Notes under the pieces: model-generated | Told to the model about the DNA's origin: nothing | The model's database searches: none | What the model saw: only the letters and a program-made list of their open reading frames with translations | Shown here: piece by piece, positions 1-64,000 of the stretch | Layout: the number at the start of each line of letters is the position of its first letter | How positions within the stretch are numbered: position 1 is the stretch's first letter | Translations under genes and position numbers: made by a program | From: Tubiluchus corallicola | Taxonomy: Eukaryota > Animalia > Priapulida | DNA length: 64,000 nt | NCBI GenBank assembly: GCA_030141605.1 | Contig: JAQGDQ010000046.1 | Span: forward strand, 558,001-622,000 | Direction of reading: 5' to 3'

Positions 1-260
1 AATATGTCATTTCATTAAACTTATAAGTTAAATGATATTATAAAACTTGTGTGCTATGGCAGTTTTTAACAATAATATTACTAGACAGGCAGATGCATGA
101 TTAAATACACTTTGATGTCATAAATTACACTGCAGAGTAAGCCGTATTATAAGACATGATGGTCTGGAAATTCTAAAGTACCAACTGCATAATTAGATTA
201 CAGATTACAGGCTTTAAAATTAATGAATTACAAGCAATGGCTTGTCTTGTTAATACACAC

Positions 261-381
261 CTTTTAGGGTAACAGTAACATTTGCTGAAGTTCCTGCACC
301 TCTCCTAACTCCCGTATAAACAATGATAAGATAAGCATATTTATCTAAAGGATGATTCTCTTCTAGCACAGTAACACCAAC
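261..381 (-). CDS. Exon 34: start of the canonical cytoplasmic PLAT domain
   Basis: YAYLIIVYTGVRRGAGTSANVTVTLKG. Confidence 0.93.
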
Positions 382-3300
382 CTGTTAAATAATGATTAAC
401 CTTGTTACACTAATCAAGGGAAAGGTTATTTAACTGAAAAAGTGAAAGGATATTATACTCGAACCCCTTCTCCTTTTTCCTCCATTTGTTTTCTCCCTGT
501 GTTTCTCTCTGCAATCCTTTGACATCTGCATTCCATAATGGATCTTTATCAGCAAAACTGTAAAGTATTAATTTACCAAACCTCAAGGTAACTTCCTTTA
601 AAAATAAATATGTTTAATTAACTTACCCTTAATTCATCACGTTGATCATTTTTTCTTGCATAAAGTAACAAAACAAGGTAGAGACACCAAACACCACACA
701 TAAATGCAATAACTATAGGGTTATCGAAAAATGTCAGAAAAAGAACAGCATCTTTAAAAGGGTGAATAGCATTTGGGGCAATCACAAATGATCCTCCAAA
801 TGTTGTCAAATGATTGCACTGACAATGTAATTCTGTCGCTGTTGTCAGTATACCGACCTGTAAAACAAAGCAAAAAGCTTAGTAACTCACAACTAAAAAA
901 CGAGCTGTTTCTTTTTCTGTATTTCTACTTATTTTTGATTTTTGAATGTAAGCCTGGTGCAGCATAGAGCAAATACAAAAATCTCTGATTTGGTCAAGTA
1001 GTCAAACAAACAATTGTTTTAATACATGATCCTTACTAAAATTATTTACTTTATTACCTGGCATCCATCACCAGACCACTCATTCTTAGAGGCATGCCAA
1101 TATAAACAACGTGACGCATAGAATGTAATGGAAAAATTAACACGAGGGTAATCTGCAACTGAAAAATCGATACAAATATTAAATTCTGATACAATAACCA
1201 GTCATGAATAAATCTCACATACAATTCAAGCATAGTATCATGACATATGAAGGCTACAGCAGATGTCTCCTGGTGATTCACAAGAGCTTTTATTTATAGG
1301 AAACACTAGGACATTGTTTTAATACAAGTTTCAAAAATTTGTCTATAATAACTCATCAGTATCCATAAAGCTTTATGACAAAGACAGATACTAATAAGTG
1401 AAGTATCCATTTCAATGAGTGCTGATTAAGGCAGACTGGTGAGCAACAACAGGTCACATCAATTAACTTTTAAACATTCTATGAAAACATGGTGTAAGTT
1501 ATAACCGACTTTAATTTGCATGCTTATAAACACATAGATACGTAGATATAGATAAACACTGTAATATTCTAGTAGAGGAAATATATGTCAAGCATACGAT
1601 TAGACTCTGTTAACATGTCGGTCACCTATTTCTAGAATAAATTACCAATATTAGTGATGACCGACAAATAAAGCTAAAAATTTACAAGAGTTTTCAACCT
1701 TCAAATTTTTTATCAAGTGACCTATTGTGAAATCAATAGTTTTAATCGCATAACTTACAATACTGCCACTATTGTGCATGCAATTTCCTTGTTCAATGTT
1801 TATATTGGAAAGCTTCAAGTTTATCATCGCTAAAATTAGTACAAAATCAATTACTATATTTATGTGCTGGCAAAAAAAAACTGGCCACAAGTTGGCATAG
1901 TTAAAACTACGTTACGATGCTTCAAACTAAGATGCACCAAAAACTTGGTCAAATGTCAATTTTTTGTTTTTTATAAAAACAAATGCTAAATACATTGGAC
2001 TCTTGTATTCTTTTGTATTATCAAGAAAATGTTTAAAAAAATACTAAAAATCTAATTTTATAACCCCATGCCTACTTTTCTGGCTAGAAACTAATAATGC
2101 AGTTGTACAAAACTTGTATTTTCAAACTCCAATAGTAGCTCACAGAAGCAGACATTTTGCTTTGGATTTTTTCTGTTGCCAAGACCAGATCTTCATCAGG
2201 AAGAGCCAACTGAAGATTTAAACATAACTTCAATGTGTTCTTGCAAAGTCCATAGCAACTAGCATTTGTGCTAAGTGTTTTGTAGAAATGCGACAAAAAA
2301 CAATGACTAACTTTAACAGTGATTTTCTCAAGGTTGTTTTTCAGGGTGTAGCCTGCACCTTCAACATGCATTATCTCAGCTTAGGAAACATAAAGTGATG
2401 AACATGGTACTAAAATGATCCTCATTTCACAGTGATTCAGGATACGTTAATAACTAGAAAAGCTTAACTGCCACACATTTATATAACTCAGTTTTCACTG
2501 TGCAAACCACAATCACCAGCACAATCATCAACACTCTCACTATACATATGAGTACAGTTTTTTCAATCAAATTTCCAGTTGTTGGTTCCAAGCTAACACT
2601 TGGAATGCTGGTTCCAAGAGAAATCAATAATAATTTTTATCTTTATTTGCATAAAGAGAGAAATTAAGTCCTGATCAATAGTTTTCCACCTGTTTCAAGT
2701 CCCTTTAATGGTACAAAAACTTTTAGGCCTGTAGAAAGCCAAATTTAATGCTAATCATGACTATAATTAGTTGTGCGACACTGTAAGCAGAATACACTTT
2801 GGTAGCACCACTTACACATGTGCACTGAAGAGCTAGCTGGCCTGATTTTGAAATTTATGGACTACAGCTGCACATAAATGTTTAAGGATTCAAGCTCTTG
2901 AAAACTTGGTTTGTTCACAGTTGTTAAATCCTTTTTGCACCTTTGAATTTAAAATCACTACCAGCAGTTTTTATAATGTGTTGTCTTTAAAACAGAAGAC
3001 TATGTTACCCGGAGGAGTATGGTTTGACAGAAGGAAGCAAGGTATCTTCTGCAGGTTCTTGGATGAGTCTCCCTCTAGCCAGTTCATGCAGGGACAGGTA
3101 TACTCAACAAACTCAGTAGAATTAACAACTACCTGCCAAATTTTAAAGAATAATCCATATCAATAGAGGATAAATTAACTAATTCATGCTCATTAAAATG
3201 ATAATTCACAAAAACAGAAAAGGGCTAAATGAGTTAGGCAATAAATTTTGTGTCCTTTGCCATTTCTAAAGAGCTCTGGACAAATGGTTCCCAATACATA

Positions 3301-6300
3301 CATAGCTTTCCAAAAAGATTATCAGATATTACAACAAGTTTAAGAGGCAAAAAAACTGTAATTCACATAACAAAATAACTTGTTTTTAGCCACTGCAATT
3401 GATCAACATGCACGAACTATATAAATGTATTAATTAAGGAGAAATGGCTGAGTAACAGACCATGAAGCACCATGAATATGCTTTAAAAATGGCTACTACC
3501 TGGCCCTGTTTGCTAAAACCAAATGTTATGAAAATGTGTTACAGGTTTTTGTTACTAGCATAACACCTTCATGCACAACAAACAGCATAAAATATATAAT
3601 CCAAAAACACACTTTATTAAAATGTTCAAAAATAGATGCAATTTGGACACAGAAACAAATCACTGAAAAATAGCATAGCAAGCACCACAATTTACACCCA
3701 GAGAAACTTTTTGACTGCAAAAATTTTGTTTTGAAATATAAAAAAATATACCTTTTCCAGCAACCATGATGCTGCAAGGCCGCTATTATCATGCCATATG
3801 CTAACATATTCCACTTTTCCAACGGACTTTCTTTCTTCATAAAATACATCAGTTCTGCAAAAAAGGATAAAGGCAAAATTCAAGCAGCTTTACTAAAATC
3901 AAATCAATAGAATTTGAAATATGAAAATTTTCAATAACTAAAACATTTTTTCATCATAAGAAATCAAACTGGACAAAAATAGATAGGAAACCTTACAATG
4001 GTAAAAAATATTTAAAAGTTATTGTAATCGATGAACACGTACGGGTGATATGCATAATTTACTATCATCACCATTTTAGCCTGACATCACATTACCAACA
4101 CAGAGACCATCACCATCATAGTCACTGTCGCTATCACTGTCACTGTCACCATTACCATCACCATCATCATCATTACTATCATGAAGGCAGACAGATGCGG
4201 GGAAACCAACCTTAATACTACTCATATACATTTATACCACATACAAAAGTGAATAAAGGTACCCATTTACCTTGACTGAATGGTTCCAGGTTAATAGTTG
4301 CTTTCTTTAGGTAGTCAAATTTGGATCTTTAAAATAATTTGAAAAATTTGTGCATTTTTTTTTAAAATTTATTAGCTAAACAATCAAATTTTTGAGAGAT
4401 GGTTAAAGTCAATCAGTAATCTCATCATTACCATCATAATCGAAAGATTAAAGGCACAAGAAGCCAAACATGAATACTCTGTAATACAAAATAAGTAAAC
4501 CTAGTTAGGGAAATATGGCTGAGCTTGAATGACTTTTCCAAAGTCAAGCAGAGCAATTTTGCTAGTACAGTGGCCGCCGCTTATTATGGACACGGTTATT
4601 GTGGACAGCCGGTTATTGTGGACAACTCGCGAGGGACGGAATTTTCCCCTAATAAAATCCGCCGGTTAATATGGACAACCGCCGCTTAATATGGACAGCG
4701 AACATTGTTGGCACGTGAACCAGCCGTGCCAACCACGGCCTGCGCGCGTGATTGAAAAGAGCTTCCCGCTCTGCTGCCTGTGTGAGTCATTGCATCAGTC
4801 AGTTCGCCGTTTGCCGTGGCCTTGAGAGTTTCGAAACTGTGATAACTTCCTTCCGTTCAAGGTTGAGAGAAAAGTTTCCAGCCAAACAAACTCGTCTGAC
4901 TTCTTTTTTTCAATAAAACAGGAGACGAGTTGATACAGACAGTTTTTTGCCTTTTTTAATGAAGGGGAAGGGTCTTCATGGGTCACTTCGCTTAATATGG
5001 ACAGCCGCTTAATATGGACATACACTGCTGGCCCGAGGTGTCCACAATAAGCGGCGGCCACTGTAATCCATTTAGATAACGCCATGGGCCAAATAATTTG
5101 CCTTGGTGTAGTTCTTTTCCTCTGAATGAGTAATAAAATTGAAAAACTGGTGTTACGCAAATTGCAATACTAAGCAAGCAAACAAACTTGGTACATAAGG
5201 TTCTGTACCTGAAAAACTAACGAGGAATGTTTATAGGCATCTAAGTCAGCAGACACTTATAGAATACGTATGAAATGTATGTAATTAGAGCAATAACTTT
5301 CTAAGTTGCTGCTAGACAAGAAGAATTTGATAAGTAAACTGAAGTGGTTATTTCGAATGATCAACTTTGGAGGAAATAGCACAAGAACTCAGCGGGTGAG
5401 TCAATGCCAGGAGTTCCTTTTGTTCATGCAATTTATTCCAAAGCTTCAAGTAGTCAGTACAACAGCTTGCACTTATTTTGAGCAAGGAAATAAAGGACCA
5501 CACATGCTGAATGAATTCTGATAAAAAATATGTCCAATATTTTCTTAATTATGTGGGAAATAGGGAATACACAAGACAAGTCAAGTTCAGTATGAGTGCG
5601 TAAAGAGAAACTTTATCTCACAATCAACACCTGAAAACTGGGAAGTATAACATACAAGTTGACTAGATGCAAACATAATTGATATTTACGATTAATTATT
5701 GATTCTAAAAAATACTAAAAACCATACTGCTGTCAAAGGTTTCATACGAATAAAGGATTAATAATAATGTTAGCTTACTGGGCACGTCTAAAACTTGCTA
5801 GGGTTCTCCTCAGTCTTATTTCTTCCGAGTCACCTTGGCTGCCGTGAAGTATAACAAATACGTTGGCACCAGTGCCAGCATACGTTACTTCAGCTGTTTG
5901 TGTTATAATACTGTATGTTATAGAAACTACAAAAAAAACAATATGATGTGTAATTCTGCATACTTTAATTCCAATACTGAATAATTAATTCCAAACCAGG
6001 CATTTAATTAAGTTCAAGAAAGACTTATTATAGCTTTATTAACAAAATCATATTCCTTACTTTAAGCCACATAAGACACAATTCCATGTGCAGGGCAAAT
6101 TAGGAAAAAAATTTTAAGCCCCAATTTAGGCCAAAGGCCATTTTTTGCTTATTGTAATAAGAGTTTTTAATAATACATGTAGGTTCCTAATTAGATTGAA
6201 AAATATATGTTTATTTCCCATTTCTTATCATTCTACGTTATCGACAGGCAGGAATTTTATTCTATTTATTTTTTGTTGTGTAACTAAATTGGAGTGAATT

Positions 6301-9300
6301 TACCAGCTGGTGTAATTTCATTTTGAAAAAGTTGATAGCAAATTGTTGTACAAATATAGCTACCATTTAGCAATTTGATAAGCCTGTGAATATCATTTTC
6401 TATTTTCTGTTATAGTAATCTATAAAACATATCAAATGTGTTTTTTACAGTGGCCCACTAGCAGGGAATGATATAGGGATTATGGAAATACATTAATAAG
6501 TGAAAAATATGTTTATGTACGGTTGATTTTTCTTTTTTCAAATAAAATGAATGAATAGTACTAAGCACTGGGCAGTGACAAAGAGTAAAGGTACCACTCA
6601 ACCAGTTTTAGCAAATAGTCTCCAAAGCACCTCATCACTAGACCACTTATGTTTACTGTATGAACGAACAATAGAGCACTTTGACTACAGCATTAAACAA
6701 CAAGATAACAACTTATATTGGCACTTTACAGATGACTTTTTCGTAATTCTATGATAACAGACTGTTTTGATATGATGTATGAGTTACACTGTATAAGCTG
6801 CAGTGGCACATGATGAAGATTACAAGCTTGTGGGGGAGAGAGAGGGGATCACTTAGTATTTAAACAATAGCAGCAGTAGAAAAGGCTGTACAAAATGCAA
6901 TTTAAAATGCATTTTTTATCTAAAATTTCGTGTGCAATCAGTAAGAAAGAAAACGTTCTAGCAAAAGAAGCGAAAGAAAGGCAATAGAAAAGGTTCATGT
7001 GTCATTAACCACTACTAGCATATTTGCTGGTTATAGGTGTAGCATTAAAAGTTGTGACCTACAATATGCCTTTACATTCAGTGTATCAGATGCAGGCTCT
7101 TTTTAACATGATTTTGCTAGAAAAAAGCATGTCTTATATGGCAAAAGTACAGTAAGTATTGTGCCAAAAAATGAGATTTGCAACTTTCCAAAAGCTGCAC
7201 ATGGGTAAGCAATATACACAGATAATGTGATAAGCACATCACTGTGACCCTCCCAAAACAGAAACAGGAGCTACTACACTGTCACGCACATCAAAAGCTC
7301 CATTCATTGCATATTTTTATTTCTCTCAAATGATCTGCTTCAGTGCACTATTAAAGTCAGTTCACCCAACTAGTCGCATTGTATTAGCCAAAGAACAAAC
7401 TATTGGCTGATTAGTCAGTCAGTTACTAATTTATTATATAACTTATCAATCAATTCGTTACTTGTAATGAAAGTAAGCAAGCTAGCAAAAATACAACAAA
7501 ACAATGTGTTAGTAAAATGCATATACCAGGACTGCTTGTAGTTAAATCTTCTTCCGGACTTTTACTGAGAGAATCTGTCACTGAATGTGTATCTAGGTAG
7601 ACAATATCTGCACATACGGGCTTAGCTTTTTCAGTTGCTATTTTGCACTGTTTTTCTATCAGAGCTGTGCATAAAGAGTGCTGTTCATCACAGTTCAACA
7701 AACATTCTGACAAGACTGCTAGGTCGCAAACTGGATAACACTGATGGCAAGACATATTACATGATGACAGCCCAGCTTCACAGTCAACTATCATTGGTTC
7801 ACTACAGGAGTTATGAATATTTCTGCACAATGCTCGTTGTTCCTCAAGATGTAAGGTTTCTTCACATGCGTAATCTGTTTTCTGTAAACACTGCTCGACT
7901 GTGTAGCATGTGCTAATTATGGTATCTAGTACGCAGTTTGGATCCTGTTTACATTGTTCGAGACAGTCGGACTGATTATGGCAATTCCGTGCGCACACTT
8001 CCTGCCATTTTGCACATTTCTGTTCGGCTGTTACATTGCAATTAATGAAAGCTTTGTTACACTCACTAGATATGTTCTTGCAGTATTCTGCCCAATCATT
8101 ATAACATGACTGTTTCCGCATACAGTCTTCCACACTGCAAAATTTAGTTGCATTGTTTTTGCATTGTATTGGGTCTTCACTACTGTCACACTTCTTTATG
8201 CACTCAGCTGCCTTCTGCTTGCACTGCAATGATGGCCTATGACACGATGGGAAATTATACGATTCGAACAAGATACCAATATAATACTTAACTGAAAAGT
8301 TGCGAAAATTATGAAAGTGCAATACGTTGTCATGACTAGAAGCATTGTAAGCATAGTCCAGTACAACAGGAATGTTATATAGAGTAGAATTGTTAGTGAA
8401 ATCTTCAATCACTGGTTTGACATTCTCCTTTAATTTAACCTAAAGACAAGAAATATTTTAAACAAACAAACAACCAACTACTAATATAATATGAGTTTTT
8501 AAATTTAATACAACATTCACACATATTGCACTAGCACAATAATAGATATTCTCTACCTAATAATTTGTAATAAATGCTGAAAAAGGATGAAAGCAAAATA
8601 AAAAACAAAGTTCTTTTGGCCTCTAAACTGCAAAAAGATTTGTCAATTGCTCTAATTACCTTAAGCACAACTCCAAATGGCAGCTGGTAGAAAGACAGCA
8701 CACCGATATGATACGCATCAACAGTAAAGGAGTGAATTGTAATATCTTTATTAAAACGATCTCTGCCAGTGTTTGCGACAAAATAAGAATCTACGTACTG
8801 CACTTCTAGAACATGATAAAAAGTATTAATGCGCTAAAAAAAATTTTTTGCAGATATAGATAAATACTGTCTTTTGCTTGAAGACTACATAAAAAATAAT
8901 TCACTATAACTAAACAGTTAAATAATAAAAGATATCGTGCAAAACAGTTGAAAACACACTAATAAAAAATGTGCATAGTGAAGAAAATAATTTCAGCTTT
9001 TAGATACAGTTAGACCTTGTTTAACAACTTGAAATAATGCAGTCCGGCAAAATGTGTCATTATGTGAAACGATGCTAAACAAAAAAAATCATTTTCATGA
9101 GAAATAATGTAATAGCATCCAGTTGTGTTACACGAAAAAAATCAATAACGCTTGGTACCTAAAACACTTTTTAGTACTTATGGCTTACAGTTTTATGGAG
9201 TCTATGGCTTACAGTTCTACATTACATATTTGTTGAATTAAAAAGCTAGTGAATAAATAAAGTATGAGAAATTGACTAAAAACTAAATTTGAAACTTAAG

Positions 9301-12300
9301 TCCTCAAATTCTGGGTTTTTAGATTTTTTCCCTTTTATCAGCCAGCACTTATAACATGTATCGTCTTTGCTATGTATGGTTTTACTTTTGAGCTGTCTTA
9401 TGTGCGAAAGCTTGAATTACTTGGCTGCCTAGCTGCGTCACACTGCCTTCTATCAGTTTAATTGAGCAAATTATGAGCTTCATTTATAGAGTTCAAGTGC
9501 CGTAAACAATATTTAGTGCCTAAGGTTAAGGCAAAAAATCATCACTAAAACGAAGCATGCGATGTCAAGTGATGATGTCAAGAAATCACCATTGTTAAAA
9601 CAACTGTGTGCTAAGCGGACCGTCATTAAGCCATGACTTGATTGTATTTGCCTCTCACAAGTTCTCATATGAATGCTATCGCATAAGGATTTCATAAACT
9701 ATTAATAATATCTATTCACACACAATTTAAAAAAATACAGAAGCACACAGGCTCAAAATACAGGAAATCACAATAAAAATCACACATAATATAGGACCTA
9801 CAAAACATAAACAATCCAGAGTACTCACTCTATCAAAAATAGAATAAATAAATTTTCAATTTTTAGAACCGTAATTTACTCTGAGATGGTAATTCTGGAT
9901 GTGTTATCAAACCTACATTAGCATTAACGAAAAAAAGCAAATTCGTACTGATCCATTCTGATTTATAAGACATTTGATTTAAAACATCTGGTCTCTACTA
10001 AAGCCACTGTAGTAACCTAGTGGGACAGAATAACAGATTCTATGTCACTTGGGCAGTGAATAGGACTTAATATATGAAACAACTCTTCTGAAACTTGCCA
10101 GCTTTAACATAAAAATTCTGAATGCCCTTCATACTCTCACAAGGATTATTGTTTATTTCAGGAGCTTTTGCCCTAATAGGCCTCATCATGCCAGTGCATG
10201 TAGATTATCAGAGAGAAGCGCCTAACAAAACTTACGAATCTATTACAAAATTCAAAGATATTACGTGTCATGTCTTTAAAAGTGCATATATAGCTAGTAT
10301 ACTACAGCTGCACAGAAAAAATGATATCAAAACATTTTTCATAAATTTTTTTTTTACCTTTGATGTCAATAAAAATGTCCACAGGTGAAGTCATTTGGCC
10401 GAGTTTAACATCAGATTGGTCTTCCCGTTTACGTAAAGTTACACTTGCCAAAGGGGTATTAGCAAAATCCGATAATTTGTTCCAGTTAAAAGGATTTTCC
10501 CTCATGGTGAACACCTGATAAAATAAGTAATTTCATAACAATCAGCATTACATCACAATTACTTTACACATGTAAACCTATTAGAAACACAACTTTAAGA
10601 AGAAATAGAATCACATTTTTCAACAGGCTGTAAAGTTATTAGATGTGTAACAACCACTATATCAGTCACATGAAACCCCAAAAATGCAATCCTCAAAAAG
10701 ATGCAACCTTTAACTAGCTAAAAGATCTACAATTGTAGTACAATAAATATAGTTTGTATTTCTGTTACTATGAAAACTGCAGAGCTATAATTTAACAGTA
10801 AGTATTTGAGAGTAAATGAATCTTAGTCCGTAAATGGCAGGCAACATAACAATAACTATATACTTAAAAATTAAGCATATAATGAATTGCTGAGCTTCTT
10901 GCACTTGTTACCAAAACAAGTGTTGTGCTTACATGTGCCAACTTAGAAATGAAACATTTGATGTTGTATATAAAAAAACTCCATTAATACTGCCTAGGTA
11001 TAAAACATATACACATTTGGTGAATAATAGTAAATACTTTGAGGCGATTTGCAATTTACATTCTCTTACCCGGTGGAATTTTTACTTATGACAAAAGTGT
11101 GCAAAACCAACAATTTTTAAAAAGAAATAAACTGTTCTGTTTATTATTTTCCTTCACTATCATAGTTTTCACAAGTTTTTTATATTATCGCACATCATGA
11201 CTTAAGCACAGAAGTTCATGACTGTGAAGTTCAGCTAATTAACTATCCAAAGTTTGTAACTAATGAACTAATTTGACTCATCTACAGAAATTGCAAATCC
11301 AATAATCCCCAAGCCCTCCCATGCAGGTAACTCCACACTCAAACAGTTCCTAGTGAGTCCTTAAGCTAATAAGGGTTCAAATCTCTATGTATTATTTTGC
11401 TACAACAACTTAGAAAATTTTTTTACATAGTGGACGAAGGAGCCCGCCACACACAATAAGGAAAAATACGACTAGAAATGGTGATCTTCAGAAAAAAATC
11501 TTGGAAAAATAATTGCACTGTCACAGTGACAGACTCTGAAAGCCCTATACTACAAACATAATTATTATAAAAACAAATAAACATTATAAACATATATACA
11601 TAATATAAACTGGAATGTAACAAGGATCATAATGCTTTACCTCTACGCCAACTTCTTCTTGGCCATGACTAGCAGCTGCAAGCACAGCAGAAGAAGGAAG
11701 CCTGATTTGTGTAACACTATCTTTAATCATTTCCATTCCTAAACACAAATAACAAAAATGCTTATGTGCTGCAGATACAGTTTTAGCATCATGTTACAAT
11801 TTCAATACTAAACAACAATTCAGAAATCAATGAAAAATATGTAATCAAATTCTTGCAGATTTTCAAAAAAATATATCTAAAGTTATGAAACAGAATACAA
11901 CCACTTTCAGTATAAAAGATTCCAGTGGCGGGTCGCTTTAAAATTTTTTTAGCCATTGTCTTAATGTTGTGTAAAATGAAACAAACATATAAATAGAAAA
12001 TTTACGTATAAATATGATAAAATCCTAAACAAAAAAATCTCCTTACTATTAGCCTAAATTGTTACACTTCAAGTTAAATTAATCTTGTTTTACTTTGCAC
12101 AAAAAGATCAATAATTTTCTTATTTATCAACACTGTCAGAGATAGTGCTCTCACTCTCTCTCTACCTAGCATGCAGCATCTTATTTTAGATGTTTGTGCA
12201 TGGCCATATGAGCACAACAGAAAAACACCACGTTGCTGGACCTGTGAAGCGCACAGTTTCATCAAGTGTTCTGGTTCCGGATAAGGATTTACAAGTACAT

Positions 12301-15300
12301 ACAGGTATAAAAAAAGATTTAATATGGAGTGAAAACAGGGGGTGCTGCAGTGCTTCATGCGCGTTCTTCAATGATTAAAAAAAACTTACCCCCTAATCGC
12401 TCAATCCTTTCCTGTTTTAATGTAAGATTCATGAATTCTGTTTTAAATGTCGATGGTTCTTGGTTTACAGCTTTGTGTAAGAGAATAGCACTAGAGGCAT
12501 GGTTAATGAAATCGAGACAATTTAATGACACGTGTCTACTCTGGTTTGCCTGCAAAATTATTTACTGTCATCAACTAAATATGCTCTAATTGAAAATAAC
12601 ATGCTTACAAAGTTCTAGCTGCAGAAATAGTTACAACTGTGCAAGTAAAAGTGAAATTACATAGAAGTATTTTGCTTAAAAACACGTGATTAAAGCTATT
12701 TCATTTTGTTAAGTGCTGCTATGCAAAATGGCTTGCACTGAAAAAAATTAGCAAGACAAATTTGCTTTAAAGCAAGCAAGGCAACACAGATACATAAGTA
12801 ACACAAATACAAAAAATTCAGGTGATGAAGTCATTGTACTCCACTCTAGCAACCATTGTTTACTAAATAATGTATTATTATGTATAACTACAAGGTTTCT
12901 AAAGCAATTTTCAATATTAACAAAGCTCTCTAAACGTGCATGTTTGAATTATTTACAACTACGATTCTGTACGACCGACTAGTATACGGTTACGGTGAAA
13001 CCAAATGAGGGCTAAATATGATTTGCCGAAAGTTTAGCTCAATAAAACTTTATTAGTATAAGAAAATGAAAGAAAAGCAATGTCGAAATTTTATGCCAAT
13101 AAAGATATTCTTCACAAGGAACTAATTTCATAAACTTGTGAAAATAAGCAAAATATTTAGTATAACAAATAAATGATTTTGACAAGTTTACTATTATTAG
13201 CCAAATCAATTTTTCTATCCTGTTTTCACAACTTGATTTTTGACTAGTTTGACTTGATTTTGTAAAAACAGTTACTGCGTGTTAAAGGAAAATGGACCCA
13301 ATCTTGAACTATAGTTCAAAACAATCTACCTCATAAAGTATTGAATAGGAACAGACTATTTTTTAAAGAATGGCTTATGCGAAAGAATTATTTATGCAGA
13401 AATCTAATGTTGGATTCGCAAAGCAAGTCATGTACTTCATAATTTGTTAATTAAATGGGCACTAGCACCTGCGCCTCGACACTGTCTTCCGAGTTCAGAG
13501 ATGTGGTTAAGTTGTGATGTGGCGCACACGTTTGAAAGCTCAGGCGAGAACACAGAACTCTTCACATAAAGCTAAAAAATTTTGCTTTGAAATTTATACC
13601 ACCTACTGCCTTATTGCACACAAAGCTTGTATTACTAGCAAACTGTATAAAACTTGAACATCTAAACTACTGTGATGACCTTTAGGCAAAGCCAATTTGA
13701 CAATAGATCTTTTGACAACAAGTTCAAGTAACATTGTGCAAGCTTTCAAAAAATAAACACAGGATGAGTAGTGCACACTTCACTAACTAAACAAAAGTGT
13801 AAATTACTTTATCTTGTCAATAAATGAAATAATGTTTGTTTTGGTGAGTCAGTGGTGCACAGTGGGAAGGTGAATCAATGAGTACTTTACCAGTTGGCAT
13901 TAGCATTTTAATTTACTACAAATTTTCTTTTCTAGTTACACAAGTCTTTCAAACAGGTAAGCATAATGCAAAGTAATATTACTTTGCATGTATACAAAAT
14001 TTTCTAGCATCTTATTTTAAAAGTGATCCCCTTTTTCAAAATTGCAGAGTTTTTGTTTATATCACAGTGAATGTTGCACAGTAGTAGTGTACTTCAATTT
14101 TCTTTTTCACAAACACATGCAACACCTTTGCAGAATTCTGTGCTGTTGAAAATTATGTTCAGTTGTGATGTCATCACTAGCTGAGCTCGCCTGTCATTTA
14201 AATTTGTAACATATTACTTAGTTATTAGAAAGACTACGGCATTATCATAGGTATTAAAATGTATACTATTATACTTCAAAATGAGGTAGGACATGAAAAA
14301 TCATCCCGTTTTCCTTAAACATTTGCAGAAATCTAAAATGTATATACGTTTACAACTAGTATTAACATGTAAAATAGAAGGTTACTAATAAGAAACTGCT
14401 ACATGTACATTTTTAGACTTGGGGTGAAAACCAATTAAATAATCTAATGCCTTGCCCGACTACGGCAGATGGTGGATTTGATGACGATGATGAGCTGGCT
14501 TGCTATATATCATTAAAATAATAACAAAAATGACAGATTAACACTAAAATCTTAATTATAATTAATTCTCGGGAATATTACCGGAGGTAAAACGTCTGGG
14601 TTTATTCCACTATCTTTCAATGGTATAGTTACATGTTTCACTTCTGGAAGTTGAGTATTTACAAAGTTCAGATCAGATACACCAACCATTAAATGTGAAA
14701 CTGCACTTAGGCCAGACCTGTTAAAATGGCCAATAGTTATGATTGTCTAAATAAATGAGAGAGAAAAATAAAAAAACGCTAATACTGTTAAGTATAAATA
14801 AAACACAAAATCTTGTACCAGACAGTACCTAAGAAATAACTGCGAGACATTTATAAGCTTGTATTAAAAAACAATACTTAGTAAAATAATTACTAACCAA
14901 CAATTTACATCTCAATAATCTATATTTAACTGTAAGAAACCAAACAGTGGTCATATGTAAAAAGCAACTTGTGATCTAAAATTCTGAATTTGAGGTCATG
15001 CATTAATCATTAAGTCCAATAAATAAAATTCCTTTATTAAGCCAGGGAAAATGTTAGCAGATTCATATATTTGCTGATTTTCACTCGCCTTCTTTTCTGA
15101 AAATAAGTATGAAATACTAAGAAAATAAAAATAATGATATCAACGATGATTTTCTAAGAATTCAAAAAAAGAAACTTTATCTAGAAAAAGTTACATTTGT
15201 GCAAGCAAAAGAGTTGCATTAGATGCATCACTCTTGCACACTAAAACATTAATCATGAGAAACAAAATGTAAAGCATTTCAATTATAATGACAAACGTCT

Positions 15301-18300
15301 GAAAGTATTTAAATGATCATACATTCTCATCAATTACAAAACTAGCACTATTTTAAAACCTGGATGTATTTTCCAGTTCAGACAACTCAATAGTATGAGC
15401 ATTGTTCTTCATAAATCTTCCAACCTCTTCCAGTTTCCATGCAGCATGTACCTAGTAAGCAGAAAAACCTACAAAATTTCACAGAAATGAGTAACACAAA
15501 TTACTACCTAACTTTCAATCAAAGGGAACTATATCGGCTCAACTCTGTTAAATGCCAACTTCCTTTATTTTAATAGACCTCTGAGGTTGATGGTGCATTT
15601 CACGGTCTCTAGTACAAAATTCGGGATAATGTGTATAATAGTCTGAGTAAATGAAATTTGGCAATAGCTAATTTGGGGCAAAGAATGGTAATTTCAAGGT
15701 TCTAATTTTTATCAATTAAATTCATGAACACCTAATCAACAAAAAAATGCTGCAATTTTTCAACAAAAAATATCTTGAACTTTCAACGTACCATGTACCA
15801 TACTACTGATTAGCATTCAGTGAAACTGTAAAATAATTTGCTAACCTTTTTATGTAAATAAACCTCCTCATGAGCACCAAGAATTTGTTGTAACATTGAA
15901 GCCACTAATTTTGCATGAGCAATATCAGTCACTTGCATTTTTATTACTATATCCATTAATTCTCCTCTTATCTGAAACAAGCAGAGCAAATGCCATTATA
16001 CTAACTAAGTATGGTACTCGAAAAGTCTCCCATTACTAAATTCAAATTACACACTTAAGTTTTTCTCTTACTTTTGTTTTACTACTACATGCTTCTTTCA
16101 ATCCAAACAACATTTAAGTAATACTAGTTTTTGTTGTAGCTGGAAAAACTTAAGACCTAAGCTTCATGATTTTCAGATAAAAATGACCAAAGTAATAGTG
16201 GTGACTACAACATCCTCAAGACCCCGAGCCTTTAGTTTCCAGTTCAAATACATTTTCAAATTGGCCATCCATCAATATGAAATAGAAAAAAATGCATTTT
16301 TTAAAAAGCAGGATCCAATCAACAGCAGGGGCGGATCGAGGATTTTTGAAAGGGAGGGATCTAACCGTGACCAAGCAAAGACGCGAAAGCTGGGGGGCTG
16401 CTTCATCAGCCGCTCAACAAGGGGGTCTAAGAGAAATGCATTTTAATCCATTTTTCAGCCTTGTGAAGCATATTTTAAAAAAAAAATATTAACTAAATTT
16501 TTTGGACATTTGTGTCTGACATTGTAGTTATAACATCAACTGCTATTACCCTGTGAAACGAATAAGAAAAAAACGACATTGAAATTCTTGTACACCAATG
16601 CCATTTTTATTGCCTTGTGATTGTCTTCTTGCTGTCTCTGCATTATCACTGCAGAAAATTATTAGTTTTCTCATCAGATGTCATTTCAGGTTAATATTAT
16701 TGGTCCACGAGCCCTAATTAACCGCTTTGTTGAATACCAAAATTGCAATGACAGCTTATGTATTATTCGGGGAATAAAAACATCAAAATGTTTTTAAAAA
16801 AACATATTATTTCTGTGCATTGTTATATTATTGTTATTTTATCTATAATTTCAAATAAGGTTTCTGCAATACATACTAAACTATCTGTCTAAATGCACTA
16901 AATAATAATTATTATAATTACTGATATTACTAATTTAGTAACCTTAACTACAAGCACAGCTGGAAGTGTAGCTGAATTTTGCACACACTCGCAATACATT
17001 TGAGTTATTATCTACAGCTAAAGCAGGATTGTTCAATTACTAATAGTCAGTTACAGCCTGTAATAAAACAATTAACACAGCACAGCAAACATCTAGGTAG
17101 ATCAAGGATCTAATTATAGCAGGAAACAAGCACATTGACTGTAGTTACCAAGCCTTACACGGGCGGGATCATGAATCATTTTCTTTAAGCACTCTAGCAC
17201 TCAAACACTAATAAAGAATACACATTGACAAAAAATACCAAAAATGAAAATTTATGAAATTTTCACAAGATTCTATGTGTTAAGACAAGAGGTTGTCAGT
17301 AGTTATCATGCTTCATTGCTTAGCTGAATCCTTCATATAGCATACCAAGAGAGTATTCAGCTATACATTGCCATAACCCAAACAGTATACTTCTCCCATG
17401 CTGACTAGAATGCCATTCTAAATAACGAACATAACAAGTGCCAGTTGAAGCATCCAGCCAAGCAAGCAAAGAGATTATACATAAAAGTAAGATATGAGCT
17501 ATGCCCTGCAATAACAGACCCTATTAAGGTGTTGACATCACTACTGTCAGACAAGGAAAAGTACCACACCTTATGACACAATGTCAACCGCTGCTAAGCA
17601 ACCAAAGGAGTGAATATCACGCAGGTGAACAACAAATTCACAAGAGTCTGAGCAAAAGCAAGCGGTCATGAACAGTTAACAATGCTTCACTGGGTTTTGG
17701 GGATAAATTTAAAAACAAAAATTAACAAATTTCACTTGAATTTAAACATGAACGACATTAACAGAATATATTGTGGATCAAGAATGGGCATATATTTTCA
17801 ACTTGATGTCATTATTTAAAAACAACCATTTGTATTTTATAATTACAGTCTTCAGCAGATTCAAAATTTGATTCTTTTTAGAAAATTAGCCAGAGCTTTT
17901 GAGCAAAAAAGTTTTATAAAAGATCACAAGTTTCGTGTCATATGCAGTGTTTTTTTAATGATGAACTAAAATCCTCTGAAATCTACTAATTCAATTCAAC
18001 CAATAAGTAAAACACAAATCCATATAAACTCTTAAAAAGAATAAGAGCTTCTGGACCATAATACTGCATCACTATTTAAAAGCAAACTTTACATTTAAAA
18101 TTTTTTTTGGCTAATGTACATGTCTAATATTTATATTTAAACTACCAAATGACAAAAATGCAGACTTTCAGAATTGGACTACGCATCTATCTTTTTTACC
18201 TCTGTCTTTTTTTTATGCACTTCAGCTGCTGTTTCATCATCTTCAATTGCATCTTTGTCAATGTCATTTAACGAATCAACAACTGTGTTAACAATCTGAG

Positions 18301-21300
18301 ACGTTTCTGTAAACAGAAATGCTTTACATGAATCGCTTGCCTTGCAGTGTCATGACATATTCGTGGATATTAGATGTCATACATGAAAAATGAAGGACAC
18401 TCCAAATTTTGTGCACCTCAGACAAAAGAAGTATTATCATCTAGGAAACTTACTACTAATACTGCCACCACTGTTGTCTTCTATCTGACTTGTACCCGTC
18501 GATTCATTTTTCTTTGTTAATGAAGAAATGATTTCTAGCTCTTCAACAGCCTTTTCAGTTTCTGTCGAATCGATGTCGTTGTGGCCGAACGGATAGACCT
18601 GGTTTAAATGATATTTAATAGCTACAATAACTTTGCATATTCATGCAAACTAAGCAAAAATCTATAAATATAAATTAGATTATATTAGATATTTAATGTC
18701 ATTTGTCAACTGTAAATACATTACAGATGTATAAAAGTTACAGTGAGTCTGGGATAAATTAATAGTCCATATACCCAACTCATTCATGGTAACATCTTTT
18801 CCTAAACAATAATAAAATTAAAGTTAAAGCAACAAAAATATAAATAAAAAGAAAACTAGTTATAGCCAAACCATAAGATAGTTACAGAGCAATACAAATA
18901 AAATTGTTCTTAAATCCCTTGGTATTCTTTTAGTCAATATATGGATAGCTGATAAACAAAATGTCTTAAAGAGTTAGCCAAGTGTGCGCTTTAAGCCATT
19001 CTTTGTGAAAACAACAATACAATGATAATTGTGTTTTAGACGTACATTAATTGACTGGTTTTCTCTGGTGAGCTCTAAAATGGCTAACAGCATGATTAAA
19101 TGCCTAAGACAACATCAGAAAATTCAAACCTTAATACTTTACAATTTGATTATGTGAATATGACCTCCTATGGTGCACAAAATTATGAATACAATTCTCG
19201 GTCGCAGATACCTAGAATTTTACTAACTCCACACAGTTTAATTAGCTGAAATGTGTTTAGGAAACACATAATTGCTCAACTTAGATCACCAGCTACACTG
19301 GATATGGTGAAGGGCATTGTGAGCCAAAAAATGTAATGAACCGAAATAATCCATTGATTTCAATCATATACAGTGTTCCCTCACTACTTCGCGGTTTGGT
19401 TATCGTGGACTCGCTGTTTCGCGGGTTTTTGCGGTACTTCATCTAAAATATTTTTGCATATGCGTAGTACGTATTGTACAGCAATGTATATATTTGATGA
19501 ATTTTGCATAAAAAATCACAAAATGTATAAAAATATATTAAAATTCATCATCATCATTCTAGCTGTAGGACGTATCTTCAATGGTGAGTACCCACATCAA
19601 ATTTTTAAAATTACGTTTTTTTAAATTTCTAAAAATTATCTAAGTTTTTTTAAAGGTACATGTACAGTATGGGAAAAGTTATTAAGGGAATGGGAAAGGG
19701 CAAAAAGCCTACAAAAATTGCCTAATGCAAACACTAAATTTGATATAAAATTGGGCCTATATATAAAGTTTAGACTGCCTAAGTAATTGCAGTTGACAAA
19801 GACAGGGCCAAACACCAAATACTGATTAATGAATGCCCTGCAAAAACACCATATCATTTAACAATAAAAAACCACTACTGCCTGTAACTGGTAATCCTTT
19901 GCAGTCGTCATAGATTTGAATAATATAAGATTTAAGTGGATGGCAAGAATTCACAAGTCCTTGAGAGTTTTGGCATTCTTAGATTGGTGCAGTTTGCTCA
20001 GTTTGATATAGTTTACAGTACACATAGTAATACAATACATTAGGCAATAGTTTAAAGTAAAAAGTGTAGTTTTGCTGGTAACAGTTTAAAGAGCAGAAAG
20101 AATAAACTCTAAGGGACAACATTCTATATGTTACCACAGATTACAGCTTACAAAATTAATAGCTAAAATTTAACAATGACTTGCAGAAAATGCTTAGTTC
20201 ATTCAGCTCTTAATTACAAGACCAAAAACATAACAGAAAAACAAAACAAAATACAGTAAAGGCAGAAAAGTGTCACTTACTACAACAATAAAACTGGTCT
20301 GTGTAGAAGATTTGTAAACATTTGACACAATAACTAAGAGTTCTGCTTGATAGTCCTTTTCTGAATTACCAACAGGAAGAAATGCCGGGGGAAATCTCCC
20401 ATCTGCGGTGGAATACAACAGGATTTTATCTGAAATGTAGCACATGTATAATGAAATAGTTGGTGAGACAGAACGTAAAACTAACCAGCACTAATGAAAC
20501 AGCCTACTTATTTTTTTGCTGCATTTAAGAAAAGAAAAAACCTATAATCTATAAGTGTACGATATGTAGGTCTTCATATTTAGGCCAGCTTTACCTGCAT
20601 CAGATTCTACACCGGCACTGTAGTAAAACTCGTAGGTAAGAGATGAATCTTCTATAGTGTGACAATTTAACGAAAACTTTGTCGTTAATTCTGTTCCTAA
20701 GAATATGCAAAAATACTGATTACCAAAATTAATAGGAAGACTTTGGAATTACTAGCAATACCAAACAGAAAATTGAGAAAGACCATGATCTTCTTGACTT
20801 GTCATAGAGTCTTTTGAAGCTTGCTACATAAGTTTTCTCATAAACAATTTTAATTTTAGGACTAAGAAAAGCGAATAAGGTGGTGGAAAAAAATCATTTA
20901 AACAAACCATTTGCATGGCAAAAAGAAGAGTTGTCAACATAGCACAGAGACTTCAAAAGTGAAAGATAGCAAAAAAAACATCATGAAATATATTAAAATA
21001 GCAAATTAAGTAGGAGTAAAACCATATTAAGTTGATATTACTTTTAAATAAGTCAAAAACAAAATTAATAGAAATAAATATTCTAGCATTGAGTAATGTC
21101 ATTTTTCTGGGTAATGCTAAAAAATCTTCTAGCATTCTCACTCTTCTGATGTTTTATTAGAATAAAGTCTGACTACTAAAAAAGCAGATATTTATATTAA
21201 TTTACTACAAGCTTTAGTGTGAAAACACCATAAAACTCCATATTTGAGTTCCACATTTGAAAATGCATGTATCAAACATAACATATCTTAACTTAAAAAA

Positions 21301-24300
21301 AGTTGTTGTGAAAAGTTCTACAAACAATGTTAAGTTACTCAGCATGAGATACTGGACCTGTAAGTGGTATTTCAGCCCCCTTTGGAAATGCACAAAAATC
21401 TGCCCTCAATGAGGAAAACACTCATAGGCAACTAGTATGGTAGATGAAACACCTATATACTTGTGTCAAGCTCCGGTTTGCTTAACTTCAACCTAGTAAG
21501 CACATTCAGTAATTAATCACCAGTCATTACGAATTACTCTTCAAAATTTCAAGTAAACTTTCGCATACTCACAACAGATATTATAAACCCAGGAAATTTT
21601 AGTGAAATTATTTGGTATACAAAGATAATATGCTAAATCTTTACAAAAATAAACCAATCAAGTACTCTTTATGCACCTGGAGAATGCCACCTTAACACAC
21701 AAAAACACATTATTTCTGGTAATGTAAATTTAAAAAAGGTAGTTCATCTCACCTTCACACGGATCAAGCAGACAGGTCAAATTTCGAGGAGCTCTGTTAA
21801 CCACAACTAGATAAGAGCCAAAACCAGTAGCAGTTGGGCCACCTGAAGAGTGAGTTGTCAATTATCACACAAATAAACTAAGTGTTCTACTTTGAATTGT
21901 TTGATAAAAACTTGAATTTTTGTTGTTTTCTGACGTTTTATCAAGTTTACTATTAAGTTCACTTTTATCACTATCAAACGAAATTAACATAAACCCATTT
22001 CAATTTTTTCTAGTTATCTCACAGTAATATGATAACACTAACACGCACGAATTAGTTACTTGGTTTACCCATGCAAAATAACGCAGTATACGCATAAAGA
22101 TGCTCATGCACTTTGAGATATATTACATATAAGCATACAATTTATATTAGGCATAGATTCATTGTAAAAAAGCACTTGTGGAGCAGCTATAATGTCTCAA
22201 ACTGGCGAAATATAGACACAGTGAGAAAGTTTACAATAAAGTAAAAGTTAGAGTCTGGAGTTCATTGAGATAAGTCTGAAAAATCTTGTAAGTTTAAATC
22301 TTAAGTTCAAAACTTAAAGATTTAAAATTTAAGGGTTTATACCTCTAACTTCAACAATATAAGAATAATCTTCTTCTAAAGTGTTTTTTCTCACAGTAAG
22401 CATATCGGTGTTCGAGCTTATAATTATAACAGAATTATCTAAGTATTCGCCATCGATTCTAACACCGGTAGGTTCATTTGTGTCTGTATGTCTCATATAT
22501 TTCTGCACCTTCCAACTGTAGGTGGCAGCTAATAAACTGTCTTCATCGCAGCTATGGCAAACAGCTTGCAATATCAAATTTTGCACTTTGTTTACTTCTG
22601 ATGCACAATTTGTCAGACATCTAAATAATAAAAAAATAGAACAATGTTTTATTGCAAAACCACTGTAAAACAACCAGTAAGCCACTTGAGGTAGAGGCCA
22701 AAAAATCAAGAATAAGTGCACATTAAAGAACCCTGTAACACACGTTCTTTCGGGAATGTAACTGTGAAGTTTGGAACAGTAGTGTCACAATAAAACCTTG
22801 TCACAGTGAAAAACGAAAATCGGGGAAGAAAGCAGAAGTGAAGTCCCGTAAGGAACGACACTGCTAATGTGTGACTATCATTGTATTTACATGTGGGCAT
22901 GTCAAGTGGTGCGCCAGTAATGAAGAGAGACTGGGGTACTCGCTGAATGTATTTTAGCACTAAGTTCAGTCATAGCTTTGTCCACACTTACTTGAATACA
23001 CTATATTTTATAGATGAAAAGAATATTAGTAACGAGTTACAATGTGTAAAAGTTTTAGCATGACATCACTGGTATTTCATGCTGGGCTGCTTTCTTGTTC
23101 TCTGTTTTCTGTTTTCTGATGATTTCTACTTTATAAATGTTTCACTGCCAAATTTTTTGCCCAAAGTGCCATTCAGACAATGCTTCTGACAAAGAGTGAT
23201 TGTTTCTATGTTTTCCGGCATATACAATTTGTAAAATAACAGCGGATTCTTACGTATGACCGAAAAGAAAAAAACTAGACAGTAAGGAAGTAATGACAGA
23301 TTTTGTTCCCTAGGCTTTACCGACGTGTTGAGTCTGTGCAGACCGGGTATGATGTCTAGCTTAATGTGAGGTACAAAAGTAAAAGAAAATGGAAAACTAA
23401 ACAGAAATACCTTTCAGACAACATTTTTAACTCATTAAATGAGGTTCTCCCTACATTTTTAGAGACTTGGGAAAACCTTTGTGGGATTTTTTTCCAAATG
23501 TGCAAATGGGGTTTTAGAGAAAAGCTTTAAATCTTTAAGTCAAAAATATTCTCATTGTCTACAGTTTGACTGCTGTTTGGCACACATACAAGATTTTGAG
23601 CAGTCGAGCTCCTTTATTCTATGTGTAGCTGTCCAGACTTTATTTTTTGCCATGTCTAGCAAGCTAGATAGGCAATTCTATTTGTGGCAACAGGAAAGGA
23701 TGTTCTATCCTCACTTTGGTAGCATTTTGTGTCACTTTTACATTGAAGTAACGTGTAAAAAATCAGAGGTATTTCAAAATGTGAAGAAAGGGGGGTTACT
23801 GTATTAAAATCGAGAATTTCGACTAAATTGATGGGATGAAATGTTTTAATGCTAACCCAAGCTAAATGTAGCTTTTCATGAAATTTAGCTAGGAAGGTTG
23901 ATTATTACCTTATTTACAATGCCTCAAACCCAAAATAGTGGCCAGCAGCTTACTTGCAGCATGATTTAATTCCCAGGTGTACTTGACACACCTATTGTTC
24001 ATACAGCTTACACATAGTTTAAATAATAGTAGCACACTAGCATCATAGTGCTCTGTAAACTGTGTTTATTACTATGAATGAATTTGCTGTTTCTTGCAGG
24101 TTTATAAATTGAAAATTCATTCTTATAAGTTTATTTGCTATAAACAAATAAATACCATTGTAAGAAATTTTTTTATTAATAGATAAATCATTACTCAGCA
24201 ATGACTGTTCTCTGTTCAGTGCTCACAGTGCTCCACTTGCTGGGGTTGCTGGTTGTCTGTACTGCAGCTATTAAATGCCTCTTCCTTACGTGACTTCCCA

Positions 24301-27300
24301 GCACTGAGTATCATAGCAGGTGATAATATTTGTAACAGTACCAACGCGCTTAATTTAAGTTACCATATCACACAAAAGTATGCATCAGAACTGTTTTAAA
24401 AATTAGGAAATATGTAATTCCGCATATGCTATAAAAGAAAATAACATAAAAATATAGTGTCATAGGACCTTTACAATCACCTACATCATCTGTGAGTGGC
24501 CATATGAGGAAATACAAATATTTGTGCGATTACTCACCCAAGATCAAAACTGAATATGCACATTTTTGTATTGTCAAACGGTGGCAACTTAAATTTAGGA
24601 AATATAGTAGTTTGACATATCACCTGATTTTAATATCTGGTTGTATTTCATCTGTCACGATTATAGTCTGGTAAGCATACTGATATTCCTTTTCATAACC
24701 CGCCATCTGGTGTCCAAACTTTAGAGTAAATGTTAGGCTGCTTCCTTGTAGCAGAGTTTTGGCAGGTATGGTAAAATTAGGAGCTAAAACAGGATGTATC
24801 AATAAGTACTTGTTTAATACTAACATTTTTTGTTTAAGAATGTTTAAAGACGTTATGCACGTGTGTGTATGCATGCATGCGTGCGTGTGTGATTTCCAAT
24901 CCAACGTGAAATGGGATATTCATGTGGATCATATAATCAGTAAAGCAAATTCTCGACTTTCTTAAAAAAATATCATACATTGTCCCTCGTTCCACTTTGG
25001 AACACCATTATAAATCAATGATACAGCCGGTAATAGAGTGCGCTGACAAGCGTATGGTGCAATATCCAGCTGAATTGTCAGACCTACTTTAGAACATACA
25101 CAAAAACGAGCTGCATACATATGTGGTAAAGCAATGAAAGGCACCAGTACTCACAACATATTATATGAGAATTCCTTTGACTTTTTAGCAAAAAGACGTA
25201 TATTTGTGCTTTGTTTCCTACTAGATGTAACTATTTTAAATACTTGGTCTTTCCTGTATCCGTGACTGAATGGAACAATTTACAAAATTTTATAAGACTC
25301 TCCTTCTGTCAACTCATTTTGCAGCAGATACAAACAGTATCTAAAATGTTTAGCCGACTATATATTATACATATGGCTCTCATCTAGGAGGGTGCCACAT
25401 ACTCGACAGAGATTCGGCTTTTCTCAATTAAATCAGGATCTCAGCAGTCACGGATGCAGAGATAAAACTGGAAACTCACTTCAGTCAAACTGTACTTGTG
25501 GCTCCTCGCGAGAAACAGTACAACATTACTTGCTCGAGTGTCCCCAATTTACAGCAAGGAGAATGAACATTGAGGAAAAACTAACCCTGCTATATCAACA
25601 AAATGTTTTCCCATTTAATTTAAATAACTTGAATAATCAATTGAAAATTTCAGTATTTCTTTTCAGATCCTCTCAATTAAACCACGACCAAAATGTTACA
25701 TTATTTTAAACTATCCAAGTATACATGAAATCTACGAGCCACTTTTCATCAATTGATCGTATGTAGTATTATTAATTTAACATCAATATGTATTTAAACA
25801 TTACTAACACTTAACAGCCATGCACCATATTTTGTAATTCTATTTCTTCTCCATACAGCCTAAAGTATTCCTAATCAGTTTATGTATAACTGTGTACCAA
25901 AGGTTACAACTAAATAAAAATATGTTTAGAAAAAAAAGTAAATAGAACAAAGCGGCATAAAAGAAAACGTATAAAAGTAACAAAATACCTAGCAAAGGCC
26001 TATATTACACATTAGAGTTAAATGCAAAAACTGAATAATAGCCAGCAAATGATACCAAAATCTACTTGGGTGCTTTCTTGTTTTTTGTGGCAAAATAATT
26101 CGCTCCTAATGTTTGAAATAAAAACTATAATTGGTCCTATCCACAATGCATACCAACACTGCATTGGTGTTACAATCACAATTATTGCAGCAAAATGTAA
26201 TTATTTGAAACAGACTAAACAGCAACTTTGCTCTAAACATTTACAACTGAGAAAACCCACCTACCAATGTTAAAATAGACAATAGTCATATTATATCAAT
26301 GGTAAGGTTATGTGGCAATATGTCAACATAGATAGCAAAGGAATATACCTTCGAGAAGAGATGCATTATCAACCTTGTAGCAATCTTCACCGGGATAGCC
26401 TTCTTTAACACATGACCACTTGTACCTGCAACATCAGACAGACAGAATGTCGTGCAAATCTCTACTTTAATATTAAAATAAATTTAAATCAAGAGCAGTT
26501 ATAAAGGTTACAAAACAGTTGAAAACAAACAATATGGTGATAATCAGATTCATGAGAGTGTAAAATGAAACTGACAAAATAAATTTTAATCCTCAATATA
26601 TCCTGAAGTTTCAACTTCAGTCACAATCAACACCAGGAACCAGGACTGGAAATGTTTGCGACTGATGGACGTAGGCCTCGGGAATTTCCACTGGCAACTG
26701 AACACAAATTTTTACTTTACATATTTTTTGCAAAATTTTAATAGAAAAAAGTTGAGATGTTTTCTTCTCTTTAAGTATAAAAGTGTTCCACATTATAATA
26801 CTCTCAAAGTTACAACCTAATTATTATTTGAAGTAATGTTTTTTCTGCAATTTACTCGTACTCCAAAATTTAGCAGCAGTAGGATGTCCAGGTGTAATTG
26901 TATGGGCATATGCACTATGCAGTAGTTATTACTGAGGCGATCTCATTCTATAAATAAGCCTGCTATCACGCTGCATGAAGATAAGACATATTGATTTTTG
27001 CAGCAACAATACTAGCCTTCCAAGTCCTAACCAATCCACAGTATTAAAATTTCATTTCATAACAGTTTAAACTTAAAAGTGTAATCTTGCTGACTCATTG
27101 ATTTGTGGTTGGATTCAAATTATACTGCATTAATTACTGTAGCAACTGGCTTTGTCACCTAGTCAGGAACCAATATGAGTCATGTGTTAATATCTTAAAA
27201 ACATCACGGTTTAATTACTTTAGAGCACTCAAAAACACTACCTTCAGTAGTTAAGCAACATTAGACATAAGAAGTACCTAGACATGTCAGATATTTTGCA

Positions 27301-30300
27301 GAATGTAATTTTCAAGTTGTATCCTAGCAAAGTAATAAAAACAATAAGCCAAAGCTTTTTTCTTAGTATAGTTCTAAGAAATGATGAGAAACAGTATTTA
27401 ACATAAGTGAAATTACAAAATTACATAGCTAAGCTTCACAGTTTTAAATCACTGAACCTCAAGTGTGTATGGTTTGTATACAGACTACTAATTAAAGCTA
27501 TGAGTAAATGTATAATAATAATTGAAATAGTGTTTGAAGACAGCAACTGTATTGCCAATGGAAATACGTGTAAGTGGTGAAAATTCTAATAAAATCGACA
27601 TTTACAAGTCTAACTTTTCAAATCTTTGTGAGTTCTGAGGCTTTTTACTGCAACCATCCAAAGCAAGACCTTGAAGCAACTGTAACTGTCTCTGAGCGAG
27701 GTCCATCACAGGGAGAACTTTTACTTGGGACATTTGTAAGATTTTCTGCCTCTGCTAGTAACTACGTAACTCATTAAGTTTGTATACTTAGAAGAAATAC
27801 AGAAAATACCGGATATTGACAGTGTTGTTTTAGTATTGTTTTGTCCTGATCCAGCAAGACAGAAAAGAATCGATAATGCAGTAGACACTAGAAAAAACAG
27901 GCAAATAATATAAAAGCTTCTCAGTTGTGCTCAAACGGAACAAAGTTTCAATCAAACTCAAAGAGCCAATCCAGATTTCTTTGTACAATATGAATTGTAA
28001 GAAGACTTTTTCATTCGCATCTCTTCACCGAATCAGGGAGAAAATTCTAAGCGAAAAACCAATATGAAATTAATGACTGCAGAACAATTAAGGAGGAATG
28101 CATTTGTATAAAGTTTCATTTTCTATCAGCAACCTCAGCATATCATCATCTCTTTCGAAGTTAAACAATAAAAAACCTTCTTTCCCAACATTTTGGTTCA
28201 CTAACGGTTTTCTTGCTTATCCACAACAATCTGCGTAAACAATTGATGTGAATTGTTAACTTGCAATGTCATGTTTCAATACATACGTTTCAAAGTGACA
28301 TTTCAATACACAATGAAGCCACACGTTTGACTGTTATGAAGGTTTTGATCAGGCAGTACACCCATACAGCATCTAAGTTTTTTTTTAAATTTGTCATTAC
28401 AATTTCAGTTGGACGAGTTTCTTACTATTTATTCTTTGAACTAAAGATGTTAGCAATTTGTATACACAATTTAAATTAGCAACTTGTGTAACTGAGCAAA
28501 TATCCTGTTTTACCCTTGGCTGAAATAACACTTTCTAGAGAAACTTCGAAAAACACAATCGGTTTTTGGTGTCTACTTATTTTATTCATGCAACATACTT
28601 ACAAGAAAATGTCTTCTCCTACAGGGGCTTGCTCAGGCACATATGCATCATGCCTGTCTAAATCATGAGAATATGAACCATCCATAATAACAGTTTCCTT
28701 CCATGATACCTGCCTGGTAGGCCCACCATGAATAGTAGCCTTTAGTCGTGTAGGTTCAATTAAAATTAAACCCTAAGAAGTAATAAAAAGGCTGTAATTT
28801 CAAGTAAATTATAAATTCTTGAAAGCCAATCGAAAAACACATTTATAATATTTTGTTTTGATCTTGGATTTTCATTTTCCCTATAGTTTAGTTCTTTAAT
28901 GTATGCTGAGAGTAAATGTAATTAGAACTACCTTTTTCTACATTATGCATATTTATTTTTACATGTACATAGAAATTTAAGGCCAATATAGAAATGCATC
29001 ATAAATAAGTGCCAATAAGATAAATAAATAAGAAAATTGATAAGAGTACAGCTACTAAAAATAATATAACAAAAACTTAAAGGAGTCAACATTCATGTTT
29101 CTAGCTAATTCTAGATTTTTCTTTAGAATCAGGAAAATGGTACGAATAGGAAGTTTTCTTTTGGGAAGAAAAGAAAGAATTTTCTAGAGAAAGAATGAGG
29201 CAAAGTAAAAGTGGTGATGATGACAAGAATTTACAACTATGACTCAAACATTAGGATTATTTGCAAAGTATTTTCAGAGAGATAGAGCATCATCTGTAAG
29301 TCAAAATAATGACGGGCAGCTAGCAACATTGTTTTTGGTGAAAAAATTCATTAAACGCCCATACACATGTTAACTTTTATTAATACAGTACATATCTTAA
29401 TATCTATTAATGCGATACATATCTTACCTTCTATTAATACAATACTTATACATTATTTACTACTGATACAGGACACAACAATGAGTGCTGAAAACTGTGA
29501 AAATGTAAATATGTTGCAGTTAGACAAAAGTGCAAATACTAAAATGTACACATTTTTTCTAGGAAACAGTACTTTTTTATGTATAATATCCCTCCCTGCA
29601 AATCAATGGTTGCTCCTTACCTGTGTATAGTTTTCAGCAATTGTAGACAAAGTGTTATTATATAAGTATGCAGTGCCAACAACAACATAGATCCCTGGCT
29701 GCAGAAGTCTCTCTGGAATCGTTAAATGCACTGTAGTTGTGTTCACATAATCCGGCAGTGTAATATTACTAAAACTTCCTTTGGACAACTGACTGCCATT
29801 GGCTATGTACATAAGACGATCAACAAAACATAAGTCATCCGGAAGTACATACGTGAAATTCCAAGGTGCCAACTTTTCGCTTTTGATTTGAAATAGTTTC
29901 CATTTGTAACGTACAAGCATAGAAGGACAGTAAGAGCGTGTTTCAGAACGAACAGTAAAAGGACTCCACATTTTAGTTTTCAATGCATTACTCTTGTTGC
30001 AGCCAGCATTTTCAAGTTTAAGGTTTAATGTACAATTATGCTTAAAGATGGTAATGTTTAGATCAGTAGACACAACCCATGACAATTTCTGTTCACCGTC
30101 ACGTATGACTGCTTTGACTTGAACATCGTAAGAACCTGTCTTTTTGTACCTATGACAGTGTCGGTACGTTCCCGTCAGACTACCATCATTTTTTGCTCTC
30201 TCCCGTATGTTGAAACTCTCTTCCGTATGTTTAAGTTCAGCAGAGTCATCCCCAAGAGTCCAAATGAAATCCACTCCAATGACAAAAATTGTAGCATGAA

Positions 30301-31513
30301 GGATGAAACACGTTTCAGCACCAACTTCACGAGCATGGTCTGTCTGAAGGTCTACCTCAATTCCCATAAATATTTTTGCTAAAATGAAAAAAAGCATCAA
30401 TTAACTTCTGTATAGGACAACTGCTTTGACTGTACAATTTGTATACACTGCACAATTATCATTCATCTCATTACAGTGCCTCGCCTTTGTGGTCGCAGTT
30501 ACAAGCATTTGTACTTAATGCTACACAATTTGTAATACAACTCCTATTTCATCTATTTCATCGTAAAGGCTGGTCGAGCACAATATCAAAAATGACCATA
30601 AAAGCATCACCAATAACTGAAATAAGAGTATTAGACAAGACAGTCATGAAATCAAGCCACTAAAAAAACAAGAATGCAAAAAAATGTCGATTAAAAAATC
30701 TGTCCATTTTATGTAAATAATGCAAACTTGCTTCTAAGGCAGTTACAGAACAGATGCGCCAGGTAACATGTGGACAACACACTAGCTAATGCCACATAAT
30801 TCATAACACTATAAACATACATAATGTTGCGAAAAAATAACCAAATTTCTTACAAAATTCTATGTCCAAAAAAGTTTATAAAGTAGTATTAGAAAAAGAT
30901 CAAATTTGGACACAATGTACTGATTATGCATAAAATTCACAATTAAAATGCCCAAATACACCAAATACAACATCTATACAAAATTGGTTTCAATGCAGGT
31001 AATAGCAATTTTGTCATATTCAAACTATACTAGAAAACAACTGTTTTTCTACATTCCACATATGCTGATAGTGCGTTTGCATTCGAAAGTAATTTATTAA
31101 AAAAGAATCTACTGTTATTCTTCTAAATTATTTCCAATGTTTTTTCTGTCATCATTTATATTTAACGTATTTATATGTTGCTCAATTAAATTCAAAAATT
31201 CCTCACCACTAAAAAATCATGTAATGACTGTAAAAAGTAGTTTACATAAGCAAAGTTTATGTTATTCTCACAAAAGTTTTCATTCACAAAACAGAAGAAT
31301 ACTTTGTAAACTCATTGAAGCAATCAGCAATTCATGCATTACCGTTCTCGCAGTTATTTCCTATGTACGTTTCTGTACAGTTGCAAAAGTATTGTTCTTC
31401 ATTTTCCGAACAGGTTCCGCCATTTCTACAGGGATCAGATCCACAAACACTTGTATCTGCAAACAGTGCATATTGCTTAGATGACCATACAATCAATAAT
31501 ACATAATAAAATG

Positions 31514-31553
<40 letters not shown>

Positions 31554-34500
31554 AATAACATGACTATACAATAACAAAACAACAACAACAAAGTATCAAA
31601 AAGAAACATTTTAGTAGTATCTTTTCCCCTAGATATAACATGCTTTGCTGAAAAATCGTATTTTACTATGCTTTTTTGCTCTGGGATTTTCTGTTATGAA
31701 TACTTAAACATGACATATTTTGGTTAACCACACATCACTAGTTTAAGCTATAGCTGGCTGCACTGACTACATATGATCTAACCTCTGACTCTGTAGATAA
31801 AATAAATAAACATAAAATGAAAATTATTATATCTTTTAAGAAGTACATATTGAAACGCAATGACAAACAATGCAAAGAATAAAATTGTTATTTCAAAAAA
31901 AAAGATGTTACTTCATCTTAACGTTAAGTTTGACTTTTCTTGGCCCTAAGTCCCACAAAAGTGAGCATTTTACCTATTTCAAAAACACTATAACTGTCAG
32001 AACTGCCACAAATCATAAGGTTGTCCAAGGCACAAGGTGCATCACAATTCGAGTCGTTGACTGCAGTTGACAAATTGACCTTGAAGCTACAAAAGCAATC
32101 TGCAGAATCTCGTAATCCAGCAAATTTATAGGCTTCAGCCTTACATAACTCCACACATCTTTCAGGGTGACCATGGCCTGGAGATTTTTCTACATCAAAA
32201 TCTTTTTCTACATCATAACAGCCTTTATACTTCAAGCCCTCTGAAAAAAATTCCAACAATAGCACAACAAAATACTTCTGTGACATTAGCTCACACGTAC
32301 TTATAATATTTTTACATCAAAACTGCAATTTTACCTAAAAAGAGACATAAAATGGCACATATTATGGCACAATTCATGAACACAATGAATAATAATTACA
32401 AAAGTGACAGAAGTATAAAGAAACAGAATAAAAGTAGTATGCCAAAATAGTTAAATACATGGTCCAGGAAAACATTCCCCCAAACAAACTTACAACCCTT
32501 CATCCCGGTTGAGAGCTTTGCAAAAGAAACCCGAGTCATCATATAGCTCGGTTTCTCCTCTTTCCAAAGAGCTATAAATTTTTCCCCAATGTGCCCAACA
32601 ACACATTTAGGATGATTTTCTACTGGTGCTTCAGCAATGAACAAGAGTTCTTCACCTGCCACTCACACAGGAACACTGTGTAGGAAAAATGTCTCAGTTT
32701 TGCTTGATGGGGCTCTTGGAGGAACTTCAATTTTTTTGAAAAGCTGAGAAACTGCACCACTAGGCATGGGTCGCTTTTACAAATGCCTCTGATAGGATGA
32801 AAGGATGAAGGGCTAATCTGGGAGAACATTTTTCTGAACGACCCTGTATAATAACAAGTACAAGTACAACTATTATCTCTCATTCAATGAACATAGGTAA
32901 GCAAAAGCAAGTACTTCCTATTGGCCTAAAGACAGAGTAACTCTTTACAGTGTGATCGGTGTTGCACAAATTGCAGTATCGTTTTGTATTCGGTTTCAGA
33001 TATGAAAGATAATAAACAGTAGATAAGTGGCACACTATTGCAAACTATAGTCTGTGCAAAACTGACTGCCAGCCAAAGAAACAGCAGAGTGAAGAACTGA
33101 GGACTTCCATCTGCATTCAATAGAATGAAAGCATCGTTCCAATCACTATGCTGGTTTTATTCGTGAGATAAGAATGCTTTTACTTTTTAGTGCAAATGAA
33201 GCATTCATATTCCTTAACTTTTCTAATCACCAGCTGGCATGTTTTCTAAATGACTAAAATCATCAGCCATATAAATATATACAACATGTTGTCTCCTATT
33301 TAAATATTTTATAAAATTGGACCAATCTAAACTCCTACTAATATGGCTAACATCGCCATCACCATCACTGTCAATATTTTAATCACAATAACCAACACTA
33401 TGACCATGATCACCATCACCAGAAAACCAAGCAAATCAGATACCTTTAATGAATAACAAGAAAGCTACCAAAGGACCATTGGCAATTGCAGATGAACTCA
33501 GATCTAATGAAATCAGTGCAGGAACAGTTAACAGTAACAAAAGTAATTCTATAAGATAATATATGCCCATTAAGTATAAACAATGCATTTGAGGTAATAC
33601 TGGTTAAAAAAACAAGAAATTACCATATTTGCATTCTGTATTATTAAAAGCTGGTGGGCAACCACAAAAATGCTCGTCTTTGTTTACACAAGATTTATCA
33701 TTCTGGCAGGGATTTGCTGAACAAGTGTCCAAACCTGCAGTATACACAAACTTCATTTTTATGCTGCCAGAAAATTTTACATTGTATAAAGCATCTAAAT
33801 GATTACATTTCTGCATCAAATAAGAACAAAGTAAAAAATTAAAATTTAATAACTTTAATTCAACAACAGTGAGGCATGCCTACAATGCCTTTTCTGATAA
33901 AAAGGGCATCTTGCTATCAAAATGAGCTACTTAGTATATATGTAACTAAATAAGTAAAAGCTGACAATAATTCTTATCCCACAATTCTCAAAATTGCAAT
34001 CAAATCAATGCATCAACAAAGAAATTTCTAGAACTCAGAAAGGCCACTGTAAACAGCAAAATTAAGGTGAAATGAGCAGCAGCACCTCAGACTCACCATT
34101 AATGATATTTGAGGATGACTCAAAATAATTCCTTGGGTGCATATTTTAAGTGTTCCATGTAAAAATACATCAAACATTTAAAGTACATTGAAAATACATT
34201 GAACCAGAGAATTTTTGCTGATGGCAGTCTCAGAACTGATTTTCCAATTGGCCATTTTTTTATTCAGCCATCAGAACTAGCCTGAACAGACCGCTCACCC
34301 TTGCCACTGATTTTGCTTCATCTAACAACCAAAACTTTTATGCAGACATGAATTAAGTATTATTTTAATGCACTCACCCGTCTTATATATGGAAACATAT
34401 GAGATATTAGCGCAATGCTCATTTTGTTCAGCAATACACGGTTCGCTACAATTTGTTTCATCAACTTTCGATGCCTGTGTCATTACGTTGCCACAAAGGC

Positions 34501-37500
34501 AATTCGGGTTCTGTAATCCAGCATAAATATAGCCAATTGAACGACAATATGCCACACATCTTCTAGGACTCGTATATAGTGAACCTTTACCAAATACGAC
34601 AGGAAAATCGGCTGTCTCATATCCATTGTAGCACCCGACAGGATTTAGATATCCTAATGCAAGATTAATTGATAAAACAAAAATCACGTTATAAAATGTT
34701 CTGCAATGGTATGGCTACAAATAATTTTCTTAATACTTCTCTATGTTATACAATATACATGTACTGTATATTATAACACTGACATGTACCACACGGCAAA
34801 AGATCGAATACAAATTCATTATTTCAAACTTCATGAATTCACTGAATTTAAACACAGTTACTGAAAAATCATTCACATCCTTATTCCCTAACCCAATAAA
34901 GCAATGACTACACTTCACGCTGCGATACGAACAACTTCAAATTAAAGAAATATGAAAACATTTGAACAAATTTTTAACAGGGTTTTTGGATAATTGCAAC
35001 ATTAGTGTTAAGCACTTGTTTGTCATTATGAAAAAAACACCAAACTAAACAAATTTTTACAAAGCACTAAAACATGAAAAACTTTTGTGCTTTGGTGACA
35101 TGTTAAATGACAGATACCAGACAAAAATTCTGTATGCTCCATACTGTGACTGTATTATAAACCTTATCAGCATCAGACCTGACAGAATGATTTATATCAA
35201 ATATTGTGTCATCTCTCTAATAAGTGGAATCCATTATATTATGTGTTATGTTGATAAATAATTACATGAATGGTTGTTAATAAGCTAGGAATGAAAAAGC
35301 ATGTGAACTTGTAGAACCTTTTATAAGTATATCCTAATAAAAAAACATCAATTTTAGTTTATTAGTCTGCTACTGAATAATTGGCACATGTTACATGCAA
35401 GTTTTGATTGTCTTTGTCATCACCTGTAACAAATCATTTCATGCATTTCGATTTAAATTATAATTACGTTATAATTTACGTTAACTTAAATTATAATTAT
35501 AATGATATAAAAATAATATAATAATATATTATAGTTAAAGCCGTGTACAGGGCTTAAAACTCGACAGAGTTTGTTTTGATACTGATGATTCTCCAAAAAA
35601 CAAGTCTGGTTTAGTTTGGGTGCTGTCTAATGCAACTTTTGGTGGTTATTGCATTTACAGAGGAAACATTCTTTGCTAGCCAGTCAATCAAAACTTAAAA
35701 TCAATGAAACCTCATTCAGAACTCATTGATCTGGATAGCTCATGTATAGTGATAGTGTCGAGTAGAAGATTTCAACTCGCCTCCAGGCAATTGTAGCAAC
35801 AACTTTGCTGATATGTCTGCACTTTACTGCTTAAGGCTTAAAGCAAAATCCTGATTCGACTAATAGCAACAAAGGGCAAAAACTGTTGCAACTCTATTAC
35901 GATAATATAATGGCAAACCATTTGATAGTGGTCTGAAATCGGCAGACCTTAACAAACTTGAGCACCTTACTACACAATGTCATGTACAAGTGTGGTGCAA
36001 AACCTAGTGTGAATACTCACAATTACCTCTCCAGCTAGAAATAATAGGCATACCAAACCACCGGCAATGCATTTTAAACAACATGGAAAAGTGCTCAATA
36101 TGGCGAGCAATGGCTTGTCAGGTAAACTGTGCATAGCTCACAAGATTAGGGCATTTAATACTTATTCTGAAAATATACTAGGTATTGAGATACCACTTAC
36201 TTCAACCGTGAATATTGGTCAGTGTCACCACATCTCTGAACTATTGCTTCAATGGTGAATATTGGTCTGTGTTTCGATATTCCTGTACTACAATATGCTC
36301 ACACCCAAGGAAGTTAAATTTAGCGTTAATTTAATGAAGGAAGATAAAGCCGCTGGTAAAATTGGGATGACACAAGTATAATCAAGATGTTACCTGAAAA
36401 CTACTATTGTTGTTTACATATATTTTTAATTGTCTTTTTTAAGTCTGTGCTTACCCGCAGTCATTGAGTATATATTTTATATTTCATACTTTTTTGCAAA
36501 TATTTCCTATATATTTTTTAATTAAAGAGTACGTAGGAAACTAAATATCCAAGATAGTGTTTTTTCATAATCAATAAAGCAATGTGTATTCATTATTGTG
36601 GGATATAAATTTTATCCGTATTAGCAAAAGTACATGACGCTCTGCTAAATGAAAGGCTTAAAATGTAGTGGTTGCCAAATTTAGAACAAACAGTGCTAAT
36701 GCAGAACATGGGTGCACTGTCCATTTGTTCATTGAAATCGCTAAAAAATTTAGACAGTAACCTTACGTAATTTTCATAGATTTCAGCGCAGCATTTTATA
36801 GAGTCTCTAGTAATAAATTAATTGACGAAATCACAAAATTGGACTGCAGTAAAAAATGACCAAAACCATACAAGCTATATCTATGCTACATCTCAAGGTA
36901 GCTTGAGAAGCATGACCATTGCTGTCGGTGAATCAATCTGCTCCATTTGCATCTCTCTTGATGAAGCTAATTAGTAAATCCACTTATTCGTCGTTTGAAA
37001 CAGTTAGCCAATGATTCGTTTCTCTGCACATTACGAAGTATCTTCATGATGGATCCTGTTTGCGATCTCATGTGATAAATGTGCAGAAAAACTAGAAATG
37101 TTAAATCAGTTCTATCGTGACTATGCTATGATCATCAATAACATTAAGACACAAGTTTATGGTCACTACCATTTATAGGAAACCTCTTAATTGTGGTAAC
37201 ATGTCCATAAGCTATCAACATCAGTACATCTATTTAGGTTCTATTTTAATGGCAGATGGAGACAGATTCAGCATTGAGTGCTGTAGAGGAAACAAGCATA
37301 AACTTAAGTAAGTAGATTTCATACAAAGAAATCTATTGTGCACATTCTGGGTTAAGAACGGGTTTAGAACCATTAGTGCCCCACTTCATTCATTTTATGT
37401 GGATGTAAAGTCTAGCTAACTGAAAATCTGAAACTGGTGGCAACATGAGTTCATGGACTACCTAAAGAAATGTCGCTTGGTTAAACGTTCTGTAATTAAT

Positions 37501-40500
37501 ATGATCTTTGTCTGCTTGCAATTGGACTTCCATCATTATTAGCATACACAATACTCTTTAGAAAGGTTCTTTAGAAAACTCTTTAGCAACCCTGGCAAAT
37601 TCGAAAATGTCTTTGTTATGCACATATTCAATATCATTGACGGACCATGTGACCATAAAAAAATGATATTGTTAAACGTAAAGACAATTTTTGTCATGAA
37701 TGAAAGCAGTAAACTGATGTGTACAAACTATGTAATCATGGTTTGTACAAACTGAAGACGCATAATGTTAACTTGACACGATCTAATGTTAAAGAAAGCA
37801 ATCAAAATTTTCTGATTGCAGCTAGGTTCCCTGCCCACAAGCTCTGCATATAGGCAAGTTGTCAAGGTCCTCGAGGTCCCCTAAACGAAATATGGCATGT
37901 TTCTGTAATGGCAAGAATTTGCCTGTTCAGTCAAAGTTTCAAGTGTTATGTGAGTGCACTCTAAGGATGGCTGCTATAGTGTGCATCCATCAACACTGAC
38001 AGCTTGTAATCAATTCTTATATATATACAATTTTCACATCAAGGCGCACAGATATACGATTAATATAAATGACATATAAAATTATGTTGGTCGATAAATG
38101 CAATTGCAATCTTTATCTATTTTTAATTGAATTAACAACCAGGAATAGAATGACCTTATTCATTTCTTCTTAATTTTGTGAAAATACTCTTTGAGATAGC
38201 TTATTAATTTTGGAAAGAAGAACTGTAATTTTCACTGACTGAGTAGATTTTACTAAGAACTTCAACTTGGAATTGGAAAAATTGTGTACAGTCAGTTATC
38301 AACAAAAATTCTTTAAGATTTTAAATTCAATTTTAAAACTATTTAAAATTCATATAGTTAAAGGACAAAAAGTACTTTGACAAAATATAAAGTAAACGGT
38401 AGTAAAAAAGCTTTCCTGTAGACTAGCTTCATAGTACAACAAGTTTGAAATAAGTTTGCAGTCTTTTATAGTTTATGCAAATTATACATTCCCTAAATGA
38501 TTCATTTGCCTTGTGTAACTAAGCAACACTAAAGTGGCTTGCGGCTATTATTGTGCTGACAAGTGACCCATACTACATTCAATGGTGACTATATGTAAGG
38601 TAACAATAGTACAATAAAATGCAACTTCAATTCATAAAGTGAACTGTTACAGTCAAAACACCAATTACTATGTCAAAATTAGCTCAGAAGACCTCATGAT
38701 AATCTCACAATAATCTCGTAAATGCATGTGATGGTGTTATGCCAGCATGCTATCTATTGTTCCTACTGAACGCAAGAATAAGGGAGAAGCAATGCCTGCC
38801 AACTTGTTAAGCAGATAGCAACACCATCCAATAGCATAGTATGATGCTGATGGTAACATAATGCTTAAATAACAAGTGAGCAATCCACATGGCCATAAAA
38901 GATTTCTATTACGCAAAATTAACTTAAAATTCTCTTAAATTTAAAAATTATGAATGAAAGTAATATTTTATCGACTTAATTTTTTTCCATTTGAAAAAAA
39001 CTGCTATGGAAAGCTAATAACAGAGAGCTTAAAGGAAGACAGGATAATTTTTCATATACTGCCCCATTTTCAAGACGGTAAAAAGTATACATTTCAACAC
39101 CAGTAATACTGGAAAAGCGGTTCTGTTAGTTAAATAATAGATTAAAATCTTAATTAACGGGCAGGCGAGGCCAACTGTTGATGAAATCACAAACGAACAG
39201 AATTTTCAACAGCAAAAATATTCCATGAGGGCGTTGCATGTGTTTGTGAAAAAAATTGAATGTAAGAGATTCAGCGCACTGTAACAAAGCTCAGGCAGTT
39301 TTAAGATAAAAATTCAAATCTCAAATTTATTGCTGTGCTCATGCATGAATTGTTGAACATGTGCAGTACGTCAGAAACAAACACATCTAAACTGAGAGGT
39401 ACAGCAATGTTTTTTTGTGCAATACGTTTTCGAAATGCAGGCACTAGTGCCCGTCTAACTAGAGAATGGCGAAATGCATGTAACAGCAAAAAGCTAGTGG
39501 CGCGAATATGAAATTGCGCTTGCGCTGTAATAATTCTTACATGGAAAAAATAGTGTCTCCTTTCAGTATTTTAAAGAGTAGATTATTTTGACTTGCAGTT
39601 TAAGATTGAGTACCATTTTACTTTAAAGGCACACAATAATTATTAGTAGTAATTATTAATCACAGTGCTGTTGATTTTACTAGTAGTAGGTCATGGCTAA
39701 AGTTGTTTGTTTATTCCACCTACAGCAATTGAAGCCTTTATCTACATTCTACTTATCATACAAGTGGCTTTCACAAAGTTTAATTTTCGAAATACTTGTC
39801 CAACACCAATATTGAATATAAAATCACAATGTAGTACTGCATTTTTTTAATAATGTCACAGAGCCCACATTCAGTCTAGAATACCAAAATTAATTATAAT
39901 GCACTTCTAACAACAGTACATGTGAAAACTCAAGTAATCATTAATCAATAACCTCATAGCTAGCAAACTGTGCATACAAACCTGTTGTGAAAATTCTGCA
40001 GGGTAAAGTTTGACCGCATGTACTGTGGACATCACAATGATCATCACACTGTGAGCGAAGGCCTGTGCTCACATCTCTTGATTCTATTTCACTGTGCTTA
40101 TCATAAACATTAGAGCACCAGCATTTAGCCAGGCCAACAGTGTCGTTTTTTACAAGTGCCAGTATAGCATATTCATAACTGCTTCCAATGCAAGCCTCAA
40201 TACAATCCCTTTTTGATTGTTCAAAAGCTATTTGTGTAATCTGATGGTCATAATTACTCACTGTGGTATTAAAACAGCCCAGTTCAACCTTATAGCCTGA
40301 AAAAGAGATTAGAAGTTGCAAAATGACCCTAATATAGCAAAACAATAGCAAAAATACTCAAAAGCAATATTTCCATTTATACAGTCTAAATTAATTGAAA
40401 GAATATTTGACTCATTCATCCAGACCCATAGCTTACAATTCTCTCGCTTTCTTATCAATATATTTAACCATATCATGCATAATATCATTAAACATTACGA

Positions 40501-43500
40501 GCACCGTTTACAACCATCATTGCACAATCGTGTAGTGAGCTTTTTGGTTCATGAAAGCTTGGCAACTTTTTTAAGGTCCATGATAATTTTTTTACATGGT
40601 TGGAAACTAGGATAGCATATAGGCATATTAAGACTTCAGAAATCTACTATTGAAAACTTTCGACACATACTTCGAAATGTGAAAAGTGCGTGGGCAATAT
40701 ACACTACGACTGTCGGCTACTGCTCTACTAGGGCAATTTTTGGGTGCACGTTGCAAAAGCTTGCAATGTGGTATTTTGATCAATCATGGTTAAAGACATT
40801 TTTGAACTAAGGTGGGAGAGGGAGAGTTGGGCTTTAGTGTGGAATGTAGAGTGCTTGAAATACCACGTAAATGCTGTCAGCAAATCGAACCGTCACTTTT
40901 AAACACACACTTGTGTTTTGGGATAGCCTTGAGACAAAAATGGTGTCGGAAGATGCTAGCAAATAAAAATTATACAAGTAATAAAAGTAAAAAATTACAT
41001 GTTCTTGTAAATCGTGGAACACTAAAGACAAGTTAAACATAATAAACTTACTCGACATCAGTAATTATGTGAGGTACACATACCACAAAAAACAAGTGGT
41101 AGGTTAAATTAGTGACATTTCACATATAAACAAGGAAGCCAAATTAAATGAAGCCTAAATTTCTGTGCAGCATGCAATGTACCCAAATTTACTTAAATCA
41201 CACAACTTATCCATGTATCTTTTGCAATTTGCAATACAACTTAATACTGTAACTTATGACTCGTGATAAACTTGAATAACAAAACCATCTCTAAGTGCAG
41301 CCATCTAAAATGCTATGCATGCCCATATTCTTGGGGCCTATATTTCAGTTTTTTACACTATTGTTAAATAGAGAAATTTATCATTTACACTACACATGAC
41401 ATCTTAAAAGTAAAACATAAAATAGTAGATTCTAAAAGATGAACTTCTTTGCTGCCTGTGACGGCCCCATAGGTCTATGGTACCTCACTCCAACACCAGC
41501 ACCAGTTTTAGCTATATTTGCCCTTGCACCACTATTGTTCTTACTGTTATTGCTCGTAACTACCTCATAGTAGCTTACTGTTTATAGCTACCTCGTTTGA
41601 GCATTGATAGTAATAGGCATTTAGTTTGTTCTAGCTCTTCCCCCCTTACAGTGGTAATCACTTCTTCTATGAAGCACTTGCTTGACACTGACCTATTTTC
41701 TGATCGCAGTTACCTGTGTGGAAATAGACAGTCAGTATGGGCTATGCGACGTACAGTTACATATATGACAAAAGTGGTTGAAATGCTTTCACCTTTTAAC
41801 TAGCAGACAAACCCCAAAAATATCAGCAGCTTGATGCTTTGAACCTTTATTGTTCCAAATTTCACTAATGGATAAAGAGCTGGGTGCAAGAACTAGTTGC
41901 AGTGTAACTGTTATGGAAGAACAGGGTACACCCGCTATGAAATGGCGATTAGTGGCCGTATTTGATGGACTGGTAGTTAACCACATCTTGTGAGACCATC
42001 ATAGTGGTGGAAGTCGGCCTCCGCGTTATTAGAGCCATTGCTTGAGAGGATTCCCATACGAGTCCGCCATGAGTGACGCTTGGAATTCCCAGGACCAATG
42101 GTGGGAGTACGTTGGTGGTGAGCAACAGATACCAGTCGTCAGGTGGCCCTTTCTTGCTCTTTGTGGTGAATATGACTTGTTGAGAAACCTGCCGGCCAAC
42201 CGGACATCTGTGCATTATTTCCCCCATTACGTGGCACCACGATTTGAGTATCTAGCTAGAGCACTAATATTAATGAGGTAGCTACATGTTATGTACATTT
42301 TATGCGTTTGCATTGTATTGCAACCAAGCTTAATATGTTAAAATTGTCATGTCAAAATATATCGTTAAGCTTAACTCTTTTGCTATTTATGTATGAAGAC
42401 TATAATCGATGCCTGACGACTAAAGGAGCAACATCGTTAGAACACCCCATAGCTATAAGCCCTTATCACACTCGGCCAGTAGTCAGGTCTCGGTGCTTCC
42501 TAACCCTAAGAACCGACCCTATTACGCCATCACACTGCCTCTTACAAGTTTAGCAGCAATCACAGATCTTACTGAATTTGGCATAATATTAAACTGTTTT
42601 GAGAAAACCTATGGTATCTGTTTGATATGTTGTTCTCCTTGCTATAACAACACACTAGTACTAAAACAATGATTCAACACTTAATTCAACAGCCATTCCT
42701 ACATTGTTGGAAATACTATGACAACCATGTTTGTCAGACTGTATGTTTTATATTCAAACAAGGCATTTCTTCTTTATAAATGTGTAGTAAAGTTATTTTG
42801 TTATCCATTAGAAAATTGAAAAAGCAACGCACTCAGCCAGCATGCAATTTATTGCTTCTACTGAACTGCAGTATACTGTGGGCTGATTTGGTAATCACGT
42901 CATTTTAAGGACATTAACCATTACACATGTATTCATTTATTGAAGAAAATAAAGAAACTCAGAAAACTACAACTAGTTATATAATGATTGATATTTTCGT
43001 TACAATGAATGATGGCATATTTGACAAATAATATTCAGAAAATAACACTGACCTGTAAGGTATATGCTGTAATAATTATCTCCACCACAGTGAAAGTCAG
43101 GATTTGCGGCACATAGCCTGTTACATTCTTTATCAGATACCGAATGAAGATTTAGCTCCTTTTTATCATTACCACATATGCATTCCGCATAGTCGTGCAA
43201 CATTGCGTAATTATAGCCGGTCGTACTACAAAGTGCAATGCACCTTTCAGGATGAGCGGCAAGACCACGAGGCCAAACCTTTACATCATCCATTCCAGCA
43301 ATATCAGGACTTCTATAGTAACATCCGACATACGTCCATAACTCTAAAAGCAATTAATTCGATTCTTAGTTATTTCAACAGTTTTGAAAGCCAATCGAAT
43401 AAGACAAATGACTAGTTTCCTGCAATTTCACCTCTACAGCTTAAAATCAGATATTTTTGTTTGAAAAAGATGCATGCCAAACAACATATCATAATGTACA

Positions 43501-46500
43501 GATGTTAAAGTATAAATCAACTGTTTAGAAAAGCATTTGAACTTTTTTCAAAGGATTTCATTTTTATAAAGATTGTACTCAAATCTAGCTCCCACTTTAA
43601 CATATCAAATGGGAGTTGTGGGTGGGCCCACAAGAGAAAGTGGTACCTGAGGATGATTGAATTAATCATATTAAATGACCCTTATGGTAGTTTGCTTTTT
43701 AAATAAACTAATTAATTTACCTTTTAGGAGCAAAAAACACTAAAACAAAATTTTGGACATCTTTAATTTGAAGATAAGGGATTGTTTTACATCTAAACAA
43801 TCTAACCATGTCTGGATTATAAATCCTTATTATAGCAATTTTTAATAAAAGTATAATTTGAGAATGGCATAGAATTCACAATTAGCACACATTTTTTCAC
43901 ACTGCACATAAAAAATAAATCATTTGGAAATTGTCAAACAAAAACCACAAAATGCACAATATGAAGCAAAATGCATGTTTACAGGTGCCAGTCCTGGATG
44001 CCAGACCACAGCAATAGCTTGAAACGCTGTTGTGGTTCCTTATGCACATTTGCTTGGGAATCCTTTTAATGTTGTTTCACCACCATGTAATTATGGGTGA
44101 CATGCACACATTACAGAAAGGGGCTTATCTTTTAATCACGTTGATGAGCTAACCCATATGAAATCGGCTCTTTCTTCAACAGCTTCAAGCTAGTTGCCAT
44201 TTGTGTTAACAATTATTGAATTTCAAACATGAACAAAATTTTGTTTAAAATTTTATACTTTGGAATCATTGATACCTTGCTAATCTGTTAATGACTATTA
44301 ATTTTCAGCTTCTCAAAAGCATTCATTTAAAATTTTCTACTATGGAGTTATTGATACACTGTTACTCCTTGTAAATGACGATTAAATTTTAGCTCTTGAA
44401 AGCACTCATATGAAAAAAGTGCTGTAAAAGATTCTAAATTAACTTGCATGTGTAGATCATGTACGTTAAAGCCACCTGTATTAACTCTAAACTCTACAAC
44501 CAATAATTAATAAAAAAATAAGTAATGCTAATTAAATTCACAGATTTTCATCACCAGAATAGTCATGAGTTTCTACTGCCTTGCATTTTTACAAGCGCAC
44601 TTTGCAACACCAAAATCACATGTGTGGAATTCGCTAATTGTTAAGTAAATAACACAAACAGCAATTTCCAAAAGCCTGAATCAGTCAGGGCCATGTGATA
44701 ACTAATAACAATTTCACTATGTCGAGTAGCAAAAAGTTGCCAACAAATTATTCCCAAGACACATCCCTTATCATTACGTATATTCATAATGGCTCACGTG
44801 TCAGCTAATACAACAATAAATATACACCTAAAGAGGATGGTAAAAAACATGTTAACATTTCAGTCCCACGAAACTTATATTGTCAAGATTCGACTGTTTA
44901 TACATGTAGATCCTTCAAACTTTGTGTTGCACTAAGTTTCTGTTCTGTAGAAACTTCAATGTTCAGCAGCTTATACATACAGCTCAAGATCACATTATGT
45001 AGTAAATTAACAACAATAGTGATATAGTAACTACTGCAATAGAATGTGAGTAGCTGCATAATATTAAGCAACAAATAGGCATCCTGCATAATTAGTAACC
45101 TTGCTATGAAGAAAAAACCAAACATAAAATCAAACTACAAAAGTTTACTGGCAAATTAATTGAAAGATTTAGGAAACCTCATACTATACGGGTTTCCACA
45201 ATAGTGAGTACCATAATAACTGTAGTCATACATATTATCATGTTATAAGTTTAACAACAAACAAGACCAGGCTTTTTGAAATCGTTGTACCAGCAGTTTT
45301 GCTACAAATTAAAACATATTGCCAAAATTCAACTATAATAATTATGACATTCAAAAGGCTGCTTAAATTGTAATTAAACAGTAACCTAATATGAGGGTGA
45401 GATTGGCAATTCAAATCAATGTGAATATATAACTGAATTTGACAAATGACAGATACATATACTTGAAAATCTAATCGAACCTCTAACACTTTGCAGAATC
45501 CCATTGTTACATAACTTTTCTCAGTTTTGCATAAGAATAAAATCTTAGTTTAATATCTTCTTTAATAAATAAAAGTTACTTGTTTTACAGCGCAATCCTG
45601 TATATGGCGGAGGACAGCTACAAGCAAATTTGTTCTCTGGACCACTTATTATCTGACAAGTTCCACTATTGTGGCAAGGATTTGGGTCACAGCTGCTAAT
45701 ACTTCTCCCAACTCCACCTGTCCCAAAAATAAAGCCAGTGTGAAAACTCAAAAGAAAAAAGCATAGCATCTTTTCATTTAAAAATGTAACTAGTCATGTC
45801 AACTATATATTTGATTAAAATGTTCTACATAGCCTGTAAGATTCGTGAAAAAAGCTAATAGCTCTAGATAAAAGGTATTAAGTCTCAATCTAGGTAAAAA
45901 AAAATTATCAACAGTAACTTGGCAGAAATACCAGAACTTGGCAATGCATCTGTATAACTTGGGCACTGAGATTGTATTACACAATTTGTTCTCAGTCTCT
46001 TGGGATGAACCACAGATGTTTTACAAACAAACATATGGTGTTCTTATGGATGCTTCATGTAACACACTTTTTTCTTGTTCATGTAGAAAATCAGGCCTTA
46101 ATGATGTGTCAATTATACAACTTTTGTTTTAAAGGAGGTGTACAGATGATAGTCTCATTAAATTTCAGGATAAATCATATGTATCCCATTTTTTTTCACA
46201 CCAAAGAATGTCATTTACACATGAGAATGAAACTAATAATAGCACTTCTTTTCTTGGTATTAATTTATGGCGTGCTAACAATAAGATTTTAAGAAGTGCT
46301 TGTCGTAAGCCTACTCATTTGTAGACGAAATACATATATATACAAGGTATTTCTTTTTCAAGTTCAGTCATTAAAAGGCAGCATTCTACCTTTTTTGCAG
46401 CATTTATGAAGCCAATATTCTACACTGAATGTAGGTAAAACTAACACAGGTACAAATGTCACAGGAAAAAATGGCATGGTAAAAATGGCACAGGAAAAAA

Positions 46501-49444
46501 TGATGCAGGAAAAATGGCGAAGCAAAAAATGGGACAAATGGAAAAGTAGATAAAAATGGCAGAGGTAAAAAAGACAGAAAAACGGTACACATAGTAAAAT
46601 ATATTTTTAGGGTGGGGTTACAAGGAAAGATAATAATTTCAGTTATTTTTACATCAGTCAAGGAAGTTATGCTTCGGCACAGTTTGTTTGGTTATTTTTT
46701 ATCTGTTATGACAGTTATTATGCAAAAACTGCCTAACAGATTTCCAAGAAACTTTGTGAAGAAAGGCAGTTATAAAATTTCGAAACTGGAATCTTTTCGC
46801 CAGCTCTTCTTTTTCGCAGAACTTGACCAAGTACCACGTACAAAAAAACATTCATGAAGCACTTCGTGGAGGTCTCAGAAGGAGTCTTTAGTAGTTGTTC
46901 TATTTAGTTATCTCTACCTGGACAAACAGCTACGAGTTAGTTCCAGGTTGCATTTCGAGAAATTCTTGCTTCGAAAACTATGTACTACTGTCTATAACCT
47001 TTGCTTATTAATGCATATAGCCTTATAAACTGAACTTGGTATGTAAATATGCATTTACGTCAGTCTATTACCATTGCCAAAATGAATGGTTAAAAGGGTA
47101 GGTAAACACCGTGTGGAACATGTATTATTGATTATAAATTTATTCAATGAACAAATATTTTGCGAGTCTTTTGCTGATCTATATAATACCAATACAGGTA
47201 CATCTTGTATGTTTGCTTATTTATTTTTGTGTTCATTTTTTTAATCAAAAGAATCAGACGAATAACTTTAGGATTGTGCGGTTTTGGCAGAGATCTACCT
47301 TCTACTGGGTGCATTCTAGTTTTATTATAGAAACCAACTGCATCAAAATAACATATGTGCCATTTTCCCTTGTGCCATTTGTACTTCATCACGCATTTAG
47401 TATTTAGTCACTACTTCTCTGGTGACTGAAATTAAGATCTTCAAGTTTGTACAAGTTGACAACTTTCAAGGTATGATCCATCCTTGTAATTGACTGATGC
47501 TTCTGCACTGTAAGTTATAATGTGTAAATTCGATTGCTAAAAATGAAAAACGAGCCATGAAGAGGACTTTGATTTAATAAGCATCAGACTTCACTAGGCT
47601 AAAATATTATATAGTTTAGTTCCAGATGTAGTGGCCACAGTAACCAGCTAAAATTATTTTCCCTAGACTTATTAACTGAATTCTATTGTAATACTGATAA
47701 CATTTTTTTAAACAATAATACAACAAAATCTCATAAAAGATGTGCGGAGTTGTGCATCATGGGTAGCTGAAATTAGGTACGAAGTTACCAAGGAACATTG
47801 TGCAGATGCTTCAATTTTCCAATATGATCATCTAATGTGCCTGTTAATTAGTTTATAACTTCACACCCATTAAATGGATCTGTCCTATACAATGTTGGAA
47901 TTTCCTGGATCATATAATAATGGTAAACCCTTGATTTTAAACAGCTAAAAAGCAAAAAATGAATCAGTTTCTGTGCCGCGGTGGGTTTTACCAGAAGGGC
48001 TTACGGCTTCACCAAGCAATGCAGTCAGGGGTGCATTAAGACATTATGATGCCCTAGGCTGATAGTTCATTCTTGTCTATCTCATTACGACTGTTTTTAC
48101 GTATATATATATATACCTGTGACTAGCACAATTACCTAGTGCCTATGTAGTTATTGTTTATTAAATATATTTATATTTATATCTATATCTAATGTATTAA
48201 TATCAATACATATAAATACTTCTTTATACCTTTTATCCTAAATATATCTTTATATCAGGCTACACAACTGCTTGTGGTGTAGTACGTTTTACGTATTAAT
48301 CGTGCAAATTGCTTGAAACGAAAATTCGGATCTCTTTTACTTTAGTTGAACCTGTACTTTTATACAATGCTGTTTTAATACAGTTATATAAACTGTGGCA
48401 AATCAAAGCTAAACAACAGAAGGAAATAGATGTCTTTCAAAACCGGAAGCTATAAGGTATTAAAATGTGGTTGTCTTACCTACAAATAAAAAAATGTTGA
48501 TATTTCACAGCCAAACATTTGATCTCCTCACTGTTTACTATTACAGTTAGATGTCTGGTACATGCTAGTCTAACTTTCAGGTGTGAGTATAATATAAACT
48601 ACATATAACACTGCATTCACCAATAAAATTATTTGGAAAACAGCTCATTAAAAACATTTATAAGCACCTTTCCAAATCTTTCGATAATTAGCAGGACTTA
48701 GTGTCTCACTTCCACACATAACTCACATATAGGAAAAAGAAAAAGGTCCACACGAAAGAAAGCCATTACCCATCAGAAAGACAAATATTAATTAAAAGCA
48801 AAAAATGCGGTAAACAAGTTTGAAACAGATTTAGGGGGTACAAATTTGTGCAACAATTACCCACCTTGTAGCAGTTGTCGGCTTTCTTGCAAAGTACTTT
48901 TCCAAAGAGAAACACTTGGCAAGATTTCTGTAAAAATTAAAAAACGTTAAACAATAATATAGGTTTAATGTGACTTTTAGAAAATTTACTTGCATAGTAG
49001 TTATCAAAAATGACTCAGCTTGAATATGTTTTAACTGTTTATAACATATTCAGCCAATTATATTATTTAATGGAATAAAAAGTGAGTAGTGTTGACATGT
49101 TTCCGTATGTTTATTATTTAGTCTATTTAATAGAATAAAACACCAGTGGAATGATTCATTTGTCCAAAAACACACACATGCAGTGGGAGACAAAGCGCAT
49201 GAGAGAGAAAGAAGAGAGACAGAAAAAGCAAGAGAAAAAGAGTAGAGAGAGAAAAAGAGGGAGCGAGGCTGATGATTTTTAATTATTTATGTGATAAATA
49301 TATATACACACACACGTGTGTGTGTGTGTGCGTGCGTGCGTGCGTGTGCGTGCGTGTGTGTTTGTGTGTGTGAGTGTGTATGTATATATGTATATACATA
49401 TATACATACACACTCACACACACAAACACACACACACACGCACG

Positions 49445-49475
<31 letters not shown>

Positions 49476-49712
49476 GTGTGTGTGTGTATATATATTTATC
49501 ATATAAATAATTAAAAATCATCAGCCTCACTGTATATATATACAAGGCATTTATTCACAAGCCAGAATTTACTGCATTAATTATTATACTAATTCAACAA
49601 TATATCAATACATAGTTCAAATCAATATAAGAATGTACGATATGTCGCAAAAGCAATATTATACAATATAATAATAACAGAATAACACTGTTAAATTGCG
49701 AGGGAGAGAGGG

Positions 49713-49743
<31 letters not shown>

Positions 49744-50587
49744 GAGAGAGAGGGAACAAGAAGCAACAGAAAGCAAATGGAGAGTTCGAGATGGCAAATG
49801 CACTTGAGATTTTTGTTTATTTTAAATGCATTTGGATTCACTTCAATCTAAGTTTGTTAAGTAATTATCAAAATGTTTTAATTTGACACTATATGTTAAA
49901 AATTGAACAAAAATGTAACCCTACCTATTTGTCCTTGAATATCCAAATAATTTTTACTCATAGCTTCCTCGACATATTCAGATGATGAGTTATCGTGTAA
50001 GAGCTGCTGTGATTGACTTATACCTGTAAATTGCATTTAAAAACAGATTTGCAGTGACATAAAACTGCTCCAATTGTGTCTTTATAACGCTTGCAACTTC
50101 AACAATATTTTGCATTTTGTCAAAACAGGGTGTCTTAGAATACACATTTCCTATATCATCACTATAATCTAAATTTATACCAAAGACAGTTTAAAACAAG
50201 GCACAAAATATTAAGATTTTATTAAGGTGTGTCTTAAATCTTAATTACAATAGGCTGTACAATCTCGTGGTCATGGTTTTGGACTTCAACTGCAGTCTCA
50301 GTTTAGCTGTTTCCACCTTTACTCCCTTTCGTTCAGTTAAGTTTGTGTCAAAAATACAATTTTGTTGGTTTATTCCATCATCAAGCGATTACCTTAAAAT
50401 TAAGATGTTATGTGCAAACATAGCTCAGAATTCTATTTGTAAGTTAGAGAAACTGGGCATTAAAAAAATCGACTTTTATACACTTAAAGTTCTTGTTTTC
50501 CTGCAAAATATCAATTTCAAAATTTGACATACCTGCCACTTTTATCAAAGAACTTATGTGAACTATTAGAAGACTTATCCACCACAT
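261..50587 (-). CDS. Polycystin-1-like (PKD1/PKD1L/REJ family) receptor; 34 coding exons, 3' end outside the window
   Basis: Exon chain in transcript order: 50587-50533, 50023-49925, 48927-48865, 45717-45580, 43343-43053, 40296-39982, 34653-34378, 33734-33624, 32240-31974, 31456-31343, 30378-29621, 28772-28603, 26425-26349, 24783-24624, 22620-22343, 21842-21753, 20696-20595, 20429-20281, 18598-18454, 18306-18200, 15971-15846, 15451-15360, 14717-14582, 12549-12390, 11738-11641, 10514-10358, 8805-8660, 8439-7527, 5926-5779, 3854-3752, 3132-3009, 1158-1058, 857-627, 381-261. All have AG/GT boundaries, matching phases and no stops. REJ + GAIN/GPS + TM1 + PLAT is diagnostic of the family. Exact orthology not determined. 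Confidence 0.93.
627..857 (-). CDS. Exon 33: GPS cleavage site, stalk and TM1
   Basis: HCQCNHL|TTFGGSFVIAPNAI...NPIVIAFMCGVWCLYLVLLLYARKND. Confidence 0.95.
1058..1158 (-). CDS. Exon 32: GPS motif, first half
   Basis: VNFSITFYASRCLYWHASKNEWSGDGCQ; an in-frame tandem acceptor could start the exon at 1152. Confidence 0.92.
3009..3132 (-). CDS. Exon 31: extra PLAT domain, part 3
   Basis: VVVNSTEFVEYTCPCMNWL (PC-x2-WL motif); phase 0 to 1. Confidence 0.85.
3752..3854 (-). CDS. Exon 30: extra PLAT domain, part 2
   Basis: TDVF...VGKVEYVSIWHDNSGLAASWLLEK (HDNSG...W motif). Confidence 0.9.
4105..4182. repeat. Degenerate (CAT/CAC)n repeat
   Basis: Read directly. Confidence 0.6.
4568..5063. mobile_element. 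Tc1/mariner/pogo-type MITE, apparently young
   Basis: TIRs CAGTGGCCGCCGCTTATT(A/G)TGGACAC at both ends, TA target duplication, repeated subterminal CCGCTTAATATGGACA motifs. Confidence 0.9.
5779..5926 (-). CDS. Exon 29: extra (pre-GPS) PLAT/LH2 domain, part 1
   Basis: TYSIITQTAEVTYAGTGANVFVILHGSQGDSEEIRL...FRRA. Confidence 0.9.
7527..8439 (-). CDS. Exon 28: GAIN-B strands (KYYIGI) followed by a 32-Cys insertion module
   Basis: 913 nt open exon, tttag acceptor, gtatat donor; phase 0 to 1. Confidence 0.88.
8660..8805 (-). CDS. Exon 27: GAIN-B
   Basis: ITIHSFTV...; phase 1 to 0. Confidence 0.82.
9007..9645. mobile_element. Possible old Tc1/mariner-type MITE
   Basis: Degenerate inverted ends TA-CAGTTAGACCTTGTTTAAC and TTAAGCCATGACTTGATTG-TA. 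Confidence 0.3.
10358..10514 (-). CDS. Exon 26: GAIN-B
   Basis: ENPFNW...PLASVTL...SPVDIFI, the NPF-x-W motif of PKD1-like GAIN domains. Confidence 0.88.
11641..11738 (-). CDS. Exon 25: GAIN-B
   Basis: QIRLPSSAVL...VGVE; phase 1 to 0. Confidence 0.82.
12390..12549 (-). CDS. Exon 24: GAIN domain
   Basis: ...AILLHKAVNQEPSTFKTEFMNLTLKQ (E-P strand motif); gtaagt donor. Confidence 0.85.
14582..14717 (-). CDS. Exon 23: GAIN-A region
   Basis: SGLSAVSHLMVGVSD...; phase 2 to 0. Confidence 0.75.
15360..15451 (-). CDS. Exon 22: GAIN-A helices
   Basis: VHAAWKLEEVGRFM...; phase 0 to 2; weak gtttta donor. Confidence 0.75.
15846..15971 (-). CDS. Exon 21: GAIN-A helices
   Basis: IRGELMDIVIKMQVTDIAHAKLVASMLQQI; phase 0-0. 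Confidence 0.82.
16326..16440. mobile_element. GC-rich fragment resembling a PIF/Harbinger MITE end
   Basis: AGGGGCGGATCGAGGATTTTTGAAAGGG terminus-like motif; partner end not found. Confidence 0.3.
18200..18306 (-). CDS. Exon 20: helical REJ/GAIN-A region
   Basis: TSQIVNTVVDSLND...KKKTE; phase 1 to 0. Confidence 0.82.
18454..18598 (-). CDS. Exon 19: helical REJ/GAIN-A region
   Basis: cag acceptor, gtaagt donor, 145 nt open, phase 0 to 1. Confidence 0.8.
19371..19700. mobile_element. Tc1/pogo-like element fragment
   Basis: TA-CAGTGTTCCCTCACTACTTCGCGG terminus with repeated TTCGCGG; other end not found, end coordinate approximate. Confidence 0.35.
20281..20429 (-). CDS. Exon 18: REJ domain
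   Basis: LLY...FLPVGNSEKDYQAELLVIVSN (LP-x-G motif). Confidence 0.87.
20595..20696 (-). CDS. Exon 17: REJ domain
   Basis: GTELTTKFSLNC...D...LTYEFYY. Confidence 0.87.
21753..21842 (-). CDS. Exon 16: REJ domain
   Basis: VNRAPRNLTCLLDPCEG matches N-x-PP-x2-G-x-C-x3-P-x2-G approximately. Confidence 0.85.
22343..22620 (-). CDS. Exon 15: REJ domain
   Basis: CLTNCASEVN...LILQAVCHSC...YSW matches REJ C-x2-NC...C-x2-C. Confidence 0.9.
24624..24783 (-). CDS. Exon 14: REJ domain
   Basis: PNFTIPAKTLLQGSSLTFTLKF...QTIIVTDEIQPDIKI; phase-consistent. Confidence 0.85.
24900..25937 (+). mobile_element. Decayed 3' end of a CR1/L2-group LINE
   Basis: YKSMIQPVIE-like and HTRQRFGFSQLN...CTCG...ETVQHYLLECPQF ORF2 C-terminal motifs, then AATAAA and an A-rich tail; start approximate. 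Confidence 0.7.
26349..26425 (-). CDS. Exon 13: REJ domain
   Basis: YKWSCVKEGYPGEDCY; phases 2 and 1 fit the neighbours. Confidence 0.85.
28603..28772 (-). CDS. Exon 12: REJ domain
   Basis: LKATIHGGPTRQVSWKETVIMDGSYSHDLD matches the REJ I-x-GG...LDGS-x-S-x-D-x-D motif. Confidence 0.9.
29621..30378 (-). CDS. Exon 11: PKD (Ig-like) domain plus start of REJ module
   Basis: FIWTLGDD (WDFGD-like), HRYKKTGSYDVQVKA, then YKW...LTIPERLLQPGIY; 758 nt. Confidence 0.88.
31343..31456 (-). CDS. Exon 10: EGF-like domain
   Basis: CGSDPCRNGGTCSENEEQYFCNCTETYIGNNCE; phase 1-1. Confidence 0.92.
31513..31558. repeat. (TAA)n microsatellite
   Basis: Read directly. Confidence 0.9.
31974..32240 (-). CDS. Exon 9: WSC domain 4
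   Basis: YKGCY...PERCVELCKAEAYKFAGL...CFCS...CDAPC...CGS...SVF; phase 1-1. Confidence 0.92.
33624..33734 (-). CDS. Exon 8: EGF-like domain
   Basis: CSANPCQNDKSCVNKDEHFCGCPPAFNNTEC; phase 1-1. Confidence 0.88.
34378..34653 (-). CDS. Exon 7: WSC domain 3
   Basis: VGCY...PRRCVAYCRSIGYIYAGLQNPNCLCGN...CSEPC...C...SIY; phase 1-1. Confidence 0.92.
39982..40296 (-). CDS. Exon 6: divergent WSC domain 2
   Basis: LGCF...DCIEACIGSSYEYAIL...KCWCSN...CDDHC...TCG; phase 1-1. Confidence 0.85.
41457..42534. mobile_element. Solo LTR-like insertion (1078 bp)
   Basis: TGTGACGGC...GCCATCACA termini, perfect 5-bp TSD CTGCC on both sides, higher GC than flanks. Confidence 0.8.
43053..43343 (-). CDS. Exon 5: WSC domain 1
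   Basis: YVGCY...PERCIALCSTTGYNYAML...ECICGN...CNRLC...CGGDNYYSIY; phase 1-1. Confidence 0.92.
45580..45717 (-). CDS. Exon 4: EGF-like domain
   Basis: CDPNPCHNSGTCQIISGPENKFACSCPPPYTGLRC six-Cys EGF pattern; phase 1-1. Confidence 0.9.
46420..47395. mobile_element. Non-autonomous DNA element with subterminal tandem repeats
   Basis: Degenerate GGTAAAAATGGCACA units at 46430-46600; inverted copies (TGTGCCATTTT...TGTGCCATTTGTAC) at 47355-47385; exact ends unclear. Confidence 0.5.
48865..48927 (-). CDS. Exon 3: linker ILPSVSLWKSTLQESRQLLQ
   Basis: ttttacag acceptor, gtgggt donor (an alternative gtaatt lies 4 nt further), 63 nt, phase 1-1. Confidence 0.5.
49265..49528. repeat. Spacerless palindrome of about 265 bp around a compound (CA/TG/TA) microsatellite
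   Basis: Unique arm GAGGCTGATGATTTTTAATTATTTAT is mirrored exactly at 49503-49528; centre near 49393. Confidence 0.92.
49700..49755. repeat. (GGGAGA)n purine repeat
   Basis: Read directly. Confidence 0.85.
49925..50023 (-). CDS. Exon 2: N-terminal linker ISQSQQLLHDNSSSEYVEEAMSKNYLDIQGQI
   Basis: tttacag acceptor, gtaggg donor, 99 nt, phase 1-1, open. Confidence 0.6.
50533..50587 (-). CDS. Exon 1 (coding part): signal peptide MWWISLLIVHISSLIKVA
   Basis: Acceptor before 50602, donor gtatgt; hydrophobic N-terminus; A at -3 of the ATG. Confidence 0.65.
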
Positions 50588-50899
50588 CTTTGTCCTCAAT
50601 ACCTGTTGCTAAATATAACAATATGACAAACAAATTAGTAATAACTCTAGCAATCTACAACAAGAATACTTACTCAAAGGATAGCATATGCGAAAAGGCA
50701 AGAAAAAAACAAAAAAGCAAACAGATACAAATATTAAATTTTGTGATGGCTACAAATCGTGTGATAAAGGATATCTATTATTCACATGGAAATTTTAATA
50801 ATTTTTTAAACAAACAAACAAACCCAAGATGGCCACCAAAAACAAATCATCAACGAAAGTTGGCAAAAAGTGTTTTTTGGAGTTTAGTAACAGATTTCA

Positions 50900-51720
50900 T
50901 CTGGTTTACCCATTTGAGTTCATCCAGTTTATACCTAATTATTTACAAAACAGTAAAGAAAATTGTTGAACTGCAATCCTGCATTTATCGAGGGCTGACC
51001 ATTTTAATTTATCAGTGATATAAAAGTTCCAGTAGGACTACTTCTGAAACTTTGGTAATCCCATTTATTTCACAAGGCATAGCTAAAAATTATTCCTCGA
51101 CAACGTCATTTTATTTGTTTTGGAGACATTTAATGACATTTTGTTGTCATGACACAACTTTTGCACGTTTTCCAACTCATCAGTCACATATAATCACTGC
51201 CTCTGACTGATTCGGTTAAATTAGTGCTGTTTGTGAATTTGATGATTTTAGTATCTTATTAAATTGGCTATAGATTGTTGTCTATTACAGCAAAGCAGGA
51301 GGGACCCTAGCAATTCCTTGTGTCTTCTCTAGTGATGACTGGACTTGAGGACGTAACTCCATTGATTTTCGTCGCTTGGGTTCTGAGTTGTACAGAGTCA
51401 CAAATAATTTTGGTGAAAAAAGACCAGAAACTGTATTGAGTTAAGTCTGTTCATGAAAATTATGTGGTTTACTATATTGAACTGTCTCTTTAAATACTAT
51501 TGGAAAGAAAAAATTTTGGCAGATAAAATGTCTTCACAAAAGATTTACCATGTGCAGCACAAAATTAGGTTAGCCAAATACATTAGAATTAATATCTGGT
51601 AAGATACCTAATATTAAACCATAGTACGTTGCTGATAAAAATAATACAGATTTTTTTCTCAACAAAACTGTACACAATCCTGCTAACAACCTGATATGAG
51701 TACATTCAAGAAATTATCGT
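50900..51720 (-). mobile_element. Highly decayed LINE reverse-transcriptase fragment
   Basis: RTQATKINGVTSS...TQG...GSLL resembles R-x-Q...ING-x2-S...GVPQGS-x-LGPLLF; limits approximate. Confidence 0.45.
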
Positions 51721-51726
51721 TCTGGG

Positions 51727-52758
51727 TAGAAATGCACTGGCTCCACTTTTGCCAGATCCGGATCGGATCTGCTTCTGTATATATCGGATCCAGTTCCGAA
51801 CTTACAAATTAATGTAAACAATATTTCATTTGTTTTGCCTTTTGTTCATGAGGTTGCATTGCCTGTCAATTTTCAGTGTTACTGAGTAATTTTAAGTGGA
51901 ACCACTACAAACATTGATGTACTGTAATTTCGAAAACTTACTCCGCACTTGGTTTTATTTAAAAAAAACATGCCAAACTACGCTTTTACTGGAAGTAAAT
52001 GGCTTTAAACTTTTAGCAGACATTTTTGTAGCAATAGCCCCTATGTTTTGCGCTATTTTCTTCAAGGAACCACAGCATGAAGACCGTTGCTATTGCTTGC
52101 GATTACAAGCATGACAGGATAAAAACTAAGTGATACTTTCGAAGATAAGCCTTTTCACAGTTCCAGCGATTGATGATGATCGTGAAAGGTCAAAGGCTAA
52201 ATGTACCAGACAACATATTTATGTACATTTGACAATGCAAAAGCTACTGTAATTGTAACAGTTTTAACAGTTAGATAGAACCTTACCTAGTTCATTTTTT
52301 CTTGTTCCCAAGCAAGATCTTGTTAGTAAATCACTCTACACTCAGAGCTAATGCATAATTAAGAAAAGTCCACATAAAACATCTGAAGTCACTGAACTGA
52401 TGCCGCAAAGGGCTTTGTTTTACACACATGTCACATGACAGTTGTAGTTTAGATGTGTTGCTGAGGTACACTTAACGTGTGACCTGCAGCAACTGCACGT
52501 GCGCACAACGAAACTGTAAAAAGGCTTATTACTGAAGATTTTAATAGAAATCCCTCAAATTCTTTAAAAAATTAAGACAATTCAGGTAATTAAACTGTTA
52601 TGCACTTTTCTCACCCGCTCTAATTTTCTTCACAATTGGTTTGCAATTAGTTATTTTACATATAGAAAAATAGAAATACAAACAGTGCAAAATCCGACGA
52701 AATTTGAGGGAACTAAATCCACTAAAATTACCAGATATCGGGACCAGGTGCATCCCTA
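51727..52758. mobile_element. hAT-family non-autonomous element
   Basis: Ends TAGAAATGCACTGG and CCAGGTGCATCCCTA (TAGGGATG-type TIR); 8-bp TSD GTTCTGGG/ATTCTGGG (7 of 8); subterminal CCGGATC-like repeats. Confidence 0.75.
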
Positions 52759-53138
52759 ATTCTGGGATCAGCTAATATGTCAATCATAATCATATATTAA
52801 TCACTGATGAATTGCACTGTGTTATGTCTCACAGTAGCAGTGGCTACATTTTAGAGCTATATTGATCTTTGGGCAAGCTGTTTGATTGTACAACCTATAC
52901 CACACTCTGTGTGACTCCATATTACTGGGAACAAATTGTATATTTCATGGCTAGTGTTTTCGACAGTCATTACGATTAACTATTAACGTTACACTTCGCA
53001 AATGAAATTGAGCAGTGTTATTCATGCCTGACCTAAACAAACCAGCAAATAGACCTGTACTTCATTAGGTTCTTGTTTACCACTATTGTATAACCGAATC
53101 AAATCCTTATTCATAAACCATGATTGTAGAACACTTAC

Positions 53139-53193
53139 CTGTCAGAATAACTTCTGCCTTTTTTGAAGCCATTTGTTAAGCATCTTATTTGCA
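53139..53193 (-). other. Candidate 5' UTR exon of the PKD1-like gene with two upstream AUGs
   Basis: ttcttag acceptor and consensus CAG|gtaagt donor; in-frame TGA upstream of the main ATG. Confidence 0.5.
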
Positions 53194-53799
53194 CTAAGAA
53201 TAATTATAACATAATAGTTGCTACGAAAAATTTAGTTTAACTGTATATTACCAACTGTATTACTAACTGTAATATACACAGAAGGGAATTTCTTGTTAAA
53301 CTGTCTTACATATATAGTCAATAATTGCCGAATAAATGGATCACCAAAACTCATAAAAAAGTTCATATTTCTTTGATTAAAGCAAATTTATAATGTTGTC
53401 ACCATCATGTCTGTCCTCCGACTACACCCTGTCTACAAAAATGTCTCGCGTCTCAATATAAAATTATTGGTTCATCACCAAAAAATTACAAAACATTTTA
53501 ATGAGCCTGAAAATGCTTTAATTTCAATAAAATTTGTAAAATTTGCAATATGCGAAAGTATTTTTCTTGTTAAATCCTATGCACCATAACTATAAAAAAA
53601 TAATGTTCGTTTAATCGTTTAATTTATAGTTTACTTTTTTTATTTGTTTACTTTGTTTTATGATAATTAACCCTAAAACACTGATAAAGATCTAGTGTTT
53701 CATTTATGCTAAGTCCTTTGTAACTTGTTTTTTGTTTCAATGCCAGCTATCATCTCCCACAATCACCTCATATTGCATCTCATTCTTACGTCACGCGAT

Positions 53800-54660
53800 T
53801 GCACCAAGATTAAGAATTTGCTCTGGTAGGCATGCACCCCATTTTCTAACAAATTCATTAGAATCAATGTCTTTCTTTTACTTTACTGTGGTGCTTATCA
53901 GAACATTCTGAAATCCACTTTGGCCTCTTGCACATGTAGAATAAGTCAGGTATCAACTTCCTCTTCAGGTGCATGAAGAAATACCATCTACACGTGATTT
54001 ATCTTCTTCAAAAAAAGACAAAGCTTTGTCATTAATTATGGCATACAGGCTTTCATTTCCATTTGTTTGCACAGGTAGCAAATAATTCACTATTATTTTC
54101 TTCAGTTAAAGAATCTTTCCAGTTCTTGGGAAGTGTTCTTCTACCTTCATGTTACACTCTATCCTTGCATGCTCTGCCCATGCTTCTGCTTTCAGAAGGT
54201 CTTTTTGATACGTGTTTACACAAGATCTACACTTTCATAATCTTGCAACTAACATTCAGTACGCTCATTTTGTATTGCTATTTTGCATAACATTTTTAGT
54301 AAATAAAGTGATATAATTAAATGTTGTTAAGTCATACTGTATTTTACTAGGGTAAGACTTTTGTACATCTGTGTACCAATTTTAGAACCATCAATGCCAT
54401 CATTATGAGCATTGCACTTAAGAGTCAAGTTACATTTTCATATAGTCAAGTTTTTCCAAGCACACTCCCATTTCTTCCCAGCAGCAAATTAATATTTCTG
54501 GTCAGATTGTTTACAGGACAAGCATACAATATCACCTTCCTTTGCAAACTGATAAATGTTACAATTTTATCTTCTGTGAATCAGTTTTATCATCAGTTTC
54601 ATGTGTTAACAATTACTTCTAGCCAAGCTAATTTGAAATCTGTAGCCAAACACAGTTTTC
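53800..54660 (-). mobile_element. Relic of a PIN/XPG-domain transposase (Academ-like)
   Basis: Frameshifted pieces VDLV...LLKAE...LPKNWKDSL...NSELF and EEVDT*LILHVQEA...GFQNVLI resemble the EEADTRLILH motif. Confidence 0.45.
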
Positions 54661-55393
54661 CTTAGTATACAACGACTCTGAAATAGTGACAAAAGTACAA
54701 CTGCTATCGTTTATATAACTTAATCAGGCCTGGTAGTTATTACCCTACAACTAACTGGGTAGCTAGAAACCATACGTTAAGAGTACTTCTATATTTAACA
54801 GTTGCGACATGACGTGTCCTGAAATTTTCGGGTCACGTAACTTGTGGATGTCATTTTGGTTCCACCTCAGCAGACGCTCGCATAAACTGTATTCAAGTGT
54901 TTTGTAAATTTTGTCATTTGGTAAAAATTATTAATTATGGTGAACTGCTGTGTGCGCGGCTGCGCTAGCAGGCACGAAAAGGGTTATATACTATGTACAG
55001 TATAGACAGATTTCCAACAAGTCCACTTAAAAGAGAAATATTGACTACTAAGTTGAATAGTAACTAGAGTAATTAGACTGTAATGAGCAATGAACAGTGG
55101 CATGGCAAGACTTAAATAAATATATTTCATATTTTAAACTTGAAGTGATGCAATTATGTACACTTTTATTTTGTGAATTAAGTTACTTTATACTAAGCTG
55201 TACGAGGCTTCCAACTGCCTTAGATATGCCTAAATTAGGTACGATAATATTACGGTGCTGTTTTAACACTAAGTGGCCTAATATACAGGAGAAGGTAGTA
55301 TGATATTGTTCATACAGGTTAAACATATTGTTTCAAAAATTGCAAAATTTTCTAAACCATAACGAGAAGTCTACACCCAATTTATTCTAGTTG

Positions 55394-55395
<2 letters not shown>

Positions 55396-55462
<67 letters not shown>

Positions 55463-55470
55463 TCTCTCTC
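55396..55470. repeat. (CT)n microsatellite
   Basis: Read directly. Confidence 0.95.
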
Positions 55471-55882
55471 CTTTGCTTGCTCTTATACATAAATATTGTA
55501 TTTTTTAGGGTACACTTCAACAAGAACCAGTATGAGAAAAATGGAGCAGATAGGAAAAAGAAACAAAACAATGCTATTCCTCTTTTTGAAGCCTGGCTTT
55601 GCAAGACCATATCACCCAAAAAGGGAAACTGTTCTCCTGCGAAATAGCATAATAAATGCACTTCTTTACAAGACCATCAGTACTGCAAGGTTACACAATC
55701 TATGCATACAAATGAATGCAATGAACTTGCGCCAGAACAGAATAACAATGACATTGACTTTCTGTATTTTGTAGTCAATATTCGAGTATGATTTGTAATA
55801 CATATATAAATTTCAGCCAATGTTCAGCTTTGGTTTGTTTACCATTATTTCTGTTGATAATGATTTAATTGGTTTTGGTGTG

Positions 55883-56492
55883 CAGTAGGCGCCACTTAAC
55901 AGACTCACTTCAAGACGGAAGCGTTTTGACCTAATTAACCGACTGAACCTATTAGCCGATGGGTGTAGTATTACAGGTATAGAAAGTATGAGTCGTCAGC
56001 TTAATATACACTGCAAAGGTTTTTAAAGAATTTTAGAAAGGAAGTAATGCGTAAATTCCTTTGTGCAATTAAAAATTTAAAATAATAAGTTATATAAGTG
56101 AATTAGCAATAAATTAAAAAGTATACTTTTCAAAATCACACAGGTCTGTTTGTTTGCAAAAATGACTGTACGCTACATCGCTAGTAACTGCTACGCTAGC
56201 ATATTAGCACATGATAAGCATACTTGTACCTGCTTACAAACAAAATGGTATTTAACGAGATTGTTTCTATCCATATTATAGTTCACAAAAGCGAAGCTAA
56301 GATGACATACAAGTGGGAAAGGCTCTTTGGGCACATACAAATGTCTTATTTTAACTACATGAAGGAAAATATTGAGTCAATTACCAACAGTTTTTTATGT
56401 AAACTTGAATAGGAGCGGCCCATACCAGACATTTTTGAGTCAATTAAGTGACTGAGTCTATTAACTGCGAGTCTATTAAGCGGGGCCTACTG
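55883..56492. mobile_element. Tc1/mariner-type MITE
   Basis: CAGTAGGCGCCACTTAACAGACTC and GAGTCTATTAAGCGGGGCCTACTG inverted ends; TA on the right, TG on the left. Confidence 0.75.
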
Positions 56493-57569
56493 TACATACA
56501 TGTTTGAGAGCTACATTTTATTTTGTATACAACAACTTTTGGTAAATTGCTAATTTAGGTAATTTCATCGGGTTACAACCGAATATTACATATTAAAATG
56601 AATGCCATCTCCAAATTTAACATATTTACGTACCTTCTTAGTTCACATTTTCATTTATTGTATAACAGCATTCCACGGTCAGTTTTCATGTTATCACTTG
56701 TTTGAATACATTTTAATGAAATTTGTTCATCAGTTCAAATTTTTAGTGCCTTTAATCTTGTATTTTAGAGGAAATTCATTCATTTGCTTAATCGGCTTGA
56801 ACAGCTACATCAAAATCATTTTGGAGCCAAAAATAGCAATAACAAATTTTATGCTAAAAATTTGTACGTATTATGTATTTCGATCAAGCTACAAAATGCA
56901 ACCAAATATTTGTAAAAAAGGTACAATGATTTTTATCACATTTCTCGAGTAATTATCTTATTCTTTGGGAGCTTGCTAACTTGCAGATATTAACGAGTCG
57001 ATTTTACTATTGAACATTTGTGGACTGTAAAACTATATCATGAACAGTACATACTATTTGTTTAAGCAAAGCATTTACTGAACAGAAAACAAAAAAACTG
57101 TTCCAGAATGTGTGTTATAATTACTTATCCTAATTATAATAAACTTGTGATCAACTCGAGGTCCAGGATACGGCATACTATCAAACACTCAATGGCTTTC
57201 ACTTTAATGGTTTAAAGCCAAACTTGCTTGTTTATTCAACAAAGCCACTTATTCACTTTTATCAATGGGGTAACTGAACGCTATTGTCGCAAGTTAAGTT
57301 GCTACCAGGTAACCTACAATGCAAACGATTCTGATTTTTGAAACTCATCCTGTGACTCACTCATAGCCATAGTGTGCTAAATAACCCCATTTGTTATTGC
57401 AAAGGACTTTTTTAATTTAAATAGGAGAGGCTCGTATACATAAGTGCGACCTATTATTCCCAAGCCACTAACATACGCACATGTATAGAGTGAGTCAGTA
57501 CACAGTCTGCACCCACATGTATAAGATTTGAAGGGATCTGAAACAGTATATAATTTCTTGCAGTTAATT

Positions 57570-60500
57570 GATTCTATATTACATTAATTTATTATCTTAG
57601 GATACCTTAGGTGTTTTGGTTTTATCCAGCTTATTTTTGAATGTATTTATATTGGGTGCAGATACCACTTCATTTGTCGGACTATTCCAGGCGTTAACGA
57701 TCTTGCTTGAAAAGCTGTGAAGACATACCGATTTATACCCTCTAGTCAATGTTATACTCACTACAGCAATGTCATACTTTTGGTGCAGAATTTAATACAT
57801 TTCTATCATATCTCCTCTAAGCCATCTGTAAACCAGTATAGATAGTTTTAGCTGCCCGAGTCTCTCTTCATATGGTAATCATTTTAAATCGGTCAGGCTT
57901 TTTGTGGCATATCTCTGAATTTGTTTGATGATATCAATGAAGCCAATCATAACAGGACTCCAAACCAACCTAGAGAATTCAAGATGTGGCCTCACCTGCA
58001 TCTTGTATAACCAAACAAAGATATCATGATCCAAACTTCTCTTTATTATTCCCGTCATTACCTCGACTCTACTGATTTTTTATTAACATGCCCCTCGAAA
58101 GTTAGCAGTTTGTCGAATGTTACACATCCTTTCTGGGAGCCACCCATGGAATATGCTTGCAATTTTTCCCAAAAATCAACAAATACTCTCTAGCAGGATT
58201 GTCTTTTTTAATACTTGTTTTATTTATAGCTTTATATTTCTCAGTGTTGAGATGGACAGCTACTCTGTCTTCTTCTCATTGTATTACCCTACACAGTTCA
58301 GTATCATCTGCAAACATCAGTGTACTAGAGGCAACATTTGTTGGCAGGTCATTGATGTATATCACAAATAACACCGGGCCGAGGCCACTCCCCACTGGTA
58401 TACCACTATGAACTGGCTGCCAACTTGAACTACTTCCTTGAATCAGTACTTTCTGTTATCTTCCTTGTAGAAAGCTAGAAATCCAGGTGACAATTTCTCT
58501 ATTGATACAGTAGGACTCGAGTTTTCGAAGAAGTCTGAAATGCGTTCCTTGTTCAAAAACCTTTTCAAAATCTAAATAAATAGTATCCACTTCATATCCA
58601 TTATCTAGTGCCTCAGTCCATTTCTTCAGAACCCACAACAACTGTAAACTAGTGGAACACCCAGGCAAAAAACCATACTGATTGTTACATATAAATCTAT
58701 TATTCAGCAAATAATACAGTATTATCTGGGCTCTGACAAACTTTTCCATCACTTTACAGAGTATGCTCCTTAGTAATATCATCCAATCCCTCTGATTTGA
58801 TCACATTGAGTCCCTTCAATTTCTCACATACCATCTCCTCAGTGATAACTAGATTCCCCATAGGTGTCTCAGGGGTCAATGGTTGCAAACACTAGCAAAA
58901 TATTCAGACAATGTTTCTGCTATTTCCTCATTGCTAGTAGTTAAATCGGAGTTGTTATTATTAGCACTTTGTAGAGCTCAGTAATCCCTTCTCGGAGTTT
59001 ATATTTAGACTTAACGTATTTCCATAGAGCTTTTGGCTTATTTTTACCATTATGTGGAATTTGTCTTACATAATCTCTTCTCTGCTTCCTGATTTCATAG
59101 GTTGCTCGATTTCATGCTCTGTTATATTCTAATCTACTTTCATCAGAAAGGATTGCACAATGCCTTTTCCAGAGACGTTTTTTCTTACGCAAAAGTTGTC
59201 TACACCATACATTCAAAGGTGTTTATTTGTTTTTCATTCTCATTAGCAAAGGATTTCCTGACAAACTTCGTCTTAAGTTTATTCATCTGACTTGCAAAAT
59301 CCTCCCATGCCTGACCAACATCTCGTTCTAATAAGTTCCACGAAGCAGATTTAACTTCATCCCTAATGGCATTAAGTCAGCTGCATTATAATTCCAATGC
59401 ACCTGTGAGTTATAGGCCATTGCAATTTGACATGTGAAACAAAAACACAGAATTGAATGGTCACTTAATCCCAATGGATCAATATACGTTAGATCCTCAA
59501 CCACTGCAGCCTCATATAATGTGTACAATAGTTATTTCTGGAACAGAAATCGAAACTGGGAGTCTGTCATAGCAACATTTTATTTGAACACGAATCACTG
59601 AAAAACATGTTTGGAGAAATATCGGTTCACGGTGATTACTTTTGCAACCCTTTCCAATTTCGCTGACTTTTCACCCCATTTTAATAATTATCTTTGAATT
59701 TTCCATGACTTTCCAGGATCGAGTAGACTCGGTAGGTTCTTTCCGCAAGCTCGAGCTGGCTCCTCAACATGTTGATGCAGACTATTTATTAATAACAAGT
59801 TTATGAATTCTTCTGGGAAATGTTAGTTGTTTGACCCTGACAAACATAAGTTGTTTGAGCAATTGATACTTGGATAATTAAAGTCTCCTACTATTAGCAA
59901 ATGACTCGTGGTTTTTTGTAATGCTTGCCTGTATCAATTTCACTAAGTCACAGTTGTTGACTGCACTTCCACTGTTACTTATATATATATATATATATAT
60001 ATACATCCAAACAACAGACTGTCTTTGTGGTTGTTACTTTCTAGATTTATTTTTAGCCAAAGTGACTCTAAAAACTCCAACTCCCAAGACGACTGTTGCC
60101 CCAGGTCAAACTCCTCTGTAGATAAATTACAATACCTATGCCATTAATTACTTCAAAATTTACATAAAAGCAGCAGCAATAATTATTCAGTGCAAACTAT
60201 GTCATTGTTTGTTCAAAGTTGGGTTTTTTTACCTCGTTTCAATAATATGAGGCTGCTGCAATTCAACTTTACACTTTAGTTCATCAGTTTTCTTGACCAG
60301 GCTGTCAGCATTTGTGCAAAAGCATTGAATCTAGGTTTTCAGTTTTAAATTTTCCAGTCCTGTCATCTTCTTGCACTCTTCTGCGACAATCATTGTTGTT
60401 AGCATGTTGAGTATGTTATTAGCATAAATTCTTTCTGGATTATTTGTATCACACATGCTATTATATACACTATTTACAACTGCAGAGACAAGTTCATCTA

Positions 60501-60745
60501 TTGATTCGGATCTGGTACAGGCTCTTCTATCACCTTGCCTTGTTTTATTTTCAACATCAAAGTATTGACCTCTTTCTGAGTTTCAGCCTTTTTTGTTGCT
60601 AGTTACTTCCTTAGTGTCTTGTTTTCTTGTCGCTGAATCGGAGTTAAGTCTGGGTATATGCCTATAACTCTCAGCCTCTTGTTTTTTTTATTCTTTTAGT
60701 ACTTGTGCTTTCTTTAGAATCTTCCCTTACAGCTTCTTCTATTGT
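57570..60745 (-). mobile_element. Degenerate CR1-type LINE (ORF1 end, APE endonuclease, RT)
   Basis: PDLTPIQRQE (ORF1), CFCTNADSL, IVGDFNYP, PLGLSDH, NQYGFLPGCST, IYLDFEKVF, SGIPVGSGLGPVLFVIYINDLP, MFADDT, IVNAWN...FKNKLDK; many stops and frameshifts. Confidence 0.92.
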
Positions 60746-61035
60746 GGCTCTTAATAAAGTAAGTTTAGTAAGTAAGTAAGTTTATTATTTTATCACCCTT
60801 TTTAAAATAGCAAAATACACAACACAGTGATTTATAAGTCTGTCGAACATACAATGATATTACAAAGTGCAAAAGTAATTATTGATTAGAGGTGAAAGGG
60901 TAGCGAAAGAACTATAAGATATCGAGGTCAGCCACTCTTTCAGAATTGTTACTAATATAATTAATTAATGCGCATATACCAAGTAATTAAAAATCATCAA
61001 AAATAGAAAAAAGGCATAAGAAAAAGACTCCTTAC

Positions 61036-61100
61036 CATCAATAGCGTTTCATATCATTCGTTAAAAATATTATTTACATCGACAGCCAGCCATTTTAGAC
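61036..61100 (-). other. Possible further non-coding exon
   Basis: aacag acceptor, G|gtaagg donor; stops in all three frames. Confidence 0.3.
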
Positions 61101-61799
61101 CTGTTCATAACATAAAAGCATTCAATTCCTCGATGAAGCCACGAGATCTCAAACAGGTGAAAAAAATTTAGGGTACAGTACAAGAACCAAAAACGAATAG
61201 CAATTCCCTGCTAGATAATCACTTGGCAAAAATTTATTTCCGACTTCATTTTCTTCTCATTATGTAATTCTTGTAGTCCGTAAATAGCGCAACGTACAGT
61301 AAATATCGGAAAATTTGCTGATTTAGCTCTGATCTCAAAGAGACTGATTTGGTAATTATATGGTTATTTTATATTACATTGTCGATTATTAGTAGTTTGA
61401 GATATTGCTATGTTAAATAACAATAATTTAGAAAATTGCGAAGTGATCGGTGACCTCTACTAAGTAAGAGACTGCCAGTCCTATACTGGCGCTGTAAAAT
61501 ATGATTGAATATTACCAACTGTAATTCGGGTATGACAAGTAATAACTGGAGAAACATTATTACTAATAACACTTAATATAATTAATTAATATTATTACTA
61601 GTATCAAGAAACTCAGTGTGTCTTGCTGCAAAAAGTAATTTAATAAGTTCAATTTCTAGTCCACTAATAAAAACAACTGGTTATTTTGTTTATTTATTAT
61701 TGATAATTTAGTAGTTAATTGTTCAATATCACTTAAAGGAGTTCTTATAGAAGATTAAGGGCACAACACTTAATAACATTGACATTTAGAGGTTGGTGG

Positions 61800-62698
61800 T
61801 GTTGGGAGCCAAGTGGACCACTGCGCCAAGTAGACCAATTGGTCTACTTGGGCTGCCCAAGTAGGACACTAGAGACAGGTCGCGAATTGAGTCGTTAAGT
61901 GTACTGACACCGTCCGTTGTGCTTGTTTATGTAATAATAATAATTAAAAACGTTAGTACACGTTGAATAATTTATTATACATCTAATAAAATAAAAGAAT
62001 TTTATTCTGAGCTGGTAAAAGCACCGCGAGGCGGTCGAGAGGTTGGACTTAATTAGCTCAGCAAAAAATTTTTTGATGGCTACCTTGCCTTTGAAGCGAT
62101 CAGTTTATGCCCACTCATACATACACACAGTGATTGCTATTTCAGTTCAAAATCAATTTTCGTTTTGTTTTGAAAATATCAGTTTGTTCATAGGGCAACA
62201 TCGCTATAACAAACCAATATTTTTCATCCACACTGAGGATTTGGAATTAATGTTAGAAAAATTTATCAGCTGCATTTTTATAAACTTGTTTATGCAATTC
62301 AAGTTGGAAAATATTTGACTGAATTAGCAATGCACTTTCACAGAATGCAATACAAAATAAAAATAAATATGACTATGGAAACAATAATAAATACGAGCAA
62401 AGTAAATAACAGGCTAAGCTACAACAATATTACAAAATAACATTTTGGTTGGGACTCAAAAAACTCAAAAAAGTTATTACTAGTAACACAATAAACCAAA
62501 ACTTGACAAAAGGCAAAACTTGACAAAAGTTCATAAACACTGGAATATTCTCACTTAATATTTAAGTCTACAGCTAAACAATCCTACATCTAACACCTAC
62601 ATTTATCGCTAGTGTCCTACTTGGGCTGCCCATGTAGGACACTACTTTTAGCGCATCAAGTGGTCTACTTGGCGCAGTGGTCCACTCGGCTCCCAACA
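61800..62698. mobile_element. Non-autonomous TIR element with TGT...ACA ends (Ginger-like)
   Basis: TIR of about 38 bp TGTTGGGAGCC(A/G)AGTGGACCACTGCGCCAAGTAGACCA; perfect 5-bp TSD GGTGG. Confidence 0.85.
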
Positions 62699-64000
62699 GG
62701 TGGTCTTCAGTAAGTATCAATTGTTAATTATACAAAAACAAAATACTAGATACCTTCGTAGCTTCATACATATCTTTATAGGTATTCACTGAACCGTCAC
62801 AAAATGTAGGTAAAAAATTAGACGATACTATCTCAAACACAAACACAAAATACAACGTGCACGAGGTCAAACGCCTTTTCAGAATTTAATCTGAAATTCT
62901 GACAATTTTTCGCCCTTCACTTCTTTCATTAATAATTCTGGATTTTCTTGACGGGTTATCGTGTGCAAAGCCGGCCTCTGTTTTTGTGAGCCTGTTACAG
63001 TGCATTCCTGAAAATCTAAGATTATTACTTTGCCTTAATAAGCACGAATAATAATTATTTTAGTCCTGCTAATTAATTTGGGGTATAGTTGTCGTTGTTG
63101 TTGTTGTTATTATTATTATTACAAACACTGGGATTCAGTTTAGTACACTCCTGTACCGTTAGTCACTTAGTCATCAATCAAGGTTGTCCCTACACTGCTG
63201 TATTGTTATCAGAGATGTTGTCATGAAAAAATGTTCACTGTTCAGCCAAAACATTAATCCGGAGGTTAGTTGCTAGAGCCCGTGAAATTATAGACTCGCA
63301 CGGTTTTCATTTTCGATTACTGTCACATGCCAAAAATGTCTATATAGTGTTGCAGTAATTTTTGAAATGAATTGTGAGACTGCTCTACACAGGATTAATA
63401 TACTATATTACTATACTGAGGATTAATTGTTATGTTCACTACATTACTATACAAAAGTTGAGTGTCCTCGTGTCTCAAAAAATATTATTCCAGCAGCTAA
63501 AATCGACAGATAAAACAAGGTTGAAGCTAATGTGAACTGAGTCTAAAAGCTTTTTACACCTACTGAGCTGCAGACAGGTGCTATGCACGTATTTTGGCTG
63601 ACATAAGCTGCTCGCCGAACCACTTTAGAAAAAATATAGCTTAAATTTGGCTGTATGCATTGCCTACAATTGAAAAGGGCTAGGAAATCAGAATATGTAA
63701 TCAAACTAAAGTGTAAAAACAAACTACAATCACTGAAATTATAAGCAACACAAGAAATAAAATCAATTACATACAGAAGTAAAACATGTAGAAGCAGGCA
63801 AGAATACAAACAACAGGGATCGGAAAGCTTCATAGGAACAGCGTAGTCTCAATGTGACAGTAGATTCGATGCAGATGAAGCATCTCTTTTATCACTGGCA
63901 GAACAGTGATATAATGGGTTGTTTCCCTGCCTGCTTATTATATTGTCAAAATATATTATATTGAACACTAGAACATACAATTTAAAGCAAATTACAGTAA

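What the first reader, a model, noticed from the sequence alone, without database searches (positions are those of the whole stretch)
3009..5926. Second, extracellular PLAT/LH2 domain inside the GAIN domain of a polycystin-1-like receptor
Seen: three exons splice in frame to a complete PLAT domain (AGTGANVFVILHG...FRRAQTDVF...IWHDNSG...WLLEKVVV...PCMNWL). They lie upstream of the GPS (CLYW...W...GC...CQCNHL|T) and TM1, and the normal PLAT starts after TM1 at 381-261. Established: in PKD1-family proteins the single PLAT sits in the first cytoplasmic loop and binds Ca2+, lipid and partner proteins. Inference: this protein has PLAT domains on both sides of the membrane. The outer copy would be a lipid or membrane sensor on the cleaved N-terminal fragment, next to the stalk. 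It has three Cys and the sequons NST and NHT, consistent with a secreted environment. I do not know of this architecture being described.
Basis: partly seen in the sequence, partly recalled or inferred. Interest (0 to 1): 0.88.

Follow-up and report, generated by a model that had tools for sequence, protein, structure and literature searches.

The report
Polycystin receptor with outer PLAT domain
An animal gene for a polycystin-1-like surface receptor encodes, besides the usual lipid-binding (PLAT) domain inside the cell, a second PLAT domain and a 32-cysteine module inserted into the predicted outside-the-cell part just before its self-cleavage motif; a priapulid worm protein has the same extra PLAT, so it is likely a conserved sensing add-on, though its splicing and ligand are untested.

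Summary
Observation confirmed and extended. Three GT-AG exons (5926-5779, 3854-3752, 3132-3009, minus strand) join in frame into a PLAT domain upstream of the GPS and TM1 of a WSC-EGF-PKD-REJ polycystin-1-like gene (31 exons, 2061 aa, no stop). The PLAT is only the last third of a 377-residue insert; the rest is an unclassified 32-Cys module. A profile of 54 relatives puts the insert in one GAIN-B loop that is 0-36 residues long in them. The layout is rare but not unique: 1 of 60 relatives long enough to show it, Priapulus caudatus XP_014681546.1, has an outer PLAT (41% identical, same three Cys) plus the inner one. Not shown: splicing (no RNA run; the three exons can also be skipped together in frame), fold, ligand. 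Ten literature searches found no description; the scan's index held no note of it on other DNA. New variant of a known receptor family.

The parts
5779..5926 (-). Outer PLAT exon A (148 nt, phase 1 to 2)
   Evidence: AG/GT ends; Pfam PLAT 1-43/117 E=0.012; Atlas PLAT 0.95
3752..3854 (-). Outer PLAT exon B (103 nt, phase 2 to 0), carries WHDNSG
   Evidence: PDB hits Rab6IP1 and PC1 PLAT; tblastn from 12 of 14 relatives' inner PLATs
3009..3132 (-). Outer PLAT exon C (124 nt, phase 0 to 1), carries all three Cys and the return linker
   Evidence: matches Priapulus outer PLAT incl. CPCM.WL, PC and NTPP
7527..8439 (-). 913-nt exon: last GAIN-B strand before the loop (YYIGIL), then ~250-aa module with 32 Cys and a Ser/Thr/acidic linker; first two thirds of the insert
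   Evidence: no Pfam, homologue or Atlas hit; AF2 single-sequence model helical but pLDDT 37
1058..1158 (-). GAIN resumes (VNFSIT strand) and first half of GPS
   Evidence: Pfam GPS 2-21/45 E=0.0089; profile node 351 onward
627..857 (-). Second half of GPS with HL|T, stalk, TM1
   Evidence: Pfam GPS 27-43/45 E=0.00064; strongest hydrophobic peak KD19 2.54
261..381 (-). First exon of the canonical inner PLAT; gene continues beyond the window edge
   Evidence: profile nodes 1-26, 22 bits; 58% identical to Priapulus inner PLAT start
8660..18598 (-). GAIN-A and GAIN-B exons (18598-18454, 18306-18200, 15971-15864, 15451-15360, 14717-14582, 12549-12390, 11738-11641, 10514-10358, 8805-8660)
   Evidence: open frame; GAIN-region profile nodes 17-340, 84 bits (with the start of the next exon)
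20281..30378 (-). PKD repeat and REJ module exons
   Evidence: Pfam PKD E=0.00057; REJ on 5 exons, best E=4.9e-08
31343..45717 (-). N-terminal phase 1-1 module exons: EGF-like (45717), WSC x3, EGF, WSC, EGF; 5' end and signal peptide not located
   Evidence: Pfam WSC x4 and EGF x2; EGF-like tblastn at 45727-45584; phases

Best explanation
The gene encodes a polycystin-1-like receptor whose GAIN domain carries, in the loop just before the GPS strands, a 377-residue insert made of a 32-Cys module and a complete PLAT domain, which is likely spliced in and likely folds as a side appendage on the extracellular, N-terminal cleavage fragment, where it would act as a binding module. Shown: exon structure, frame, domain identity, position in the loop, a second species with the same outer PLAT. 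Inferred: (1) origin by one insertion of a phase 1-1 exon cassette from a non-polycystin PLAT gene rather than by copying the inner PLAT; (2) GAIN-B stays intact because both flanking strands are present and PLAT ends lie close together (recalled from PLAT structures), so the insert loops out; (3) cleavage at HL|T leaves the insert on the N-terminal fragment, 57 residues before the cut; (4) the PLAT binds a lipid surface or a Cys-rich protein partner outside the cell, as lipase PLATs do, and the bound appendage would pull on or shield the GAIN strands that hold the stalk, tuning signalling. Step 4 is the weakest (lipid about 0.35, protein partner about 0.35, neither about 0.3).
For: Open 31-exon frame. 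Profile of 54 relatives aligns the window protein to node 340 (YYIGIL on consensus yylgv) and again from node 351, with 377 residues between; that loop is 0-36 aa, median 10, in the 54, and the 6 longest loops carry a Cys pair, so the site tolerates growth. Priapulus XP_014681546.1 has Cys-rich tail, linker, PLAT, GPS, TM1, PLAT in one chain; its outer PLAT passes Pfam's cut-off (66.2 bits vs 23, nodes 1-116/117). Outer PLATs are 41% identical, against 48% for GPS-TM1, score 241 with each other versus at most 143 with 58 inner PLATs, and share T-A where 53 of 58 inner PLATs have T-G, all three Cys and NTPP. The two proteins are each other's nearest rows in a 69-row tree. Outer-PLAT introns differ from the inner-PLAT introns of this gene and of L001; in PDB the Priapulus outer PLAT ranks lipoxygenases first and its inner PLAT ranks PC1 first. 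All seven N-terminal module exons are also phase 1-1. Extracellular PLATs bind lipid and a Cys-rich partner in LPL (PMC8319833, passages).
Against: No transcript evidence for any junction; the cassette can be skipped whole in frame. The Priapulus record is a predicted, apparently truncated model whose RNA support I could not see. Sister grouping has SH-aLRT 77 only, quick tree, careful search unfinished. Similarity of the Priapulus Cys-rich tail to the 32-Cys module is no better than composition (286 of 2000 shuffles). The lipoxygenase-over-PC1 margin is small (39.6 vs 33.8 bits). The acidic AGTD/FE positions of coral lipoxygenase are G and R in the window, which argues against a kept Ca2+-dependent lipid site here. 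No signal peptide was located and TM2 onward lies outside the window, so topology rests on family knowledge. No usable structure of the insert or of the host loop.
Confidence: 0.62

Rival explanations
1. The PLAT exons are an optional cassette: the main transcript skips them (7527 to 1158) and a minor or tissue-specific isoform includes them, so splicing switches the outer PLAT on and off.
For: Skipping all three keeps the frame; exon A has the weakest donor score of the gene under the small matrix; alternative exons are common in adhesion GPCR ectodomains (PMC13197933, passages).
Against: Phase 1-1 symmetry is shared by all seven N-terminal module exons, so it is expected from exon shuffling alone; acceptors are strong; three exons would have to be skipped together; the Priapulus model includes the domain.
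Confidence: 0.2
2. The outer PLAT is expressed but is only a structural clamp or spacer: it closes the Cys-module loop back onto GAIN-B and binds no outside ligand; the 32-Cys module is the business end.
For: Acidic positions lost in the window; conserved features between the two species are mainly core and Cys residues; the Cys module is two thirds of the insert.
Against: 41% identity kept across a deep split is more than a spacer needs, though a fold constraint could give it; Priapulus keeps D and E.
Confidence: 0.12
3. The three exons are silent remnants, belong to a separate nested transcript, or are an assembly artefact.
For: No RNA holder; exon C alone is not significant.
Against: No stop or frameshift in 375 nt and exact phase fit at both ends; a second DNA run holds all three exons with no difference in them and the flanking introns; the same domain sits at the same place in the Priapulus chain; exon A's frame is closed 32 codons upstream and exon C's 12 codons downstream with no Met start in the upstream stretch.
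Confidence: 0.04
4. The insert disables GAIN autoproteolysis, giving an uncleaved receptor in which the appendage replaces stalk signalling.
For: A 377-aa insert immediately before the GPS strands is far outside the 0-36 aa range of 54 relatives.
Against: Window GPS keeps four Cys, two Trp and HL|T; Priapulus has HL|S, both matching the HL|T/S rule (PMC9672506, passages).
Confidence: 0.08

Closest known systems
Polycystin-1 family with WSC-PKD-REJ-GPS-PLAT order (Acropora digitifera aug_v2a.02830, Nematostella polycystin-1-like; PMC4890752, PMC8846589, passages)
   Same: WSC, PKD, REJ, GPS, TM1, inner PLAT in the same order
   Different: Extra PLAT and a 32-Cys module inside GAIN-B; four WSC and EGF exons interleaved. 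Those papers name one PLAT (intracellular in the Nematostella passage); supplementary Fig. S6 of PMC4890752 was not seen.
Human PKD1/PKD1L1-3/PKDREJ and sea-urchin SpREJ proteins (PMC1934368, passages)
   Same: REJ, GPS upstream of TM1, PLAT right after TM1
   Different: That paper states the PLAT is always found intracellularly; here a second one precedes the GPS. SpREJ7 has a 428-aa insert, but in REJ, not GAIN, and not reported as PLAT.
Priapulus caudatus XP_014681546.1 (predicted 'PKD1-like 2', 460 aa)
   Same: Cys-rich tail, linker, outer PLAT, last GAIN strand, GPS, TM1, inner PLAT; 41-58% identity by region
   Different: Database model only, annotated without mention of the outer domain; starts inside the Cys-rich part; keeps AGTD and FE, lacks the two sequons
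Extracellular PLAT of lipoprotein lipase (PMC8319833, passages) and lipoxygenase PLATs (PDB 3vf1, 3fg1, 2fnq)
   Same: PLAT working outside the cell on lipid and on a Cys-rich partner (LPL); lipoxygenase PLATs are the best PDB sequence matches of the Priapulus outer PLAT (E 5e-09 to 3e-08)
   Different: Those are appended to enzymes at a chain end; here the PLAT is inserted into a receptor's autoproteolysis domain; no lipase PLAT was hit by sequence at E<=1

Membership tests
Polycystin-1 (PKD1/REJ) family | REJ module | tested here: met
   Pfam REJ on 5 exons, 2 above cut-off
Polycystin-1 (PKD1/REJ) family | GPS motif with conserved Cys/Trp and HL|T/S before TM1 | tested here: met
   Pfam GPS on both exons, each below cut-off alone; profile nodes 351-403 82 bits
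Polycystin-1 (PKD1/REJ) family | PLAT directly after TM1 | tested here: met
   First exon only is in the window: nodes 1-26, 22 bits
Polycystin-1 (PKD1/REJ) family | 11 TM segments with polycystin channel domain | not testable with these tools
   Beyond the window edge; no genome held
Polycystin-1 (PKD1/REJ) family | Signal peptide / single membrane crossing between outer and inner PLAT | tested here: inconclusive
   TM1 is the only strong hydrophobic peak between them; a second peak (1.96) lies in the PKD repeat; 5' end not located
Polycystin-1 (PKD1/REJ) family | Single, intracellular PLAT (canonical architecture) | tested here: not met
   Second PLAT upstream of GPS; this is the variant
PLAT/LH2 domain (PF01477) | Full-length profile match | tested here: met
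   Window: 74 bits on own profile nodes 2-112/127; Priapulus outer copy: Pfam 66.2 bits, 1-116/117. The spliced window peptide itself was not scored on Pfam.
PLAT/LH2 domain (PF01477) | Eight-stranded beta-sandwich fold | not tested
PLAT/LH2 domain (PF01477) | Ca2+ and lipid binding | not testable with these tools
   AGTD/FE acidic positions: D,E in Priapulus and coral LOX, G,R in window; their role as Ca2+ ligands is recalled, one search found no paper
GAIN domain | All core elements present in order around the insert | tested here: met
   Nodes 17-340 and 351-403 of a 404-node profile of 54 relatives
GAIN domain | Autoproteolysis and intact fold with the insert | not testable with these tools
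   Motif intact; model of a relative had pLDDT <50 over this loop region

The most novel reading that the evidence does not exclude
A small, old branch of polycystin-1 receptors has turned one GAIN loop into a built-in ligand arm: a new 32-Cys fold plus a lipoxygenase-type PLAT that grips lipid surfaces outside the cell and levers the strands holding the tethered agonist, giving a natural handle on how extracellular binding is coupled to GAIN opening, with splicing able to switch the PLAT off.
Probability: 0.2. Interest if true: 0.8.

Novelty: new variant of a known kind. Interest (0 to 1): 0.58.

Why it matters
The PLAT of polycystins is described as always intracellular (PMC1934368), and GAIN is treated as a closed autoproteolytic fold. 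A conserved 377-residue insert shows a loop next to the GPS strands that accepts whole folded domains without losing the cleavage motif. That gives a natural site for engineering handles, tags or force probes into PC1-type GAIN domains, and a test case for whether binding at GAIN alters stalk exposure, an open question for PC1 and adhesion GPCRs (PMC9672506). The 32-Cys module is also an unclassified domain. Against this, domain gain in invertebrate polycystin ectodomains is common, and no function is shown.

Tried and rejected
No RNA holder listed; run X2 (guessed RNA) laid nothing on the exons: no evidence either way. No genome held. Homologue searches with the Cys exon and the GPS exon alone gave 0 hits among 495 and 68 candidates, limited to 2000 aa. 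Atlas on the Cys module: no usable hit. AF2 of the Cys exon: pLDDT 37; not fold-searched. AF2 of relative P0008: mean pLDDT 48, <50 over the loop region, Foldseek hits only via its PLAT. PDB searches with exon A, exon C and the GPS exon gave chance hits or none. A deletion scan on a 14-row GAIN profile peaked after YYIGIL but failed its control (38 of 200 shuffles as high, other blocks higher); I rely on the 54-row profile instead. My first count (0 of 54, cut at 250 aa upstream) missed the Priapulus protein (241 aa upstream); it was found and recounted. P0022 and P0137 have two PLATs but each follows a GPS/TM1 (tandem models), not this layout. The L002 alignment used a wrong frame and was ignored. 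Acceptor 14746 was replaced by 14717. Four differences in run X1 inside the Cys exon (2 synonymous, 2 not, none at Cys) are too few to show selection. Paper PMC4814171 not held. Complex prediction was not run: no alignment depth for the Cys module.
Full report
1. Observation. The window is an intron-rich, 33% GC animal sequence; no genome is held and its taxon was not determined. On the minus strand, exons 5926-5779, 3854-3752 and 3132-3009 have AG/GT ends and join in frame between exon 8439-7527 and the GPS exon 1158-1058. A 31-exon model from 45717 to 261 reads 2061 residues without a stop, every intron GT-AG. Under a matrix from 25 other exons, the three acceptors rank above 98.0, 99.9 and 93.9% of all AG and the donors above 82.4, 98.8 and 96.0% of all GT; the first donor is weaker than any of the 25 leave-one-out scores. 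Of the 7 ways to skip these exons, 6 break the frame and only skipping all three keeps it: a phase 1-1 cassette of 375 nt. A second DNA run (X1) covers all three exons with no listed difference in them. No RNA holder was listed, so splicing is unverified.

2. It is a PLAT domain. The joined peptide scores 55.8 bits on a profile of 13 relatives' inner PLATs and 74 bits over nodes 2-112 of 127 on a profile of 58; against the inner PLAT of L001 it scores 130 versus 28 +/- 5, 0 of 2000 shuffles. Exon A alone gives Pfam PLAT at E=0.012 and Atlas PLAT at 0.95; exon B gives Rab6IP1 and PC1 PLATs in PDB; exon C alone is not significant.

3. Host gene. Pfam on 23 exons finds WSC x4, EGF x2, PKD x1 (below cut-off) and REJ on 5 exons; GPS lies on two exons, then TM1 and the first exon of the inner PLAT. 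This order matches the coral and sea-anemone PKD1-like proteins (PMC4890752, PMC8846589; passages). The channel half is outside the window.

4. Where the insert sits. A profile of the GAIN region from 54 relatives aligns the window protein from node 17 to 340, ending at YYIGIL on the consensus yylgv strand, and again from node 351 at VNFSIT; 377 residues fill the 10-node gap. In those 54 the loop is 0-36 residues, median 10; the 6 longest carry two Cys. An earlier test on a 14-row profile pointed to the same edge but failed its control and is not counted. The insert is a ~250-residue stretch with 32 Cys and a Ser/Thr/acidic linker (exon 8439-7527), then the PLAT, then about 10 residues; the PLAT ends 57 residues before HL|T. 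The Cys module has no match in Pfam, the homologue search or the Atlas and its model is unreliable (pLDDT 37).

5. How common. Searches gave 161 distinct proteins; 60 have at least 160 residues before the GPS exon, enough to hold an outer PLAT, and 1 of 60 does (1 of 65 at a 100-residue cut). The other 101 are too short to tell, the 60 include near-copies, and 793 of 943 library hits were not listed. 0 of 17 further cluster members have it. Named members of the panel include bivalves, a limpet, abalone, a flatworm, a brachiopod, echinoderms, a hemichordate, a tardigrade, an insect, rodents and an ichthyosporean. The one positive is Priapulus caudatus XP_014681546.1: Cys-rich start, linker, PLAT, last GAIN strand, GPS, TM1, PLAT. 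Its outer PLAT passes Pfam's cut-off over nodes 1-116 of 117. The two outer PLATs are 41% identical (GPS-TM1 48%, inner PLAT start 58%), share all three Cys, NTPP and T-A where 53 of 58 inner PLATs have T-G, and score 241 together versus at most 143 with inner PLATs. The two proteins are nearest neighbours in a quick 69-row tree, with support 77 only. One insertion in a common ancestor is the simplest reading, not proven. The Priapulus Cys-rich start is not significantly like the window's module (286 of 2000 shuffles).

6. Origin (inferred). The inner PLAT of this gene and of L001 has a phase-1 intron after the second strand; the outer PLAT has none there and has introns at two other places. 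In PDB the Priapulus outer PLAT ranks lipoxygenases first, its inner PLAT ranks PC1 first, with a small margin. With the phase 1-1 ends, shared by all seven N-terminal module exons, this points to exon shuffling from a non-polycystin PLAT gene.

7. Topology and rarity hold. The Cys and sequon argument does not: 25 of 58 inner PLATs have three or more Cys, 20 have a sequon (3 have two), and Priapulus lacks both sequons. Conservation of the same three Cys in both species is better, if indirect, support for a disulfide; lipase PLATs having a C-terminal disulfide is recalled, not checked. The acidic AGTD and FE positions seen in coral lipoxygenases and Priapulus are G and R in the window; that they bind Ca2+ is recalled (search 109 found no paper).

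8. Mechanism. Established: PC1 is cut at HL|T/S, the GPS is the last strands of GAIN, the fragments stay associated, the inner PLAT binds PS, PI4P and beta-arrestin, and GAIN flexing has been proposed to respond to ligands (PMC9672506, passages). PLATs work outside cells in LPL, binding lipid and the Cys-rich GPIHBP1 (PMC8319833, passages); some PLATs bind stretched membranes more tightly (PMC8740744, passages). Inferred: the insert loops out of an intact GAIN-B, stays on the N-terminal fragment near the membrane, and binds a lipid surface or protein partner, which would bias stalk exposure. I put the expressed-appendage-as-binding-module reading at 0.62; optional cassette 0.2, ligand-free clamp 0.12, cleavage-blocking insert 0.08, silent or nested exons 0.04 (these overlap in part).

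9. Literature. Ten full-text searches listed no paper whose title or abstract start describes an extracellular PLAT in a polycystin; one search was swamped by unrelated words; the library lacks most subscription papers. Passages read: PMC1934368 (PLAT always intracellular), PMC8846589, PMC11448475, PMC4890752, PMC5318412 (12 of 26 places shown, one PLAT per protein in those rows), PMC9672506, PMC6299612, PMC8740744, PMC8319833, PMC11593649 (nothing useful), PMC13197933. No supplements were opened; Fig. S6 of PMC4890752 may bear on invertebrate architectures. The scan's own index held no such finding but two unchecked notes on other domain gains in polycystin-like proteins (e1-8672202, e1-9700041), which temper the surprise.

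10. Verdict. Real, rare and shared by at least two species; present unnoticed in a public gene model; a new variant of the polycystin-1 family with a GAIN loop holding two added modules. Expression and function are open. Interest 0.58.

Noticed in passing
window 7527-8439 (minus): Unclassified ~250-aa module with 32 Cys, mostly C-x6/7-C and C-x3-C spacing, predicted helical at low confidence; no hit in Pfam, homologue search, Atlas or among 161 relatives. Possibly a new disulfide-rich domain.
   Followed up: partly
L002 737-992; P0001-P0004, P0006, P0037, P0098: In several relatives (named ones are bivalves) the same GAIN-B loop is 31-36 aa with a Cys pair, a small version of a disulfide-clamped loop at the insertion site.
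   Followed up: partly
window 4566-5065: 500-bp high-copy element with 28-nt terminal inverted repeats (96%), TA at both ends, in the intron between PLAT exons A and B; contig depth 500-1270 in run X1; looks like a MITE.
   Followed up: no
window ~57600-60600 (minus): Broken reading frames resembling a LINE-type reverse transcriptase (label from recalled motifs, no family search).
   Followed up: no
window 47790-53190 (minus): Five exon-like stretches (near 53171, 50602, 50023, 48927, 47963) that may be the 5' part of this gene or another gene; not closed into a frame, no signal peptide seen.
   Followed up: partly
P0022, P0137: Proteins with repeated GPS/TM1-PLAT blocks; tandem duplications or fused gene models.
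   Followed up: no
L001 3228: GC donor in the inner PLAT of this relative.
   Followed up: no
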